Assembly: GCA_963840035.1 (NCBI GenBank) | Contig: CAWIXE010000002.1 | Location: 1,056,001 to 1,120,000, forward strand | Source of the DNA: a candidate division FCPU426 bacterium | GTDB lineage: Bacteria; Oederibacteriota; PGYV01; Palsa-1178 | Length of the DNA: 64,000 nt | Direction of reading: 5' to 3' | Shown: piece by piece, positions 1 to 64,000 of the stretch | Numbering within the stretch: position 1 is the first letter of the stretch | Layout: each line of letters starts with the position of its first letter | Notes under the pieces: model-generated | The model's database searches: none | Seen by the model: only the letters and a program-made list of their open reading frames with translations | Told to the model about the DNA's origin: nothing | Translations under genes and position numbers: made by a program

Positions 1-378
1 TAAGGCTTCCCTGTTTTCCGGGTCCTGAAGCTGTATGGATGTCTTTGACCCGAGGGTTGATATTACTATGTCCTTTATCTGCGGCATCCTCTTATCAACT
101 TCCTCAGCTAACTTTAAGCTGGAACCGAAATCAAGCTCCATAACCACGTTTGAACGGAGGTAATGGCTCTCTGTCGGATCAGCGAGGTTTACAATGAATT
201 CACCAAGCGTTGTTATCGGGCCCAGTTCGGGTTTTTCCACAATGACTTTCTTTGTCGCCGGCGTTGTCTTGGACATAATCGCAAAAAACGTAACGACCGC
301 GGTACTTAAACTTATCACAAGCACTATGACGGTCAAAATAATTAGAACCTGAATCCCTTTCTTGTCGTCTCCAGCCAT
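1..378 (-). CDS. fliL: Flagellar basal body-associated protein FliL (3' end runs off the window)
   Basis: Manual translation from ATG 378 (GGAGG upstream): N-terminal TM then GEFIVNLADP...YLR...RMPQIKDIVI; directly after motB. Confidence 0.85.
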   Translation of the reverse strand, partial: MAGDDKKGIQVLIILTVIVLVISLSTAVVTFFAIMSKTTPATKKVIVEKPELGPITTLGEFIVNLADPTESHYLRSNVVMELDFGSSLKLAEEVDKRMPQIKDIVISTLGSKTSIQLQDPENREAL

Positions 379-411
379 ACTAATACCTCCTCGTCGGTAT
401 TGATTTTTTTA

Positions 412-1245
412 TTAATATGTTATAGTTTCAAGATTCTCTTTTTCCATCTGTTCCCTGTTCTTTACGTCTGAGGGCAGCGGTAGTTCCCTTGATTCCATAA
501 TTTTATCATCAATAAGGTCAGCTTTTAATACCACTATGTCTATCCTTCTGTTCTTTGCCCTTGTAATATCGTCAATATTGGGCACAAGCGGCTTAAACTC
601 CGCGTATCCCGCTGCCGAGCATCTGTCAGGTGAAACGCCTTTTCTTACCAGGTATTTCAGCACCGATACGGCTCTTGCGGCCGATAAATCCCAATTGTCG
701 CTGTACTTTGCCTTGATAGCCGTTTTAGTAATCGGCGTATCGTCCGTATGGCCTTCGACTATTATCGGGTTTGTATTTGCTTTAAGCAGCTCCGCAATGT
801 CGGTTAATACTTCTTTTGTCTGCGGAAGCAGCACTGATGAACCGCTGTTAAATAAAATCTTGTCGGTCATAAGGCTTATAATAAGTCCCCTTTCGTTAAA
901 ACGGACTTTTACATCCCTTTCAAGTTTCTTCTGAAGGATCCATTTCTGGACCCTCTGCTTTGTGTTTGTAAGCTGAACCTGTGAGTCAGGCATGGTTACC
1001 GGTATGGTATCAGTGGTAGCGCCTGAGCCTAAAACAGATACCTGGCCTGATAATCCGAATGCCTGTCCAAGCGCCATGGCAAGGGCGCGTACTTTTGTCT
1101 CATCCACGACTGACATGGAATAAAGGATAACGAACAACGCGAAGAGAAGGGTTAACATATCCGCGTATGTGAGAAGCCATCTCATCATACCTCCGGATTC
1201 CATCTCCATGCTGCCTTCGCCGCCGCCTTTCTTTCTTTTACCCAT
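412..1245 (-). CDS. motB: Flagellar stator protein MotB
   Basis: WLLTYADMLTLLFALFVILYS TM motif; OmpA-like domain EGHTDD...NWDLSAARA...NRRIDI. Confidence 0.95.
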   Translation of the reverse strand: MGKRKKGGGEGSMEMESGGMMRWLLTYADMLTLLFALFVILYSMSVVDETKVRALAMALGQAFGLSGQVSVLGSGATTDTIPVTMPDSQVQLTNTKQRVQKWILQKKLERDVKVRFNERGLIISLMTDKILFNSGSSVLLPQTKEVLTDIAELLKANTNPIIVEGHTDDTPITKTAIKAKYSDNWDLSAARAVSVLKYLVRKGVSPDRCSAAGYAEFKPLVPNIDDITRAKNRRIDIVVLKADLIDDKIMESRELPLPSDVKNREQMEKENLETITY

Positions 1246-2073
1246 TTATGCTGCTCCTCCGCCTGCGGCTCCGCCCTCGGCTTCAGCGCCCTCTGCCTTA
1301 ACTGCCTGCTCTTTAGGCGACAAGAACGCTTTGAGCTTTTCTTCAACGATCCTCGGATTGTCTCCGGCGGATATTGAAAGGATGCCTTCTATCATAACTT
1401 CGCGGATAAGAACTTCTTCCGCTGATTTTGCTTTTAATTTGAATGAGATTGGAAGGAAGATAAGGTTGGCGAACCCGATGCCGTAGAATGTCGCGATAAA
1501 GGCTACGGCGATGGCGCCCGCGACTTTGCTGGCATTTTCAAGCGATCCGAGGGCGTTAACCAGTCCCATAACGGTTCCTACGATTCCAAGGGTTGGAGCA
1601 AATCCGCCGAGCGTTCCGAATACTCCCTCGCCCAATTTATGCCTTGCTTCAAGGAAGGCGAGGTCTGTCTCAAGGATGGACCTTACGAGTTCTATGTCAG
1701 TGCCGTCAACAACAAGCTGAATTCCTTTTTTCAGGAAGTTATCATTAACCTGAGCGATTTCATCTTCAAGGCCGAGCAATCCTTCCCTTCTGGCCTTAGT
1801 GGCGAAACCTACGAGCGTCTGAATGACGTCTCCGGCTTTCATTTCCCTTTTCAAAAATGCCTGTTTTGCGATAACCGGGATGTTTATAATGACTTCCCAC
1901 GGGTAGCTTATAATCGTAGCACCCAATGTTCCTCCGATAACGATGAAAAACGCTGAAAGCTGGAAGAACATGACTACAACACCGATATTGCCTTCAGATT
2001 CCATCAACAGGGCTACGATAACCGAGCCCCAGCCTAACGCGAGACCAATGATTGTTGATATGTCAATTGCCAC
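1246..2073 (-). CDS. motA: Flagellar stator protein MotA
   Basis: ARREGLLGLE, APTLGIVGTVMGL, ATFYGI motifs; adjacent to motB. Confidence 0.95.
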   Translation of the reverse strand: MAIDISTIIGLALGWGSVIVALLMESEGNIGVVVMFFQLSAFFIVIGGTLGATIISYPWEVIINIPVIAKQAFLKREMKAGDVIQTLVGFATKARREGLLGLEDEIAQVNDNFLKKGIQLVVDGTDIELVRSILETDLAFLEARHKLGEGVFGTLGGFAPTLGIVGTVMGLVNALGSLENASKVAGAIAVAFIATFYGIGFANLIFLPISFKLKAKSAEEVLIREVMIEGILSISAGDNPRIVEEKLKAFLSPKEQAVKAEGAEAEGGAAGGGAA

Positions 2074-2102
2074 TTAATCCACCCCCTGGTTAAAGGTTTA
2101 GT

Positions 2103-2312
2103 TTAGTTTTCTTTTACTATTGGTAAATTTAATTCTTTTTTATAAAGAATTATCTTTTGAACTATCTCGTCAACAGACTCTTTTACGACCACTTTCTTGC
2201 CTGTAGTCATTGTAATGAGCGTTTCCGGTGTCTGCTCAAGCATTTCAATGAGTTCACCGTTTAAAACAACCTTTTTACCGTCAAGACGCGATACAAATAT
2301 CAATTTTTCCAA
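2103..2312 (-). CDS. flbD: Flagellar FlbD family protein
   Basis: SRLDG...LNGELIE..E.TPET.ITMTTGKK.VVKES pattern; lies between flgE and motA. Confidence 0.85.
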   Translation of the reverse strand: MEKLIFVSRLDGKKVVLNGELIEMLEQTPETLITMTTGKKVVVKESVDEIVQKIILYKKELNLPIVKEN

Positions 2313-2335
2313 CTCTCCTAATAAAATGTAAAGTT

Positions 2336-2364
2336 ATTTTACAATTTTTGCCCTTTATTGTCAA
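2336..2364 (-). promoter_or_regulatory. Sigma-70-type promoter for flbD-motAB-fliL
   Basis: TTGACA-17 bp-TAAAAT on minus strand. Confidence 0.7.
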
Positions 2365-2567
2365 TAATAAAATACTTTTATTTGCCGTTTCATGATTTAG
2401 ATACCTGTTTTAAAACAGTGTTTTAAAGCCAAAAAACCGCACTTTTACACTTTTTTAAAAAAACACACCTCGAAATTCATAATACCGCTTTATTTATTCC
2501 TGTTTTTTTGATTTTGAGTGTTATTTTTCTCGGATCTGCCGCATTAATAAAACATCATCAGAAACAA

Positions 2568-2647
2568 GTGTCCGCTACAGACAGTTTTTTCTTTATGGCC
2601 TGCGCTACTGCGCAATCCATAAAGAAAAAACTGTCTGTAGCGGACAC
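2568..2647. repeat. Perfect 31-bp inverted repeat (long hairpin)
   Basis: GTGTCCGCTACAGACAGTTTTTTCTTTATGG (2568-2598) and its exact reverse complement (2617-2647). Confidence 0.9.
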
Positions 2648-2722
2648 AACCACACACTCACAAATAATTTTCGATCGTTCTTTTCTTCACGCTTGCGCGC
2701 AATGCCGCAGTATATAGAAATG

Positions 2723-2754
2723 GAAAAGGCCGGAGATTTCTCTCCGGCCTTTTC
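2723..2754 (-). terminator. Intrinsic terminator after flgE
   Basis: GAAAAGGCCGGAGA-TTTC-TCTCCGGCCTTTTC hairpin just past the flgE stop. Confidence 0.8.
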
Positions 2755-2778
2755 TCTATACTGCGCTGCTAAACTCTA

Positions 2779-4677
2779 TTACCTTCCGAGGTTAACAAGC
2801 GTGTCTAACATGTTTGACGAAGTCGTGATGACCCTCGCGTTTGACTCGAAGCCCCTCTGAGCTATGATCATGTTCGTAAGCTCGACTGAGAGGTCAACGT
2901 TTGATGCTTCAAGCGCTCCGCCGATGGTGGATCCTGAGCCCGCTTCTCCGCTGGCTACTACCCTGGCTATGCCTGAATTCGAAGTTGTGCTGTACATATT
3001 GCCGCCCGATTTTGAAAGACCCTGAGCGTTCATGAAAGTAGCTATCGCGAGTTTTGCGATAGTGATTGACCTTTCATTCGAGAACTGTCCGACTATACCA
3101 CCGGAATTATCAACTGAAAGGCTGAGCAGGTCTCCCGCCCTCCATCCGTCAACTTCCTTCGTGTAAGGTGTGTTGTTCGGGATGTATGTCGATACGCCGC
3201 CGACTATCTGGTAAGAACCTGTAACATCGCCTGTCAATCCGTCCCTTAATCCCGGCTGAGCCTGGTCTATGGGGGTGTTGGTAGCGTTATTAACGCGTAC
3301 TGTTCCGTCTGCCTGCGCGCTGGTATTCCAGGAATTCGGCGTTCCGAAATCAAGCTGGAAAGCAAGGTCAAGGGCGCCGTCCGGCATAATGCCCTGCGCT
3401 GAGCTTGCCTGTGTAAATGTTATCATTGGTCCGTAAATTGTTTCTCCATTGATGGTGGTAGCGAGGTTCTGCCTTCCGCCTAATGAAGCTGCCGCTCCGG
3501 GCGCTGCCCAGCTTCCGCCGTTTGACGCGAGCGATCCGTCATCGTTAAACCAGATTGCTGAGTTTGTGTCCATGGCTGTACCTGCTGCGGCTGTAGCAGC
3601 TGTTGTGATGTTTGTTCCGCCGACGCAGTTATAGAAATCCGGCTCGCCTGTCAAGAACGGGTCAACACCGCCGCTGTTAGTGGTATCAAATGCGTACCAA
3701 TCCCATACCGGCCTTGCTGTACCTGCTGCGGCCACGCCGTGCTGGAAGAACCATATTGTAAGCGACCTTGGGTTGCCGAGCGAGTCATAAACAGTAAATG
3801 TGGATGTCGCGTCCGGTGTTATCTTTGCCGAATTCACATCTGCCGGGTTTGTGTGGAAGAAAGCAATGGTGGCTGCCGGCCAGTTTGTTGCCGGTGGGAC
3901 AGGAGCTGCGACATATGTAGTACGCTGCTGAATTGAACCTGCGCCGCCTGCGAGCGGAACCTGTGCTCCCGCCGTATAAGCGTCCGGTGAATAATTGGCC
4001 GGAAGCGGTGTGCCTGTGCCGGCGGCTGCTGCTGCTACTGAAGCATAGTTGTTCTTTGTCGTGTTGGAGTCAAGGTTTCCTCCGATTTTTACGAACCTTG
4101 TAGCCTGTGCCGACATCGTGAGGTCTTTCGGTATGGTGAGGTTTCCTACCTGTGAAACGTCGTCAGTGTTTAAAACATAGTTTGCGGCGTCTATCTGGAA
4201 TGCGGGGTTGTAGCCGGCAGTTGTCGCGAATGTCCTTTCAATTCCGCCGCTCCAGCCCTGAACGATGCCTCCGTTTGAAGCTACGAGGTTTCCCGCGTTG
4301 TCCTGAAGGAAGTTTCCGGCCCTTGTGTATGTGGTCTTTGAGCCTGATTTTGCCATAAAGAAGCCTTCGCCTGTGATTGCTACGTCAAGCGGATTTCCTG
4401 TCGTCTGAATGGCGCCCTGTGTCATGATGGTATCGATTGAGCCGAGTGCCGAACCTAACCCCATCTGCTGAGGATTGATACCGCCGAGATTCGCGGAAGT
4501 ATTCGCGCCTGACGCCGCTCCAAGTGACTGTGTGATCTGTTCCTTGAAGGTGATCCTCTGCATCTTGTACGCTACCGTGTTGACGTTGGAGATGTTGTTT
4601 CCTACAACATTCATCCATGTTGAGTGGTTCTTTAATCCTGAGATTGCCGAGAACATTGATCCGATCATAATCTTCAC
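2779..4677 (-). CDS. flgE: Flagellar hook protein FlgE
   Basis: AISGL...GNNISNVNT N-terminus, TGNPLDVAI.GEGFF, YTRAGNF, C-terminal LEASNVDLSVELTNMIIAQRGF. Confidence 0.95.
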   Translation of the reverse strand: MKIMIGSMFSAISGLKNHSTWMNVVGNNISNVNTVAYKMQRITFKEQITQSLGAASGANTSANLGGINPQQMGLGSALGSIDTIMTQGAIQTTGNPLDVAITGEGFFMAKSGSKTTYTRAGNFLQDNAGNLVASNGGIVQGWSGGIERTFATTAGYNPAFQIDAANYVLNTDDVSQVGNLTIPKDLTMSAQATRFVKIGGNLDSNTTKNNYASVAAAAAGTGTPLPANYSPDAYTAGAQVPLAGGAGSIQQRTTYVAAPVPPATNWPAATIAFFHTNPADVNSAKITPDATSTFTVYDSLGNPRSLTIWFFQHGVAAAGTARPVWDWYAFDTTNSGGVDPFLTGEPDFYNCVGGTNITTAATAAAGTAMDTNSAIWFNDDGSLASNGGSWAAPGAAASLGGRQNLATTINGETIYGPMITFTQASSAQGIMPDGALDLAFQLDFGTPNSWNTSAQADGTVRVNNATNTPIDQAQPGLRDGLTGDVTGSYQIVGGVSTYIPNNTPYTKEVDGWRAGDLLSLSVDNSGGIVGQFSNERSITIAKLAIATFMNAQGLSKSGGNMYSTTSNSGIARVVASGEAGSGSTIGGALEASNVDLSVELTNMIIAQRGFESNARVITTSSNMLDTLVNLGR

Positions 4678-4694
4678 TCTCCTTTTAAATTTTA

Positions 4695-4768
4695 GGCTCC
4701 GTATTCAACGGGCCCTTTTTAAGGAGGCTCCTTCTCGCCTTCTTTGCAAGGCAAAGAAGTCCAGCCTC
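4695..4768 (-). promoter_or_regulatory. Structured flgE leader (candidate cis-regulatory RNA)
   Basis: GAGGC-TGGAC-[hairpin]-GGA-GCCTC stem followed by GGCCCGT-TGAAT-ACGGAGCC hairpin; similar elements precede fliK. Confidence 0.45.
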
Positions 4769-4780
4769 ATTTTACTTAGC

Positions 4781-5182
4781 TTACGCGAACACCGCGCTGT
4801 CAATATTCGTGAAAACATTTTCCTTCATGCCGCTTTTGTCAACGGCCGTAATCACGGTATTGTTCTTCACGCTAACGATAAGAGAAAAATTATCGAATAT
4901 CATGAGCGTTTCGTTGGCGCCTTTCTCTTTTGCCTTCGCTACCGCGCCTTTCAGCCTCTGCATGATGTCAGGCGTAAGCTCTATGTCCCTTGACGCCAGC
5001 CTTTTTTCCGCGTGGGCTGAAAACCTTATCTCGGTATCGTTTACCGCTACCTTGTCTTCGAGAACCTGCTTAAAAGATGGGGTACCCTGGGCAGGCGCCT
5101 GCGTGATATTTAACTGGCGCTTTTGTGCCTCTTGCAGCTGTGATAACTTTTGCAGCTGACTGTTATTTACATTATTAATCAT
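4781..5182 (-). CDS. Flagellar operon protein, TIGR02530 family
   Basis: RFSAHAEKRL..R, KA.EKG, TVITA.D, NVFTNIDSAV motifs; between flgD and flgE. Confidence 0.85.
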   Translation of the reverse strand: MINNVNNSQLQKLSQLQEAQKRQLNITQAPAQGTPSFKQVLEDKVAVNDTEIRFSAHAEKRLASRDIELTPDIMQRLKGAVAKAKEKGANETLMIFDNFSLIVSVKNNTVITAVDKSGMKENVFTNIDSAVFA

Positions 5183-5202
5183 TGGGTATTCTCCTCCTTC
5201 TT

Positions 5203-5685
5203 TTAAGCCTTAATCTCCTGCACGTCCGCGATGCCGTAAAGCACTCCGTTAACCTGTAGCTTTGGCTGTCCATCCACGAACTTTATTACTGTTACCTGCC
5301 CTGTTACATCCGGGCCTTTTGTCGTCGTGCCGTCCGCTGCCGTAATCGTCGGTGAAATTGTAACGTTCTTACCGATCAGTCCCGCTGCCTGGGTCGTATT
5401 CTGCATCATGATAAGCGCTATCAAGTTCTTGTTCAGCGAATCCATGGAAGACGACTGGCCGGCAAATGTCGTGTTAAGGCTCTGCATCTGCTCAAGCGAT
5501 GAAAACTGCGCCATGTCAGCAACAAACGACTCATCCGTTACCGGGTTTGTCGGGTCCTGATACTGGAGCTTCGTGATGAGCATCTTTAAAAAATCGCTCT
5601 TGCCGAGCTGTGATGTCGGATTATCCACCTGGCTCGTAAAATTCGCGTTCGTAAGTCCGGTATTTCCCACATTAGAAATTGCCAT
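5203..5685 (-). CDS. flgD: Flagellar hook capping protein FlgD
   Basis: LGKSDFLKMLITKLQYQDPTNP...MAQFSSLEQM. Confidence 0.93.
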   Translation of the reverse strand: MAISNVGNTGLTNANFTSQVDNPTSQLGKSDFLKMLITKLQYQDPTNPVTDESFVADMAQFSSLEQMQSLNTTFAGQSSSMDSLNKNLIALIMMQNTTQAAGLIGKNVTISPTITAADGTTTKGPDVTGQVTVIKFVDGQPKLQVNGVLYGIADVQEIKA

Positions 5686-5703
5686 TGTGCACCTCCTCTC
5701 TTT

Positions 5704-7923
5704 TTAAGCTAGGTAATTAAGGTAGCCGTCGGCGCTGATATAAGGATCATCGCCGATATTTATATCTGAAACCGGCGCCTGTAAAGCGGCGCCTTCCCAT
5801 TCTTTAAAGGGGTTCTTTGCCTGTCCGCCAAGGCCCTGATTCATGCCCTGGTTTGCTGTGGAAATCTCAAAACTGTCAAGTTTTAAGCCTATGCTGTTTA
5901 AAGCCGCTTTAAGCTCCGGAAGGTTAGCTTTTAAAGCGTCCTTTACGTCGTTATTTAAAACCTGTATGTTCGCTTTTAATTTATCATCCTTGTGCTCTAT
6001 GGTAATCATCACCGAACCAAGGTTCTCAGGTTTCAATATCATTTTAATCTCATTGACCCTGACTGCCTGGATTGTATTTTCTATATTGCTTACCACCTGC
6101 TTAAGTATGATCTGTTCCTTTATGTTCATGGCAAAATCAGTTACTTTATCAAAAATAAGCGCCTTAGCCAAAACATCGCCTTTAATATTTGCGGTGTCTT
6201 CTTTTATCGACGGGTTGATGACATTTTCAGTTACCCACTGTATGTCTTTTGACAGGCTCTTGTCAGCCGGACTGTAATTTTTATCGGGTGAAACAGTGAT
6301 GCGCTCGCCCGCGAATTTTACGGCTTCAGGCGCCACAGTGGACGCTGTTTCCCTTACATTGACTGACTGCACTGTTATTTTTGAATTGGAATCCGCGGTT
6401 TTTACATCCGGCGTATTTACGACAACCTGCGCCGCGCCTGTTTCCTTCTGTACTATCACCGTGGTCTCATCTGACTGTACCGGCGTTATCACAGGCGTAA
6501 CAACCGCCTGCGGCTTTACCTGGTTTACTGTTACTGCTGAAACCGGCTGATTGACAACAGGCGCGTTTTTAGCGTCGCCTGAAATTTTTTCCGGCTGGAA
6601 GCCCGCATACTGCGTTTTTTCGGATATTTCGATTTTTCCGTTCATTTCTTTTAAGAGTGTAAATATTTTATTAACAACAGCCGAGAACTCGTCACTAACC
6701 TGAGCCGCTCCTGCCGTGAAATTTTTTGCCTGTCCGTCATCCTGCGTGGCAGACCCGGAGCTGCTTATATTAATTGCGTTTATGATTGCGTTTTTTACAT
6801 CAGCTGACGCATCGCCAGGAAGGCCGTTTATGGCCGCGCCGGCTATCTGCATTTTTTCAACTGACATTATTATGTTATTCATGGAGGTCATTATCAGCTT
6901 TGCGGCCTGATCGAGCTGCTGTTGTGTAACCGGCACCATCGGATCGGCATCAGTTGCTGATTTGAGTTCGTTTATTGTGTTCTTAATCGCGTACATCTGT
7001 TCGTTCGCTTTTTTAGCCTCATCGCTGTTTTTCTCATTGCCGAATATTTCGCTGAAATGCTTCTGCATGATGTTATCAAGCACTCCCTGAAGCGTCGTAA
7101 CCAGCCTCTCGAGCTCATTTACAGCGGACTTAACATCAACCTTCGCGATATCATACTTCGCGCCAAGGGATTCAACGGTTGTTACTCCGTCGGCATCAGC
7201 TGGAATAAACGCGCTGCCTGTTGATACAGGCGCTGAAACAACCGGCGATACTATCTTTGAGACTGTTACCGTTCCAGCCGTTTCCAGAGGCTGTGTATTT
7301 GTGGTTTCGGGCATAACATTCAAAGCAGCAGATGTCTGAGCGTTGTTGGCCGGTACCGCATTATCCGTGGTTGTGTTTGAAATGACGGAAGGCAGGTTTG
7401 ATGCTGCCCCGGATAATGTCTGTGGCTGGATGGTTGTGGAAGAAGAAGCAACCTGGTTTGTTGAAAAACCTAATACGGCTATATTGGATGTGGTTGTATT
7501 ATTTAATGTGCCGTTTAGCGCGGCTTCACTGGCTGATATTTCAACGGCAGTGATCTTTAATCCTTTCAGGAAAAGCTGCCTTTCAGCCGGGTTTAAATTA
7601 TTTTCCTGCATTACATTCGCGACTGTCATGTCTTTTGATATGGCGTCAGTGTCCTGCGCCGCGATGGTCTTTACGCTTCCCATGAGGTAAAGTATTGAAG
7701 CTGCCTGATATAACGCGGCCTTAACTTTTTCATTGGATTCGGTATCGATGGACAGCTGTACTTTTTCATTATTTAATTCTGTGTTCATGAGGTTTGTTAT
7801 GAGTGTTTTGAAATTGGCGTTATCGGGGTTTGGCTGCGCGGCGTTATTTATCGTACTGCCGCCCAACAATGCGGATAGACTAATGGCTTGCGCTAAATTA
7901 GTCGATGCAGTTGAGTTGACCAC
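5704..7923 (-). CDS. fliK: Flagellar hook-length control protein FliK
   Basis: C-terminal LKPENLGSV...L..NLPELK.AL domain, low-complexity N-terminus; start reassigned to GTG 7923 (GGAGG at 7931-7935). Confidence 0.85.
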   Translation of the reverse strand: MVNSTASTNLAQAISLSALLGGSTINNAAQPNPDNANFKTLITNLMNTELNNEKVQLSIDTESNEKVKAALYQAASILYLMGSVKTIAAQDTDAISKDMTVANVMQENNLNPAERQLFLKGLKITAVEISASEAALNGTLNNTTTSNIAVLGFSTNQVASSSTTIQPQTLSGAASNLPSVISNTTTDNAVPANNAQTSAALNVMPETTNTQPLETAGTVTVSKIVSPVVSAPVSTGSAFIPADADGVTTVESLGAKYDIAKVDVKSAVNELERLVTTLQGVLDNIMQKHFSEIFGNEKNSDEAKKANEQMYAIKNTINELKSATDADPMVPVTQQQLDQAAKLIMTSMNNIIMSVEKMQIAGAAINGLPGDASADVKNAIINAINISSSGSATQDDGQAKNFTAGAAQVSDEFSAVVNKIFTLLKEMNGKIEISEKTQYAGFQPEKISGDAKNAPVVNQPVSAVTVNQVKPQAVVTPVITPVQSDETTVIVQKETGAAQVVVNTPDVKTADSNSKITVQSVNVRETASTVAPEAVKFAGERITVSPDKNYSPADKSLSKDIQWVTENVINPSIKEDTANIKGDVLAKALIFDKVTDFAMNIKEQIILKQVVSNIENTIQAVRVNEIKMILKPENLGSVMITIEHKDDKLKANIQVLNNDVKDALKANLPELKAALNSIGLKLDSFEISTANQGMNQGLGGQAKNPFKEWEGAALQAPVSDINIGDDPYISADGYLNYLA

Positions 7924-8029
7924 AACTATTCCTCCGAACTTCAGGCCCTCCTTGCGGTCCAGGCCTTTAGTTTTATAGCGGGTAATCGACCCGCTTAAAT
8001 CTAAAGAGTACATCTGCTACTTCACGGTA

Positions 8030-8058
8030 AGTATACAAAATCCCGCTTTATTTGTCAA
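8030..8058 (-). promoter_or_regulatory. Internal sigma-70-type promoter for fliK-flgD-flgE
   Basis: TTGACA-17 bp-TATACT. Confidence 0.7.
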
Positions 8059-8069
8059 GCACTTCTTTT

Positions 8070-8525
8070 TCAGTAACTTTTCTGCTCTTTCCTGTTGAAC
8101 TTGGACACGGCCGCCTCATCAAGGACCTTTTGCTCGTTATAGATAATCATCCTTTTGAACTCGTCGAACTGCCGCTCTTTTAGTTTCTCAAAGACCTTCT
8201 TTTCCCTGCTTGCTTCAACTACCTCTTCCCTCTTATCATCGGCCTTCTTTTCAAAATCTTTAATGTTTTTTTTAGTTAAATCTATCTGGTGCAATAATAC
8301 CCCTAAATACTGCTCATAATAGATGAGGCTCTGAATATCCACCCCATTTTCCTTGTTATGCGATTTTTCCCCTGAAATATATGACCTTTTTTCCTTTATT
8401 TCCTTTAGCAGCTGCTCCTGCTGGATTTTCAGGGCCTGGAGCCTCATTAATTCATGCTTAAGCTGTTCTTCCCGTTTTTCCTTTACATTTAAGACTGTTT
8501 CCAGCTTAAACCTGAACTTTTTCAT
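8070..8525 (-). CDS. fliJ: Flagellar export protein FliJ
   Basis: MKKFRFKLETVL start, coiled coil, EQK.LDE; overlaps the fliI stop. Confidence 0.9.
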   Translation of the reverse strand: MKKFRFKLETVLNVKEKREEQLKHELMRLQALKIQQEQLLKEIKEKRSYISGEKSHNKENGVDIQSLIYYEQYLGVLLHQIDLTKKNIKDFEKKADDKREEVVEASREKKVFEKLKERQFDEFKRMIIYNEQKVLDEAAVSKFNRKEQKSY

Positions 8526-9838
8526 TTGGAGATCCTGGTTATGGCTTCAACAGTCTCCTTATACTCAGCCTTCTCATCAATACCCTGTATGAGGAACTTA
8601 CGGACACTGCCTATCTTTTCGACAGCATGGTCAATGGAAGGATTGGAGCCTTTTACATACGCCCCTATATTAATAAGGTCCTCGGCGTTCTTATATGTGG
8701 ATATGATTTCTTTTACTCTATTGGCCGCCTGCTTGTGCTCCGGCGTTGTGATATCTATCATACAGCGGCTTACCGATTCCATCAGGTCAACAGGCGGGTA
8801 TTGGTTCTGAGCGGCAAGCGCCCTGGATAATACCACATGTCCGTCTAAAATCGCGCGTACTGCGTCTGATATGGGTTCATTCATGTCGTCAGCCTCAACA
8901 AGCACCGTATAAAGGCCGGTAATAGCACCCTCGCCCGGCGTTGTTCCGGCCCGTTCAAGGAGTTTTGGAAGTAGCCCGAACACAGATGGCGTATAACCTT
9001 TTGTGGTAGGCGGTTCGCCGATTGCAAGTCCGATTTCCCTTTGAGCCATGGCAAACCTTGTAACCGAATCCATCATGAGCATTACGTTGTGCCCGTTATC
9101 CCTGAAATATTCCGCGATTGAAGTGGCGACAAAAGCGCCCATCCTTCGTATAAGCGCCGGCTGGTCAGATGTCGCCGCAATAACCACGGACCTTTTCAAA
9201 CCTTCTTTTTTCAGGTCCTTTTCTATGAAGTCCCTGACTTCACGTCCCCTCTCTCCTATAAGAGCGATTACGTTTATGTCAGCGCTTGTATTCCTGGCTA
9301 TCATGCCCATCATGGTGGATTTACCCACGCCTGAACCGGCGAAGATACCCATCCTCTGTCCCTTGCCTATGGTTAAAGCCCCGTCTATGGAACGTATGCC
9401 GGTGGCAACAGGTTCCTCGACTTTTTTCCTGCTTAAGGGGTCTGACGGGTTATTATAAACCGAAACAAAATTTTTAACTTTTAGCGGCCCTTTATCGTCA
9501 AGGGGCCTTCCGAGCCCGTCAATTACCCTGCCAAGCAGTCCGTCGCCGACAGGAACTTTAAATTCTTTTCCGGTTGCCATGACTTTTGACCCGGGCCCTA
9601 TGCCGCGCAAATCGCCTAAAGGCATAAGGAGCGCTTTGCCTTCCTTGAAGCCGACTATTTCAGCGTCAATGGAAACTTCCTCGTTGCGGGATATTATTTT
9701 GCAGACTTCACCGATGGATGATTTTAAACCGGCTGCTTCAAGGACAAGCCCGACTATCTGGGTGACTTTGCCGCTTGTTTTTAAAGTCTCCATTTTACGG
9801 AGCTTTTCGTGGTATTTGGAAAGGTTGATTACGGTCAT
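8522..9838 (-). CDS. fliI: Flagellar export ATPase FliI
   Basis: GIFAGSGVGKS Walker A, LIGERGREV, DSVTRFAMAQREIGL. Confidence 0.96.
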   Translation of the reverse strand: MTVINLSKYHEKLRKMETLKTSGKVTQIVGLVLEAAGLKSSIGEVCKIISRNEEVSIDAEIVGFKEGKALLMPLGDLRGIGPGSKVMATGKEFKVPVGDGLLGRVIDGLGRPLDDKGPLKVKNFVSVYNNPSDPLSRKKVEEPVATGIRSIDGALTIGKGQRMGIFAGSGVGKSTMMGMIARNTSADINVIALIGERGREVRDFIEKDLKKEGLKRSVVIAATSDQPALIRRMGAFVATSIAEYFRDNGHNVMLMMDSVTRFAMAQREIGLAIGEPPTTKGYTPSVFGLLPKLLERAGTTPGEGAITGLYTVLVEADDMNEPISDAVRAILDGHVVLSRALAAQNQYPPVDLMESVSRCMIDITTPEHKQAANRVKEIISTYKNAEDLINIGAYVKGSNPSIDHAVEKIGSVRKFLIQGIDEKAEYKETVEAITRISK

Positions 9839-9843
9839 GGCTT

Positions 9844-10662
9844 TTATTCCGCCGAGTGAAGTTTGTTTTTGATCTCGCTGAACTGGAAATTAATATCAGT
9901 GTCCACTATCTCGCTGTCTGACTCAAGACGGCACTCGCCGCGGTCTAAAATATCATCCGGGAGTATATGAAGCGCGTCATTTAAATCGATAAGCTTTTTG
10001 AAATCTTCCCTGTGTGATTTTATGAGTTCGATATCCTCGGGGTTCGCGTAAAGGGTTATTTTTTCCTTGTTTTCAAGCATTTTGATGGCTTCTTTTACAA
10101 AGTTTACCACTATCTCCCTGTTAGATGTAAGCTCCTGTCCGACTACTTTTTTAGCCACATCAACTGAGAGGTTTATCATGTCGTCTTCCGCGCTTTTTAC
10201 TATCTTGTGCTTTTCAGTAAGCGCTGTCCCCGCAATCGACTGAAGTGTCGCTATCACCGCGGAATACTTCTGGTCCGTTTCCGCTTTAGATTTTTCAAGG
10301 CCTTCATAGTATCCTTTTTCAAATCCGGAATCAAAACCTTCTTTCTGCTTTAAGGCTTTTAATTCCTCCGCCTGAGTGTGCGCTTCATCAAGACGCTGTT
10401 TTATTTCAAGCTCCGTGCGCAGTTTTAAGTCCTCGTTTGACTGCTCGAGCTGGAGCAGCTCGTCGCGTTTTGAGGCGATGGCTGCCTCAATGGTTTTCAA
10501 TTCCTCGCTTAACGCGGCGAGTTTTACCTCAGGCGGAACGTCCTTCGGCTTTTCCTGTTTTTCCTTGCCGAGCTTGTCCGCCTTTGACAAAAAAGAACCC
10601 CGTAGCTTATACGGGGTCTCTTTTATGCTATATTCACCTGGTGTATACAGGTTTTTAAACAA
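9844..10662 (-). CDS. fliH: Flagellar assembly protein FliH
   Basis: GxxxG repeats (EGFDSGFEKGYYEG), NPED, GEC.LES; probable TTG start at 10662 after GAGGAGG. Confidence 0.85.
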   Translation of the reverse strand: MFKNLYTPGEYSIKETPYKLRGSFLSKADKLGKEKQEKPKDVPPEVKLAALSEELKTIEAAIASKRDELLQLEQSNEDLKLRTELEIKQRLDEAHTQAEELKALKQKEGFDSGFEKGYYEGLEKSKAETDQKYSAVIATLQSIAGTALTEKHKIVKSAEDDMINLSVDVAKKVVGQELTSNREIVVNFVKEAIKMLENKEKITLYANPEDIELIKSHREDFKKLIDLNDALHILPDDILDRGECRLESDSEIVDTDINFQFSEIKNKLHSAE

Positions 10663-11653
10663 ATATTTCCTCCTCGCCGCCGCGGGCAACGACTATCTCG
10701 CCCATCTCTTCCAGCTGGCGTATCACGTTTACTATCTTCTGCTGCGCTTCTTCCGTGGTCTTTAAACGTACCGGACCCATTACTTCCATGTCTTCAAGTA
10801 TCATCTGGCGGGCGCGGCTTGACATATTCTTTAGTACCTTATTTTTACACTCTTCGGAGGCGCCTTTTAACGCAAGCACAAGGTCCTTTGAGTCAATTTC
10901 CCTTAATATCTGCTGTATGGTCCTGTCATCTAAAAGCAGGATATCGTCGAATACGAACATAAGCCTTTTTATCTCGTCTGCTAAGTCCGGGTTGCTCTCT
11001 TCAAGTTTCTCCATGATTGCCTTTTCAGTCGACCTGTCAACGCGGTTTAATATTTCAGCCACGTTTCTTACGCCGCCGGCTGAGGCGAATTCCTGCGTGA
11101 ATACCGAGGCTATCCTTCTCTCAAGGACTTTTTCAACTTCCATGATTACTTCCGGCGTTGCCCTATCCATGGTCGCTATCCTGGTTGCAACATCCACCTG
11201 TACTTCAGGCCCGAGCGAAGATATGATAGTGGAAGACTGTTCCGGTGAAAGATGCGCTAAAACAAGAGCTATAGTCTGCGGATGTTCGTTCTGTATAAAG
11301 TTCAGTATCTGCTGCGGGTCTGTCTTTTTAATGAAATCAAAAGGCGTCATCTGCAGCGCGCCCTGGAGCCTGTTTAAGATCTCAACTGCTTTTTGTTCAC
11401 CAAGGGCTTTTTCAAGAAGCTCCCTGGCGTAATCAATACCGCCCTGTGATATGTATTCCTCGGCGAGCGCGAGCTGGTATGACTCTTCCAGTACGGCGTC
11501 CCTGTCCTGCGGCTGGACCCTCTTCGTGTTAGCTATCTGAAGCGTTATCTGCTCGACTATCTCGTCGCTTAAGTTCCTGAATACCTCAGACGAAAGATCC
11601 GGTCCGAGTGTTATAAGCAGTACTGCCGCTTTCTGTTCTCCGGTCAGTGCCAT
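10655..11653 (-). CDS. fliG: Flagellar motor switch protein FliG
   Basis: KAAVLLITLG, GGIDYA, EHPQTIA, MFVFDD, GPVRL. Confidence 0.96.
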   Translation of the reverse strand: MALTGEQKAAVLLITLGPDLSSEVFRNLSDEIVEQITLQIANTKRVQPQDRDAVLEESYQLALAEEYISQGGIDYARELLEKALGEQKAVEILNRLQGALQMTPFDFIKKTDPQQILNFIQNEHPQTIALVLAHLSPEQSSTIISSLGPEVQVDVATRIATMDRATPEVIMEVEKVLERRIASVFTQEFASAGGVRNVAEILNRVDRSTEKAIMEKLEESNPDLADEIKRLMFVFDDILLLDDRTIQQILREIDSKDLVLALKGASEECKNKVLKNMSSRARQMILEDMEVMGPVRLKTTEEAQQKIVNVIRQLEEMGEIVVARGGEEEIFV

Positions 11654-11657
11654 ACCC

Positions 11658-13271
11658 TCACCTCTTCTCTTCCGATAACCAGCGCTTTATCAACTGGACT
11701 ATTATCTTTGGGTTTTCCCTTGCGATCTTTGTTATCTGTCTCTTCATCTCGGCGCGTTTTTGCGCTTCCGCGAGTTCCGCGGCTGACGGTACTGCCTCAA
11801 GCGGCACTTCGACTTCTTCCTCTGCCTTGGCTGTCGCTGAAGCAAGCTCGATCTGGCGGCGCAGCTTCTCTCTGATAGCTTTCGGCTTTAAAGTGGACCT
11901 TAAGAAGAACAAGGCGAAGAATAATATGCCTATTATTATCCCCAGGCTCATTATGGTGGTCATGTATTTCTCACGCGCGATTGACTGGTTCTTGAAGATC
12001 TCGGCCTTTTCAACCGACCTGTCAAACGACACGTTCTCAACGGCGACCTGGTCGCCCCTTGCAATGTCAAGTCCGGCTGCCGCGATAACGGCATTTTTAA
12101 CGGATGTGACCTGCTGCGGCTGGAGGTTATCCACTATGACCGCGACTGAAAGCCTTTTTACGCCTCCGACAGTCTCGACCACGTGTGATTCCCTTTTTGT
12201 TATCTCAAAATTTTCTGTAACATCTGATTTTGTGTACTGTGAATTTCCGCTGACAACTGATTTGTATCCGGGTATGTTTGAATCAGTGCCCGGAACTCCG
12301 CCGGGATAAACTCCGACTCCTGTATAGCTCTCGAGGTTCTTTTTGGAGCTCCTTAATACGCCTTTGCCGCCGACTATCGGCTCGTATACTTCGTCTTTTT
12401 TCTCGACCTGGTCAAAATTAAGCTCGGCAGTAACGCGTACCGAAGCCCTGGTCTCGCCTAAAACCTGGGATAGCATGGACTCAACGCGTTTCTGAATATC
12501 GCGCTCGTAGTCCTTCTGAATTTTTATCTGCTGATTTGTCATCTTGAGCTGCTTTGAATATGAATAAGCGGTTCCGGTCGTTTCTTCCATGAGCTCGTCG
12601 CGGACTGTATCGCTTAACACTTCGCCTTTTGTATCAACAACAGTTATATTAACCGGCGTTAATCCTTCCACGCTGCTTGATACAAGGTGGATGATCGACT
12701 TTATCTGGTCATATGTAAGCTTTGTATCGTATTTTAATTTTATAAGCACTGACGCGGTCGGTTCTTTCTGTCTTTCCTCATACAGTTCTTTCTTTGGAAG
12801 CACCAGGTGGACCCGCGCTTCCTGAATGACATCAATATTGGAAATAGTCCTTGAAAGTTCGCCTTCAAGCGCCCTTACATAATTAATTCTCTGCGTAAAA
12901 TCCGTGACGCCTAAATTTGTCTTGTCAAATATTTCAAACCCTACGCCGCCGCCTTTCGGAAGGCCCTGGTTTGCCAGCTCAAGCCTGGTATCATAAAGAA
13001 ACTTGGAAGGCACGAGTATGGTTTTACCGCTATTTTCATATTTATAAGGCACTTTCTTATCTTTCAACTGATTAATGATCGCGCCGGCGTCATCCTGGTT
13101 TAGATTTGTAAATAAAGGCATGTAGCTCGGCTGCGTCGTCCACATGGCAAGAACGACAACCAGTACAATTACCGCGGCCGGTATGGATACCCACATTATA
13201 CGCTGTGTGGTGTTAAGGCCCTGCCACCACGCTTTTGCCCTTTCCCACGTCCTCAGTAGAAATTCGTTCAC
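11658..13271 (-). CDS. fliF: Flagellar M-ring protein FliF
   Basis: GFEIFD...GVTDF, RALEGELSRTI, ARVHL, RLSVAV, RGD; two TMs. Confidence 0.95.
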   Translation of the reverse strand: MNEFLLRTWERAKAWWQGLNTTQRIMWVSIPAAVIVLVVVLAMWTTQPSYMPLFTNLNQDDAGAIINQLKDKKVPYKYENSGKTILVPSKFLYDTRLELANQGLPKGGGVGFEIFDKTNLGVTDFTQRINYVRALEGELSRTISNIDVIQEARVHLVLPKKELYEERQKEPTASVLIKLKYDTKLTYDQIKSIIHLVSSSVEGLTPVNITVVDTKGEVLSDTVRDELMEETTGTAYSYSKQLKMTNQQIKIQKDYERDIQKRVESMLSQVLGETRASVRVTAELNFDQVEKKDEVYEPIVGGKGVLRSSKKNLESYTGVGVYPGGVPGTDSNIPGYKSVVSGNSQYTKSDVTENFEITKRESHVVETVGGVKRLSVAVIVDNLQPQQVTSVKNAVIAAAGLDIARGDQVAVENVSFDRSVEKAEIFKNQSIAREKYMTTIMSLGIIIGILFFALFFLRSTLKPKAIREKLRRQIELASATAKAEEEVEVPLEAVPSAAELAEAQKRAEMKRQITKIARENPKIIVQLIKRWLSEEKR

Positions 13272-13307
13272 ACTTGCACCTCGTTCATTAGTTTGGGTTA
13301 AAGTTCT

Positions 13308-13377
13308 ATTTACAATTTACGATTTACTATCTGCAATTTTAGCTTTAATTGTAAATCGTAAATTGTAAATTTTAAAT
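13308..13377. repeat. Heptamer-unit inverted repeat array
   Basis: ATTTACA-ATTTACG-ATTTAC (13308-13327) and exact reverse complement (13351-13370). Confidence 0.8.
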
Positions 13378-13381
13378 CATT

Positions 13382-13711
13382 TTAAATCTGCATCCTCATA
13401 ATTTCCGAATAAGCGTCCGTCACCTTGTTTTTAACCGCCAGCGCGAGCTGCACTGTAAGTGACGCTTTCTGCGCGGCTAACATAACGCTGTGGAGTTCCA
13501 CGTTCTGCCCTGCGGCGAGTTTCGCAGCGAGGTCGTCAGCGTTTATCTGAGAATCACTTACCGATTTGATTGCGGTATTTAAAAGTTCCTTAAAGTCCAC
13601 CCTGTCAGGCTGTACTTCCTGAACCGGTGACACATTGTTAAGTACTGTCTGGGGTACGCCTATTGAACTCTGTATGGCTTCTATGGCACCAAGTGAAAAG
13701 CTACCTGACAT
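13382..13711 (-). CDS. fliE: Flagellar hook-basal body protein FliE
   Basis: LH.VMLA.QKA.L..QL...VKNK..DAY.EIMRMQI. Confidence 0.93.
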   Translation of the reverse strand: MSGSFSLGAIEAIQSSIGVPQTVLNNVSPVQEVQPDRVDFKELLNTAIKSVSDSQINADDLAAKLAAGQNVELHSVMLAAQKASLTVQLALAVKNKVTDAYSEIMRMQI

Positions 13712-13768
13712 AATGAGCTCCTTTTATAAATTCTTTTTTCAACATCAAGCCGCATACAGCGGCATTTC

Positions 13769-14215
13769 TTACTTGCCTATATCAAGGGCCTTAACGGCCA
13801 TTGTTTTCGCGGAATTAATAGCTGTTACGTTTGCTTCGTACGCCCTTGTAGCTGAAATCATGTCCACCATTTCCTTAACGATGTTTACGTTAGGCATGGC
13901 GACATATCCTTCCTTATTCGCGTCCGGGTGTCCCGGATCATACATAAGCCTGGGAGGCGTTCCGTCCGGCATAATCGACGTGACTTTAACGCCTTCAAAC
14001 TGGTTAACTTTCTGCTTGTCAAATATATGGGGAAAAAGGAACCTGAGCTGCTCGCCGCGCGGTTCAAATACCACGCGCTGGCGCTGATATGGCCCGCCGT
14101 CCTCTGTCCTGGTGGTGTTTACATTCGCGATATTGTTCGAGATCACGTCCATCCTTAAACGTTCGGCCGTGAGCCCTGACGCGCTTATGGCAAAAGCATT
14201 AAATAATCCGCTCAT
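13769..14215 (-). CDS. flgC: Flagellar basal-body rod protein FlgC
   Basis: SASGL.AERLRMDVISNNIAN, YDPGHPDA, MPNVN, RAYEAN. Confidence 0.96.
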   Translation of the reverse strand: MSGLFNAFAISASGLTAERLRMDVISNNIANVNTTRTEDGGPYQRQRVVFEPRGEQLRFLFPHIFDKQKVNQFEGVKVTSIMPDGTPPRLMYDPGHPDANKEGYVAMPNVNIVKEMVDMISATRAYEANVTAINSAKTMAVKALDIGK

Positions 14216-14218
14216 CTA

Positions 14219-14647
14219 TTAACGCCTCCCGTCAGTTATTACAGTCTGAAGCAGTCCGAGTTTACCCGATGTCAGCTGGGCAAGCGAGGAATAATACGCG
14301 GTGTTTTCCGCGAGCTGCGCCATTTCATTATCGATGTCCACATTATTGCCGTCATTGCGCAGCGACGTCTCGGTATTCGCGACGATCTCCGGCTGAAGTG
14401 TTTCCAGGTTAAGTTCCCTGACTATAGGAATATGATTTGTGTGAGTAATCATAAGAGGAAGATATGTTTTATCCTTGCCGCTGATGATTTCGTCAAGCTT
14501 GCTTTTAAAGACGACTTCTGAGCGCTTGTAGCCCGGCGTATCCACGTTAGCAATATTATTGCTTATCATCTGCTGCTGCAGCGCGGACGCATTTAAAGAC
14601 TTTTCAAGGACCTGATATATCTCACTCGAAAGTATGCCGTCAAGCAT
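14219..14647 (-). CDS. flgB: Flagellar basal-body rod protein FlgB
   Basis: SNNIANVDTPGYK, RNDGNNVDID.EM. Confidence 0.95.
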   Translation of the reverse strand: MLDGILSSEIYQVLEKSLNASALQQQMISNNIANVDTPGYKRSEVVFKSKLDEIISGKDKTYLPLMITHTNHIPIVRELNLETLQPEIVANTETSLRNDGNNVDIDNEMAQLAENTAYYSSLAQLTSGKLGLLQTVITDGRR

Positions 14648-14708
14648 AAATAGGTATCCCTCTCTATAATTTTATATAAAAATAATACATTTCCTAATAA
14701 GTGAATAT

Positions 14709-14737
14709 ATAATACTTAATTTTATTTTTTTTGTCAA
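14709..14737 (-). promoter_or_regulatory. Sigma-70-type promoter of the flgB operon
   Basis: TTGACA-17 bp-TATTAT. Confidence 0.65.
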
Positions 14738-14790
14738 CAATATTTTTGGTTTTATTTCCATGAAACAACGTTCTATTTTCGTAAAACGGG

Positions 14791-15147
14791 CTATTTTATA
14801 TATTTATACGTTTTATATGCCTCTGCGTGCCTTCCGGAGGCCGAATCTATGCGCAAAGTTATCAATAATTCGTTCTCTTTTTCAAGCTTTATTAGATCAA
14901 CAAGTAATGAATTTATGTTTTTGATAATATCTTTTACATCTTCCTGAGAGCCGGCCGCCGTTTTTTTCAGTTCCGCGTCAGCTGACTCCAGGCTTTTTAA
15001 AAGCCCCTTTTTTTCCTCATCCACTGAATATATTTTTTCGTAGTTATCTGACTTTATTGCCCCGTTGAGTTCCAGCGTCTTTACAAGGAGCCTGTTTACA
15101 AGGTCCTTTTTTTGTTCCAGGGCCGCCCTGTAATCGGCAGCACCCAT
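14791..15147 (-). CDS. Hypothetical helical protein, possibly FlgN/FliT-like chaperone
   Basis: 118-aa amphipathic helical ORF coupled to the upstream gene, next to flgB; family is a guess. Confidence 0.5.
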   Translation of the reverse strand: MGAADYRAALEQKKDLVNRLLVKTLELNGAIKSDNYEKIYSVDEEKKGLLKSLESADAELKKTAAGSQEDVKDIIKNINSLLVDLIKLEKENELLITLRIDSASGRHAEAYKTYKYIK

Positions 15148-15591
15148 TTACTCCTCCCTTTTCAGGGCCAGAAGGACTGATTTAACCCCGTCAGCGCTGC
15201 CCGCGGATGAAAAATCAATGCCGAGCTCTAGCACCCTCGCAAGCGCGAGGTTCACAAACATATCCTCGGTAAAGCGCGCTCCGCTGTTTTTCGCCTTTAT
15301 CATCTTAACTATTTTCATGATCTTTCCGTGGTTGTTTTTATCAAGCCGTGACTGAAGTTTCTTTTTGGCCCTGCGCGGCTGGCCTGTTATGGCCGGCTTT
15401 GCCTGGGCTTTCATATTGGTTTCCTCAGGCACCGCAGCCTGCGCCGGCGATGTTACCATATGCGGTACCTCGGCATAGGCAAAGCTTTCTTCCCGTTTAA
15501 CCTTTTCCCGGTTTTCCCGCTCTTCTTTTAACCTCTTAAGCCTTTCAATCTGCATTTGAGCTTCTGTAAAGCCGTCCTTATCGTCTGCCAT
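15148..15591 (-). CDS. Hypothetical protein
   Basis: 147-aa ORF tightly packed in the murA-MCP operon. Confidence 0.6.
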   Translation of the reverse strand: MADDKDGFTEAQMQIERLKRLKEERENREKVKREESFAYAEVPHMVTSPAQAAVPEETNMKAQAKPAITGQPRRAKKKLQSRLDKNNHGKIMKIVKMIKAKNSGARFTEDMFVNLALARVLELGIDFSSAGSADGVKSVLLALKREE

Positions 15592-15593
15592 TA

Positions 15594-16808
15594 TTACCCC
15601 TGATTATCAAGTTTTTGTATGCCCGCGATCACGGAATCTATACTGGCATATATATTCATGCCTGTCCTGTCCATCTCGTCAACTTCCATGCTCATCCTGT
15701 CCGCAAGTTTATTGTAATCCTCGGTCTTCTTGTAAAAATCGCTGATGATCTTAAACATGAGCTCGCTGTCCGTAAAGTGTTCGTCGGTGAAGGACGATAT
15801 GTTCGCGATAATTTTCTCAACATGCTTTACATCCTTTACGATGCCGATAAAAATATCGCCTGTCTGGTAGAAGGTCTTTATATTGTCCTCAATCTTCTCA
15901 GTCATCTTAATCATATCAATGACTTCATCAGTCCTTTTCTGGATTTCCTTGAGTATCTGCGTGATTTCCTCAGCCGAATTATTGGAATTAGTCGCGAGAT
16001 TCTTAATCTCCTCCGCGACTACGGAAAAACTCTTTCCAGCTTCGCCGGCCCTGGCCGCCTCAATACCGGCGTTTAACGCGAGCATGTTTGTCTTTTTTGT
16101 CATTTCAGTAATGGTCATGACAAAAGCCCTGATCCTTTTTGACATCTCAACGAGCTCTTCAATTATTTTTGTGGAGGATATGATGGATTCTTTAAGTTCT
16201 GTGATTGACTGTATCTCGTGCCCTATGGCCTTTACGCCTTTTGACGCGCTTTCCGACTGTTTTTTGGCGTCTTTAAGGACATTCTGCGTGGAATTATCGA
16301 TGTTTTTGGAGGTGTTCTTGATCTCAAGGCCGATGGCTTTGATTTTTTCAAATGTCCTTATATTAGTTTCTATGAACGCTTTAATATTTTTTATGTCATT
16401 CCTTATATCATCGCTTTTTCCGCGTTCGTGGTCGTATATGGATTTCACGTCATTTAAGGACTGTATGATGGATTTCAAATCGCTTTTCTCAAGCGTTATT
16501 TTTTTTGAATTGACTGTGTCCTTATCCTTCAGCTCCCCGACTATTTCCGCCACATCCTCATCCCGCATGCTCTCGTCATCCAGGCTATAATCGCCTGAAA
16601 CAGCCTTTTTAACCCACGTCAGGACTATGTCATGATATTTCCGCAGAAAAAGCGTGGTGATGACAAGCACGACAACCGAATCAAGCAGCATGAAAAAAAC
16701 AATAAAGGTCGGGTTTAAGTTATAATAGAAAGAAAGGATCCCGGAAAAAACCAGGGAAACCACAAAAATCGTTATGCCGCATAGTACAAATATACCCTGA
16801 ACCCTCAT
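15594..16808 (-). CDS. Methyl-accepting chemotaxis protein
   Basis: [33 protein letters not shown] signalling tip; two N-terminal TMs. Confidence 0.9.
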
Positions 16809-18073
16809 GCCATACCCTCGTCTTCAAGCTTAATGTCCGCGCCAAGCCCTGAGAGTTTCTTATCAAGCGCTTCATAGCCCCTCTCGAGGTGGTATATCCT
16901 GCGGATTTCGGTTTCGCCTTCAGCCGCGAGCCCGGCAATTATAAGCGCCGCGCTTGCGCGCAGGTCCGATGCCATGACGCTCGCGCCGCTTAACTTTTTT
17001 ACGCCTGTCACAACCGACGTGTTCCCGTCTATTTTTATATCCGCCCCCATCCTTCCGAGTTCAGGGACATGCATGAACCTGTTTTCCCATATCTTTTCCT
17101 TTATTATGCTGTCGCCGTTTGCCAGCGTCATTAACGCCATCCACTGCGCCTGTATATCCGTCGGAAAACCGGGATATGGTTCCGTGGTAATACCTGTGCC
17201 TTTGAGCCTTCCCTTATATGGTTTCACATGCACCCAGTCGTCATGAACATCAAATTTTGCCCCGGCCTCCCTGAGTTTTTCAAAAAACAGCTCAAGGTGC
17301 CCGGTATTTACATTCTCGACCTTTACATTTCCCCTGGTAATCACGGCAGCCGCTATCAGCGTGGCCGCCTCTATCCTGTCCGGTATTACTTTATAATTTT
17401 TAACGCCGTGCAGGCTCTTAACCCCTGTAATGCTTATGGTCCCGGTTCCGCTGCCTTCTATTTTTGCGCCCATGGCCTTTAAAAAATTTATTGTCTCGGC
17501 TATCTCCGGCTCCTTTGACGCGTTCTCCAGGACTGTTTTTCCCTTTGCGAGCACTGACGCCAGCATGGCATTAACCGTCGCGCCGAGGCTTGTTTTGGGG
17601 AATACTATTCTCGCGCCTTTGAGCTGTTTTGCCGACGCTATGACATATCCGTGCTTTATCTCAATCTTGGCGCCAAGTTTTTTCATGGCCATCAGATGCA
17701 GGTCTATGGGGCGAAGCCCTATGGCGCACCCGCCGGGAAGCGATACCTTTGCTTTTCCAAACCTTCCCAGAAGCGGTCCAAGCACGTATATTGACGCGCG
17801 CATGGTCTTAACAAGGTCATAGGGCGCGCTTAAGTTCTTTATGGAGTCAGGCTGTACATGGAGAGTGTTGCTGTCTAAGAACGCGTTCGCGCCCAATATT
17901 TTAAAAAGTTCTGACATCGTGCGTATGTCCCGGACCATCGGTATCCCTGTGATTGTCGAAGGTTCGTCGGAAAGCAGCGCGGCGGCCATGATCGGCAGCG
18001 TCGCGTTCTTTGAACCGCCCGCGCGGACAGTTCCCTTTAAGGTTTTTCCGCCGCGGATAAGCATTTTTTTCAT
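16805..18073 (-). CDS. murA: UDP-N-acetylglucosamine 1-carboxyvinyltransferase
   Basis: [35 protein letters not shown]. Confidence 0.97.
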
Positions 18074-18120
18074 ATTTGTTCCCTTTTAAGATTTAATATT
18101 TAAGCAATAAAATATAAGAT

Positions 18121-18149
18121 ATTATAATACGTTTCACAGGGATAGTCAA
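18121..18149 (-). promoter_or_regulatory. Sigma-70-type promoter for the murA operon
   Basis: TTGACT-17 bp-TATAAT. Confidence 0.7.
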
Positions 18150-18302
18150 ACAAGAATACAGGGCAAATGGAATTTAGCCATATAACCAAATAGCCATATA
18201 GCCATGTAGATTTGCAGTTAAAAAATGCAAACAGCCAATAAATAAGCACCTGTTTATTTATTGGCTATTTGCTTTACGGCCTATTGAATAAATGTTTATT
18301 TA

Positions 18303-19415
18303 TTATACTGCCGGTGACGGCGATAATCTTATGCCTTTAAAGGTCAGCTCAGCTTCAGTAATTAGTTCCTGCATGAGCTCCTTTACTGTGACTATCTTTG
18401 TTACCCTGTATGCATTAGCACCGCAGAAAGCAAAACCGTTATTCATGAGCCCCTTTGCCGCGCTTACAAGCGCCGAAGCTATACAGTACGGGCTTTCTTC
18501 TACTTTGCATGTTTTCAGGCAGTGATACGGGCATTTTATGGGAACTTTATGGCCCTGGGCGACAAGTTCAAGAAACTTATTATTGACAGCCCTGCCTGGC
18601 AGGCCAACCGGCGAGTTTATAATTACAATATCCTCTTCTTTACAGTTTATAAACGCTTCCTTAAACAGCGGGCTTGCGTCGCATTCCTCAGTGGCCACAA
18701 ATCTTGTACCCATCTGCACTCCCGAAGCGCCCAGTTCCATTATTCTTGCAATATCAGTCCCTGTGAATATTCCGCCGGCCGCAATCACAGGAATCTTCCT
18801 GCCGTATTTTTCCTCATACGGCTTTACCGCCTCTATCACATCCGTTACGAGTTTCTCAAGGTTATGTTCTTCCATATTTTGCAGTTCTTTATAGGAGAAT
18901 CCCAGGTGTCCTCCGGCTTTTGGGCCTTCTACTATGACCAAATCCGGGGCAGTGCTATATTTTGAGTCCCACGATTTGCATATGATTGCCGCGCTTCTGC
19001 CCGATGACGCAATGGGAGCGAGCTTTACATTTGACTTCATCTCAATCTTAAACTTAGGCAGGTGCAAAGGCAGCCCAGCCCCTGAGATTATTATATCGAT
19101 GCCTTCTTCTATGGATGTCCTTATGATTTCGTCATAGTTTGTCATGGCGCCGAGTATATTCACGCCCAGCAGCCCCTTTGTCATAGCTTTTGCGGCCCTG
19201 ATTTCCTCCCGTAGCGCCCTGTTATTTGACTCCACAAAATTTGAAAATGCGTCCGGTTGCTTGAAACAAATACCCACCGTAGAAATCACACCAATGCCGC
19301 CTTCATTTGCCACAGCTGAAGCAAGTTTTGACAAGGATATGCCAACGCCCATGCCTCCCTGAATGATGGGCACTTTTGCCAGTATGTCACCAATTTTAAG
19401 TTCCGGTAATTTCAT
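18303..19415 (-). CDS. Nitronate monooxygenase / FabK-FabX-like flavoprotein
   Basis: PIIQGGMGVG, SGAGLP, EGPKAGGHLG, AAGGI, QMGTRF, C-terminal Cys cluster CPYHCLKTC...YCI. Confidence 0.88.
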   Translation of the reverse strand: MKLPELKIGDILAKVPIIQGGMGVGISLSKLASAVANEGGIGVISTVGICFKQPDAFSNFVESNNRALREEIRAAKAMTKGLLGVNILGAMTNYDEIIRTSIEEGIDIIISGAGLPLHLPKFKIEMKSNVKLAPIASSGRSAAIICKSWDSKYSTAPDLVIVEGPKAGGHLGFSYKELQNMEEHNLEKLVTDVIEAVKPYEEKYGRKIPVIAAGGIFTGTDIARIMELGASGVQMGTRFVATEECDASPLFKEAFINCKEEDIVIINSPVGLPGRAVNNKFLELVAQGHKVPIKCPYHCLKTCKVEESPYCIASALVSAAKGLMNNGFAFCGANAYRVTKIVTVKELMQELITEAELTFKGIRLSPSPAV

Positions 19416-19552
19416 ATATTACTCCTTTTTTTAGGCCGGTAATGACGGTTAACCTGGTTTCATAAGAAGCCATTTGGAATGGCTGCAGCTGACTGTCCAA
19501 GTATAGTCTACAATCCTGCCCGACTATTGCTCATAGTTATCTATCAATACAT

Positions 19553-19581
19553 ATTATACATTTATTTCCACAAAAAGTCAA
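19553..19581 (-). promoter_or_regulatory. Sigma-70-type promoter
   Basis: TTGACT-17 bp-TATAAT. Confidence 0.75.
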
Positions 19582-19596
19582 ACACCGTTGGGTTTA

Positions 19597-19798
19597 GTTA
19601 TTGTATATAATCGTGTGTAAATTCATATTTGCTTATATTAAACGTGTTAATTTTCTTCTACCACTGCTTCCCCCTCTCCTATTAGTAGATGGGCTGGGGT
19701 GAGGTGAAACCAATTGTCTTATTCCCCTCACCCTACCTTCTCCCAAGGGGAGAGGGAAAAAAGAACAAAACAATTTACACACAATTCTTGACAATATC
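19597..19798. mobile_element. ~200-bp MITE, copy 1 (Mutator/IS256-like ends)
   Basis: Homologous to 56731-56931; imperfect ~25-bp terminal IRs with GTGTGTAAA/TTTACACAC cores; flanks TGGGTTTA / CGGGTTTA (7/8 direct repeat). Confidence 0.75.
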
Positions 19799-19803
19799 CG
19801 GGT

Positions 19804-20256
19804 TTATTCATAGCCATACATGGAGTAACTCAGAGCCCTGGTATCTGTCTGTGAATTACGCAGCCATATATTGCCTGTGACCTTGTTGTATTTCCATCCG
19901 TCAGTATTTGTGTTGATAGTGGCATTAACAACCACGACATTTACGGCAGTCGATGTCCCTGAGAGTTTATAACCGCTTTTTGAGTGCGTAACCTTTACTG
20001 CCGGTATTTTCTGAATATACTTGGTCAAAAACCTGTTGTCAGTCAATCCACCCGGCCATACGGAATTGGATGCATAATAAATAACTACAGCGCTTTTTAA
20101 CGCGGCTATATTTCCTTTTGTAGCGCCTTCCTTTGACTTTTCGAGCATGTCACTGAACTTTGGGATAGATACGCTGGCAAGTATGCCTATAACCGCAACC
20201 ACTATCATAAGCTCAATTAACGTAAATCCTTTATCGCTACTTTTGGTTTTTTTCAT
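19804..20256 (-). CDS. Type IV pilin / T2SS pseudopilin-like protein
   Basis: Prepilin cleavage motif [19 protein letters not shown]. Confidence 0.88.
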
Positions 20257-20349
20257 AATTTATAATAACCCCTTTAGCCCAATTTGTCAAAAACTATAAT
20301 TACCGGAAAAACGGTTTCAGATATACACTTCCAGAACTGATGAAATCCA

Positions 20350-21303
20350 TTATAGAGTCATCACTTCCTGAAGTCCTGATATATATTTTACTATTTCATC
20401 CTTATCATCCATAGTCATTAGTTTTTTTCTGACATCAGCCGCGCGGTCAAAACCCTTAATGTATTTGTTAAAATACTTCCTGGCTTCAAGCATGCCGCGC
20501 TGTCCCTTAAAAGAGTAAAGCAGCTCAAAATGGCTCAAAGAAGTCAGAATCCTTTCCCTAAGGGACGGCATATATCCGGGCTCCATAATTTCTTTAAAAA
20601 TAAAGGGATTTCCTATGGCTGCCCTGCCTATCATAACCGCGTCGCAGCCTGTTTCTTTTTGCATGCGGAAAGCGTCTCCGGCGGTTATTACATCGCCGTT
20701 GCCAATAACAAATAGTTTTGATTTTTCTTTAAGTATCCGGATATGCTCCCAGTTTGACTTTCCCTTAAACTGCTGCATGCGGGTGCGCGGATGAAGTGTT
20801 ATTATGGATACGCCGTTATCCTCGGCCATTTTATTAAATTCAAGGAACACTATTTTCGAATCATCCCAGCCGCTCCTTATCTTTATGCTTACCGGAACTT
20901 TGACTGCTTTGACAGTGTTCTGGACTATCTTTTCGGCAAGCGGCAGGTCCAAAAGCAGGCTTGCGCCGGAACCTGACCCGGCAATGCGCCGCACCGGGCA
21001 CCCGAAATTTATGTCTATAAGGTCAAACCCCATCTCTTCTGAAGCCTTGGCGGCATCATAGAACATATCCGCCCTGTTGCCAAAAAGCTGGATTGCTACG
21101 GGCTTTTCTTCAGGGGTAAAATAGGTAAGTTTTTCCATCTTGGGGCGCAGCCGCGGGACAGCCATGGTATATTCGCTCACCATTTCCGTATAAGCAATCG
21201 AAGCGCCGTATTCCCTGCACAACATACGGAAAGCATGGTCTGTATAGCCCGCCAGCGGGGCCAGGACATAAGGAAATTTTTTTATTTGTTCTAATACGTT
21301 CAT
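20350..21303 (-). CDS. dusB: tRNA-dihydrouridine synthase
   Basis: LAPLAG.TD, IDINFGCP, HPRT, GNGD, MIGRAAIGNP. Confidence 0.9.
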   Translation of the reverse strand: MNVLEQIKKFPYVLAPLAGYTDHAFRMLCREYGASIAYTEMVSEYTMAVPRLRPKMEKLTYFTPEEKPVAIQLFGNRADMFYDAAKASEEMGFDLIDINFGCPVRRIAGSGSGASLLLDLPLAEKIVQNTVKAVKVPVSIKIRSGWDDSKIVFLEFNKMAEDNGVSIITLHPRTRMQQFKGKSNWEHIRILKEKSKLFVIGNGDVITAGDAFRMQKETGCDAVMIGRAAIGNPFIFKEIMEPGYMPSLRERILTSLSHFELLYSFKGQRGMLEARKYFNKYIKGFDRAADVRKKLMTMDDKDEIVKYISGLQEVMTL

Positions 21304-21779
21304 TTATCCCTTTTCTTTGCTTCCCGTTTCTTATTTGACCTTATTGAAACTTTTTTCTCCAGGGCGTCAATTATCCTGTTCATGACCATGAATACGACTA
21401 TTATTACCCCGGTTGAGAGCGCTGCCAGATAATAGTTTCCCGCCCCGACTGCCACGCCGATGCCTGCCACACTCCAGAGACTGGCCGCGGTCGTTAAACC
21501 AATAACAGAACCACCGAATTGTATGATGGTGCCCGCGCCGAGAAAACCAATTCCAGTAACTATCTGAGCCGCTATCCTGCTCGGGTCCACCTGCGCCTTG
21601 CCCTGAAATTCCTGGTAGAACCATATTGACATGATTGTAAATACCGTCGATCCAAGCCCGACTAAAATATGAGTTTTTGTCCCGGCAGGCTTATTCCTTA
21701 ATTCCCTGTCGATGCCCACTATCGCCGCCAAAATTACTATCATAAATACTTTTACCGTGATATCAATGTACTGGCCCAT
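21300..21779 (-). CDS. MgtC/SapB family membrane protein
   Basis: KPAG.KTH, DPSRIAAQIVTGIGFLGAG, GLTTAASLW. Confidence 0.92.
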   Translation of the reverse strand: MGQYIDITVKVFMIVILAAIVGIDRELRNKPAGTKTHILVGLGSTVFTIMSIWFYQEFQGKAQVDPSRIAAQIVTGIGFLGAGTIIQFGGSVIGLTTAASLWSVAGIGVAVGAGNYYLAALSTGVIIVVFMVMNRIIDALEKKVSIRSNKKREAKKRDK

Positions 21780-21798
21780 AAATTATTCCTCCTTATGA

Positions 21799-22812
21799 TT
21801 ATACGCCCGCTATCGCGAGATCAGGATGCACTTCCTCATCCATGGGCGATTTTATTCCCCTTTTTATATATTCATATCCTGTATACGCTATCATGCCTGC
21901 GTTATCAGTACACAGCGCGAAAGAAGGCACATAAAAGCTCAGTTTTTTCTCCGCGCAAAACCCTTTTATCTCGTCCTTAAGATAGGAATTTGCCGCGACC
22001 CCGCCGGATATGCTTACGCTTTTCATCCTGTATTTTTCAAATATGCGCCGCATTTTATTGGATATGGAGCGCACTATGGATTTCTGAAATGCCGCGGCGA
22101 TATCATTTACCGGTATTGTCCCGTCTTCTATCTTTGCCCTGTTCCTGTCTATGTAATACAGCACCGAGGTTTTGATGCCGCTGAATGAAAAATCAAAACT
22201 TTTATCCTTCATCTGGGCCTGAGGAAATATAATCTTCCTCGCGTCGCCTTTCAATGCCGCCTTTGAAATGGACGGCCCGCCCGGGTATGGCAGCCCGAGC
22301 ATTTTTGCCACTTTATCAAAGGCCTCTCCCGCGGCGTCATCGCGCGTGGAGCCCAGCAGGTCATAAACACCGAAACTTTTGGCAAGATAAATATTAGTAT
22401 GCCCGCCCGAGACAACAAGTCCCAGGTACGGGAAAGTAAAATCAGGGAATTCAATGAACGGGCTTAAGAGGTGCGCTTCTATGTGGTTTACGCATATCAG
22501 CGGTATTTCCAGCGCCGCGCATACGGCTTTGGCGTAAGAGAGACCCACAATCAGCGCCCCGGCAAGGCCCGGCCCGTATGTCACAGCCACCGCGCCGATA
22601 TCCTCAAAATCCACGCCGGCCTTGGTAAGAGCCTCTTCCACAACAACCGGAAGTTTTGCCAGGTGTTCCCTCGCCGCTATTTCAGGCACCACCCCGCCAT
22701 AAACGCGGTGGGTTTTAATCTGGGAAAATATGACGTTTGAAATAAGCTTCCCGTCTTTTAAGACAGCCGCCGATGTTTCGTCGCAGGAAGTTTCTATGCC
22801 GAGTATATACAT
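21799..22812 (-). CDS. tsaD: tRNA N6-threonylcarbamoyltransferase TsaD
   Basis: LGIETSCDET, GGVVPE, HIEAH, SGGHT, DDAAGEAFDK, TDNAGMIA. Confidence 0.97.
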   Translation of the reverse strand: MYILGIETSCDETSAAVLKDGKLISNVIFSQIKTHRVYGGVVPEIAAREHLAKLPVVVEEALTKAGVDFEDIGAVAVTYGPGLAGALIVGLSYAKAVCAALEIPLICVNHIEAHLLSPFIEFPDFTFPYLGLVVSGGHTNIYLAKSFGVYDLLGSTRDDAAGEAFDKVAKMLGLPYPGGPSISKAALKGDARKIIFPQAQMKDKSFDFSFSGIKTSVLYYIDRNRAKIEDGTIPVNDIAAAFQKSIVRSISNKMRRIFEKYRMKSVSISGGVAANSYLKDEIKGFCAEKKLSFYVPSFALCTDNAGMIAYTGYEYIKRGIKSPMDEEVHPDLAIAGV

Positions 22813-22822
22813 TACAACTCCT

Positions 22823-22910
22823 CAATTTTGAATTTTCAATTTTGAATTTTCAATTAACAACGGGTTTGTCTTCATCCCCAATTGAAAATCGAAAATTTAA
22901 AATTGAAAAT
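22823..22910. repeat. Heptamer-unit inverted repeat array
   Basis: (AATTTTS)4 followed by inverted AATTGAA/AATCGAA/AATTTAA units. Confidence 0.8.
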
Positions 22911-22915
22911 AGCAC

Positions 22916-23962
22916 TTACTGTAACAGCTCCGCCACATAAACAAACTCAAACCCTTCCGCCTCTATTTCCGGCATCATGCGTTTTAGCGTCTCAAGCGTG
23001 ACCTCGTCATCGTGACCTATTCCGATCGCCCACCCCTGTTTTTTCGCTATGGCCTTGACCTGGTTTATCTGGACTTCATTATAGGCCGCTTCTTTTTTAT
23101 TATCTATGAAAACATTTCTTTTTCCGGCTTTTACGCCCATTTCAAGCGCGGTCTTGTACGCCACGGTTTTTCCGCTGGTTAAACTGTCGATAAAAAAATA
23201 ACCCTTTTCTTTCAGCGCGGTTAAGACGCCTCTCATAGTTTCCTTATTTTCAGTAACAAGCGAACCCTGATGATTGTTTACCCCGGTAATATAGGGAATC
23301 TCCCCTGCCAGTTTGTCCACTATCCTGGTAATCTCCCCCTGGCTCATGCCCGCCATGATGGTTTCCTTTTCCAGAGGCATCTTCCTCTCAGGCTGCATGG
23401 GCAGGTGCAGCATGACGCCTTTTCCTGCGACATGCGCCTGCTCCGCGGCCTTTTTTGAATATTTAAGGCCCGGCAGGACCGCCGCTGTATATACCTGTTT
23501 TATGGACGACAGATACGGAAGGCTTTTGGCGCCATAACCCCAATCATCAAGTATTATGGCTATCTTAGGCTTAAAATTCCTCACAAAACGGAATTTACAT
23601 ACCCTGGAAAAAGGCGATTCAATCTCGACCACTACGCTTTCTGATTTGTCTGTTTTGACTTCGGAACATTTTACGCCCATGTCCCGATTATCCGGGATGA
23701 GCGATAAAAACGCCTTTTCGAGTGTTTTGTAATCATACCTGCGCGGCATCCTCGCGGTGATATCAAGTACCTTTCCGTTATTCCTGGATACTATCAGAGC
23801 CGGGTCAACAATGATGTTTGTGATAAGAAAATTTTCAGAAATTTCTTTCAGATTGGCGGTTACCCTGTCAACCCTGGGCATGTAAATATACCTATAGAAT
23901 AATAATCCCAGCGCGGCCAGCACGAATATAACGGCCGCTGACGAAGAAAGGAATTTCTTCAT
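22916..23962 (-). CDS. Divergent polysaccharide deacetylase family protein
   Basis: IAIILDDWG, LHLPMQP, GVNNHQGS, FFIDSLT, IGIGH; typical position after ctpA. Confidence 0.9.
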   Translation of the reverse strand: MKKFLSSSAAVIFVLAALGLLFYRYIYMPRVDRVTANLKEISENFLITNIIVDPALIVSRNNGKVLDITARMPRRYDYKTLEKAFLSLIPDNRDMGVKCSEVKTDKSESVVVEIESPFSRVCKFRFVRNFKPKIAIILDDWGYGAKSLPYLSSIKQVYTAAVLPGLKYSKKAAEQAHVAGKGVMLHLPMQPERKMPLEKETIMAGMSQGEITRIVDKLAGEIPYITGVNNHQGSLVTENKETMRGVLTALKEKGYFFIDSLTSGKTVAYKTALEMGVKAGKRNVFIDNKKEAAYNEVQINQVKAIAKKQGWAIGIGHDDEVTLETLKRMMPEIEAEGFEFVYVAELLQ

Positions 23963-25425
23963 GACTTCATATTTCTCAGTTTGTTGATGGTATTTAAAAG
24001 GTCAACAGCTTTTTTTACCTGCGAATCATTTTCAATCGCGGCTTTTCTGGCAGCCCCGCGGCCCTTCTGTTTCTTGGCCACTTCAATCTTAATCCATTTA
24101 AGTATGGTATCCCTGTCCTGGGCCAGTTCCTGAACCTGTATGTCCTGCTTTTTTTCCTTTAGGAACTTTCCAAACTCTTCCATTATCTTGTCGTCGCCGT
24201 CCTTTTTAAACAGGACCTTAATATCCGACTCCGAAACCTTGACCGCGTCTTTTCTGGCAGCCTCCAGCCCGTCCGGATGTTTTTTCAGGAACTCAGCCGA
24301 GAAATCCTCAAAAACATTCTTTTCATAGAGCCCCGCCGTGTAGCTTGACGGCACGGCTTCCTCCATGACTATATCCGGTGTGATGCCCAGGCCGTGAATG
24401 GACTTGCCGTTTGGCGTCATGTACTTTGCCGTAGTCAGCCTTAAGGCGGACTTGTCAGACAGCGGTATGATGGTCTGGACAGAGCCTTTTCCAAATGACT
24501 GGGTGCCGAGTATGACCGCTCTGTTATTATCCTGAAGCGCGCCTGATAGGATCTCCGAAGCCGAAGCGCTGCCCCTGTTTATGAGCACAACTATATCTCC
24601 TTTGAACTGCTCGCCTTTTTCCGACTTAAACTCAATACCCTTTGTTTTGGACCTTCCCTGCGTATAAACTATCATGGAATCTTTCGGGAGGAACATGTCC
24701 GATATCTGCACTGCCTGGTCAAGCAGCCCTCCCGGGTTATCCCTTAAGTCAATGACAAGCTTTTTGATCTTGTCTTTTTTAAACTGTTTTAAACCTTTTT
24801 CCACTATGTCTGATGCGTCTCCCATGAATTCATTTATCCTGATGTAGCCTATATCATCGCCTATGGTGTTGAACCTGGCTGTCTCAATTTTTATGACCGC
24901 CCTTGTGAGCGTGTAGTCCTTAAAATCCGGGCTGCTCCCGCGCTGGATGCTGATGGTCACTTTCGTGCCCGGCTCGCCGCGCAGTTTATGCACGGCATCC
25001 ATGACCTCGAGCCCTTCGGTTGAGTCGCCTTCAATGAGCATTATTTTATCCCCTGCCTTGATGCCCGCTTCGTAAGCCGGAGTATCTTCAATGGGGGCAA
25101 CAACGATTAACTGGCCGTCCTTAACCGATATTTCGATGCCAAGCCCGCCAAACTGCGCTTTAGTATCATCGCTCATGTCCTTATATGCCTGCGGGTCCAT
25201 GTACTGCGAAAAGGGGTCTATGTTTTGTATCATACCTTTAATAGCGCCCTCAGCAAGGTCCTTCGGATTTGTCTTATCCTCATCAACATAGCTTTCCTGA
25301 ATGATGGCATATACTTCCATCAGCGGCTTTAGGGCTTCATAAGCTTCTTTCTGCTTGTCAGCCCTCGCCGCGAATGAGAAACATACAGTAAATATCAAAA
25401 CCATTAAAGTAATCCGTCTTTTCAT
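23959..25425 (-). CDS. ctpA: Carboxyl-terminal processing protease, S41 family
   Basis: FGGLGI PDZ, DLRDNPGGLL, SASASEI, FGKGSVQ, signal peptide. Confidence 0.93.
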   Translation of the reverse strand: MKRRITLMVLIFTVCFSFAARADKQKEAYEALKPLMEVYAIIQESYVDEDKTNPKDLAEGAIKGMIQNIDPFSQYMDPQAYKDMSDDTKAQFGGLGIEISVKDGQLIVVAPIEDTPAYEAGIKAGDKIMLIEGDSTEGLEVMDAVHKLRGEPGTKVTISIQRGSSPDFKDYTLTRAVIKIETARFNTIGDDIGYIRINEFMGDASDIVEKGLKQFKKDKIKKLVIDLRDNPGGLLDQAVQISDMFLPKDSMIVYTQGRSKTKGIEFKSEKGEQFKGDIVVLINRGSASASEILSGALQDNNRAVILGTQSFGKGSVQTIIPLSDKSALRLTTAKYMTPNGKSIHGLGITPDIVMEEAVPSSYTAGLYEKNVFEDFSAEFLKKHPDGLEAARKDAVKVSESDIKVLFKKDGDDKIMEEFGKFLKEKKQDIQVQELAQDRDTILKWIKIEVAKKQKGRGAARKAAIENDSQVKKAVDLLNTINKLRNMKS

Positions 25426-25513
25426 TTAATTCCTCCGTTTGGATAAGATTGCGCAGTTAAAAACTATTAAAATCTTATAATAAAGAGAGATAAAAGTCAA
25501 ATGCATATAAAAG

Positions 25514-25655
25514 CGAGACAAGAGATTGGAGACAGGAGTAAAGCATAAAAATGAGACAGGAGACAAGAGATTGGAGACAAGACTAAACCATATGGCCGCC
25601 CTTATCTCTTGTTTCCTATCTCCTATCTCCTATCTCCTATCTCCTATCTCTTTCC
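25514..25655. repeat. Heptamer-unit array (GAGACAA/GAGATTG/GAGACAG with inverted ATCTCCT run)
   Basis: Visible 7-bp periodicity on both arms. Confidence 0.8.
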
Positions 25656-25656
25656 T

Positions 25657-25914
25657 TTACTTTACCTTCAGGCGCTCCAACTTTACGTGAATGCCTTTTA
25701 ATCCTTTTAGCTTTTTGGCAAGTTTTTCCTGTTCCTTCTTTTCGCCTATAAGCTCCAGTATTAGAAGCCCGTAATTTGAGCACATGTCAGGCGACGCGTC
25801 ATGAATTCCCAGCCTTGTCTTAATAAGACACCCGAATTCAGTAAGTACTGCCTGGACTTTTACGGCATTCTCGTTCCTTGTGGAAATAAGCACCATCAAA
25901 ATTGTCTTTTCCAT
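25657..25914 (-). CDS. TM1266-like ACT-fold small protein (iron-only hydrogenase system regulator family)
   Basis: R..NA.KVQ.VLT.FGC.IKTRLGIHD pattern; ATG 25914 after GGAGG. Confidence 0.7.
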   Translation of the reverse strand: MEKTILMVLISTRNENAVKVQAVLTEFGCLIKTRLGIHDASPDMCSNYGLLILELIGEKKEQEKLAKKLKGLKGIHVKLERLKVK

Positions 25915-26025
25915 AACTTTTACCACCTCCCATCCGTCTAAATTATATCATAAATCTTGACTTTAAGGTCAAAAGTGTTAAACTCTAACAATGTATTATT
26001 TAAGAATATACGGGAGGTTTACGAA

Positions 26026-26541
26026 GTGAAAAAACTCATTATTGTCCTAGTTGTGCTATTTTTGCCCCTGTCAATGCTGCTGGCAGTGCCTCTTTCCACC
26101 GAAACTTTTACCCCGACAACCACAGACACCTTTACTATTACACCAACAGATACGGTAACACCGACTTCAACAATGACCCATACAGTCAGCCCCACAATTA
26201 CGGCAACCCCTACAATATCGCCGACGTTCACCTGTTCACCGACACCGCAGCCAAAATTATTTGCATACCCGAACCCCGCTGCATTTACCGATAAGATCGC
26301 GGTTGCGTATCCCCTGGATAACGGCAAATTAGCTTCAAAAGTCACAATTGTCATATTTAACATGGGTGGCAACGAGGTTGCAACAATAGTGGATGATATT
26401 CCAGCCAATGAAAACGCGGGTTATACTTCATTTGACATTAAAAAACTTGCGCGCGGCACGTATATATACCGGATAACCATAAGATATGCTGACGGCTCGG
26501 AAGACCGCCTGCCGATCAAAAAATTCGCCGTGCTGAAATAA
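26026..26541 (+). CDS. Small secreted protein: signal peptide + Thr/Pro linker + T9SS-CTD-like domain
   Basis: GTG 26026 after GGAGG; TPT repeats; YPNP...LARGTYIY...KKFAVLK tail. Confidence 0.8.
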   Translation: MKKLIIVLVVLFLPLSMLLAVPLSTETFTPTTTDTFTITPTDTVTPTSTMTHTVSPTITATPTISPTFTCSPTPQPKLFAYPNPAAFTDKIAVAYPLDNGKLASKVTIVIFNMGGNEVATIVDDIPANENAGYTSFDIKKLARGTYIYRITIRYADGSEDRLPIKKFAVLK

Positions 26542-26552
26542 TGGGGGCTAAC

Positions 26553-27497
26553 ATGAAAAAACTTACTCTTTGGGCTTTGCTTTTGACATTAATTGCTTCG
26601 TTTTCATTCGCTTCAACTGCCGATTATAAAGACGGCTCCACCGTGAGCGCCCTTTACAGCCAGGTCGGCGTCGGCGCTGCCGGAGCGGGCATGGCAAACG
26701 CATATACGGGCGCGTGCAATGATTCCACATCGGTATTCTGGAACCCCGCGGGGCTCGCCTCGATGAAGAAAAACGAGAAGGACTGGAACATGTTCTTCGC
26801 GCATAACGTATGGCTAGCTGATTCAATGATAGATAACCTCAGCGTTGCAAAATCATTCAAAAACTACGGCGTTGTCGGACTTGGCGTCTCCTACTATAAC
26901 GCAGGCGGTATGGATTATTACGAGATAAGCTCATCCGGAGAGCCTGTTGACCTCAACAGAAAGTTCTCAGTATACTCAATCGGCGTGAACCTCGCCTATT
27001 CCAACGCGCTCGACAAGGATATTGACTTCGGCGTAACCCTCAAATACCTGCTGGATGTCATTGATAACGACGCCGCAAACGCCTTTTCATTTGACCTGGG
27101 GCTGCGTTATAACTTCCAGCCCTTAAAAGGCCTTTCGTTTAACCTTGTGGCACGCAACTTTGGAGGACAGTTAAGCGACTTTATCATGGCAAAAGGGCTG
27201 ACCCTCGGATTGTTATACTCGCTGCAGCTTGAAAACTGGAACGTGGCGGCCGCGTATGACATCGAAGGAAATGTCCGTTCCGCCGCGGTTCACAGAATCG
27301 GAATCGAAGTTAAGAGCCCGTATATGTTCACCCTTCGCTGCGGATATTTTACGTATGCCAACAGCAGCGTATCAGGCTTTAAGAACATATCAACCGGCAT
27401 AGGAATGAATCTTGATGACAAACACATTGATTTCGCCTACGAACCTTACGGCGATCTGGGAAATGTCTTCAAAGTATCCTTCGGTTCCAACTTCTAA
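26553..27497 (+). CDS. PorV/PorQ-like outer-membrane beta-barrel
   Basis: Signal peptide; GMANAY.G..NDSTSVFWNPAGLA motif; alternating beta-strands; terminal Phe. Confidence 0.8.
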   Translation: MKKLTLWALLLTLIASFSFASTADYKDGSTVSALYSQVGVGAAGAGMANAYTGACNDSTSVFWNPAGLASMKKNEKDWNMFFAHNVWLADSMIDNLSVAKSFKNYGVVGLGVSYYNAGGMDYYEISSSGEPVDLNRKFSVYSIGVNLAYSNALDKDIDFGVTLKYLLDVIDNDAANAFSFDLGLRYNFQPLKGLSFNLVARNFGGQLSDFIMAKGLTLGLLYSLQLENWNVAAAYDIEGNVRSAAVHRIGIEVKSPYMFTLRCGYFTYANSSVSGFKNISTGIGMNLDDKHIDFAYEPYGDLGNVFKVSFGSNF

Positions 27498-27507
27498 TAT
27501 AAATTAT

Positions 27508-27548
27508 ATAATAAAAAAGGCGGGCTTTCAGCCCGCCTTTTTTATTAT
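27508..27548. terminator. Bidirectional intrinsic terminator
   Basis: AAAAAAGGCGGGCT-TTC-AGCCCGCCTTTTTT between convergent genes. Confidence 0.85.
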
Positions 27549-27584
27549 TAATACTGTTAACATGTTCTGTTTACAGTCTTAGGC

Positions 27585-27701
27585 TTGTCATTGCGAGGAG
27601 GCGTTTTTGTTATTTGCCGACGAAGCAATCTCGCTGCTCCAGAAGGAGAAAACGAGATTGCTTCGTCGCCATAAACAAACAGCGGCTCCTCGCAATGACA
27701 A
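27585..27701. repeat. Palindromic repeat element (GTCATTGCGAG...CTCGCAATGAC type)
   Basis: Nested IRs TTGTCATTGCGAGGAG/CTCCTCGCAATGACAA and CGACGAAGCAATCTCG/CGAGATTGCTTCGTCG. Confidence 0.8.
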
Positions 27702-27745
27702 ACTATAAACGCACCTTCTTAACCCTACTTATTATTCATTATTAA

Positions 27746-29116
27746 TTATAGTTTTATTTTATATTCTTTTATCTTCCGCCACAGAGTCGACCTTGAAACG
27801 CCGAGCGCCTTGGCTACTTTTGTATGGTTCACTCCGTATCTGTCAAAAGCCTTCAGAATTGTGGATTTTTCAACCTCAGAAAGCTTGAGGTCCATATCCG
27901 CCGCCTGTTTTCCCCTGCCCTTTACCGGCGCGGTATCATGCGATTCGAGCTGGAAAAACGTCGATATATTATGCAGGTGGACCGGAAGGTCATCAATGCT
28001 TATTATATCGGCCGAGGTCATGGCAAAAGCGTGCTGGATGATGTTATCAAGCTCCCTTACATTGCCCGGATAATCATAATGCATGAGTATCGCTTTTGCC
28101 TTTGGGTCTATGCCAACGATGGACCTGCCTGACATTTTATTGTATTTTTCGATGAAAAAACGCAGCAGCAACGGCACATCCTCTTTGCGTTCTTTCAATG
28201 AGGGTATGTGGATGTGTATCACGTTCAGGCGGTAATACAGGTCCTCCCTGAATTTCTTTTCCTTAATAAGAGCCGAGAGTTCCTGATTCGTCGCGGCAAG
28301 GACCCTTATGTTCACATTACGGACTGATTCGTCGCCCAAACGGCGCAGTTCCTTGTATTCAAGTATGCGCAGCAGTTTAGACTGAAGGTTTAGCGACAGG
28401 TCCCCTATTTCATCGAGAAAAAGCGTGCCTGTATCCGCAAGTTCTATCAGGCCTTTCTTATCTGCCGTGGCGCCTGTAAACGCCCCTTTTTTATACCCGA
28501 ACAATTCCGACTCAAGCAGATTCTCAGGTATTGCCGCGCAGTTTACCGCAATAAAAGGCGAGCTTGCGCGCGCGGAGAGCTCATGTATGGCCCTTGATAT
28601 GAGTTCCTTGCCCGTGCCTGTCTCCCCGGTTATGAGTATGGAACTTTCGCTTTTCGCGACTTTCCTGGCGAGGGCCATGACTTTTTTTATCTTTTCACTT
28701 TTTCCTATGAACCTGGATTCGAAATATTCATCCTTGAGTTCATGCGGCACACTTTTCAGGTCCTTTTCAAGCTTATCAAGGATAAACAGAAGCTCGTGAA
28801 TATTTACAGGTTTTTGTATGTAAAGGAACCCGTCCTTCCTTGCCAGGTCTATGGACTTATCCAGTTTTTCCCTTGAGCTGGCCAGGATAACGCTTAAGTT
28901 AAGGTGCCTTTCCTTTATGAATTTTATAATATTAAGCTCAAGCTCCGGGATGATGTCTGTGTCAAGAATAAGTATTCTGAATTCCTGTTTGCTTATTTTG
29001 TCAAGGAGGGTGGATGAATCCGTGGCTATATACGGCGTGTCGCCCCTGTCTTCAAGGGCGTTATTTATCTTTATCGCGTCGTCCCTGTCTGTCAACGCTA
29101 TGAGTACTTTTGCCAT
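27746..29116 (-). CDS. Sigma-54-dependent response regulator (NtrC family)
   Basis: GETGTGKE, ESELFG, GAFTGA, FLDEIG, FREDLYYRL, PGNVREL, Fis-type HTH. Confidence 0.93.
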   Translation of the reverse strand: MAKVLIALTDRDDAIKINNALEDRGDTPYIATDSSTLLDKISKQEFRILILDTDIIPELELNIIKFIKERHLNLSVILASSREKLDKSIDLARKDGFLYIQKPVNIHELLFILDKLEKDLKSVPHELKDEYFESRFIGKSEKIKKVMALARKVAKSESSILITGETGTGKELISRAIHELSARASSPFIAVNCAAIPENLLESELFGYKKGAFTGATADKKGLIELADTGTLFLDEIGDLSLNLQSKLLRILEYKELRRLGDESVRNVNIRVLAATNQELSALIKEKKFREDLYYRLNVIHIHIPSLKERKEDVPLLLRFFIEKYNKMSGRSIVGIDPKAKAILMHYDYPGNVRELDNIIQHAFAMTSADIISIDDLPVHLHNISTFFQLESHDTAPVKGRGKQAADMDLKLSEVEKSTILKAFDRYGVNHTKVAKALGVSRSTLWRKIKEYKIKL

Positions 29117-31472
29117 TATCTTGATTCTCCTTCAGCTTATTAATCAAATCAGCAAGGCTTTTGTCCTGAGGAAACCTGATAACAGCCGCGTTCAGGTCCT
29201 TAATTGCCTCATCTAACCTGCCCAGCTTAAACAATGCTAAGGCCTTATATAATGACGTTACCGCGTCAGGCGTTTCATTTTCAGACCTCACAAAATAATC
29301 CAACGCTTTTTCAATATTCGATGTTTTAAAATGATACACACCCAGGTTTTTATAAATTATAGCATTTTTATAGTGTTTTTCAAGTAAAAAATCATAAATG
29401 ATACTGGCGCCTTCTAAATCACCGGCAAGCAGCTTTTCAGACGCCTTTAACAGGCCGAATTCCATTCGATCCCCTGCCGGTATTGAATTAATCACTTCAA
29501 TACCGCGCCTAGTTATTTCCGATTTATCACCCATGTAATCAGCTTTTAAAAAAGCACTTAACGCGCTGTCAAGCATGCCAAATTTGTAATAAAGCACCCC
29601 CAGACGCTGGTATGCAGCCGGTATATCCGCCCCTTTTTGGTCTGCCAGAATCAGGCATTTAATTTCATCATTATCGTCGGACATATTGCTGTAGCCTATC
29701 GACATATTGTAAAGTATATTTCCTTCCGGTTTGTCGCCCGGAAAAAGAAGAGCCTTTTTGTTGAGCATGACCGATTCTTTAAAGCGCGAAATACCAAGCA
29801 GAGAACCGGCCTCATTTACCATCGATACCGGATACCACGCCGCAAGGTCCCTGTTGTTTTTATTTAAAGAAGTAAAATCCTCGTAAACCCCCCTGTAGCT
29901 GTAAGCCTCAAAAATACGCGGATTAGACCCTGCTTTTAAATCGCGTGAAATATTCACGGCTATTCCATCCTGCCTCTGGCGGTAAACGTACTGGTCAAGG
30001 TTCAAGTTCACGGCAAAAAAATTGGACCTGTATACCGGCGATGACGAACTATAGTAATCAACCAGCTTTCTCAGGTTGACTGCCTGCTGGTTTGGCATCA
30101 GTTCGGGATGAACCGGATTGCGCGAGTAAAAACCATTAATGCCCCAATTAAAAATAAAAAATGACGCCGTGGCAAACCGCACATCGCTTCTTTTCTTTTC
30201 TATTTCCTGCAGGTAAAATATCGGCATTGCGTTATAGTCGCCGTCAGCAAGGTAAAGCGAGCCGGGTTTTAGCGTCAGCAGTATATTATTGCCGTAATCA
30301 TAAGAAAGGAAATCCCTGGAATTATTGTTTGACGGGTATGAAACAAAGAGCGCGGCAAAAGCCGCCGTCAAAAACAGCGTGAAAGCAGCGGCCTTTGCCG
30401 CCTGATTTTTTATGGAAGATACCAGCTTAAGCAATCCGGTGCCGGACAGCAGCAAAAGGGCAAGCTGTGCCGGCATAAGGAATATATCCATTATCCAGAG
30501 CAATTCCTTCTGGGTCCTGTTATAAAATACGACAAAGAAAACAATTAAAAGAACATATGCCGCCAGGACTTTTACATGTTTCGCCGACTTCCTATGCAGG
30601 ACAACACCGCCGAGAACGCTGAAAGCTATAAAAAACGAGCAATTTTTTACAATGAACGACAATAACTCATACACCTGATTTCTGTACAGCTCAAAAGAAG
30701 GGGCGGCCGCATACACATAACCTTTTCTGAGCACAACCCACATGAACCCCGCCCAGTCTGAAGGGTCTCCCCAGTTGAGTATAGGATGTGCTGCAGCCCT
30801 TATAGGCAGGTAAAGATATGCGCTTGCGCCCAATAGCATGAAAAAACACACAAATGCCCAGTCTGCCGGCTTCAGCCTTTTGTGGTACAAAACAGGAAAA
30901 TACAGCGCTACAGGCGCGAGTATTATCATGCTCGGCCAGTGATTTGCAAGGGATAAACCAAATATAAAAGCAGCCATGTAAAAATCGTTTTTTCTAAAAC
31001 GTTCAAGCAGGTTAAAAGATATATGCAGCAGCGCGGTAAAGAAGACAAGGTTGAGCATGTATATGCCGCCCTTTGCCTCTATAGCCTGGCTCCAGAACAC
31101 CCTTGAGAACGCAAGGGCCATGACAGTAAAAATCGCCGCTGCCTGTATTTGATATCCGGGCGCGCAGCCGCAGAGGACAGACACTTTCATTGACAGCCTG
31201 TAAAGCTGGAACAAAAGCAATAATGACAGCGCCAGGGCAAGCAGGTTTACCCTGAATGCCGGATTGCCGGTATTCAACAGCGTAAATATTTTTGACATCA
31301 TCGTGTAAAGCGGATAAGCCGGCGAATGGCCGATGCCCAGCGTCTGCCCTGCCACAACCGTTTCCGGCGAGTCGTTGTTCTTAAATACCGGGTGCATTGT
31401 GTTCAGATACAGCATGAATACAGCCGCGAAGGCCGCAACTGGAAAAAAAAGCCCGAGGATGCGTTTATCCAT
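29061..31472 (-). CDS. DUF2723 / TMEM260-like GT-C membrane glycosyltransferase with TPRs
   Basis: NDSPE...LGIGHSPAYPLY, FWSQA, GLSLANH, YLYLPIRA..P..NWG; TPR C-terminus. Confidence 0.85.
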   Translation of the reverse strand: MDKRILGLFFPVAAFAAVFMLYLNTMHPVFKNNDSPETVVAGQTLGIGHSPAYPLYTMMSKIFTLLNTGNPAFRVNLLALALSLLLLFQLYRLSMKVSVLCGCAPGYQIQAAAIFTVMALAFSRVFWSQAIEAKGGIYMLNLVFFTALLHISFNLLERFRKNDFYMAAFIFGLSLANHWPSMIILAPVALYFPVLYHKRLKPADWAFVCFFMLLGASAYLYLPIRAAAHPILNWGDPSDWAGFMWVVLRKGYVYAAAPSFELYRNQVYELLSFIVKNCSFFIAFSVLGGVVLHRKSAKHVKVLAAYVLLIVFFVVFYNRTQKELLWIMDIFLMPAQLALLLLSGTGLLKLVSSIKNQAAKAAAFTLFLTAAFAALFVSYPSNNNSRDFLSYDYGNNILLTLKPGSLYLADGDYNAMPIFYLQEIEKKRSDVRFATASFFIFNWGINGFYSRNPVHPELMPNQQAVNLRKLVDYYSSSSPVYRSNFFAVNLNLDQYVYRQRQDGIAVNISRDLKAGSNPRIFEAYSYRGVYEDFTSLNKNNRDLAAWYPVSMVNEAGSLLGISRFKESVMLNKKALLFPGDKPEGNILYNMSIGYSNMSDDNDEIKCLILADQKGADIPAAYQRLGVLYYKFGMLDSALSAFLKADYMGDKSEITRRGIEVINSIPAGDRMEFGLLKASEKLLAGDLEGASIIYDFLLEKHYKNAIIYKNLGVYHFKTSNIEKALDYFVRSENETPDAVTSLYKALALFKLGRLDEAIKDLNAAVIRFPQDKSLADLINKLKENQDNGKSTHSVDRQGRRDKDK

Positions 31473-33487
31473 CAGTGCAGCTCCTGTTTCCGCAGCGTAT
31501 TTAACATGCCGTTAACTTCCCTGTTTTTACTGCCGTTCGCGGCGGCTTTTCCGAGATACAAAGACGCTTCCGCGTAATTTTTTCTGTCATACATTATTTT
31601 TCCCAGCCTTTCCAAAACCTGCGTATTCGAACCGTCTTTTTCCACCGTTCTTTTAAGGTATTTTTCCTCTTTAACAGCGTCTTTTAAATCCCTGTAAACG
31701 CACGCAAGCTTATATAAAACTTCATTTTCAGGTTTATCCCCGGGCATCAGAAGGCATTTATTATAAATGGAAGCGGCATAAAGCAGCTTTCCTTCTGCCG
31801 CGGCAGCGTCCGCCGTATTGATCATGGCCCAGAAATACCAGCTGATTGCCAGATAATTTTCCGGGTTATACCTGAAATACCTGTGGACGCCCCTGTATGA
31901 ATACATGTCAAACAGGAAAAGGTTCCTTATCCCGCCATAAGGAGTGAACCGCACAAGAATCCCTTCCGGCAGCTGATGTACCGGCACATAAACCGGCTTC
32001 CCCGCGGTTTCAAACACTTCTGAAGGGCTGTTCCTGAACACGCCCCTGTCTGGCGCGTATATGGCAATCATCCTCAGTATCGAATGGGTCACGGACTCCT
32101 GAGGAAAATCCACGCCGGTTAATGAATGCAGCCTGCTGATGCCTCTGCTAAAATAAAGCGACTGCGGAAATATAAGCATTATGTCCTTCCTGTATCCATG
32201 CAAACCCTGCATGTACGCAAACGAGAACGAGTTGCAGTCGCCCTCCGAAATAAACGCCGAACCTTCCTCCATGGTCTTCATTTCATTCATCGCAAGGTCA
32301 TATCCGATAAAATAACCGGACGAATCATTATTCCCAAAATTCTTCGCCCCCGTAAAAACCACAGCCGCGGTAACCAGCGCCAAAAAAAGAACGTACCGCG
32401 TCCTGCTCTTAAAAAGCCCTGCCACATGGATGGCCCCGGAAAAAATGACCGGGGAAAGGATGACCACTGCAGGCATCGCAAAAATATCAACCAGCCTTAA
32501 CATGTGGGCCGGGGTGTTGTCATAAAGCACCACAGCAATTGCCACTGCCGCGGCAGTGTATGCGAGCGTGTAAAACAGCATGGCGTTTTTTTTATGCAGC
32601 GCGTAGATTCCCGGTAAAATAAGAATGCCGGCGGCGCCGTAACTTCTTAAGAACTCCGCCGCTATGGCTGCGGCTCTGGCAAGAAAACCGCCATTTCTGA
32701 CCGATTCAACCGGCATATAATTAAGCCTGAAAACATAGCTGAACATACCCGATACGTTTTTAAAATCACCCCAGACAAACGGGCTTGCCGTCGCATTTCT
32801 TAACGCGTAAAAAAGGTAAGGCGAAAGCCCTATTACGAACAATACTGCAGCCCAGATGAAAACCCGCGTATTTGCCTTTTTCCATAGGATAATGGCCGGG
32901 TAAAGAGCCACCGGCGCCATCAGGACCATTGTCTGCCAGTGGTTGGCCAGCGAAAGGCCGTATATAAAAGCCGTCATTAAAAAATATTTCAATTTTGGCG
33001 TTTCATGCATGGCCGCGGCGAGGTATATTATCGACAAAATGAAAAACATGTTCAGCATGTAAATGCCGCCTTTTGCCTCTATGGACTGGTTCCAGAACAC
33101 ACAACCTGAGGCGGCTATCAGCACTGCAAGTAATGAAGCCGGTACGCGTATTGGCCATGTTTCAGCACGAGCGCCAGCGGCCTCCTGCCTGAGAAATCGT
33201 TCCGCGATCGCATAGACCATCAAAAGGGACATTACGGACAATAAAATGGCAAGGATATTCATCCTGAAAGCCGGGTTCCCCAAAGGAATGAGCATGGCGG
33301 CTTTTCCCAGCAGGATATAAACCGGGTAACCCGGCGGGTGCGCTGGCGACAGAGTAAATGCGGCTACTGCGATCTCAGGGGAATCATTATTTTTAAATGA
33401 CGGATTAGCCGTTGTAAGGTATGCGAAAAATATTAAAAGCAAGCAAAGCATGGCCGCGGCGTGCGGCAGGTAACGCCTGAGTTTCAT
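31472..33487 (-). CDS. DUF2723 / TMEM260-like GT-C membrane glycosyltransferase with TPRs
   Basis: NDSPE...AHPPGYPVY, FWNQS, GLSLANH; paralog of the neighbour. Confidence 0.85.
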   Translation of the reverse strand: MKLRRYLPHAAAMLCLLLIFFAYLTTANPSFKNNDSPEIAVAAFTLSPAHPPGYPVYILLGKAAMLIPLGNPAFRMNILAILLSVMSLLMVYAIAERFLRQEAAGARAETWPIRVPASLLAVLIAASGCVFWNQSIEAKGGIYMLNMFFILSIIYLAAAMHETPKLKYFLMTAFIYGLSLANHWQTMVLMAPVALYPAIILWKKANTRVFIWAAVLFVIGLSPYLFYALRNATASPFVWGDFKNVSGMFSYVFRLNYMPVESVRNGGFLARAAAIAAEFLRSYGAAGILILPGIYALHKKNAMLFYTLAYTAAAVAIAVVLYDNTPAHMLRLVDIFAMPAVVILSPVIFSGAIHVAGLFKSRTRYVLFLALVTAAVVFTGAKNFGNNDSSGYFIGYDLAMNEMKTMEEGSAFISEGDCNSFSFAYMQGLHGYRKDIMLIFPQSLYFSRGISRLHSLTGVDFPQESVTHSILRMIAIYAPDRGVFRNSPSEVFETAGKPVYVPVHQLPEGILVRFTPYGGIRNLFLFDMYSYRGVHRYFRYNPENYLAISWYFWAMINTADAAAAEGKLLYAASIYNKCLLMPGDKPENEVLYKLACVYRDLKDAVKEEKYLKRTVEKDGSNTQVLERLGKIMYDRKNYAEASLYLGKAAANGSKNREVNGMLNTLRKQELH

Positions 33488-35331
33488 TTTGCGGCCTTTA
33501 AGCGCGCAGCGTCAACAGCCTTTAAAAGATTTTCAAATTCGGGCTTAGACCCGTTCTTTTCAGTGTAACGAAGAATCGTGCTTTTTGCCTTTTCATAGTC
33601 CCCGTCCACCATGTAAGCGGTCACAAGATTAGTGTACGCCGCGTCATAATGAGGTGCCACATAAATTGCAAGTTCAAGTTTTTTCAGGCATTCTTCCATA
33701 TTTCCAGTCTGTCCGAGAAGCGCCCCGAGCATATTATTGACCTCGGGGCAGTACGGGTTTATCAGCAGGTCTTCCCTGTAGTTTTTTTCCGCCGACTTCA
33801 GGTCCCCTGCCTTTCTGTACTCTTCAGCCGCGAAATAATACTGCGCCACATCCATCTGGGGACAGAGCTCCACGGGCTTCAAAGCGATAACCTTTTCAAA
33901 GTATCCCAGCGCTTCACTGCCCATGTTCTTTTTGGAGTATGAATCGCCTTTTTTCATGCAAAGGTTAGCCGCCATAGTCCTGCCTTCAGTAACGGCAAAA
34001 AACAGCAGGAGGCACACGGAAAGCGCAAGCAGCGCCGATACCCCGCCTTTTTTTATTATAACCGCTTTGGCTCCGGGATAAAATAATGGCAGGCATAGTA
34101 TTGCCGTAAAAAAAACCAGTGTTGTCGCCGGTATGTTATAGAAAGTATTGAAAAATGCGGCGCCTAAAATAGCGGTTATACCGCTTATGACCCCCGCCAA
34201 TACAGGGCTTAAACCGTCCCTGGCAGCGTAGATCCTGTATCCCATGGCATAAAAAGCGAATATGCCCAAAAGGAAAAAACCAAGGCCCAGAAGGCCGGTT
34301 TCCGAGGCGATAAGCAGGTAATTCTGGTGCGGCATCCATGTCACCACATAATCATACATGTTGTTTTTGCCGTCATTTAAGAGTTTTCCCTGATAAAGCG
34401 GATAATTAAGCCTGAATGACCCGATGCCTTTCCCCATTAAAGGCGAATCTTTTATCATAAGCAGGCTTGATTCCCACATCAGGAGACGGTGAACCAAAGA
34501 GCGTTTCTTTTCAGAAGCAAGCGACTTTATCCTTCCTGAGAAAAAAATTCCGCCTGCCACCGCGGCAATCAGAATTATGATGACAGCCGTTGTCAGGTTT
34601 TTTTTATTCCTTTTTATTTTTTCTTTTATGGGGCGCGGGCTAAAAAGCAAATAAATCACAATAAAAGCTGCGGCGCCTGCCGCAAGCCCAAGATAGGCCC
34701 CTATTACCTTTGTATAATAAATACAAATCAGGTGAAGGGCCAGCCCCGCTATTGAAAGGGCCCTGTACCTGGCGGAATAAACCGCGTAAGACAGGAGCAC
34801 AAACGCTGAAAAAAGGAGTTCCCCCGCGAAGAAATCGGGGTTACCGATTGTCCCCAGCGGCCGTCCCATAAAATTCGTATTCCATGCCATTATATCCATG
34901 TCGAAATGCTGCATGATGCCGTAAAACGACATTATGGAACGCGTGAAGATAATGAAGAATATTATCCTTGAGAATGACTTTTCCGTTGAAATATTATATA
35001 TAAAATAGGCGCCTGCAATGTACAATCCGAGTTCAGCAAGGTATTTAAGCGATATGGAAGTGTTAATGGAAAAAAACACCGATATGAGCGCGGCTGACAG
35101 GTATAAACCAAAGGGTAATAACAACTGGTTGTATTTGAAAACCGCCCTTCCCTCATGATAAGACTTCAGCAGGAACACAAATATCAGCAGCGGGATAAAA
35201 AGCCTGATGACCGCGGTTTGCGCGGGCCCGAAAGGGTCAAAAAACGGCTGGTAAAAAATAAAAGCGGAGGCAAAAACAACGAAATTCAGCAGGTTCCTGT
35301 TGAAAAAACCGGCTATTTTTTGTTTATCCAT
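33484..35331 (-). CDS. O-antigen ligase / O-oligosaccharyltransferase-like protein with TPRs
   Basis: GTIGNPD, R..MW....MI.D.PL.G.G.GSF, PHQ.YL..ASETG..G; C-terminal TPRs. Confidence 0.85.
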   Translation of the reverse strand: MDKQKIAGFFNRNLLNFVVFASAFIFYQPFFDPFGPAQTAVIRLFIPLLIFVFLLKSYHEGRAVFKYNQLLLPFGLYLSAALISVFFSINTSISLKYLAELGLYIAGAYFIYNISTEKSFSRIIFFIIFTRSIMSFYGIMQHFDMDIMAWNTNFMGRPLGTIGNPDFFAGELLFSAFVLLSYAVYSARYRALSIAGLALHLICIYYTKVIGAYLGLAAGAAAFIVIYLLFSPRPIKEKIKRNKKNLTTAVIIILIAAVAGGIFFSGRIKSLASEKKRSLVHRLLMWESSLLMIKDSPLMGKGIGSFRLNYPLYQGKLLNDGKNNMYDYVVTWMPHQNYLLIASETGLLGLGFFLLGIFAFYAMGYRIYAARDGLSPVLAGVISGITAILGAAFFNTFYNIPATTLVFFTAILCLPLFYPGAKAVIIKKGGVSALLALSVCLLLFFAVTEGRTMAANLCMKKGDSYSKKNMGSEALGYFEKVIALKPVELCPQMDVAQYYFAAEEYRKAGDLKSAEKNYREDLLINPYCPEVNNMLGALLGQTGNMEECLKKLELAIYVAPHYDAAYTNLVTAYMVDGDYEKAKSTILRYTEKNGSKPEFENLLKAVDAARLKAAK

Positions 35332-35435
35332 TACAGGTTTCCAGCAAGCATCATTAAATCAGCGGTACATTTTAACCCGCAGAAAAGCGCGTATGCGGGA
35401 TAATATTTTTATGACTGATTTTCCGATAAAATACA

Positions 35436-36500
35436 TTACTTTACCCGCGGCCGCTTATGTGATGCCGCACTCATTGTCCGGGAGTCTGGCAGGTTATAAA
35501 AATCGCCTTCATTGATGACTATCCCAGCCGCGCCTATCGCGCCTGCAGTTTCGCCTAACTTTGCCGGGACTATTTTCGCGGCCGCAAAAGTCAGCGCGAA
35601 CGCCTGTTTCCTTACAGCTTCCTTAAGCGGCGCAAAGAGCCTTTCGCCGGCGTTGATTACACCGCCGGCAATGACAACAACTTCAGGGTTTAAAGTGTTT
35701 ATCTGGTTTGCGACTCCCGCTCCGAGGTATTTAATAAACTCGTCCCATACCGCAATTGCTGTTTTATCCTTCTGTATCATGGCTTCAAAAACCGTCTTGG
35801 ATGTTATCTTATTCAGGTCCCCTTTTACAAACTCCGTCATCATGGATCTTGCGCCTTTTCTTATGGCTTCCCGTGCCGACTCCGCTATGGCGGATGCCGA
35901 AGCATACCGTTCAAAACAGCCTTTTGCCCTGCAGTTACATACCCTGCCGTCCGGATTAAGGGACGTATGGCCAATCTCACCCGCGTTATAATTGGCGCCC
36001 CTTACAAGCCTGCCGTTTATGATTATGCCGCCGCCCACTCCCGTGCCAAGCGTTATTCCAACCACATCTGACGCGCCTTTCGCGGCGCCGACCCATTTTT
36101 CGCCATAGACAGCGCAGTTTGCGTCATTGTCCACACCGACCGGAATGCCGAGGTATTTTTCCAGGGTTGCTTTTAACTTTACATATTTCCATCCGGGCAG
36201 GTTGACAGCCCCTATTATGAGCCCCTTTTTAGAATCCATGGGCCCGGGCGATCCTACCCCGGCGCGCCATATATCCCTCATCGTAAGCCCGGTTTCCTTT
36301 ACAAGCTCCTTTACCTTATCAGCCATGTTCTTCATTACATGGTCCGGCCCATGCTCCGCTTCAGTGGGAAAATGGCTCTGGGCTATTACCTTACCTGCCG
36401 TTGTAACAATAACAGCCATCACGTTTGTACCGCCTAAATCTATGCCCAACACGAATTTTTTTGATTTTGACCCTGATTTTTTCGCCATAAAATTATCCAC
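35436..36500 (-). CDS. ROK family sugar kinase (glucokinase-like)
   Basis: GIDLGGT, NDAN, LGTGVGGG, GEIGH, CNC...GCFE. Confidence 0.92.
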   Translation of the reverse strand: MDNFMAKKSGSKSKKFVLGIDLGGTNVMAVIVTTAGKVIAQSHFPTEAEHGPDHVMKNMADKVKELVKETGLTMRDIWRAGVGSPGPMDSKKGLIIGAVNLPGWKYVKLKATLEKYLGIPVGVDNDANCAVYGEKWVGAAKGASDVVGITLGTGVGGGIIINGRLVRGANYNAGEIGHTSLNPDGRVCNCRAKGCFERYASASAIAESAREAIRKGARSMMTEFVKGDLNKITSKTVFEAMIQKDKTAIAVWDEFIKYLGAGVANQINTLNPEVVVIAGGVINAGERLFAPLKEAVRKQAFALTFAAAKIVPAKLGETAGAIGAAGIVINEGDFYNLPDSRTMSAASHKRPRVK

Positions 36501-36543
36501 CCGCCTGATTTATTCAATGCCGTAATGTAAAAAATTATACCAT

Positions 36544-36596
36544 AAAAAACAAAAGCCAGAAGTAAAATTTTCTTTACTTCCGGCTTTTGTTTTTTT
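36544..36596 (-). terminator. Probable intrinsic terminator downstream of the tRNA
   Basis: AAAACAAAAGCCAGAAGTAAA / TTTACTTCCGGCTTTTGTTTT imperfect hairpin with A/T tracts. Confidence 0.6.
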
Positions 36597-36706
36597 AAAT
36601 CCAGCATTCGAAAATCGATAATCGAAAATTGACCGAATCGGCTTCCTGATTATGATTTAATTAATTGTTGCCAATTCTAGGCACCAAATTTTCCCGAGGG
36701 AAAATT

Positions 36707-36791
36707 TGGTGCGAGGAGGGAGACTCGAACTCCCATGGTGTTACCCGCTAGCACCTCAAGCTAGTGCGTCTACCAATTTCGCCATCCTCGC
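36707..36791 (-). tRNA. tRNA-Leu (anticodon GAG), CCA encoded
   Basis: GCGAGGATGGCGAAATTGGTAGACGCA-CTAGC-TTGAGGT-GCTAG...GTTCGAGTC...CCTCGCACCA; long variable arm. Confidence 0.95.
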
Positions 36792-36866
36792 ATAACCATA
36801 TCACAAATCCCAAAGCCCAAATCCCAAGGGAGTGCCTTCCCTGAGCTTTGGGCTATGGGGTTTATG

Positions 36867-37280
36867 CTAATCAATTATCCTGTATTCAACCTTATTGCGT
36901 TTCGCCTCAGGAACTCTTATGAAAACTCCCGCTATAAGCGATACCGCGCTAAAAATCAAAGAACCTATGAATGCGCCCCAGAGGCTCTTTACTTCAAACC
37001 CCTTTACCAGCCATCCTGTCGCGAAGAAAATTACCGTGTTTATAACCAAAGTAAACAGTCCAAATGATAATACATTTATGGGTAAAGTCAAGAAGATTAT
37101 TAACGGCCTGATGAAAGTATTTATAAGGCCAATAACCGCCGCCGCGGCCATTAAGACAAGCAGCCCGTGAAAACCCTCGGCGCTTAAGTTAAGCCCTTTT
37201 ACTGTTTTCACAATTATAAAAAGGGCGAATGTGTTTATAACAAACTTTGTAATAAGCGTAAAAAAATTAAAGCGCGCCAA
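36867..37280 (-). CDS. YvlD/DUF360 membrane protein (4-TMS 'phage holin' family)
   Basis: GLIN.FIRP....LTLP....SFGLF.LVIN motif. Confidence 0.85.
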   Translation of the reverse strand: MARFNFFTLITKFVINTFALFIIVKTVKGLNLSAEGFHGLLVLMAAAAVIGLINTFIRPLIIFLTLPINVLSFGLFTLVINTVIFFATGWLVKGFEVKSLWGAFIGSLIFSAVSLIAGVFIRVPEAKRNKVEYRIID

Positions 37281-37731
37281 TTCCGTAACCGTCCTTCACG
37301 AGCCTTTTATCCGCGTCGCGGAGCCTGTTAACCAGGGCTTTGATGAATATCTCGTTCAGTTTTACGACTATTGAAGGCATTTCCTTTTTGAACGAATTAT
37401 AATCCCTGTCATTGAATCTTATAAGTTTGCACGGCTTGATGGAAACAGCGGAAGCCGAGCGCGGCGCCGGGACAAGCATGGCCATTTCCCCAAAGAACTC
37501 GCCGTCTTTGATATTTGCCAGTACTTTTTCCTCAGCCTTGTTTTTCTTTACTATTTTTATAGCCCCTTCAATGATTATATACATTGAATCATCGCCTATC
37601 TGATTCTCGTTAAATATATATTTCCCGGGCTCAACGTCCTCCGTAATAAGCCTTTCGGAAAACATTTTTATCTCAGCGTCATCAAACCCTTTAAAAAAAA
37701 CGTGTTTTCTAAGGATTGTCTGGTCAACCAT
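37267..37731 (-). CDS. Cyclic nucleotide-binding domain protein
   Basis: FFGEMAML...PRSASA; no HTH; likely ATG 37731. Confidence 0.85.
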   Translation of the reverse strand: MVDQTILRKHVFFKGFDDAEIKMFSERLITEDVEPGKYIFNENQIGDDSMYIIIEGAIKIVKKNKAEEKVLANIKDGEFFGEMAMLVPAPRSASAVSIKPCKLIRFNDRDYNSFKKEMPSIVVKLNEIFIKALVNRLRDADKRLVKDGYGIGAL

Positions 37732-38293
37732 TCGCCTCACCGCCCTTTTCCAGCAATAAAATATGAGTATCGCCGTATTTTTTATCCTTTAAAACATTAA
37801 AACCGGGCCTTACAAGCCCTGTATCCCCGAGTTCTTCCGAATGAATCTCCGCAACTATCAAACCGTGCGCATCCAAAATATCATTTATCGCTTCCATTTG
37901 CAAGAATATTCGTATCAACCCTTTATTATACGGAGGATCCAGAAATATGATTCCCGCCTTTATACCCTGCGCCTTAAGGTTTTCCGCGGCTTTCCTGAAA
38001 TCCCTGTTAATTATTGAATACTCAGTTTCAGGGACATGGAGCTTATCCGCGTTCTTTTTTATTATCGCGCCTGTCTTATCGTCGACAAAGTATGCTTTTT
38101 TCGCGCCGTTACTTAAGGCTTCAAAGCCAAAAGCCCCTGTTCCCGCAAAAAAATCAAAAACAACCGCTTCCCCCGTGTAAGGCCTTATCATGTTAAATAC
38201 CGCCTGCCTGGTCTTGGCAAGGGTCGGCCTGGTTTCCATAGTTTTGGGGGCGCTTAAAGGAATGCCGCGGTAAATCCCGCTGGTTATTATCAT
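37724..38293 (-). CDS. rsmD: 16S rRNA m2G966 methyltransferase RsmD
   Basis: TRPT, DFFAGTGAFGFEALS.GA, FLDPPY, KKYG. Confidence 0.9.
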   Translation of the reverse strand: MIITSGIYRGIPLSAPKTMETRPTLAKTRQAVFNMIRPYTGEAVVFDFFAGTGAFGFEALSNGAKKAYFVDDKTGAIIKKNADKLHVPETEYSIINRDFRKAAENLKAQGIKAGIIFLDPPYNKGLIRIFLQMEAINDILDAHGLIVAEIHSEELGDTGLVRPGFNVLKDKKYGDTHILLLEKGGEANG

Positions 38294-38339
38294 TGTTACG
38301 CAAAATACCCGATATCCGACATCCGATATCCGATATTCT

Positions 38340-39317
38340 CTACAGCCATTTCTTTACTTTAAGGATAATGAATGTGCTCAGCGAAGTTACTATAAGCAGG
38401 CCAAGCATGAATATATATCCCCATATGCCCCATTTAAATTCCGGAAGCTCAAGGTTCATCCCGTAAAAGCTGGTAATTACTGTCATAGGAATGGCTATTG
38501 TGGCAAGTATGGTAAGCCGGTGTATAAGCTGGTTTAATTTTTTTGAAGTCATGCTGTGATAAGATTCTATTAACGACGGCACAACTTCGCGGAGTATTTC
38601 GAGTGTTTCCTGGATATTCGCCACATGATCATATACATCCCTGAAGTATGTGAGGTTGCTTTCTTTGATATATTTTTCCTTTATTACCTTCGCCAGTACC
38701 TGCTTTTCCTGAAATATAAACTTACGCAGTATCAGGATGTTCCTTTTCTGGTGCAGTGTGTCTTCCATAACACCCTTCTGGCGGTCCTCCAGGATCCTGT
38801 CTTCAAGCTCAGCTATGTTATCCTCCAGCTTATCAACTATGGGAAAATACTCGTCCACAAGCGTGTCTATGACCGCGTGCAGGATGGTGTCGGAACTCTT
38901 TCCCATGTGGTATCCCCTGGTCTTATAATCCTCTTTCCTTGCCAGCGCCTGGACCCTGTTAACAAGCTTTGACGTGGAACTTAAACGGGTTTCATGAAAT
39001 GTAATAACATAGTTTTTGCCCAGGAAGATGTTCAGTTCATGCGTGTGTATGGTATGGGCGTATGTAAGGGCATACAGGGTTATAAAAGTATATTTGTCAA
39101 ATTCTTCTATCTTGGCGTGATCCTGAGGCAATATTGCGTCCTCGATGGACAATGGATGGAATTCAAACTCATCAATTAGAAAGTCAATCTCCGCCTCAGA
39201 GGCGTCTTCAAGATCAATCCAGATTGAGGACTTCTTATCCTTGAGATACTGGAGGCTGTCCTGCGGATTGCTAAGTTCAAGGATTTTACCGGATTTAAAG
39301 GCAAAGCCCCTGAACAT
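38340..39317 (-). CDS. corA: Magnesium transporter CorA
   Basis: WIDL, HPLSIED, YFRDVYDH, YGMN signature, two C-terminal TMs. Confidence 0.92.
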   Translation of the reverse strand: MFRGFAFKSGKILELSNPQDSLQYLKDKKSSIWIDLEDASEAEIDFLIDEFEFHPLSIEDAILPQDHAKIEEFDKYTFITLYALTYAHTIHTHELNIFLGKNYVITFHETRLSSTSKLVNRVQALARKEDYKTRGYHMGKSSDTILHAVIDTLVDEYFPIVDKLEDNIAELEDRILEDRQKGVMEDTLHQKRNILILRKFIFQEKQVLAKVIKEKYIKESNLTYFRDVYDHVANIQETLEILREVVPSLIESYHSMTSKKLNQLIHRLTILATIAIPMTVITSFYGMNLELPEFKWGIWGYIFMLGLLIVTSLSTFIILKVKKWL

Positions 39318-39325
39318 TTTTTACC

Positions 39326-39679
39326 CTATCTTTTTTCTGCGCCGGTCTGGCACTTGATGCAGAGTTTGGAGAAAGGTATTACTTTAAGGCGCTCTATGCT
39401 TATGTCCTTGGCGCATTTATCGCACTTGCCGAACCTTCCTTCATCTATCTTATTTAAAGCTTCTTCTATGTCTATGAGGAGCTTTTTATTCTTTTCAGTA
39501 AGATCAAGGTGAAGTTCCTTGTCATAAATATTGGTGGCTGTATCCGCAAAATCCTGGGCATCGTTCTGATAGCCCTCGGCATTATGCATATCCTCTGTAT
39601 TTTGCTTTATCTCGATAAGTTTCGCGTTTTTCATCTCTACGAGAATATCCTTTAACTCTTTCTTCCTTTTTGCATCCAC
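39326..39679 (-). CDS. dksA: DksA/TraR zinc-finger regulator
   Basis: DFAD.A tip motif; CDKC...ERL..IP...CIKC. Confidence 0.8.
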   Translation of the reverse strand: MDAKRKKELKDILVEMKNAKLIEIKQNTEDMHNAEGYQNDAQDFADTATNIYDKELHLDLTEKNKKLLIDIEEALNKIDEGRFGKCDKCAKDISIERLKVIPFSKLCIKCQTGAEKR

Positions 39680-39708
39680 CGGTATTTCTCCTCTCGTTTT
39701 TTAGAAAC

Positions 39709-40089
39709 TTAAGCAGTAGTTTTTACTTTCAGGTTCGGGAGGTCAAGCAATCCCCTTTTAAGCTCCATGGTCGTATTTGACTCGGCCTCAAACTCCCTGT
39801 TCAGGTAAAAAAATGAATCCCACGGGTCAACCGTCTGTCCGCAGGTAAAGACATCCACGGCGGCGTATCCGTACTCCGGCCATGTATGTATTGTCAGGTG
39901 CGATTCCTGTATAACAACGACTCCGCTTATTCCATGAGGGTTGAACTTGTGAAATACCTCATCGACAACCGTGGCCTTGGCGTATTCAGCAGCCCCGACC
40001 ATGGTCCTTTCAACAAATTTCAAGTCATCCAGTTTTGATTTATTGCATCCATAAAACTCAACCAGGATGTGTCTACCGAGGTTTTTCAA
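39709..40089 (-). CDS. speD: S-adenosylmethionine decarboxylase proenzyme
   Basis: GRH, F.PHGISG, ESH.TIHTWPE, DVFTCG. Confidence 0.95.
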
Positions 40090-40134
40090 TTTCTTCTCAC
40101 CCCCGCTGTTCGCGTTATTTTTATTTTAATAGCA

Positions 40135-40200
40135 TTAAAGGCCCTTTAAGGGCCCCGGACTGTAAAGCGCTTCTGTGTAAACTTGTAATGAAATATTCAC
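40135..40200 (-). CDS. Candidate 21-aa speD leader peptide MNISLQVYTEALYSPGPLKGL
   Basis: Manual translation GTG 40200 to TAA 40135, between a TTGACA box (40240-40245) and speD. Confidence 0.3.
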   Translation of the reverse strand: MNISLQVYTEALYSPGPLKGL

Positions 40201-40371
40201 CTTAAATGTAGATATATTTATACTCTACAGCAATAAATTTGTCAATAATTTTTTAGGGTTTTTTTGAATTATTTTCATATTTAATAAGAATTATATTGAC
40301 ACCCGGGAATATTTTTCATCCTGCGCAATGGCCGGGATTTGTGATTTGAAATTTGATACAGCCTTAAATAA

Positions 40372-40401
40372 CGGAGGCCCGGGATTTCTCCCGGGCCTCC
40401 G
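40372..40401 (-). terminator. Intrinsic terminator of the por operon
   Basis: CGGAGGCCCGGGA-TTTC-TCCCGGGCCTCCG followed by TTATTT on minus strand. Confidence 0.75.
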
Positions 40402-40513
40402 CGTGTATGTAAAGGGGTAACACGCAATAAACATTGACGATTGTTGATCGTAAATTTCGGATTAAAAAGTCTGGTCCATTAATCCGCAATCGTCATTCTA
40501 CTATCTTCAATTA

Positions 40514-41440
40514 CTACGCTTTATTCGTAGCCTCTTCCAGCACAAGGAGCTTATTCCATTTTTCGTCGATGTTCGCCTGGATTGCCGCTATCGTTACATC
40601 GTCCTTTAAAAGGGCTTTGAACCTTGTCTGTGTCTTTAAGTACTCCGTCACAGGCAGCTTTGTGGCTGGTTTGTAGTTAATCTTGTACTTGCCGTTCTCA
40701 ACTTCATAAATCGGCCACATGCAGGTATCAGCTACCAGCTTTGACATCTTTATGGTCATTGAAGTGTCATATCCCCAGCCTGGTATGCACGGCGAGTAGA
40801 TATTGACGAACTTGGCTCCTGTTGTGGCGAAGGCTTTTTCAAATTTCTTTGTCGCGTCCGGCCACATTCCGACCGTGGTCTGCGCCACGTACGGCAGGTT
40901 ATGCGCGGCCATTATGGCCGTTAAGTCTTTCGGGTTCTGCTGTTTGCCGTTGATTACTTTTCCGGCCGGCGCTGTCGTCGTGTTCGCGCCTCTTGGCGTG
41001 GCTGACGACCTCTGCACTCCGGTGTTCATGTAAGCTTCGTTGTTGTAGCAGACATAGAGCATGTCGTGTCCGCGTTCCATGGCGCCTGAAAGGGACTGTA
41101 ATCCGATGTCATATGTGCCGCCGTCCCCGCCGAAAGCCACGAACTTTATGGTCTTGTCTATCTTACCCTGTCTCTTAAGGGACTGATAAGCCCCTTCCAC
41201 TCCCGACATGGTAGCCGCCGAGTTCTCGAACGCGTTATGGAGGAAAGGAACCTTCCATGCCGAGAACGGGAATATCGTGGATGTTACTTCAAGGCATCCG
41301 GTGGCCGAGACTACAACGACCGGGTCCTTGCAGGATGATAATACTTCTTTTATGGCTATAGGGAACCCGCAGCCGGCGCAGGCCCTGTGTCCGCCGATAA
41401 ATTTTGTTTCTACTGCTGCTGCCTGTTTAGGTGATGACAT
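40514..41440 (-). CDS. porB: Pyruvate:ferredoxin oxidoreductase beta subunit
   Basis: GHRACAGCG, TGCLEV, GGDGG TPP motif, NEAYMNTG.QRS. Confidence 0.92.
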   Translation of the reverse strand: MSSPKQAAAVETKFIGGHRACAGCGFPIAIKEVLSSCKDPVVVVSATGCLEVTSTIFPFSAWKVPFLHNAFENSAATMSGVEGAYQSLKRQGKIDKTIKFVAFGGDGGTYDIGLQSLSGAMERGHDMLYVCYNNEAYMNTGVQRSSATPRGANTTTAPAGKVINGKQQNPKDLTAIMAAHNLPYVAQTTVGMWPDATKKFEKAFATTGAKFVNIYSPCIPGWGYDTSMTIKMSKLVADTCMWPIYEVENGKYKINYKPATKLPVTEYLKTQTRFKALLKDDVTIAAIQANIDEKWNKLLVLEEATNKA

Positions 41441-41452
41441 TTTATCGTCTCC

Positions 41453-42637
41453 TTATTCTTTCAGGCCGATGTACTTGGCCTGCTCAGGTTTGGACTTGCC
41501 GTCCGCTATGTTCTTTAATTCCCTGTAAACGTCCTTGATGTTCTCAATAAATATTTCCCTGCCGCCAAGCCCGTAAATGTAGCTTGCGAGGGGCACTTTC
41601 GCGCCTGCGTCGTACATGCCGCCCTTAATTTCGGTGGCAAGCGGGCCGGCCTGGTTTGACATTGATTCGCACCTGTCAAGGATGGCTACTGCTTTTGCCT
41701 TTGAAAGCACAGCGGCAATTTCTTCAGCCGGGAAAGGCCTGAATACCCTGACTTTTAAAAGCCCTGCTTTGATGCCTTCAGCCCTGAGCTCGTCTACAGC
41801 CGCTTTTGTCGTTCCCGCGGTGGAACCCATGGATACGGTAATAAAATCAGCGTCATCGCATTTGTATGTCTCGATGAAGCCGTATTTCCTTCCGAATGTC
41901 TTGGCAAATTCCACTGAAACCTCTTCGATAACCCTTTTCGCGTTCTTCATGGCCTCATGCTGCGCCTTTTTGAACTCGAGGTAGTAATCCGTGAGGACTA
42001 TGGAACCGGCTGTTATCGGGTGGTCTACGTCAAGGACGTTATAAGGCGGTTTGTATTCGCCCACGAATTTTGCAACTTCAGCGTCCGGATACATCTCAAG
42101 CCTTTCCATGCCGTGGCTGATGATGAACCCGTCTGTCGTGACCATTATCGGGGTAATTACGTCTTTGTGTTCCGCGATCCTGGGCGCCATGATCATGGCG
42201 TCATACGCTTCCTGTGAATTTTCAGAGAATATCTGTATCCAGCCTGAATCCCTCTCAGCCATGGTGTCCGAGTGGTCGCAGTGGATGTTAATCGGGGCTG
42301 AAAGCGCCCTGTTAACGTCCGCCATGACTATCGGGAGCCTCATGCCTGAAGCGATAAAGAGTATCTCGTGCATGAGCGCCAGGCCCTGCGACGAAGTGGC
42401 TGTCATTGTGCGCGCGCCTGATGCCGCTGAGCCCACGCATGCGGACATGGCCGAGTGCTCTGATTCAACCGTGATAAGATTTGTCTTTACTTTTCCGTCG
42501 TTTACGAATCCCGCGAATATCTGCATAACTTCCGTGGCAGGCGTTATCGGGTATGCCGCGCAAACGTCCGGGTTTATCTGACGCATGGCTTCCGCCATAG
42601 CCTCGTTTCCGGTCCTTGCTGCTATTGTTTTTTCCAT
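41453..42637 (-). CDS. porA: Pyruvate:ferredoxin oxidoreductase alpha subunit
   Basis: AYPITP, ESEHSAMS, TSSQGL, NRA.SAP.NIH.DH. Confidence 0.93.
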   Translation of the reverse strand: MEKTIAARTGNEAMAEAMRQINPDVCAAYPITPATEVMQIFAGFVNDGKVKTNLITVESEHSAMSACVGSAASGARTMTATSSQGLALMHEILFIASGMRLPIVMADVNRALSAPINIHCDHSDTMAERDSGWIQIFSENSQEAYDAMIMAPRIAEHKDVITPIMVTTDGFIISHGMERLEMYPDAEVAKFVGEYKPPYNVLDVDHPITAGSIVLTDYYLEFKKAQHEAMKNAKRVIEEVSVEFAKTFGRKYGFIETYKCDDADFITVSMGSTAGTTKAAVDELRAEGIKAGLLKVRVFRPFPAEEIAAVLSKAKAVAILDRCESMSNQAGPLATEIKGGMYDAGAKVPLASYIYGLGGREIFIENIKDVYRELKNIADGKSKPEQAKYIGLKE

Positions 42638-42653
42638 ATTGTCATATCCTCCG

Positions 42654-43073
42654 TTACTTTATATTGAATTTGTCTTTGGCTTCTTTAAGCCCGACAAACA
42701 ATATTGCAGCCTTCTCGTCAAACCCCGGTGTCCCGTGTCCTGTGGACGGGGAAATCTTAAGGTTCGCGTCTTTTGCTTTGAGCTCTTTGGTGATTTTATT
42801 ATTCTGCGGGCACTCTTCCGGGCATATGCCGCAGCCCTTGCAGTAATCATAGTCAAATTCCCCGCGTTCTTTACCTTTCGCGCCGTCGACTAATTTGATG
42901 GCGTTATCCGGGCAAAATGCCCAGCATGTCATGCACTGTATGCAGTTTTCTTTTTTCCATACAGGTACTTTGCTTCTCCAGCCGCCGGTATGAAAATGCT
43001 CCGATGTGCCGCTTTCAATAACACCAGCAACAGCAAGGTCCTTCCACGTCTTTATATTTGGTTTCGTCGTCAT
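42654..43073 (-). CDS. porD: Pyruvate:ferredoxin oxidoreductase delta subunit (2x[4Fe-4S])
   Basis: TGGWR, CIQCMTCWAFCPD, DYDYCKGCGICPEECP. Confidence 0.9.
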   Translation of the reverse strand: MTTKPNIKTWKDLAVAGVIESGTSEHFHTGGWRSKVPVWKKENCIQCMTCWAFCPDNAIKLVDGAKGKERGEFDYDYCKGCGICPEECPQNNKITKELKAKDANLKISPSTGHGTPGFDEKAAILFVGLKEAKDKFNIK

Positions 43074-43654
43074 TTTTTCTTTACCTCCTCATAAGCCGCT
43101 CTGATGGCTTTCAGGTTTCCTTCAATTACTTCCGGTTTTGATTTAAACTTTTTCTCAAGTTTCTTCTTGGTATCATCCATAAAAGCCTCTATGGGAAGTA
43201 CATCCACGGCGCCAAGCAGCGCGCCGATCATAGGCGTGTTGGGGATTGGCTTGCCGATGTTGGCCTGCGCGATCTTTGAAGCGTCTATCGTAATAAGGTT
43301 CTTTCCTGCCCACTTAATCCTTGCGTGTACTTCGTCTTTTGTGCCTGCGGTGTTAACGATAAGTACTCCCGTTTCCACGTCCAGGCCATGCGCTACATCG
43401 ACCGAATCGGTCAGCGTCTCGTCGAGCACTAACACCACGTCCGGCTTTAAAACCGGCGAGTGGATGGTGATTTCCTTTGAAGCGATCCTGTCATAAGCCG
43501 CGACTGGGGCTCCCATTCTTTCCGGACCGTACTCCGGGAATGCCTGAACGTACTTTCCGGCCGAGATCGCCGCTTCGCCCAAAAGCAGAGCTGCTGTCTT
43601 AGCTCCCTGGCCGCCGCGTCCGTGCCATCTGATTTCCATCATATCTTTCGACAT
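43070..43654 (-). CDS. porC: Pyruvate:ferredoxin oxidoreductase gamma subunit
   Basis: EIRWHGRGGQGAKTAA, FPEYGPERMGAP, IPNTPMIGA. Confidence 0.92.
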   Translation of the reverse strand: MSKDMMEIRWHGRGGQGAKTAALLLGEAAISAGKYVQAFPEYGPERMGAPVAAYDRIASKEITIHSPVLKPDVVLVLDETLTDSVDVAHGLDVETGVLIVNTAGTKDEVHARIKWAGKNLITIDASKIAQANIGKPIPNTPMIGALLGAVDVLPIEAFMDDTKKKLEKKFKSKPEVIEGNLKAIRAAYEEVKKK

Positions 43655-43833
43655 CAAAAGCACCTCCTTGATAGTATATAAATACGGAATGAAGTTTCAC
43701 TATCCATAAAGGACATTGAAAATATCCGGATTTAATTGCAAATTTCATGTTTAATACTGAGTTATATTTGGGATGGTGTGCGTGAGTAATTTCACAACAA
43801 CCTAAACCAAATGAGCGACTGAAAACAAAATAT

Positions 43834-43862
43834 ATATTACTCCTGAGGGGGTAAAAGGTCAA
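43834..43862 (-). promoter_or_regulatory. Sigma-70-type promoter of the por operon
   Basis: TTGACC-17 bp-TAATAT. Confidence 0.55.
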
Positions 43863-43902
43863 GGGGTATTTTAGCCTTATAAATATGGGGCTTTGTTTTG
43901 TT

Positions 43903-44446
43903 TTTAGTAGTCGCACCCCTTCGTTTCATCGGGGTGCGCCTATTAAAGGATTGCCATTATCTCAATCCTTGGAATAACCTCGTGTGAACTGTCGGTGGTT
44001 GAGGGTATGACTTACAAATGTAGGCGCAGACCGGTGGAATGAAGGCCTGCGAATACAAAAGCAAAGCCTGCCTTGAGCCGCAGCAAGCGGCGGCTTTACG
44101 AAAAACAGACAGGTTTGTTTTGTATTTGTAGAGCCGCTGCTTGCTGCGGCTCAGACGTTGGATTTTATGTGAGGAATTGCCATTATCTCAATCCTTGGAA
44201 TAACCTCGTGTGAACTGTCGGTGGTTGAGGGTATGACTTACAAATGTAGGCGCAGGCCGGTGGGACGCAGGCCTGCGACTACTAAAGCAAGGCCTGCCTT
44301 GAGCCGCAGCAAGCGGCGGCTCTACGAAAACAGAAAGGTCTGTTTTTGTATTTGTAGAGCCGCTGCTTGCTGCGGCTCAGACGCTGGATGTTATGAGCAG
44401 GATTTCGTATTCACCTTCATATCGTTTTCACCGGCGTGCGCCTATT
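43903..44446. repeat. Composite GTAG-REP array with ~226-bp tandem duplication
   Basis: Units start at 43950 and 44176; hairpins GTAGTCGCACCC..GGGTGCG, GTAGGCGCAGGCC..GGCCTGCGACTAC, GTAGAGCCGC..GCGGCTC. Confidence 0.85.
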
Positions 44447-45971
44447 CTTTTCCGATAAAATTTTCATTCATATATAAAATACAATGTTTTTTTAATAACT
44501 GAAACATGTTATCGTCACCGTTCATTCTCGCATAAGTTAACAAAGTTATGTGATAACCGTTTTTATTGAATTGCCAGCAAGCATTTGCCCCATGATCCAG
44601 CAATTTTCTTGTCATTTCGATATCATTATTTAAAACAGCTTTATTTAACGGTATATTTTCAGCTCGCCATTCATTTGCATTTATCCCGCCATTAACATCA
44701 ACACCATTAGCCAGTAATAAATCCACCATTTCTATATTCCCATTTTCAACCGCACAGGTCAAAATGAAATCAATACCCAGTTTATTATCATCAATATAAT
44801 TTACATTTGAACCAGATTTAATAAGAAGTTTCGCCATTTCTATATCGTTGTTAACAACGGCCCTCATCAATGCAGAATGATCGTACATTCGTTGATCATC
44901 TTTCATTTTTTTTGATATCAAAATCTCTGCAATTTTTAGATTACCACATTCAGCCGCCCAATATAACGCATTATGACCAAGCCAGTCGGTTTTTTCTATA
45001 TTATATTTAGGATCATTCAATAATCTTATTGCGTTTTTATCATCACCCAAAATAATGTAATATATCAAACCTTCTATCTCTGCATTTTTAATATCAGAGC
45101 CTCTTTCAAGCAACAACTTCAACGTTTTAGAAAGATTTCCATGAAACCGAGACTCAAGAGTTTGTACAAACGCATTAAAATTATTTACATCACCTTTAAA
45201 GTTAATATCAGCTTTATTATCAAGTAACAATTTCACCAATGCGTAATTTCCTCTTTCTGAAGCAAACATCAAAGGCGTGTCATTTTGATATATTGAACAA
45301 TTTACATTTGCTCCTTTTTGAACTAATAACTTGGCCAGTTCATTATAATCGCCAGCAGAAATATGAACCAACAAATCACGATCGCTCGGATCGGCGCCAG
45401 CATTTAATAGACGTTTTATGATTAAGTGCATTCTTTCCCTTTTACGGATTACTTCTTTATTCAGTCTGCATTTAAAATCAAGGGAAGGAATACTTTCATT
45501 AAATCCTTCATATGCAAAATATACACCTAAGGGCTCAGCTTTATGTTTGAGCAAGAAATCAACCATGTTTAAATCCAGCGCTTCGGCAGCAAAAGCAATC
45601 GCTGTTCTTGTCAAATATTTATATCCATCTCCTAATCGAGTTTCAAATAATATTTCATTTACATCAAAGCCATTGTCAATTAAACATTTAGCCATTGTTG
45701 TATTCCCTTTTTGAGCAGCAATCGCCAAAGCATTCATCTTTATAAATATCCCACCGTAACGCTTGGAACAACTGATAGTTTCTTTGATATTGGTCCCTAA
45801 TTTCAGGCTTGTTTTTACTTTCTCAATATCACCTGTATAGACATAACGCAAAAAATCAGACATTTTACCGTATGTACATGAACCAAATGTGGGGTTTTGA
45901 GAATATATATAATTTGCAGTCAGTAATAATAACACAGTTAATAAAAGCAATCTTTTTTTCAAATTCAACAC
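44442..45971 (-). CDS. Secreted ankyrin-repeat protein
   Basis: Signal peptide; multiple TPL/AL..A...GN.E.V.LLL..GAD.N repeats; visibly AT-rich DNA. Confidence 0.85.
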   Translation of the reverse strand: MLNLKKRLLLLTVLLLLTANYIYSQNPTFGSCTYGKMSDFLRYVYTGDIEKVKTSLKLGTNIKETISCSKRYGGIFIKMNALAIAAQKGNTTMAKCLIDNGFDVNEILFETRLGDGYKYLTRTAIAFAAEALDLNMVDFLLKHKAEPLGVYFAYEGFNESIPSLDFKCRLNKEVIRKRERMHLIIKRLLNAGADPSDRDLLVHISAGDYNELAKLLVQKGANVNCSIYQNDTPLMFASERGNYALVKLLLDNKADINFKGDVNNFNAFVQTLESRFHGNLSKTLKLLLERGSDIKNAEIEGLIYYIILGDDKNAIRLLNDPKYNIEKTDWLGHNALYWAAECGNLKIAEILISKKMKDDQRMYDHSALMRAVVNNDIEMAKLLIKSGSNVNYIDDNKLGIDFILTCAVENGNIEMVDLLLANGVDVNGGINANEWRAENIPLNKAVLNNDIEMTRKLLDHGANACWQFNKNGYHITLLTYARMNGDDNMFQLLKKHCILYMNENFIGKE

Positions 45972-46000
45972 CTTCTTTTTATACCATTCACCAAGACTTA

Positions 46001-46678
46001 TTATGGTCTTGGAAGTTTATCAGTACTTCTTGGAGTTTTCTTGACCTTTTGGTACATATCATATGAATACCACAAAAGGTACGCGGTGCCTGCCATGGAC
46101 GGGACAATTGCAAAAAGCAGCATTAATTTCGGAAAAAACACGCCGCCTAGCGCCGCCAGGGCGCACCAACGGAATATGTTCCCCGCCATAACATGGGTTT
46201 TATCCCATACTTCGCCATTTTCCAGCGTCCATGGCGTGCGGATACCCACGAAATAATTTGGTTTTGCCTGTTCAACTAATACGGCTATGGCTAAATAAAG
46301 CCCTGTAAAAAACGGGGCCATTGCCAGGTTCATGTCTATATGCCAGCCCCCGCCGGTGAGTATCATCAGGGCATAAATATACGCAAAAAGGCTGAGGAAA
46401 ATATTCGCAAAACGGTCAAACGCGGGGGTGAATTCACCCATGCGTCCTTTGGGGTCAATCCTTGAAATAAGGGCAAAAACCAAAAAAACAACAAGCGCGA
46501 TGCATGGAAGCATCAGCATCGCGGGTCCCTTGTCCATGTACCCGTTCGGTTTCCCGTCCATACCCCAGTGCGATACCATCCTGCAGGGCATATGCGGCAT
46601 GATAATCAGCGCCGCGCCGAACATGCCCGCGATAATGCTTAAAGAAATTGCCTCGCCTTTTCTTATAGTAACGGCCAT
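46001..46678 (-). CDS. SdpI/DUF1648 family membrane (immunity-like) protein
   Basis: HW..DG.PNGY, PNYFVGIRTPWTL....WDKTH. Confidence 0.9.
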   Translation of the reverse strand: MAVTIRKGEAISLSIIAGMFGAALIIMPHMPCRMVSHWGMDGKPNGYMDKGPAMLMLPCIALVVFLVFALISRIDPKGRMGEFTPAFDRFANIFLSLFAYIYALMILTGGGWHIDMNLAMAPFFTGLYLAIAVLVEQAKPNYFVGIRTPWTLENGEVWDKTHVMAGNIFRWCALAALGGVFFPKLMLLFAIVPSMAGTAYLLWYSYDMYQKVKKTPRSTDKLPRP

Positions 46679-46681
46679 AAA

Positions 46682-48217
46682 TTAATCCACCACATTTTTT
46701 CTGTCAAGTTTTGTCGGGTCTGTATACGGAACACCGTGTTTTTTGCTTATCATATTGGCCGATATCCTGCCTGATTCATAAATTGTAGGAAGGCCCGATC
46801 CCGGATGCGTTCCCCCGCCCGCGAGGTATACGTTGTCAAAACATTCAAAATGGTTCCTTGGCCTGAAGTATAGCATCTGCGGAAGGTCATGGCCCAGGTT
46901 AAAAGTCGCGCCGTAATGCACATTCAGTTCGTCGTTCCAGGTATCCGGAGTATAAATCTTTTCCACTTCTATGTTTTCCCTTAAATCCTTCATCTCCGTA
47001 CGCTTTACGACTTCATCAAGCACGCGTTCCTTAAATGCGTCTTTTTCCTTATCCCAGTCTATATTCCCCTTCAAATTGGAAACCGGCACTAGTATATATA
47101 TGGTGGACTTGCCTTCAGGCGCGAGCGTCGGGTCTGTTAATGATGCATTCTGGACATAAAAGGATATCTGATCCGATATTTTCAGCCGTTTAAAAATATC
47201 TTCGACATTCTGCCGGTACTTCCGCGCGAAGAAAACGTTATGGTGCGGGAAGTTGTATTTTTTCTTTACCCCGAGGTAAAGCATGAATGTGGAGCACGAA
47301 TATTTTCTGCGCGCCAGTTTTTTAGGGGCATATTTTTTTACCCGTTTTTTATCCATGAGATTCACTGCGGCGTATGAAAAATCCGCGTTTACGATGACGT
47401 CATCCGCGTTAACTATCGTGCCGTCTTCCAGTTCGACGCCGGTTACTTTACGGCCGGTATTTACCAGCCTTTTTACAGCCGTATTCAGCCTTAATTTTCC
47501 GCCTTCTTCCTCAAAAACCTTTGCCATGGCCTGTGAAATCCTGTTTAACCCGCCAATGACGTGGTAAATCCCCCATTTGTGCTCAATATATGCCACCATG
47601 GCAAAAGCAGCCGGGCATTCCCACGCTGACATGCCGAGGTATTTTGACTGAAAGGTAAAACAGAACTTCAGGTTGTCGCTTTTAAAATATTTTCCAAGCG
47701 CCTGAAAGACGCTCAAATGCAGGTCCAGGTGCGGGACGGCTTTCAGAAAAGGATTTACAAGCATGTCTTTAAACGAACTATATGGTTTCTGCAGGCATGG
47801 AAAAAGATACTCAAAACGTTTTTTCTCACCGGCAAGGTACCTTTTGAGCCCGGCTTCCTCACCCGGGAATTCTTTCTTTATTGCGGCTTCCATCTTATCG
47901 TGGTCGTCGGATGCAAGTATCTCATTTTCAAAAAACTTCAGCCGGTACATGGGGTCAAGGTGTCTAAATTCCATGTAATCTTTTGCCTTTCTGCCAGTTT
48001 CCTCGAACATTTCCTCAAGAATAAAATTCATCATTAAAAATGTAGGCCCGGTATCAAAGGTGAATCCGCCGAGTTTGAGCGGCGCATTCCTGCCTCCGAC
48101 AATACCGGCCTTTTCAAATATCTCAACGTCAAATCCCCTGTGCGCGAGTATCATGCCCGACGTGAGCCCGCCCGGACCGGCCCCGACTATCACTATCTTT
48201 TTTTTCGCCATGAACAA
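46682..48217 (-). CDS. Phytoene desaturase family FAD oxidoreductase (CrtI/CrtN-like)
   Basis: VGAGPGGL, GFTFDTGPT, DPTLAPEG, YFRP.N, GGGTHPGSGLPTIYES. Confidence 0.9.
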   Translation of the reverse strand: MFMAKKKIVIVGAGPGGLTSGMILAHRGFDVEIFEKAGIVGGRNAPLKLGGFTFDTGPTFLMMNFILEEMFEETGRKAKDYMEFRHLDPMYRLKFFENEILASDDHDKMEAAIKKEFPGEEAGLKRYLAGEKKRFEYLFPCLQKPYSSFKDMLVNPFLKAVPHLDLHLSVFQALGKYFKSDNLKFCFTFQSKYLGMSAWECPAAFAMVAYIEHKWGIYHVIGGLNRISQAMAKVFEEEGGKLRLNTAVKRLVNTGRKVTGVELEDGTIVNADDVIVNADFSYAAVNLMDKKRVKKYAPKKLARRKYSCSTFMLYLGVKKKYNFPHHNVFFARKYRQNVEDIFKRLKISDQISFYVQNASLTDPTLAPEGKSTIYILVPVSNLKGNIDWDKEKDAFKERVLDEVVKRTEMKDLRENIEVEKIYTPDTWNDELNVHYGATFNLGHDLPQMLYFRPRNHFECFDNVYLAGGGTHPGSGLPTIYESGRISANMISKKHGVPYTDPTKLDRKNVVD

Positions 48218-48257
48218 CCTCCTCTATATACAGTTATATGTATTTAATATTTTTCAA

Positions 48258-49226
48258 TTATCCCAGGACTTCAATTATTCCTTCAGGATACGGTTCAAAA
48301 AATGTCTGGCCAGAGAGGTATTTATCCTCAAACCTGAGGATGTAAGACCGCATAAGGCTTAATACCACATTTATACGCGCTTTCCCCTTCCTGTATTTTT
48401 CAAGCGTATCAAGGAAGTACTTCCTTTCTTTCGCGGAAAGTTTATCAGAGAAGTATCCGAAAGCGTGCTGTATGGTATTTATCACATTTGAAACTTTATA
48501 TGTATCCTTCAGGCACAACGACATATACCTGCCGTATTCACTGCACATAGCCTCAAACTTCATGTTATCCCTGTTCGCCGATATGCCGCCCATTAAACGC
48601 ATATATTTTTGGTTATAGGACATGAATAACAACTTGTTTTGTTCCTGAAATTTTATAAGTTCCTTAACCTTCGCCGATTTTCTAACCTGCCTGAAAGACG
48701 CGCTTATGTAAACCCTCTTCAAAAAGTTATCGGCGATCCTTTCGTCATTAAGCCTGCCATCATCTTCAACCGCCTTATCCGGGAACCTTCGCACTACCTC
48801 CCCGCCAAAAAAGCCCGAGCCCCTGGCAGTCAGCGCAGCCGGTTTCTCGCCTTTTGCGGGATAAATCTTCACATCATAAGCCCCCGAACTGGGGGACTTT
48901 GCCTTAAGTATGAATCCGTCAACTTCCTCCATGTCATCAAGAGTTTTCTTAACCCATGCGTTCATTTTTTCAGTAAGGTCCGCGCCTGTAGAAGGCTGGA
49001 CAAGACGCAGTTTTTTCATTTCTTTATCATCCGCGACTATACGCAGTGTTTTCCTGGGTATGGGCAGCCCTATTTCCACTTCCGGGCAATGTGTTATGGA
49101 TGTAATATATGGTTTCAGGGCGCCAACAAAATCAGAAGATATCAATTCACCATTATAGCGGACAGCCTCAAAAGTTATGCAACGGCTTATATACAGCACC
49201 GGCTTCAGAAAAACCGTCATAAACAC
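48258..49226 (-). CDS. DUF523 + DUF1722 (YbgA-like) protein
   Basis: SRC...VRYNG, CPEVEIGL..PR, ILK.KSPS, EDDGRL, H.FGYF, YL..QTFFEPYP. Confidence 0.88.
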   Translation of the reverse strand: MFMTVFLKPVLYISRCITFEAVRYNGELISSDFVGALKPYITSITHCPEVEIGLPIPRKTLRIVADDKEMKKLRLVQPSTGADLTEKMNAWVKKTLDDMEEVDGFILKAKSPSSGAYDVKIYPAKGEKPAALTARGSGFFGGEVVRRFPDKAVEDDGRLNDERIADNFLKRVYISASFRQVRKSAKVKELIKFQEQNKLLFMSYNQKYMRLMGGISANRDNMKFEAMCSEYGRYMSLCLKDTYKVSNVINTIQHAFGYFSDKLSAKERKYFLDTLEKYRKGKARINVVLSLMRSYILRFEDKYLSGQTFFEPYPEGIIEVLG

Positions 49227-49279
49227 CCCGCCTCTTTGTACCTTTTCAGTTTTAAACTTTCAGTTTCAAACTGCCTTGT

Positions 49280-50287
49280 TTACATCCCCATGTCCGCAAA
49301 TTCCCAATTGTTGAGTTTTTTAAGTGACTGCCAGTACGGGCTCGTCGAGAGGTGTTCCTTAAAAGCCTCAAGGTATTCAGTCTTATTATCCTTACCTCCG
49401 GCTTCCGTATCCGCCGCGGTCTCTGATTCCCAGTCAGAATCCCACTCTACCATATCATAGAACTTCCAGGCGTCGTCACCGGCGCCGGTATATATCAGGT
49501 CAAGCATGTATGACCACACTTTTGAGATGGGCTTTCCCTTGCACGAATCAGCGTATGCCTGCATATCCTCAACCACGGGCGGGTCCTTACGCATTAACTC
49601 ATCGGCAAGCACATATCCGCTGCCTTCCAGGTAGCGCAGTACAAGTTTCGGCGCCGGAGGAGTGCCCAAAGCCGCCCACCAGTCAAGGAAGGTGCAGTCT
49701 TTTCCAATAATTTCCATAATGCCGTCCTTGTCAAGATCCTTAAATTCAATACCGTCAGCTAAGCCCTTTATCTCGGCGATTAACGCCATATCATCGCCGA
49801 CCGCGAATACCGAGTATATGTTTGAGCAGCTGTCCTTTTCTGACTTTGTTTTTAACACTACATCAGGCCTTCCGTCGCCTGTCATGTCAGTACCCGCCTT
49901 AGGGAGCGATTTTTCCTTACTGTCTGATGTCATCTGAAAGCTTTCCTTTTCACCGGCCTGCTTTGACAGTATTACCTGGCCTTTTTTTAGGACCTCAAAA
50001 GTGGACTTATCGCTTGAAAGCTTGAATTCATAATCCTTCATATTGACCTTTTCAGCCGTATTTACTTTCCCTATTTTTGGCTTTGTTTCCACGGCGGTTT
50101 TTACGGGCAGCGGTTTGCCTTCTTTCGCGGTGACAGTTACCCCGGCGGCTGTTTTCTCCGCCCCTGCAGAAACTGTTTCCTGAGGTGTTACCTGTGAGAC
50201 TTTGCCTTTACCGCATTTGGACATTACAAGCATCACTAAAATAAAAGCAATAATCACAACCAGAATAACTTTAATAGCTTTGCCCAT
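49280..50287 (-). CDS. Hypothetical membrane-anchored protein with Dx[DN]xDG-like loops
   Basis: N-terminal hydrophobic anchor; DMTGDGRPD and DLDKDGIME. Confidence 0.65.
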   Translation of the reverse strand: MGKAIKVILVVIIAFILVMLVMSKCGKGKVSQVTPQETVSAGAEKTAAGVTVTAKEGKPLPVKTAVETKPKIGKVNTAEKVNMKDYEFKLSSDKSTFEVLKKGQVILSKQAGEKESFQMTSDSKEKSLPKAGTDMTGDGRPDVVLKTKSEKDSCSNIYSVFAVGDDMALIAEIKGLADGIEFKDLDKDGIMEIIGKDCTFLDWWAALGTPPAPKLVLRYLEGSGYVLADELMRKDPPVVEDMQAYADSCKGKPISKVWSYMLDLIYTGAGDDAWKFYDMVEWDSDWESETAADTEAGGKDNKTEYLEAFKEHLSTSPYWQSLKKLNNWEFADMGM

Positions 50288-50360
50288 TTAAAAACCTCCA
50301 TGATGTTTTTCAATTAGTATTATTATAACGTAATTAAGATAAAAGCGCATCTATTTTGCT

Positions 50361-50435
50361 TTCGTAGGGGCGAGCCGGTGGCTCGCCCGGCTTTAGATTC
50401 TAAACCCGGGCGAGCCACCGGCTCGCCCCTACGAA
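50361..50435. repeat. GTAG-REP doublet (REPIN-like), perfect 30-bp arms
   Basis: TTCGTAGGGGCGAGCCGGTGGCTCGCCCGG and reverse complement; half-copy at 60277-60292. Confidence 0.9.
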
Positions 50436-50506
50436 GACAGAACAAAGACATAACGAAGACAGAACGAAGCAGACCGAAGCAGAACGAAGATAGAACATAT
50501 AACCAA

Positions 50507-51625
50507 TTACTTTGAGTTCGACGCCCCGGCGAAAATATATCCGCCGTCTTTTGTAAGGGCTATTGAGTGCGCGGAATCATCCCCGGCTCCGCCATAGGCT
50601 TTTGCCCATATAGTGTCGCCGTCCCTGTCCACTTTTACCACATAAGCGTCATAACCGCCGCTGCCGTAAGACGTTGTGGCTCCTGCCGCGATAAACCCTC
50701 CGTCTAAGGCCTGCTGCGCGTCATAAGCCCTGTCCCTGCCTGCCCCGCCATATGTGTTTTCCCAGGTAAGCTTGCCTTCACGGTCTGTCTTAATAATATA
50801 AAAGTCATCTTCTCCTGCCCCGTATGAAAAGGTGATTCCGGATATTATGAATCCGCCGTCCGCGGCCGGTTCCACCGAATACCCCCTGTCATATTTGTCG
50901 CCGCCGAATTTTCTTGTCCAGGAATACTCGCCGCTTTTGTCCCTGCGGACCAGGTAAACATCGGCGCCGTCAGCCGGAAGAAAATCCTCTTCCATTGCCG
51001 TCGTTACAAAACTGCCATTTTCCGTAGATACTGCCGTGTACCCCCACGCAAGATAATCATTGCCGAAGGTCTTCATCCATAAATAATCCCCGTCCCTGCC
51101 GGTTTTTGCGAGGTATACCCCATAACCCGTATCATTTTCCGCGTAAGTCCTTCCGGCAATCAGCGAGCCCTGGCCGAGCGGTTCTGAAAACGGTTTGTCA
51201 TCATTATCATCAAATTCCCTGACCCAGAGCATATTCCCTTTTGAGTCAAGTTTCATTAAATTAATCCCGTCATATCCTTCACCGAAGGTATAAGTCTTGG
51301 AAGCTACTATATAACCGCCGTCCTTTACGGGTATGACTGATTCAGCCCATTCATAATAATCGCTGCCAAATGTCTTTGTCCACTGGGTATTCCCGCGCGA
51401 GTCAATTTTTACCACCCAGATGCCGTACCTGCCTTTTGTCATGGAAGCTTTCTCCGGAATCGCCAGCACATAATCCTGCCCTGTTCCCGCTGTTTTCGGA
51501 ATTTCCTTAATTATCTGAGGTATTTTGACCGCGGCCTGCCTTATCCCCCCGCACCGGAGCAGAAATAAAAGCACAGCAACAATGACAACTATAATAACTG
51601 TGTAAACCACATGCCTTTTTTTCAT
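50507..51625 (-). CDS. Membrane-anchored beta-propeller-repeat protein
   Basis: Repeated W.KT[FY]GG..D....DGG[FY]I..G units. Confidence 0.7.
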   Translation of the reverse strand: MKKRHVVYTVIIVVIVAVLLFLLRCGGIRQAAVKIPQIIKEIPKTAGTGQDYVLAIPEKASMTKGRYGIWVVKIDSRGNTQWTKTFGSDYYEWAESVIPVKDGGYIVASKTYTFGEGYDGINLMKLDSKGNMLWVREFDDNDDKPFSEPLGQGSLIAGRTYAENDTGYGVYLAKTGRDGDYLWMKTFGNDYLAWGYTAVSTENGSFVTTAMEEDFLPADGADVYLVRRDKSGEYSWTRKFGGDKYDRGYSVEPAADGGFIISGITFSYGAGEDDFYIIKTDREGKLTWENTYGGAGRDRAYDAQQALDGGFIAAGATTSYGSGGYDAYVVKVDRDGDTIWAKAYGGAGDDSAHSIALTKDGGYIFAGASNSK

Positions 51626-51674
51626 TTTTCCCCTTGTAATATGTCAGCGAAGATATATTAGATGATGTCCGGAA

Positions 51675-54600
51675 TTATTTCAAGATAATAATTTTGCCCG
51701 GTTTTCCGGGCTTGCCGCCCTTACCCTGTTCAACAGAGATGAAATATACCCCGTTTGAAAGGCCCTTAAGATAATCTCTGCCAATGCAAAGCAGCTGCGC
51801 TCCCGCGGGCACCGAACTTATCTTCACTTCACGCACAAGCCTGAACGCGCTTGTATATAACCTGAAGGTCACATCCGACGGCCCTGATTTAACATTAATT
51901 GCCGCGTACAGATCCTGAATTACGGGATTGACCGGATTTGGATAAATAACAGGCTCAGACGGCGGTGTCACGGCTGTTTGCGTGGCTGTGGGCGTGTATG
52001 TGGCTGTTGCCGCGGTTGTATTTGTTGCTGTCGGCTGTTTTGTGGGTGTTGATGTCGGAGGAACCGGTGTATTTGTCTGTGTTGATACAGCCGTGGACGT
52101 TGCCGTATTAACCGGCGTATTTGTCTGTGTCGGCGGCAAAGGAGTATCCGTATCAGTCGCCTGCGGCGTCTGTGTAAATGTATTTATAACCTGTGTGAAT
52201 GTTCCCGTCGGATTTGGCGTGGCTGTATCAGATACCGTTTCCGTAAATGTCGGCGTCCCGAGGTAATCAGTAGCTGTAGGCGTGGCTGTCGGCGAATATA
52301 CCGGCGTTGTTGTGCTAGTAGGTGTGATTGTCGGTGTATTTGTCTGCGAACTTGCCGGACTGGAAGTACTTGTTGCAGTAAATGTCGGCGAAGAGCCTGC
52401 CGTGTCCGTGGCTGTCGCGGTTGCGGTACCGGTAAATGTCTGCGTAAAAGTCGGAGAAATTACAGGCGTATTAGTAAGCGTCTTAGTGGCAGTCGATGTG
52501 CGTGTAATTGTTGATGACGCCGTATAAGTAGGTGTAGCCGTAGGCAAAGTCATATTTATCAGCCGTATATTATCCACCATTACAGTGTATGGGTAATTAA
52601 TCAGTTTCTGAAAAGCTATAAATGTAGCCTGCGTATCACCCGGTGCAAGCAGGTCTGCAAGCGGTATCTGTATTGTAATCCAGTAAGGCGGGATTCCGAT
52701 TGGAGAATAATTGGAAACATTAACCGCGCCCACTGTCCAGTTCATAAGAAAGTTGAAATTATCCACGAAGCCCGCGGTTGATTTAATGTCAAACTGCAGG
52801 TAATTATACCCTGCCCTGTTTTCCGCCGGGAACTGCCATGTGTGCGATGAATACCATGCCGAATCAATATAATCAACCCTCATGCCATTGCCCGCATTGC
52901 CTCCGGCTATTTCAGTCAGCCCTCCGCCGTTCACGCTGTTTGTGACTGTACCGTCCGCGAGCCTTGAGCCAACCGTATCTCCGTCATATATGATTACTGA
53001 CGGCCATACGGGCGTGACGCTGTATGTCGGTGTTATTGTAAACGTCGGTGTGGCCGTGTATCCTGACGGGCATGCCGCGGTAAATGCGTTATACATGGCG
53101 TCGAGGAGCGGCTGGCCCTGCCAGGCTATATAATCCCCGGACAAGTCCCACATCATTACCCCGCCTAAATTTCTTGTTGTTATGGCGTAGTTGACTTTGT
53201 CGGTTATTGACTGAGGATCGTCATAGACAATAACTCCCGTGCCTGTGTTTTTTGTAAGGTACGGATTATGAGACACCGCGTCCCAGTGATATGTCCAGCC
53301 GTTTCCTATATATCCGGCAGCTATGGCGTTATAGTTTAAACTGACAACATCCGTACCTGCCGCTCCTCCGCAGCTTGGCGCGCTGCATGTCTGGAAAGGA
53401 GCGGTGTATAATGTGTAATTATGTCCGTAAAACGGCACACCCATTACTATTTTTGACGCGGAAATTCCGCGCGTTACTGTCATATAGTCCACGCCCATTA
53501 CATCGCTCATCCCATCAGGGTCGGATGGGTTTGCGAAAAGCGGCGCGTTATAACCCACATGGTTGCCCCATCCTCCGTGCTGGTCATATGCCATTAAATT
53601 ATAAAAATCCATCGAGCTGTCTATGGCCGCGTAGTCTATCCACTGCCCATAGTAATTAGTCATGGGAATTGCCGCTGTTAAAAGCCAGTGTACGCCGGGC
53701 GGTTGGGCTGCGTTAAATTTGGACCGCAGCTCTGTCATAAGCAAAGTATAATTCGCGCGTTCCACGGGGGTTGCCATGAGTTCCCAGTCCATGTCAAGCC
53801 CGTCATAACCATTGGCCTGTATAAAGCTTACAATGTTATTCTCAAAAGCATTCCTGGCAGCCGGATTGTTTGCCATCTGGGAACACACCGTGTTAGTCCC
53901 TCCGCCTCCGATGGATATAAGGACTTTCACCCCTGCCGCATGCGCGTTTGCGATGAGCGCGGGCTCTATAAACGAAGGCCCGTAATTTAATGAACCATCC
54001 GCGTTTGGCACCACGAAAGAGTGGCATATATGCGTAAGTTTGTTATAGGGTATTTTTGAGGAATCATACGGCAGTGTGCCGTCGTTATAATAATAAGCCA
54101 GCAGGATTTTATTGCACGCGCCCCACGGTCCTGATGTGGCCGTCGGTACCGGTGTATTCGTCGCGGTCTGAGCGGCTGTGGATGTCTTCGTCGCGGTGGC
54201 TGTGGCGCTTTTTGTGGCAGTGTATGTCTGTGTATTTGAAACGGTATATGATGGCGTCGCTGATACGGTTCTTGAATATGTCGGCGTTCCCGTGGCAGTT
54301 ACTGACACGCTTGCCGTTGGTGTCCCGGTGCGGGTTGGCGTAAATGTCGGGGATGTGGCCGGGGTGTTTGTCATTGTCGAGGTGCGCGTGGGCGTGAAAG
54401 TCGGGCTAGGTATGGAATTGGGTATGAAATACAGATCATCGAACCAGGCAATCTTAGTATTAGGCGCAGTGAGCGTTCCGGTCCTCATACCTATGCCTGT
54501 AAACGCGCCCGAATATCCAAAACTTGCTATGGGTACCTGGAAGTGGTTCCACTGGTTCACATTAAATACCCCGCCGTCAGCGAATGTGCTGTTGACGACC

Positions 54601-56648
54601 ACAGAACTTCCGATCTCAACAGTGTCATTTATAAGCTGAAGCCTGAAATTATAATTCGTGTCCGTCAGATATACCCAACCGTCAAACTTCTGGATGGCTG
54701 ACGTATTCATGTCCGGTCCGCCAAAATTCGCCAGTATTCCCCAGTCCGCGGACGAGGTGCTGACCCTGAAAGACTCCGCGCCGTTAATTGTTTTATTCTG
54801 ACCCATATCATTGAGGTTATTCCCGGGGGTCAGCGTATTTGCCGGTGTTGCCGCAGCGCCGCCTAAGCCAATGCCAAAAGCCGGTATCTCGCTGTTAAAG
54901 ACAAGTATTCCGGGCGTTAATATGGAAGTACTCGTGGGTATTGGTACTGCAGTGGGCGCCTCGGAGCATACATTTGCCCAGTCAGCTACAGCGCCCACCC
55001 TGTTCTTCAGCTGCTCTTCATATAATGAAGCAGGTAAAAGGCCTGACTGGTAACCTACCCCTTCATAAAGGACGTTCTGCCTCCAGGATGCCGGGCCAAC
55101 CTGCAATCCGGCGTTGTTTGAAACTACCGTACCGGAAGTGAAAGTACCTGCCGGCGCGTAACCCGCGCCGTCATTTACCTTATAGTTCCCCGCAACACCC
55201 ACTTCCATGGCGTATCCGTCGCTTGAGGGATTTATGTTAACTTCAGCCGCGTGCCACTGGCCCTGGTATCCGTCCCCGTATAAATTCCATACTGCGCCGG
55301 TCCCGAACGATTCATACGCATTGCCGCTCGTGGTCCACCTGTTATAGCCGTTTAACGCGTTGCCGTTGCCCATTATAAACTGGTCCCTTAAAAGCGCGTG
55401 CGCGAACCCGAAATGAGTATCCTCGCTCTCAGCCGCGTCAAATGACTCGCACTGCGTCATGACCACGTAGTGCGACAGCGCCCTGCTGAGTATGAAGTTA
55501 TGCCTCGCCTGCTCGCCATGGCAGCGCTTGATCAAGATATTCTGCGAGCAGTTTACGTAAAAGCCGTAACCCGCGCCGCCGCCCCCGTAGTCCTGCGTCT
55601 TTTTGATAAAACAGTCCTCTATGGTGATGCGCGCGGAATAATCAGGGTGTATCCCGTACCTCGGGAAATTTATCACTGTTACGTCCTTGACCCACCCGTT
55701 TACCACGCCCTCAAAATATATTGCGCAGCCTGACGGAAAACCGGCCGTCCTGCTGCCGTTATATCCGTTATTATTGTCGTCAAAACTTATCGTCATTCCC
55801 GATATCCCGACATTATTTAGCATGCCGTTTGTAGTGCCGCTTGTTTTGATGAATATGGTGCTGTTTGCCGGATTAAGAGTATACGGTATGGGCGCGTCCA
55901 CGGTTATGCCTGACGCGTCCTTGGATAGGACTTTTCTCAGGTATGTAAAGGTGTATTCCCTGTCGCTTGTTGTCCATACGCCGTTGGAGTTAGTGGTATT
56001 GAAGGCCGGCCAGAAATACTGCTGGATGACTATCCAAGAACCCACAGTAACACTCGTGAGGCTTGTCAAACCGGTTATGTAAGTGGACCCTTCCGCGATT
56101 GTATTGTTTACATGCGAGATGTCAGTGCCGCCGTCAACCCAGCCCTTGTTCCAGGCAAAATACCCCTTTTCAAAAGTAAAGACCCCTTCAAAAGCGTTCG
56201 CGTCATCGCTGTAGGCGTGCGTCTTGGGTATGTTTATTTTTGTCAGGCTGCTTCCCGCCCCCTCAACCGAGACGTTGGGGTAGTTTATGCCTATAGGTTT
56301 TGCGGCGGATGTCTGTGTTATTATAAAATTACCGGCGGGTATTTTAACTATGCCCCCGCCTGCCAGGCCGACAGTGTTAATCTTATCCTGAAGTTCCTGG
56401 GAAATATCGCCGGTCCCTGTTATGGTCAGTATATTGCACGGGATATTTGTCTGGAGCGGAGTCTCGCCAAGGTTATAACCGGTATAGGAATAATCCAGGA
56501 GTTTCCAGCTGCGGGAGTTGAAATTCACAGTGGCTGTCTCATATTTGCCGGTGGAGCCGTTATATGGGAATAACTGGGATGTCCATGAAAAGGCATAGGA
56601 ACAAAACATGAGAAACATTGCAGTCAAAGTGATTAACCGTTTATTCAT
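51675..56648 (-). CDS. Large secreted multidomain glycan-active protein: beta-helix + CBM-like + GH18 + CBM-like + T9SS-CTD-like tail
   Basis: Signal peptide from ATG 56648; ISIGG and DGLDMDWE GH18 motifs; GVMMWDL; TPT linkers; YPNP...LSNGVYF...KIIILK tail. Confidence 0.85.
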   Translation of the reverse strand: MNKRLITLTAMFLMFCSYAFSWTSQLFPYNGSTGKYETATVNFNSRSWKLLDYSYTGYNLGETPLQTNIPCNILTITGTGDISQELQDKINTVGLAGGGIVKIPAGNFIITQTSAAKPIGINYPNVSVEGAGSSLTKINIPKTHAYSDDANAFEGVFTFEKGYFAWNKGWVDGGTDISHVNNTIAEGSTYITGLTSLTSVTVGSWIVIQQYFWPAFNTTNSNGVWTTSDREYTFTYLRKVLSKDASGITVDAPIPYTLNPANSTIFIKTSGTTNGMLNNVGISGMTISFDDNNNGYNGSRTAGFPSGCAIYFEGVVNGWVKDVTVINFPRYGIHPDYSARITIEDCFIKKTQDYGGGGAGYGFYVNCSQNILIKRCHGEQARHNFILSRALSHYVVMTQCESFDAAESEDTHFGFAHALLRDQFIMGNGNALNGYNRWTTSGNAYESFGTGAVWNLYGDGYQGQWHAAEVNINPSSDGYAMEVGVAGNYKVNDGAGYAPAGTFTSGTVVSNNAGLQVGPASWRQNVLYEGVGYQSGLLPASLYEEQLKNRVGAVADWANVCSEAPTAVPIPTSTSILTPGILVFNSEIPAFGIGLGGAAATPANTLTPGNNLNDMGQNKTINGAESFRVSTSSADWGILANFGGPDMNTSAIQKFDGWVYLTDTNYNFRLQLINDTVEIGSSVVVNSTFADGGVFNVNQWNHFQVPIASFGYSGAFTGIGMRTGTLTAPNTKIAWFDDLYFIPNSIPSPTFTPTRTSTMTNTPATSPTFTPTRTGTPTASVSVTATGTPTYSRTVSATPSYTVSNTQTYTATKSATATATKTSTAAQTATNTPVPTATSGPWGACNKILLAYYYNDGTLPYDSSKIPYNKLTHICHSFVVPNADGSLNYGPSFIEPALIANAHAAGVKVLISIGGGGTNTVCSQMANNPAARNAFENNIVSFIQANGYDGLDMDWELMATPVERANYTLLMTELRSKFNAAQPPGVHWLLTAAIPMTNYYGQWIDYAAIDSSMDFYNLMAYDQHGGWGNHVGYNAPLFANPSDPDGMSDVMGVDYMTVTRGISASKIVMGVPFYGHNYTLYTAPFQTCSAPSCGGAAGTDVVSLNYNAIAAGYIGNGWTYHWDAVSHNPYLTKNTGTGVIVYDDPQSITDKVNYAITTRNLGGVMMWDLSGDYIAWQGQPLLDAMYNAFTAACPSGYTATPTFTITPTYSVTPVWPSVIIYDGDTVGSRLADGTVTNSVNGGGLTEIAGGNAGNGMRVDYIDSAWYSSHTWQFPAENRAGYNYLQFDIKSTAGFVDNFNFLMNWTVGAVNVSNYSPIGIPPYWITIQIPLADLLAPGDTQATFIAFQKLINYPYTVMVDNIRLINMTLPTATPTYTASSTITRTSTATKTLTNTPVISPTFTQTFTGTATATATDTAGSSPTFTATSTSSPASSQTNTPTITPTSTTTPVYSPTATPTATDYLGTPTFTETVSDTATPNPTGTFTQVINTFTQTPQATDTDTPLPPTQTNTPVNTATSTAVSTQTNTPVPPTSTPTKQPTATNTTAATATYTPTATQTAVTPPSEPVIYPNPVNPVIQDLYAAINVKSGPSDVTFRLYTSAFRLVREVKISSVPAGAQLLCIGRDYLKGLSNGVYFISVEQGKGGKPGKPGKIIILK

Positions 56649-56685
56649 TTTATCCAGCCTTTTCAATATTCCCTCGCCTGGACAT

Positions 56686-56714
56686 ATTTTAGCGTAAAAA
56701 AAGGCAATAGTCAA
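56686..56714 (-). promoter_or_regulatory. Sigma-70-type promoter of the GH18 gene
   Basis: TTGACT-17 bp-TAAAAT. Confidence 0.7.
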
Positions 56715-56730
56715 ACGGGTAAAAGCCTCA

Positions 56731-56931
56731 GTTATTGTAAATAATAGTGTGTAAACTCACTTTGACCTTTAAATATGTTTGTTTTCATTAGAAACGGCTT
56801 TCACCCCTCTCCTCTTAGGAGAGGGGCAGGGGTGAGGTGAAACCAATTGTCTTATTCCCCTCACCCTACCCTCTCCCAAATGGGAGAGGGATAAAAGAAC
56901 AAATCATTTACACACAATTAATGACAGTATC
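56731..56931. mobile_element. ~200-bp MITE, copy 2 (Mutator/IS256-like ends)
   Basis: Terminal IRs match 20/25; perfect 9-bp direct repeat AAAGCCTCA on both sides; homologous to 19597-19798. Confidence 0.85.
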
Positions 56932-56967
56932 AAAGCCTCAAAAACCGCCATGTCCGGATTGTTTTTA

Positions 56968-57286
56968 GTAGAGCCGCCGCTTGCATATGCCGTGAGTCCT
57001 ATAATATACTCACGACATATACGTATCGAACGGCTGCGGCTCAAGGCAGGCTTTGTTTTTGTATCTGAAGGTTGGCTTTGTTTTTGTAGTCGCAGGCCTG
57101 CGTTCCACCGGCCTGCGCCTATATTAGGGATTCACACCCTCAAGCCGTCGACAGTTCACTCGAGGTTATGCAACAGGTTAAGACGATGGCGATCCTTTAA
57201 TAGGCGCACCCCGATAAGGCGAATGGGTGCGACTACTAAAGCATATAACGAAACTACGTCTGAGCCGCAGCAAGCAGCGGCTCTAC
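56968..57286. repeat. Composite GTAG-REP array, inverted relative of 43903-44446
   Basis: Reverse complement of 57081-57240 aligns to 43903-44060 including the inter-REP spacer. Confidence 0.85.
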
Positions 57287-57300
57287 AAAAAAACACTGCC

Positions 57301-57774
57301 TTACTTATTTAAAAAATATACACCTGTGTTCAGGTACGACGCAAACCCCACCCATAAAAGGTAAGGCATCATCATTATTGAGGCTGGTTTTGATATCTTC
57401 CAGAAGACGATTATACAGGCAAGTATAAGCACCCACAGGACTATTATTACGGGAATCGCCGTCAGAGGCGTCCTGGCGCCGAAGAAGACAAAGGACCATA
57501 ACGCGTTAAAAATCAGCTGCAGCGAAAAGAAAGTAACAGCAAGTTTGACCCCTTCAGCTGCAAAACCTTTCTTTATGACAAGGAATATGGCAATGCCCAT
57601 GAGCGTATAAAGAGTCCCCCACACCGGCCCGAATATCCAGTTAGGCGGGTTTAAAGGCGGCTTTACCAGGCCGGCATACCATGTCGGAATTGACTGGAAC
57701 GTATAGATGGAGCCAATCGCGCCAGCGGCATAACTGACAAGAACACACGCCAACAGCAGAAAAAAGTTTTTCAT
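57301..57774 (-). CDS. tspO: Tryptophan-rich sensory protein TspO/MBR
   Basis: WY..L.KP..NPPNWIFGPVW..LY, N.LWS..FFG, PYL.W..FA. Confidence 0.93.
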   Translation of the reverse strand: MKNFFLLLACVLVSYAAGAIGSIYTFQSIPTWYAGLVKPPLNPPNWIFGPVWGTLYTLMGIAIFLVIKKGFAAEGVKLAVTFFSLQLIFNALWSFVFFGARTPLTAIPVIIVLWVLILACIIVFWKISKPASIMMMPYLLWVGFASYLNTGVYFLNK

Positions 57775-57825
57775 TTATCCCCCTTAAAATTTTTATCATG
57801 TATCCACGACTAAGTTTAGCATATT

Positions 57826-59457
57826 TTACCTGGCCGATGGCCCCTTTAATTTCCAGGCCTGATATTCATTAAAATTCCCGGCAGGGGCATAATTATCCCT
57901 GATATAGTTATCAAGCAGCATGACGCCGCTGCTTAGCGTGCTTTTATTGGGTTCCCTTAAGCTGAAACCCGCGTCATATAATATAACAAGTTTAACTTTT
58001 TTGTTTTTCAGACCTTCTATCATTTTTTGCTGTATCGGCGCGCTGGTGACTATTCCCGGGTCAAACGCGGAGTATTTAAAGGGGCAATCCCTTTTTGCGA
58101 AAAAATACATGAGGACATTATTGTGTGTCAGGCTGTCATGCCTTTGATTTCCTGAAAATATATACTCGCCGGGTTTCGTGTTGTTCCTGATGTACTGTAT
58201 CGCTTTATAGAAACCCTCTGACATCGGTATTCCCCTGCCCGCTCCGGCGCGGCCCGATGAAAGCACATTATACGTGTGATATGCCGGTATGGACACTGTC
58301 AAAACATTGAGTATAACCAGGATGCTTACACACGCAATCTTTGCCGTTTTACCGGCTTTTTTAATTGCCGAGTACACATATGCCTGCAGCACAAAAGATA
58401 TTATTAAAAAAGGCTGAAGGTGCTGGCCGTCAGACCTTATTCTGGCCTGATTAAAAAAAATGACAGTAAGAAGGATAAGGAACCCTCCGAAAATCAGGTC
58501 TATTATGCCCTGCTTGTCAGGCTTTTGCCTTACCCCGTAATAAACCGCGCATAACGCTGAAACAATTATAAAAAACGGGAAATAAAACGGCATGGTGTTT
58601 AAAAATATATGTATGTTTGAGAAATCAAGGGCCGGATACGGCAGGTCCCTGTACGCCGGCGCGTAAATAACAGGATAAATAAAAAGGTCATATAAAAGCG
58701 TATTTAATGGGACGTTTAGCATAAAGTATGTAACAGGCAGTAACAGCACTGCTGCCGCGCCTAAAGCCGGAAGCAGCAGCGGCCTAAAATCCTTTTTGTC
58801 CGTCCTATCCGCGCAAACAAGCGCGCACAGGGCAGCAATTTCGGCGGTTAAGACATAAAATCCGAAATCCTGCCTGAATAAAAACACAAAACCGCAGAAC
58901 ACACCCGCTAAAACCGCCGATATATTTTTCCGGCCGGAAAAATAACGCCTCAATGATTCCACGGAAAGCAGTGAAAAAAATATTGCGGGGATTGAAGGGT
59001 ATCCGTAAGACTCCCATACGCACATCCACATAAGCCCGGCAAAAAAGGTAAGATACGCAGCGGCATTTCCGGATAGCCCCGAAACAATGACAAACAGTAT
59101 TATAAGCACGCATGCCCTGAGTATAGAGTCCCAAAACCGCAGGGTTTCAAGGCTCTCACCGCCGGCTTTAAATGCGGCGGCAGCCGCGTAAAACTGCGCC
59201 GGGGCATAGATTGTATGGAAATCCTTATACGGCAAATATCCCCTTGCCACAAGCGATCCCCCATAAGCGATCAAACCCTCGTCATACATACCTGCCGTAT
59301 TCCCTGCGTTTTCATGGTAAATCAGAAGCAGCGCCACAACGAACATCAAAGAATACTTTATAATAGTTTTAATCACAGCGGATTTCTTCCGCGTCACGGC
59401 TGTGTAATCCGCTTTATTGTGAATCATCCCGTCTGCAGGTCCTGAACTATTTTCCAT
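57826..59457 (-). CDS. GT-C-type (ArnT/PMT-like) membrane glycosyltransferase
   Basis: YDEG...G.LPYKDF...Y.P loop after the first TM; many TMs; soluble C-terminal domain. Confidence 0.7.
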   Translation of the reverse strand: MENSSGPADGMIHNKADYTAVTRKKSAVIKTIIKYSLMFVVALLLIYHENAGNTAGMYDEGLIAYGGSLVARGYLPYKDFHTIYAPAQFYAAAAAFKAGGESLETLRFWDSILRACVLIILFVIVSGLSGNAAAYLTFFAGLMWMCVWESYGYPSIPAIFFSLLSVESLRRYFSGRKNISAVLAGVFCGFVFLFRQDFGFYVLTAEIAALCALVCADRTDKKDFRPLLLPALGAAAVLLLPVTYFMLNVPLNTLLYDLFIYPVIYAPAYRDLPYPALDFSNIHIFLNTMPFYFPFFIIVSALCAVYYGVRQKPDKQGIIDLIFGGFLILLTVIFFNQARIRSDGQHLQPFLIISFVLQAYVYSAIKKAGKTAKIACVSILVILNVLTVSIPAYHTYNVLSSGRAGAGRGIPMSEGFYKAIQYIRNNTKPGEYIFSGNQRHDSLTHNNVLMYFFAKRDCPFKYSAFDPGIVTSAPIQQKMIEGLKNKKVKLVILYDAGFSLREPNKSTLSSGVMLLDNYIRDNYAPAGNFNEYQAWKLKGPSAR

Positions 59458-59511
59458 TATACACCTTCACCCCCCCCAGTTAGGGCGTATGTACAAACCC
59501 TACCCACAACC

Positions 59512-60216
59512 CTATTTCGCGTCCGCATCAAAAAAATCCCTGTACACCCTGTAATGCGACGTATTTTTATAATCTACTTTTTGTATGACTTTGCCGTCAA
59601 AGCCGTAAACATCAGCGCTTTTTACCGACATCAGTATAGGCGAGTGCGTGGCTATTATAAATTGCGCCGTTCCTGTCGCGCCGTATTCTTCAAGCATATG
59701 CTTTAACTCCATCTGCGTATGGGGCGAGAGCGCGCATTCAGGCTCGTCTAAAAAGTATAACCCTTTTAGTTTATACCTAGCCCTGAAAAACGACATCAGT
59801 GACTGTCCGTGCGACTGTTCCATAAGCGACCTGCCCCCGAAATAATCCAGCTGTTCAGGGTCATTATGCGCCCACTCATCTAAGAGCCTGGCAAACGACT
59901 CAAATGTCTGCGAACCAAAGTAAGTGCCTTTAACAGGCCCGTTCTCCCAGACAGCTTCCACGGCTTCCTGAAACCTATCCTCATACGGGTTGTATTCAAA
60001 CCGCGGCCGCTTGTCCGAGTCCCATATATGTATGCCGCAGTTTTCGCATATCGCCTTAAGCAAGGTTGACTTCCCTGTCCCGTTCTCACCCACGAACATG
60101 GTAACGTTTTTTTCAAACTTCAGCTCAGGCGTGTTCTGAAGCAATTTTATATTAAACGGGTATTTATCCTTTACCGGAAACCTGTCCGGTAATATTTTCA
60201 CTGAATTTAGGTGCAT
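59512..60216 (-). CDS. ABC-class AAA ATPase (COG3910-like)
   Basis: GENGTGKS, SHGQS, LDEPE.ALSP, ATHSPIL. Confidence 0.88.
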   Translation of the reverse strand: MHLNSVKILPDRFPVKDKYPFNIKLLQNTPELKFEKNVTMFVGENGTGKSTLLKAICENCGIHIWDSDKRPRFEYNPYEDRFQEAVEAVWENGPVKGTYFGSQTFESFARLLDEWAHNDPEQLDYFGGRSLMEQSHGQSLMSFFRARYKLKGLYFLDEPECALSPHTQMELKHMLEEYGATGTAQFIIATHSPILMSVKSADVYGFDGKVIQKVDYKNTSHYRVYRDFFDADAK

Positions 60217-60317
60217 TTCTATTCTCCTTATTAATTCAAATACCGGACGACCCGCCGGCCATGTCCAGCAAAGCCGGGCTCGCCCCTACGAAACCACAAT
60301 CATATAAAACCAAAAAA

Positions 60318-61046
60318 TTACGGTTTACTCTTGTCTCCAGTCTCTTGTCTCGCCATTCTCTCAGACCGTTCTTTAATTCCCCTTATCATCCTGTCCCCCA
60401 TGAAAAAGTTCATGAACCCTGTCAGCCTTGGCCCATACCACATTTCATTTTCCTTTGACGGATAGTATCCGGCACGCCAGCGGACCATCAACCGCGTTTT
60501 ATTCCAGTCCACCTTTTTTAGATAAAATATCCAGGACATATTAACATAATCCTTTGACGTTTCCAGAACCGGCTTATCGCCTTTAACAAAATTCCCGCCA
60601 TGCACGATAAGCGCTATATTTGGTATAACTTTTTCCACTTTAAGCCCCGGCATCTGCGGGTGTAGTATCATTTTTTCCCTGCCGTCGCCTTTATACTGCC
60701 ACAATGGGTTTATTTTATCCGCGTTTTTAAGCTTGCATCCCACAGCGTTTTCAAGCATGGCGTAGCTGTAGAAACCGCCCCTGTCCTGGCCTATCTGATT
60801 GACCCACGGCCATATCTTTTCCGCAGGCGCGTTTATATCTATAGCGTGTGTGTATTGCCAGACGGGAGCCTTGACCAGATTATCCCCCGGTATGGAAGCT
60901 GTCCTGTCCTCTTCAGTATTATCCCATTCCATCCAGGGCATTTTTAAGACAATATAGGCAAGTATGGCAACGCACACCAGAAAAATAACAGTAAAAGAAG
61001 CAAGAAGCCTGCTAAACATCCCCATTTCCTTTTTTACTTCAGCCAT
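60318..61046 (-). CDS. SRPBCC-like hypothetical membrane-anchored protein
   Basis: T.AIDINAP.EKIWPW..QIGQDRGGFYSY. Confidence 0.7.
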   Translation of the reverse strand: MAEVKKEMGMFSRLLASFTVIFLVCVAILAYIVLKMPWMEWDNTEEDRTASIPGDNLVKAPVWQYTHAIDINAPAEKIWPWVNQIGQDRGGFYSYAMLENAVGCKLKNADKINPLWQYKGDGREKMILHPQMPGLKVEKVIPNIALIVHGGNFVKGDKPVLETSKDYVNMSWIFYLKKVDWNKTRLMVRWRAGYYPSKENEMWYGPRLTGFMNFFMGDRMIRGIKERSERMARQETGDKSKP

Positions 61047-61199
61047 AAAACCTCCACTTTAGTGTATTATAATTTCATGGTTGGCTCAAAGCTCAAGAGG
61101 CTCAAAGCTCAAGGTAAACCAGTCACGCTCAAGAACTACGATCTTCTTCAACCCAAATTCACTTGAGCCTCTTCAACCCCAATCCAACTTGAGCCAAAT

Positions 61200-63233
61200 T
61201 CACTTATCCAAACTTTCCCTTGACTCGTTTACTTTTTCCATAAGCACCAGAAGGTTGTTCTGTGTTTCCTTTGAGGGCGTAATCCCATACAGGTACTTCA
61301 TCCAGTATAAAGCTTTTTTCTGATCCTCTTTCAGGCATATCTGAATAAGCACGTTAATGGCCGCGTAATCATACGGGTTTATCTGTACGGCCCTTTCCAT
61401 ATGGTTTAAGGCTTCCGAAAAATCATTCAGGTATGAAAAGCACATAAAACTTACCAGGTTTTCTACAGATGCGCTGTCGTAAGCTATGTTCAACGCGCCG
61501 TCCCTGAAGAGCTCATATTGGCCCCTTCTTCCCTTATACGCGCCATATTCTGCGCGTTTCAGCAGGAAGCGCGCCAGGACCTCCCTGTAATACACATCAA
61601 CCCTGTTATTATTAAAATAATCCCTGAATACCATGGCCGCGAGAAACGCTTCCGCGTCATACTTCTTTTCGCCCTGTTTGTATATTCTGTAAAGCATCCC
61701 GTATGGATAAGAACTTAAGCCCTGGTCAGAAAAAGACGCAGGCGTTGTATAATATGTATTGCCCTTACCGCTGAAAATAACTGACAATTCCGCCTGCTTT
61801 TTTAAAAGCATGGTTATCTTTGCCCGCGTTTCAGCTATATTAATATCCTTTAATTTCTCAAATTTTAGCCGCACATCCGCTTCCCTGTAATTGCGGTATA
61901 TGGAGGTATCAAGAAAGTTCGAGGTCCGGTCATACAGGTTTATTTCCGGGTATTTTTTCTTTACGTATTTCATATACATAAGGTTAAAAACCTGAAAATC
62001 CTCCTCGGCAAAAACCGAATCGCCGGGTTTTAACGGCGCCAGCAGGCTGTTAACATAATCATAAGAGAGGAACTTCCGTGAGCTGTCATTCACAGGGTAT
62101 CCGGCTATTAAAAGCCACAGCGGCAGCGCGAACATGACACCCGCCGCCGCAGGCGCGAAAACCTTGTTTTTACCGCCTGCTTTAAGCAGCCATCCTGCGC
62201 CGGCAGCCATTATTATCACGCATGGCAGTTCCATGAAAAGCTGATACGGCGAGTTCGTGTACAGATTCATAGGCGCCATGGAATTGCGCGTTAAAAGTAT
62301 CAGCGCCGCGATGTTCAGCGTTAAAAAAATCCCTGTAACGAAAAAAAACTTTGGCTTTTTTAACGCCATGAACAGCAGTCCCACCCCGAGGAAGGCTGTG
62401 CCTGCCTTGTATGAATAGACAAACTGGCTGATAATGGCATTGAGTTTAAACATAAATATGTCCCTGTTTATTGGAATCAGCTGGCCTTCTAGGTATACTT
62501 TCCTCAGCACATGATTAAGTATCTGCGCCGGGGTTTTTATCTCACCCCACCACACGACAGGCGAGGCTGCCTGCCTGATTAAAAGGTAAAGATACGGGGT
62601 AACGGCCGAGAGAATAAATAACAGCATCCCTCCTGTCAGAAGCCCCGGATTCCTCCTTAAGCACAAAACAGAAAGTATGATCACTATAAAAAAAGACGTA
62701 AGCGAAGCTGACTGATGAAGTACCGGCAGGGCTCCGGCTAAGTACATAGCCATCAGAAAATCCTCTTTTTCACCCTCAAACACATACCTGAAGGCATAAT
62801 AGAGCGCTCCGGCCTGAGCCAGAAGCGTCAGGATATATATGGAACCTTTTGCCTGGTTCGCGTTGAACCAGAACTGGTATGAAAAAATAAACACCAGCGA
62901 AAAACACATTGCCACAAGGCTGTAGTAGAGAGGCTTTTTCGGGGTAAAATAATGAATCAGCAGGTAATTTATAAGCCCGTACACGGCCAGAAAAACAAGC
63001 GCGCCGAAAAAAGCCGCCATAAAATTCATGGCAAGCCCGGGGTCCCCCGCGGGTATAAACGTGAATATCTTTGATATAAGCATGTTTAATGAGTATCCCG
63101 GCGGATGTCCTATGCCAAGCGTATACGCGGAGGCTATTATCTCGCCGCTGTCTCCCAGGTAAGGCGCCGGCGGCGCCGTGGATATGAAAACGCCAAAAAC
63201 CACAAGCGCTGCGGCTGTCAGCGCAAATTTCAT
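61200..63233 (-). CDS. DUF2723 / TMEM260-like GT-C membrane glycosyltransferase with TPR
   Basis: GDSGE...LGIGHPPGY, FW.NA, PYLYL.IR; third paralog in the window. Confidence 0.85.
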   Translation of the reverse strand: MKFALTAAALVVFGVFISTAPPAPYLGDSGEIIASAYTLGIGHPPGYSLNMLISKIFTFIPAGDPGLAMNFMAAFFGALVFLAVYGLINYLLIHYFTPKKPLYYSLVAMCFSLVFIFSYQFWFNANQAKGSIYILTLLAQAGALYYAFRYVFEGEKEDFLMAMYLAGALPVLHQSASLTSFFIVIILSVLCLRRNPGLLTGGMLLFILSAVTPYLYLLIRQAASPVVWWGEIKTPAQILNHVLRKVYLEGQLIPINRDIFMFKLNAIISQFVYSYKAGTAFLGVGLLFMALKKPKFFFVTGIFLTLNIAALILLTRNSMAPMNLYTNSPYQLFMELPCVIIMAAGAGWLLKAGGKNKVFAPAAAGVMFALPLWLLIAGYPVNDSSRKFLSYDYVNSLLAPLKPGDSVFAEEDFQVFNLMYMKYVKKKYPEINLYDRTSNFLDTSIYRNYREADVRLKFEKLKDINIAETRAKITMLLKKQAELSVIFSGKGNTYYTTPASFSDQGLSSYPYGMLYRIYKQGEKKYDAEAFLAAMVFRDYFNNNRVDVYYREVLARFLLKRAEYGAYKGRRGQYELFRDGALNIAYDSASVENLVSFMCFSYLNDFSEALNHMERAVQINPYDYAAINVLIQICLKEDQKKALYWMKYLYGITPSKETQNNLLVLMEKVNESRESLDK

Positions 63234-64000
63234 TTTGATTTTCCTTTTATCATTTTGAATGCTTCAAACCACATAACGCTGAATAATCCGGCGGCTAGGC
63301 ATATGAGGAAGTCGGTAATATGCAGCGGGGCAAAGCTGAAAAGCTGCCGTAAGAAAGGGACATATAAAACAGCCACCAAAAGCGTAAACGCGCCTGATAC
63401 CACCCACCACATGGCCGGATTCGGGTCACGAAGCACGCTCCATATGGACCTTGTCCAGGAAAGGTTTGTCAGTATAAGGCTTAGGTTGGATATGACAAGC
63501 GTCGCAAAAGCCATGGCCCTTGCTTCTTCCTCGGACGCGGATGTTTTTCCTGTAATCATGTATACAGCCATGATAACCGCCAGGACAATCACCCCCTGAA
63601 GCAGGCTTATAATGACAGACTTTTTCCCGAAAACCTTTTCATTTTGGCCGCGCGGTTTCCTGTGCATGACATCCTTTTCCTCAGGCTCCGCCTCAAACAC
63701 CGTGGAACACGCCGGGTCAATGATAAGTTCAAGGAAAACAATATGGACCGGCATGAGTATCAGCGGCCATTTAAAGAATACAGGCAGCAGCGACAGTCCC
63801 GCTATCGGCACATGCACTGAAACAATGTAGGACAATGCCTTCTTAATATTATCAAATATGCGGCGGCCCATCCTGACCGCCTGGACAATGGATGTAAAAT
63901 CATCCTCCAGAAGCACCAGCGACGAAGCCTCACGCGCCACGTCAGTCCCCCTTTTTCCCATGGCAATGCCGATATGCGCGGACTTAAGCGCGGGCGCGTC
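63230..64000 (-). CDS. P-type cation-transporting ATPase, C-terminal part (5' end outside window)
   Basis: DAPALKSAHIGIAMGKRGTDVAREA, DDF.SIV.AV..GRRIFDNI. Confidence 0.9.
   Translation of the reverse strand, partial: DAPALKSAHIGIAMGKRGTDVAREASSLVLLEDDFTSIVQAVRMGRRIFDNIKKALSYIVSVHVPIAGLSLLPVFFKWPLILMPVHIVFLELIIDPACSTVFEAEPEEKDVMHRKPRGQNEKVFGKKSVIISLLQGVIVLAVIMAVYMITGKTSASEEEARAMAFATLVISNLSLILTNLSWTRSIWSVLRDPNPAMWWVVSGAFTLLVAVLYVPFLRQLFSFAPLHITDFLICLAAGLFSVMWFEAFKMIKGKSK

Follow-up and report, generated by a model that had tools for sequence, protein, structure and literature searches.

A two-domain structured RNA in flagellar hook and rod gene leaders that is kept or lost together with TIGR02530

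The leaders of the flagellar genes flgE and fliK share a structured RNA element with compensatory changes in its stems and conserved loops, and this element is kept or lost together with the gene for the TIGR02530 protein. Both leaders lie in the window, the whole stretch of 64,000 nucleotides of DNA from a candidate division FCPU426 bacterium that was analyzed. By profile match the genes at the locus are fliJ, fliK, flgD, TIGR02530, flgE and flbD. An earlier, sequence-only reading had quoted the two leaders, and all the quoted sequences are found on the minus strand where it placed them. It had also put the TIGR02530 gene between the leaders; this is so, and flgD lies there too. The features are as follows.

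8030..8058, minus strand: promoter-like site of the sigma-70/sigmaA type (TTGACA-17-TATACT) for the fliK leader, in the fliJ-fliK gap, an 11/12 match to the consensus
7977..7995, minus strand: fliK leader domain B, a 7-bp hairpin with a CGAUU pentaloop, from pair changes in the fliK alignment
7943..7966, minus strand: fliK leader domain A, a 6-bp stem, a GGA/A internal loop and a 2-bp stem with a GCAA tetraloop
7935-7931, minus strand: fliK Shine-Dalgarno (SD) sequence; likely start GTG at 7923
5704..7923, minus strand: fliK (Flg_hook, PF02120), start inferred from the SD sequence and conservation
5203..5685, minus strand: flgD, hook cap (PF03963)
4781..5182, minus strand: TIGR02530/PF12611 protein of 133 aa (TIGR02530 105.8 bits against a cut-off of 83.2), between flgD and flgE
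4724..4768, minus strand: flgE leader domain A, a 6-bp stem, a GGA/G internal loop and a long inner hairpin
4695..4714, minus strand: flgE leader domain B, a hairpin with a UGAAU loop, 26 nt before the start codon
4682-4679, minus strand: flgE SD sequence; start ATG at 4668
2779..4668, minus strand: flgE, hook subunit (NF004241, TIGR03506, Pfam)

Each copy lies just upstream of an SD sequence, as the earlier reading had it, and domain A of the fliK leader ends 19 nt from the start codon. With the promoter predicted in the fliJ-fliK gap, the fliK copy would be a 5' UTR element; a site of the same type, by consensus match only, is present in that gap in relatives.

The element comprises domain A, with a stem, an internal loop of GGA opposite one purine and a variable hairpin, and domain B, a hairpin with a GA-rich loop. 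The core of domain A is a 3x1 internal loop in which the 5' GGA faces a single A or G, flanked on the outside by the closing stem and on the inside by an inner stem beginning with C-G. GGA is kept in 86 of 91 sequences and is predicted to be unpaired (0.96). The base pair of the closing stem on the loop side covaries, being U-A in 42 of 91 distinct sequences, C-G in 20, U-G in 13, C-A in 8, A-U in 5, G-C in 2 and G-A in 1. A closing stem around TGGAC...AAGGA had been proposed; a stem with a loop is indeed there, but what is conserved is the internal loop. Similarly, the proposed TYGAWTA loop of domain B is present at both leaders, but only as a local short form (a YGAWY pentaloop) of the 10-nt GA-nn-GA-nn-GA loop that is in wide use. 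The inner hairpin of domain A ranges from 8 to 37 nt, with an insert of ~95 nt in one case, and this variation in length fits an RNA rather than a DNA operator.

The leaders at this locus have folding z-scores of -2.4 to -3.9. Domain B ends a median of 30 nt from the start codon (range 8-172) and is thus often too distant for a simple steric block. SD sequences are somewhat more paired than at control starts (median unpaired 0.33 versus 0.49). Among 84 leaders the SD is predicted to be unpaired in 36, and to pair with the coding region in 20, domain A in 14, the spacer or domain B in 11 and sequence near the SD in three; with no single partner for the SD, we rejected a fixed SD-sequestering switch.

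In an alignment of 67 sequences 84% of cells are paired and 15 of 17 pairs have changed on both sides. Covariation is 0.477, compared with 0.196 for shuffled alignments and no more than 0.174 for slid partners. The sequence-only reading had named a lack of covariation or conservation in other genomes as refuting it; we looked for this, and found strong covariation instead. Over the whole 3.46 Mb genome, a joint descriptor of domains A and B matches just twice, at the flgE and fliK leaders. As 12 shuffled versions of the genome yield a mean of 0.67 sites, the number of sites alone is not significant, while their placement and conservation are. With a covariance model made without the window's own sequences, the flgE copy reaches E 5e-7 in a search of the whole genome, and the weak matches of the model elsewhere in this genome are coding or unrelated sequence. 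The fliK copy, in which the order of the domains is swapped, scores weakly with this model (11.6 bits) and therefore rests on its own alignment. The swapped order is conserved in 16 order-level relatives. Among relatives, 17 loci have a fliJ match, and 16 of these contain domain A. Domain B is 100% paired in 14 sequences, with changes on both sides in four of the five pairs counted; across the whole fliK alignment this is so for 6 of 13 pairs. Thus a two-hairpin motif shared by the two leaders in swapped order, as first read, is borne out by covariation, and the fliK copy is a feature of the lineage.

The proposed tie between motif and TIGR02530 is supported by co-occurrence. In genome counts that include kin and hence are not independent, the element is found in 103 of 103 Bacillota genomes with TIGR02530 (99 by the model, four by inspection) versus none of 18 that have flgD and lack TIGR02530, and in all six Desulfobacterota with TIGR02530 versus none of 60 without it, where three weak off-target matches were seen. 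It is thereby present in 103 of the 121 flagellated Bacillota genomes sampled. Three genomes of the same phylum as the window that lack TIGR02530 also lack the element. All 14 control genomes are without it, including E. coli, B. subtilis, C. vibrioides and T. maritima, and this absence from model organisms would explain why the element was missed. Weak model matches in TIGR02530-negative genomes are coding or unrelated sequence, and we rejected a weak match to the descriptor that one of them (L204) has in its flgE gap, as the covariance model does not back it. As the flgE copy sits right against the TIGR02530 gene, often 2-7 nt past its stop, one deletion would remove both; the distant flgG copies are likewise missing in the 18 + 60 + 3 flagellated genomes without TIGR02530. 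There are exceptions in both directions. Several Armatimonadota-type loci have TIGR02530 and no recognizable motif (L047, L049, L060 and L069, with a weak one in L075). Conversely, the motif lies between flgD and a flgE-type gene with no TIGR02530 in cis in L290 (contig neighborhood only), and precedes flgG in G090, a probably incomplete genome in which neither TIGR02530 nor flgD was found.

Of 108 loci drawn from many phyla, 97 have domain A downstream of the TIGR02530 gene. An unbiased pattern scan of metagenomes gave 34 matches able to form both hairpins, of which 32 precede a flgE/F/G- or flgB-type gene; only 3 of the 46 unable to do so precede such a gene. A second match occurs in 51 of the 103 Bacillota genomes with TIGR02530, mostly far from that gene, and 46 of the 50 secondary copies examined precede flgG (48 precede some flagellar gene). 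Within the window's own phylum 11 of 20 secondary matches examined precede flgG-type genes. The remaining secondary targets are flgF, flgD, an ORF at the fliK position and, twice, flagellin, a late substrate. In this genome the element is absent from the leaders of flgF and flgG. A tandem second flgE (locus L228) has its own copy, and the element thus belongs with the gene that follows it; three copies follow a gene and have no flagellar gene downstream (L168, L179 and L227). The element had been read as coordinating FliK with FlgE, and both leaders do carry it, but this is too narrow: with flgG the commonest second target, the data indicate a rod/hook regulon rather than a hook-length balance between FliK and FlgE. 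Viral contigs gave no relative of TIGR02530, and none of 16 pattern matches in them has the full structure; one gene of phage G is described in a preprint as related to TIGR02530 (10.1101/2024.12.16.628780).

The TIGR02530 protein has a variable N-terminus containing F37xxxL41, followed by a predicted RelE/colicin-like (BECR) domain at residues ~49-122. Its conserved residues are H57, R61, R65, K87 and T112 together with a C-terminal F124-D128 motif; across 149 members H57 is conserved in 99%, R61 in 98%, R65 in 94% and T112 in 100%. The top 15 structural neighbors of the predicted model are Cami1 and 14 toxins of the RelE/ParE family. Their Z of 4.6-6.0 falls short of what the tool counts as a clear match, and the rmsd is 2.6-4.6 over 61-85 residues. 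A second, deeper model agrees with the first. Foldseek with the predicted model gave no match at E<=0.001, and a sequence search of solved structures gave nothing useful. Weak neighbors include phage T4 RegB (Z 3.3) and, among viral structures, DUF4258 and a phage site-specific RNA endonuclease (E 0.017). DUF4258 (PF14076) is matched weakly by 29 of 75 members at E<=0.1 (best 1.3e-4), and the window's own protein has no match at E<=1. By sequence TIGR02530 is therefore related to DUF4258 and not a member of it, in keeping with the resemblance to DUF4258-type RNases noticed earlier. In the part of bioRxiv 10.64898/2026.08.28.747851 available to us, the colicin-like site is described as a His and a Lys/Arg on the pre-alpha helix with a residue on the last strand; conservation of H57, R61, R65 and T112 agrees with this at the level of sequence position. 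The neighbors of TIGR02530 are flgD and flgE and no antitoxin gene adjoins it, and we therefore rejected assignment as a type II toxin-antitoxin toxin. Longer fused forms of the protein are eight singletons on short contigs, likely gene-calling artefacts.

The gate-binding export motif of flagellar substrates is known in shorthand as FxxxPhi. In TIGR02530 the FxxxL near residue 37 is 99% conserved, and its distance from the N-terminus is conserved across a hypervariable linker. Its Phe stands at position 30 or later in 141 of 145 members, a position that agrees with the criterion for an early (rod/hook) export signal (PMC8983047). A weakly specific trait, I/L/V at aligned position 5, is found in 80% of members. 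The model has low pLDDT over residues 1-30 and values of 62-79 around the F37-L41 helix, which could be structural.

Our best explanation, to which as a whole we give slightly less than an even chance, is that TIGR02530 is an exported repressor of rod/hook mRNAs that acts through the leader element. Direct binding of the leader RNA by the protein is probable. The signal described above moderately favors its export as an early (rod/hook-class) flagellar substrate and, were it exported, the effect on the mRNAs would probably be negative. Cutting of the leader by the modeled colicin-like His/Arg/Thr site is more tentative, and appreciably below an even chance. As long as rod/hook substrates pass the gate, export would drain the protein, and FlgG, FlgE and FliK would be made. 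Before the gate works, or past the switch to filament-type export, it would accumulate, bind at two places (the GGA/R internal loop of domain A, the GA-rich loop of domain B) and either block initiation or cut the leader. Predicted early-type export would in this manner turn down the target mRNAs while early export is idle, staging genes within one long operon. This offers a concrete candidate answer to how single-operon bacteria time the supply of high-copy rod and hook subunits. In its fullest form, which we regard as doubtful, the protein would be a domesticated toxin-type RNase, itself an export substrate, cutting a dedicated two-domain tag on hook, rod and ruler mRNAs. It would be an mRNA-level mirror of the FlgM checkpoint, common to most flagellated Bacillota sampled and to many phyla, and missed as model organisms lost it. 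If export and cleavage hold, there would be a second secretion-sensing checkpoint in flagellar assembly, with a toxin fold turned developmental timer.

The pair might instead act positively, which we consider rather unlikely. The protein would bind or process the leader to stabilize the mRNA or boost its translation, or would tether mRNAs at the export gate through its gate motif. A gate motif combined with a predicted RNA-binding fold suits an adaptor, the targets are the highest-copy early subunits, the distances from motif to start are long, and the extra pairing of SD sequences is something that an activator could relieve. However, no single partner sequesters the SD, and an exported activator would drop exactly when needed. 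Moreover, with both export signals at the right spacing the protein should pass through the gate and not stay there (PMC8983047).

Less probable again is a repressor that binds or cuts RNA but stays in the cell and is switched by a partner, for example by its N-terminal helix on unexported FlgE, FlgD or FlgG. The evidence of co-occurrence and fold applies equally to such a protein, and the FxxxL helix could dock it. Control of flagellin by FliW and CsrA provides a precedent of a partner switch for the filament. Yet conserved FxxxL spacing across the hypervariable linker is needed by an export signal, not by a docking helix. It is improbable that the protein is exported as an accessory to hook and rod structure or assembly, with some other factor or the housekeeping RNases acting on the RNA, and that gene and RNA merely travel together as one ancient module. 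The adjoining flgE copy and the exceptions both ways would suit this, but the distant flgG copies go missing as well, and the predicted fold is of nuclease type with conserved His and Arg.

The sequence-only reading had offered CsrA as a reader of the GGA triplets. The GGA is conserved and predicted unpaired and CsrA is found in most motif-bearing Bacillota, but the distribution of the motif does not follow CsrA: there is none in this 98%-complete genome, at least six motif-positive genomes have no CsrA match, and CsrA without the motif occurs in 9 of the 18 flagellated Bacillota that lack TIGR02530. CsrA prefers GGA in an apical loop, and here it lies in an internal loop, so that we give this reading almost no weight. 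Terminators, attenuators or a DNA operator are just as remote, since despite a U-run past domain B in the orphan copy L168 only 5 of 72 leaders have four or more U in the 8 nt past domain B, neither leader here gives a terminator-like call on the coding strand, and half-sites 8-37 nt apart with paired inserts do not suit an operator.

FliW-CsrA and FlbT/FlaF control flagellin mRNA. These systems are similar to that proposed here in placing an RNA-binding protein on a flagellar mRNA leader and tying subunit synthesis to assembly, but they differ in target, fold and RNA, the present element lying before rod, hook and ruler genes and being independent of CsrA. FlgM is an exported anti-sigma factor, a late substrate that acts on transcription. 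As predicted for TIGR02530, flagellar export sets the level of a cytoplasmic regulator. The signal in TIGR02530, however, is of the early-substrate type, and the protein would act at the mRNA level, its timing the reverse of FlgM's. With colicin-like BECR RNases and DUF4258 the protein shares a predicted helix-helix-sheet, His and Arg on the first helix and Thr on the last strand. It differs in having no adjoining antitoxin or immunity gene, a fixed place in a flagellar operon, an N-terminal export-type extension and a family-specific C-terminal motif.

No Rfam 15 family was matched by either leader, a check that the sequence-only reading had suggested, or by the element in 20 other loci, and RF01729 gave no match at the element in five genomes. 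Termite-flg (RF01729) and flg-Rhizobiales (RF01736) are likewise candidate cis-regulatory RNAs named for flagellar genes, but in the portion of PMC2864571 consulted both are lineage-limited, unlike this element, and the Termite-flg loop differs in sequence in the alignment rows compared. Fremin and Bhatt 2021 (PMC8040213) tabulate two short candidate structures of Bacillota that lie close to flgG/flgF: HMP2_11826, confined to Oribacterium, and HMP2_12528, confined to Selenomonas. Their table rows give no link to flgE, fliK or TIGR02530, and they may be genus-level instances of the element. Neither the element nor a function for the protein is described in the literature searched, though supplementary files could hold the motif. 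The terms flg and flagell are absent from the main texts of PMC6429828, PMC8632094 and PMC11109978. A flagellar member is not mentioned in the main texts, as available to us, of bioRxiv 10.64898/2026.08.28.747851 and PMC11980606, and a 2026 survey of flagellar genes lists TIGR02530 as 'function unknown' in the part accessible (PMC13277936). A further likeness is to RegB of phage T4, a small RNase that cuts GGA-containing sites and switches off early mRNAs in a staged program. RegB cuts GGAG in phage ribosome-binding sites with the assistance of S1 (PMC1702504); the GGA of the leader element, by contrast, belongs to a conserved internal loop and lies well 5' of the SD sequence.

A two-domain RNA element like that in the flgE leader recurs 3' of the TIGR02530 (PF12611) gene in 30 relatives and in 80 further loci, from genomes titled Bacillota, Armatimonadota, Fibrobacterota-type, Desulfuromonadales, Thermoleophilia, Planctomycetales and others. 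Domain A comprises a stem of 4-9 bp, a 3x1 internal loop with GGA opposite one A or G, and an inner stem beginning C-G that carries a variable hairpin of 8 to 37 nt. The loop is GGA/A in 67, GGA/G in 19 and GGU/R in 5 of 91 distinct copies. A descriptor of stems and loops finds domain A in 97 of the 108 loci with sufficient sequence downstream; these counts take in the window and three duplicate loci, and one match is weak. Several of the 11 misses are recovered by our covariance model, and the real-looking ones are concentrated in Armatimonadota-type loci (L047, L049, L060, L069, L075) with TIGR02530 and no clear element, where a divergent form of the RNA is possible. Domain B forms a hairpin whose loop reads GA-nn-GA-nn-GA, with the G and A positions kept in 19-20 of 20 ten-nucleotide loops. 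The TYGAWTA loop of the sequence-only reading is a real domain B loop, but only a local short form, the YGANY pentaloop of the window organism's order.

In a 67-sequence alignment 15 of 17 pairs show changes of both partners, with covariation of 0.477 versus 0.196 when shuffled and at most 0.174 when slid. The window's sequences were left out of this alignment and of the model built from it, and the model detects the flgE copy of the window with an E value of 5e-7 within its own genome. The element is a structured RNA, and the conservation and covariation looked for in other genomes extend over many phyla.

The window (G000:C2:1056001-1120000) belongs to a 98%-complete genome of 3.46 Mb; close relatives of its proteins include one labelled Candidatus Goldiibacteriota. 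Both leader sequences originally reported are present in it, at the positions listed here.

Minus strand: gene order fliI, fliJ, fliK, flgD, TIGR02530 gene, flgE, flbD, motA, motB
8058-8030: TTGACA-17-TATAAT-type promoter-like site ahead of the fliK-leader element
7995-7943, minus strand: element in the fliK leader
4768-4695, minus strand: element in the flgE leader
2754-2723: terminator-like hairpin of flgE
2568-2647: long near-perfect inverted repeat between that hairpin and the promoter-like site ahead of flbD
2364-2336: promoter-like site before flbD

The inverted repeat gave just chance miRNA-type matches. The genome retains basal body, hook, motor and the element; neither flagellin (tblastn best E 0.31) nor CsrA was found in the whole 98%-complete genome. 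A second flgD lies near C3:310145.

In the fliK leader domain B precedes domain A, and for this reason the copy scores weakly with the model. The claim that both leaders share the motif in swapped order is borne out by 20 stretches from same-family and same-order relatives, 17 with a fliJ match and 16 showing the fliJ-fliK junction. Domain A with a closing GCAA tetraloop is present at all 16 junctions, with the pentaloop hairpin upstream at most of them and a TTGACA-17-TATAAT-type site ahead of the element. Across 14 aligned fliK leaders 96.7% of cells are paired, and both partners vary in 6 of 13 pairs; one of five measures, that of further pair types, fell below the shuffles. A joint descriptor of both domains finds only the flgE and fliK leaders in the window's genome, and the flgF and flgG leaders there do not have the element. 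Shuffled genomes give 0.67 such sites each by chance, and thus the signal lies in placement, not count.

The proposed tie of motif to gene holds in raw genome counts, in which kin are not independent. In a Paenibacillus-centred Bacillota sample (151 genomes; flgD in 121, TIGR02530 in 103), 99 of the 103 have a model match at E<1e-4 and inspection shows the element in the remaining four, against no strong match in 18 flgD-positive, TIGR02530-negative genomes; in the 17 of these 18 where flgE could be seen, flgD leads straight to flgE without an element between. A Desulfuromusa-centred sample of 101 genomes has the element in 6/6 with TIGR02530 versus 0/60 flagellated genomes without, where three weak matches fall in coding sequence. 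In the window's own phylum the model finds it in 37 of 43, a count that inspection raises to 42; none of three flagellated genomes lacking TIGR02530 has it. One genome (G090) and one locus (L290) are exceptions, having the motif with no TIGR02530 gene seen.

Many genomes have more than one copy. Among 20 secondary matches fetched from the own phylum, 11 lie upstream of flgG-type genes, one each falls to flgF, flgD, a fliK-position ORF, a distant flgE, a low-complexity ORF of 161 aa and a probable HTH gene; the remaining three are weak off-target matches. For Bacillota 46 of 50 lie upstream of flgG-type genes (flgG and flgF being assigned by gene order and N-terminal sequence) and two of flagellin; the other two follow an flgF-type gene and are themselves followed by an unrelated one, and flgG in these genomes has its own separate copy. 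A pattern scan of metagenomes took no account of gene context; of its more than 120 matches 80 were readable. Both hairpins are formed by 34, of which 32 lie upstream of an flgE/F/G- or flgB-type gene, one follows TIGR02530 with too little downstream DNA, and one is a coding-region chance match; the figure for matches without both hairpins is 3/46.

Full copies lie about 80 and 250 nt 5' of flagellin genes, a late substrate (L169 in G156, L184 in G120). The copies at L168, L179 and L227 sit 3' of a gene and are not followed by any flagellar gene; they may be rearrangement relics or have a 3'-end role. The 161-aa ORF (L115:759-1241, G027) follows a full copy, has no Pfam match and has FADLL at residue 34; it may be an early substrate of flagellar export not yet recognised as such. 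A small helix-turn-helix-like gene follows the element at L330, where it leads on to flgB, and at L123. A tandem flgE pair at L228 (G312:C11:44200-47500) has a copy for each gene.

Two AlphaFold models of the TIGR02530 protein, with mean pLDDT of 77 and 83 and a core at about 90-95, predict the same arrangement: a low-confidence N-terminus, a helix at 37-47 and, after it, two helices plus a sheet. Among the 15 best VIA neighbours 14 are RelE/ParE/YafQ/HigB-family toxins and the remaining one is Cami1 (Z 4.6-6.0); colicin E5, a CdiA toxin and RegB rank lower. Foldseek returned nothing at E<=0.001; below threshold it ranked the same toxin families, and its neighbours from viral models included DUF4258 and a phage RNA endonuclease. 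DUF4258 is weakly matched by 29 of 75 relatives. The suggested DUF4258/RelE-type resemblance is supported by these matches and fold neighbours. The RelE site has conserved basic residues on the sheet; the TIGR02530 sheet has none of this type among 149 diverse members, in which H57, R61, R65 and T112 are 94-100% conserved. A 2026 preprint places DUF4258 among colicin-like BECR RNases, with a site of first-helix His plus Lys/Arg and last-strand residues (bioRxiv 10.64898/2026.08.28.747851). Given the fold neighbours, the DUF4258 matches and the four conserved residues, RNA binding by the modelled protein is likely and RNA cutting possible. Residues 1-36 are unalignable across members, yet F37 is 99% and L41 90% conserved; this Phe falls at residue 30-45 in 138/145 members (control 18.5%), a placement resembling that of export signals in rod and hook substrates.

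What the sequences show is the RNA's structure, its target genes, its co-occurrence with TIGR02530 and the protein's conserved residues. In the mechanism we infer, the protein would bind the element and leave with early substrates. It would run low at the time when hook and rod subunits are in demand, and accumulate before the gate works or once the specificity switch has passed. Such a pattern, if export is early, points to a repressor. Since domain B ends a median of 30 nt (8-172) before the start codon, and no fixed partner pairs with the SD, cleavage or remodelling would be as plausible as steric block. A protein-RNA pair that acts positively or tethers is the strongest rival to repression, if rather unlikely, and a non-exported protein controlled by a partner switch is less likely again. 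Passive linkage of gene and RNA we consider improbable; losing all copies would take more than one deletion, because 51 of the 103 TIGR02530 genomes contain another match, in most cases at a long distance from the gene. Action of CsrA on the leaders, suggested by the sequence-only reading, is hardly credible and fails to explain the motif's distribution: CsrA is absent from the window's genome, 9 of the 18 flagellated Bacillota genomes without the motif do have it, and at least six motif-positive ones give no match. That the hairpins are a terminator is just as hard to credit.

The proposed Rfam scan matched no family, Termite-flg does not match, and a literature search, covering large supplements in part, found no description of the element. 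A 2026 survey enters the protein as function unknown (PMC13277936). Two genus-limited candidates near flgG/flgF, in Fremin and Bhatt 2021 (PMC8040213), may be partial earlier sightings. This RNA-protein module for rod and hook genes is real, widespread and uncatalogued. It would work in the manner of the flagellar mRNA controls already known to be coupled to assembly, except that its parts are unrelated to theirs and that it would act at a different stage.

What the first reader, a model, noticed from the sequence alone, without database searches (positions are those of the whole stretch)
29061..35331. Cluster of TMEM260-like and O-OTase-like GT-C enzymes facing the CTD/PorV genes: candidate protein O-glycosylation system for Thr-rich secreted proteins
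Seen: overlapping genes for an O-antigen-ligase-like+TPR enzyme and two DUF2723+TPR paralogs (DSPE/HxPxYP motifs). A third DUF2723 (61200-63233) and an ArnT/PMT-like enzyme (57826-59457) lie near the GH18 gene. Both CTD-tailed proteins carry long TPT/TAT stalks. Known: human TMEM260 (DUF2723) is a protein O-mannosyltransferase; ligase-fold enzymes include pilin/protein O-OTases; TPRs often recruit protein substrates. Inference: an expanded periplasmic glycosylation machinery that decorates or anchors CTD-exported mucin-like stalks (and possibly the pilin). Together with the PorV pair this is a strong candidate for an undescribed secretion-plus-glycosylation system.
Basis: partly seen in the sequence, partly recalled or inferred. 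Interest (0 to 1): 0.7.

Follow-up and report, generated by a model that had tools for sequence, protein, structure and literature searches.

The report
Bacterial TMEM260-like sugar transferase operon
An uncultured Goldbacteria-type bacterium has a conserved operon encoding two relatives of the human protein-mannosylating enzyme TMEM260, which keep its five essential active-site residues, and an O-antigen-ligase-like enzyme; they likely add sugars to exported proteins, but in related genomes the neighbouring threonine-rich stalk proteins occur without these enzymes, and the enzymes without stalks.

Summary
The genes are real. A Wzy_C+TPR ligase-like gene (WaaL fold) overlaps two TMEM260-like genes; these and a third copy keep the five residues essential in human TMEM260 (D52, H67, R264, Y267, catalytic D441). 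A DPM-synthase-like donor enzyme lies elsewhere in the genome. They are likely periplasmic, TPR-guided protein O-glycosyltransferases.

The proposed stalk-dedicated system is only partly supported. The genome has 9 TMEM260-like, 12 Wzy_C and 39 PorV-like matches and 121 Thr-stalk ORFs. CTD/PorV lie convergent, behind a terminator. For a link: within the order, copy number tracks stalk content (rho 0.76); the locus is syntenic in 13 of 13 informative relatives; in one genome 6 of 25 copies directly follow stalk genes.

Verdict: a bacterial variant of TMEM260-type glycosylation with unknown clients, no paper found on it. The scan reported this operon before, in another genome (e1-969491).

The parts
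33484..35331 (-). WaaL/O-OTase-fold GT-C enzyme (Wzy_C) with C-terminal TPRs, 615 aa
   Evidence: Pfam PF04932 E 5e-15; model pLDDT 84 matches WaaL 7TPG at Z 20.1, rmsd 4.4, 373 residues; R282 and H335 invariant in 13 orthologs
31472..33487 (-). TMEM260-like GT-C paralog, 671 aa; extra copy absent from most relatives
   Evidence: PF11028 E 6e-24; aligns to human TMEM260 9RQL residues 39-488, E 2e-15; D35, H50, R254, Y257, D417; a second copy at this position in only 3 of 13 relatives
29061..31472 (-). TMEM260-like GT-C enzyme with Rossmann-like domain and long TPR tail, 803 aa; the conserved ortholog of the locus
   Evidence: PF11028 E 2e-19 plus TPRs; 9RQL residues 25-474, E 6e-25; D34, H49, R249, Y252, D412; GT-C fold hits ALG12 Z 25.4, ArnT 24.9, Pmt 24.6
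27746..29116 (-). sigma54-dependent activator with receiver domain, last gene of the run
   Evidence: Pfam; 56-nt overlap with 29061; same place in 13 of 13 informative relatives
35436..36500 (-). ROK-family sugar kinase-like gene upstream of the ligase
   Evidence: PF00480 E 7e-72; next to the ligase in 15 of 15 loci
27508..27548 (.). bidirectional intrinsic terminator-like hairpin between PorV and the convergent operon
   Evidence: 19-pair stem; a consensus match only
26541..27497 (+). PorV-family outer-membrane barrel, convergent neighbour
   Evidence: NF033709 126.8 bits, cut-off 90; 1 of 39 matches in the genome
26026..26541 (+). 171-aa passenger-less cargo: signal peptide, (XT)n stalk, type A CTD
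   Evidence: PF18962 and TIGR04183; translation; hits at E<1e-20 in 23 of 24 order genomes
61200..63233 (-). third TMEM260-like paralog (DSGE type), unlinked, in another clade
   Evidence: PF11028 E 4e-20; D28, H43, R244, Y247, D412; tree
57826..59457 (-). multi-pass membrane protein, possibly GT-C; family not established
   Evidence: no Pfam or PDB hit; Atlas neighbours 10-11% PMT_2
51675..56714 (-). GH18 secreted protein with (XT)n stalks and a CTD-like tail; a possible client, not shown
   Evidence: PF00704; stalk runs; the tail was judged by eye, no CTD family hit

Best explanation
The operon encodes two TMEM260-type GT-C enzymes and one WaaL-fold enzyme that likely glycosylate exported proteins in the periplasm, each predicted to pick its clients with its own TPR tail, as members of a genome-wide panel of paralogs rather than a machine dedicated to the neighbouring Thr stalks. 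Steps: (1) shown: folds, domain order and the five TMEM260-essential residues. (2) Inferred: a cytoplasmic DPM-synthase-like GT2 (G000:C1:489660) makes polyprenol-phosphate-hexose, probably mannose, which is flipped outwards. (3) Inferred from human TMEM260: the TPRs bind an extended, newly exported polypeptide, the D441-equivalent Asp activates a Ser/Thr, and one sugar is transferred. (4) Inferred from WaaL/O-OTases: the ligase-fold enzyme transfers an Und-PP-linked oligosaccharide en bloc to a protein or to a sugar already on it. (5) Untested: who the clients are. CTD cargo, stalked or not, is a likely part of them in this order, but stalks are neither needed nor always served by this family.
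For: D52, H67, R264, Y267 and D441 are each essential in human TMEM260 (bioRxiv 10.64898/2026.03.17.711096, parts 1-3 of 6 read). D52, H67 and D441 equivalents are kept in 9 of 9 G000 paralogs and R264 in 8 of 9; all five are kept in the three window copies and are invariant in 13 orthologs of 29061. Sequence similarity to 9RQL covers the GT-C and Rossmann-like parts, and in human TMEM260 the TPR domain suffices for acceptor-peptide binding. The nine paralogs are only 18-31% identical, which fits different clients. The ligase model matches WaaL, the fold shared by all O-OTases (PMC12645811, passages). The DPMS-like GT2 matches P. furiosus DPMS 5MLZ at E 4.5e-32, against 8e-11 for ArnC. It is found in 93 of 99 phylum genomes, and 5 of the 6 misses have at most one TMEM260-like copy. 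In 12 of 15 regions from stalk-less families where copies were called and stalks scored, and in all 15, no stalk gene lies beside them; by eye the neighbours are mostly housekeeping genes.
Against: No acceptor or donor was tested. The R355 position, which contacts mannose in TMEM260 (R355A leaves about 20% activity), is Ile, Pro, Val or Thr in 8 of 9 paralogs, so the sugar may differ. The genome has no TIG/IPT domain and no TMEM260 sequon. The best fold hits include ALG12 and ArnT, which act on lipid-linked acceptors, and LpxC is present, so a lipid or LPS acceptor is possible, above all for the ligase. Within the order the data lean towards stalk clients more than this reading needs.
Confidence: 0.55

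Rival explanations
1. One reading: in Goldbacteria these enzymes, above all the 29061 clade, are the dedicated glycosyltransferases of the (XT)n stalks of CTD/PorV cargo, and other lineages use other GT-C enzymes for the same job.
For: Within the order (24 genomes), copy number against stalk hits gives rho 0.76, partial on genome size 0.59, and 0.73/0.58 without G077. In G077, 6 of 25 copies lie directly downstream of a stalk gene on the same strand, against 15 of 337 background genes (Fisher p 0.0016); all 6 are in the 29061 clade. The 29061-sigma54-PorV arrangement holds in 13 of 13 informative relatives. In G000, 7 of 9 copies lie within 8 kb of a stalk gene (background 0.37, p 0.015; one of four thresholds tried). 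TMEM260 modifies extended peptides. Precedent: alternating Thr/Pro linkers of C. bescii CelA, whose glycosylation needs a GT39 enzyme (PMC6151902, passages).
Against: Families f16-f17 (15 genomes) have 35-817 stalk-pattern hits but 0-1 PF11028 matches. A protein query finds 0 of 4 and 1 of 11, the DSPE motif 0 of 15, and the two single copies read are divergent, with altered motifs. Families f11-f15 (18 genomes) have 2-16 copies and no stalk hit, and f11 has the DSPE type in 5 of 5. Phylum rho 0.11 (p 0.26), family medians -0.05, f22 partial 0.02. Within the order both subfamilies track stalks about equally (0.68 and 0.63), as a general expansion would. In G000 1 of 9 copies is adjacent to a stalk gene (background 156 of 2255). 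The G077 copies are recent duplicates, not independent. Convergent pairs are often kept anyway (4 of 9 between G077 and G000). 24 PMT_2 matches in G000 are alternative stalk enzymes.
Confidence: 0.23
2. The enzymes act on envelope glycans or lipids: the ligase is a WaaL/Wzy for LPS or a polymer, and the TMEM260-like proteins decorate lipid-linked glycans, with the TPRs binding partner proteins.
For: LpxC present (E 1e-81). WaaL is the closest solved fold of the ligase, and Wzy_C does not separate WaaL from O-OTases (PMC12645811). ALG12 and ArnT tie for the best fold hit of 29061. Other paralogs lie beside GT4, GT9, YfhO and PMT_2 genes.
Against: The closest sequence relative with a known function is a protein O-mannosyltransferase, with its luminal catalytic base and TPR architecture kept. 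Twelve Wzy_C matches, most of them 590-770-aa proteins, are more than LPS ligation would need; one 418-aa copy is a better WaaL candidate (inference).
Confidence: 0.16
3. Some copies, for example the fast-evolving 31472, are degenerate or scaffolding membrane TPR proteins without transferase activity.
For: 31472 is on a long branch (1.51) and absent from most relatives.
Against: It keeps all five essential residues in an intact frame.
Confidence: 0.05

Closest known systems
Human TMEM260 (CAZy GT117, Pfam PF11028, PDB 9RQL/9RQM/9RQN)
   Same: GT-C module, Rossmann-like domain, TPR tail; D52, H67, R264, Y267 and D441 equivalents. PMC10214176 (passages) already notes distant homologs in bacteria.
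   Different: Nine divergent paralogs instead of one; R355 not kept in 8 of 9; DSPE instead of DSGE in the two cluster genes; a longer TPR tail in 29061; no IPT domain or sequon in the genome; paired with a WaaL-fold enzyme.
WaaL O-antigen ligase (PDB 7TPG) and the O-OTases PglL, PglS, TfpO, TfpM
   Same: Wzy_C domain and WaaL fold.
   Different: Fused C-terminal TPRs; no PglL_A or Wzy_C_2 hit; 12 Wzy_C matches in the genome; the acceptor is unknown and no pilin gene is adjacent.
Bacteroidota general O-glycosylation of T9SS cargo
   Same: [quoted passage not shown] This genome has CTD cargo, PorV-like barrels and a SprA-like gene.
   Different: The Bacteroidota sequon is D(S/T)X, not (XT)n stalks. 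The SprA-like match is under the curated cut-off. No C25 peptidase (PorU) was found, but that search rang in no control.
GT39 glycosylation of Thr/Pro linkers in Caldicellulosiruptor bescii (Cbes_1864, CelA)
   Same: A GT-C enzyme is needed for glycosylation of secreted enzymes that carry alternating Thr linkers (PMC6151902, passages).
   Different: Different family (GT39/PMT, not TMEM260-like), a monoderm host, and shown by deletion. Here the stalk link is not shown.

Membership tests
TMEM260-like / GT117 (PF11028) | PF11028 match over the curated cut-off | tested here: met
   70-85 bits against 24.2 for the three window genes
TMEM260-like / GT117 (PF11028) | GT-C module followed by Rossmann-like and TPR domains | tested here: met
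   Alignment to 9RQL over the GT-C and Rossmann-like parts; model of 29061; GT-C fold hits. TPR not tested for 61200
TMEM260-like / GT117 (PF11028) | Essential residues D52, H67, R264, Y267, D441 | tested here: met
TMEM260-like / GT117 (PF11028) | Mannose-contacting R355 (partly needed) | tested here: not met
   Ile in 29061 and 31472, Pro in 61200; kept in 1 of 9 paralogs. Alignment-based; an error of one column cannot be excluded
TMEM260 pathway (IPT O-mannosylation) | IPT/TIG-domain clients with the P-x5-P-x3-G-P-x2-G/A-G-G-x2-T/S sequon | tested here: not met
   No PF01833 match (two controls rang); no sequon among 3021 ORFs
TMEM260-like / GT117 (PF11028) | Transfer of mannose from polyprenol-P-Man to protein Ser/Thr | not testable with these tools
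   Candidate donor synthase present; activity needs experiment
TMEM260-like / GT117 (PF11028) | Direct structural superposition on TMEM260 | tested here: inconclusive
   9RQL is not among the rows listed by the fold searches; the link rests on sequence
WaaL / O-OTase (Wzy_C) | Wzy_C domain and WaaL fold | tested here: met
   PF04932 56 bits against 31.7; 7TPG Z 20.1
WaaL / O-OTase (Wzy_C) | Conserved periplasmic Arg/Arg/His of WaaL | tested here: inconclusive
   K/R208, R282 and H335 are conserved; their equivalence to the WaaL catalytic residues is recalled, and the paper could not be read
PglL/PglS O-OTases | PglL_A and Wzy_C_2 domains | tested here: not met
   Not among the Pfam hits of 33484; criterion from PMC12645811; TfpO/TfpM also lack them
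   18 genomes with enzymes and no stalks, 18 with stalks and at most one copy, of 99; met within the order only
Type IX secretion system | SprA translocon, PorV, CTD cargo, PorU sortase | tested here: inconclusive
   PorV and CTD met; SprA-like 2177-aa frame under the cut-off; C25 search empty with silent controls; motor genes not tested

The most novel reading that the evidence does not exclude
The recurring ligase + TMEM260-like gene pair is a two-step bacterial protein O-glycosylation pathway: the TMEM260-like enzyme primes Thr residues of T9SS-like cargo (in Goldbacteria the (XT)n stalks) with one hexose, and the TPR-tailed WaaL-fold enzyme ligates an Und-PP oligosaccharide or polymer onto that primer, coating or tethering cargo without a PorU sortase. 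The pair occurs twice in G000 (this window and C1:976027/978212), across the order, and in families f18 and f19.
Probability: 0.15. Interest if true: 0.78.

Novelty: new variant of a known kind. Interest (0 to 1): 0.43.

Why it matters
My searches found no paper that characterises a bacterial TMEM260 homolog. These copies keep the whole catalytic set and come as natural panels of up to 25 paralogs with divergent TPR tails, so they would be a tractable model for how TPR-guided GT-C enzymes choose clients, for the origin of a human disease enzyme, and for glycoengineering. The family also has a match in B. thetaiotaomicron (control), which makes it a testable candidate for the enzyme that starts Bacteroidota O-glycans; that this enzyme is unidentified is recalled, not checked. 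Interest is limited because the family is already annotated, glycosylation of T9SS cargo and of Thr linkers is known, the host is uncultured, and the stalk link is not obligatory.

Tried and rejected
The search for related loci with the ligase alone found nothing. A looser (S/T)P linker pattern in five stalk-less genomes gave 0-3 hits in four and 90 in GC-rich G001 (control 46; the listed hits look out of frame), so no other stalk type showed up. A sigma54 promoter scan found 0 of 121 stalk genes and 11 of 2569 others; one hit lies inside the 26026 gene upstream of PorV and was not pursued. The idea that only the DSPE subfamily tracks stalks came from a sample biased to top PF11028 hits and was rejected by the motif scans. 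PF02366 (95 of 99) and PF13231 (99 of 99) do not single out a stalk enzyme. Foldseek for 29061 was dominated by TPR proteins and did not list TMEM260. A complex prediction of 29061 with the 26026 protein gave no answer (score 0.00). hhalign of 57826 against the 29061 alignment was not significant. The WaaL structure paper could not be obtained. The tree is the quick method with SH-aLRT only; the careful search did not finish. No RNA or read data were examined.
Full report
Observation. The window lies in G000 (3.46 Mb, 98% complete). Record titles of loci holding close relatives include Candidatus Goldbacteria/Goldiibacteriota (3 of 27 titles; the rest are unclassified or labelled otherwise), so I call the order Goldbacteria-type. 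On the minus strand run a ROK kinase-like gene, a Wzy_C+TPR gene (33484-35331), two PF11028 genes (31472-33487, 29061-31472) and a sigma54 activator, the last four overlapping. On the plus strand, convergent and behind a terminator-like hairpin, lie a 171-aa CTD protein and a PorV-family gene. A third PF11028 gene is at 61200-63233. The 57826 protein could not be placed. The stalks are strict (XT)n repeats.

What the enzymes are. 29061 and 31472 align with human TMEM260 over about 450 residues (E 6e-25 and 2e-15). The TMEM260 structure preprint (10.64898/2026.03.17.711096; parts 1-3 of 6 read, supplements closed) reports that D52A, H67, R264A, Y267A and D441A substitutions abolish activity, that D441 is the catalytic base, that R355A leaves about 20%, and that the TPR domain suffices to bind an extended acceptor peptide. 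All five essential positions are kept in the three window copies and invariant in 13 orthologs. Among the nine G000 paralogs D52, H67 and D441 are kept in 9, R264 in 8, R355 in 1. The 29061 model (pLDDT 85) matches GT-C enzymes (ALG12 Z 25.4, ArnT 24.9, Pmt 24.6). The 33484 model matches WaaL (Z 20.1, 373 residues). A 234-aa GT2 elsewhere matches archaeal DPM synthase at E 4.5e-32 (I tested this one of 17 GT2 matches, chosen by eye). It has hits in 93 of 99 phylum genomes; five of the six misses have at most one TMEM260-like copy, and in family f18 the two genomes without the family also lack it. The weaker hits in f16-f17 may reflect distance alone.

The cluster in its genome. G000 has 9 PF11028 matches, 12 Wzy_C, 24 PMT_2 (three of them PF11028 genes), 39 PorV-family and 121 ORFs with Thr stalks. 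One of the nine copies is adjacent to a stalk gene (background 156 of 2255); 4 of 9 are within 5 kb (background 0.26, p 0.18) and 7 of 9 within 8 kb (0.37, p 0.015). The ligase-plus-TMEM260 pair recurs at C1:976027/978212, in 2 of 20 sampled regions from other families, and with a 2.6-kb gap in a stalk-less f11 genome.

Synteny. Of 15 loci around the best ligase orthologs, 13 reach far enough. All 13 keep ligase-29061-sigma54 and the convergent PorV; 10 show the small CTD gene next to it and one another stalk protein. A second TMEM260-like gene in the 31472 position occurs in 3. Eight of 24 order genomes gave no ortholog-level ligase hit, yet in four of these the 29061 and CTD orthologs still share a contig 3-4 kb apart. 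Gene order is generally well kept in this order: 120 of 158 co-oriented and 4 of 9 convergent neighbour pairs are shared between G077 and G000. So the synteny is compatible with a link but is weak evidence for one.

The profiling test. In 99 phylum genomes, PorV-family genes occur in all. A TxTxTxTPTxTxTxT pattern occurs in 81 and PF11028 in 93. Eighteen genomes (f11-f15) have 2-16 copies and no stalk hit; eighteen have stalks and at most one copy; 63 have both. For f16-f17 the absence holds with a protein query (0 of 4 and 1 of 11) and a motif scan (0 of 15), although these genomes carry many close relatives of the 26026 stalk-plus-CTD protein. The two single copies I read there have altered motifs. 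The DSPE subtype of the window genes also occurs in 5 of 5 stalk-less f11 genomes. Correlation is 0.11 across genomes and -0.05 across 23 family medians. Against this, within the order rho is 0.76 (partial 0.59), and in G077 6 of 25 copies directly follow a stalk gene (15 of 337 in background, p 0.0016), all in the 29061 clade (quick tree). Three of 20 regions from other families also show a stalk gene adjacent. Kin are not independent, assemblies are fragmented, pattern counts reflect repeat length as well as gene number, and both subfamilies covary alike.

Mechanism and verdict. The best reading is a panel of TPR-guided periplasmic protein O-glycosyltransferases fed by a polyprenol-phosphate-hexose, with the ligase-fold partner adding a lipid-linked oligosaccharide (0.55). 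Stalk dedication in this order (0.23) and lipid or glycan acceptors (0.16) remain open. It works like TMEM260 by every feature that could be tested except R355, and it is not the IPT pathway.

Literature. PMC10214176 (passages) mentions distant bacterial homologs only. PMC12645811, PMC10897501, PMC6151902 and PMC7031533 were read as passages. Searches for DUF2723+glycosyl (1 paper), TMEM260+bacterial+mannosyltransferase (6), GT117+bacteria (6), TMEM260+Bacteroid (0) and ligase+TPR+pilin (1) listed no study of such bacterial enzymes, judged from titles and abstract starts. Subscription papers and bioRxiv supplements were not visible and may hold bacterial alignments.

Noticed in passing
window 26026-27497: The 26026 protein has no passenger domain (signal peptide, stalk, CTD), overlaps its PorV gene by one base, and has hits at E<1e-20 in 23 of 24 order genomes. 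It may be a signalling or housekeeping substrate of the export route.
   Followed up: partly
genome-wide, G000: 223 stalk segments (30,358 residues by my window rule) have strict period-2 Thr, as on one face of a beta-strand; 20 of 121 carriers have a lipobox-like motif. The pattern is in 81 of 99 phylum genomes.
   Followed up: partly
window 27580-27700: Palindromic intergenic element between the terminator and the sigma54 gene, resembling REP/Rickettsia-type palindromic elements (resemblance recalled; seen).
   Followed up: no
window 36707-36791 (-): tRNA-Leu(GAG) between the ROK gene and the 4-TM holin-like gene.
   Followed up: no
window 25500-25660: Short tandem heptamer-like repeats in the intergenic region before the S41 peptidase gene.
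   Followed up: no
window 27746-29116: The sigma54 activator has a receiver domain but no histidine kinase nearby; one sigma54-like site lies inside the 26026 gene upstream of PorV, unproven.
   Followed up: partly
G000:C2:371719-379652: A short (418-aa) Wzy_C gene lies about 3 kb upstream of a 2177-aa SprA-like frame.
   Followed up: no
L044 (G000:C3:192001-212000): The one paralog that keeps R355 lies convergent to a nucleotidyltransferase and phosphomannomutase-like pair, with GT4, GT9 and an initiating sugar transferase upstream.
   Followed up: partly
control genomes: Bacteroides thetaiotaomicron is the only one of 14 controls with PF11028 over the cut-off; a candidate for the start of Bacteroidota O-glycosylation (inference).
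   Followed up: no
G077 (L058-L074, L099-L109): Lineage-specific expansion of the 29061 clade to 15 sampled copies, several behind giant CTD proteins with NHL or Kelch propellers.
   Followed up: yes
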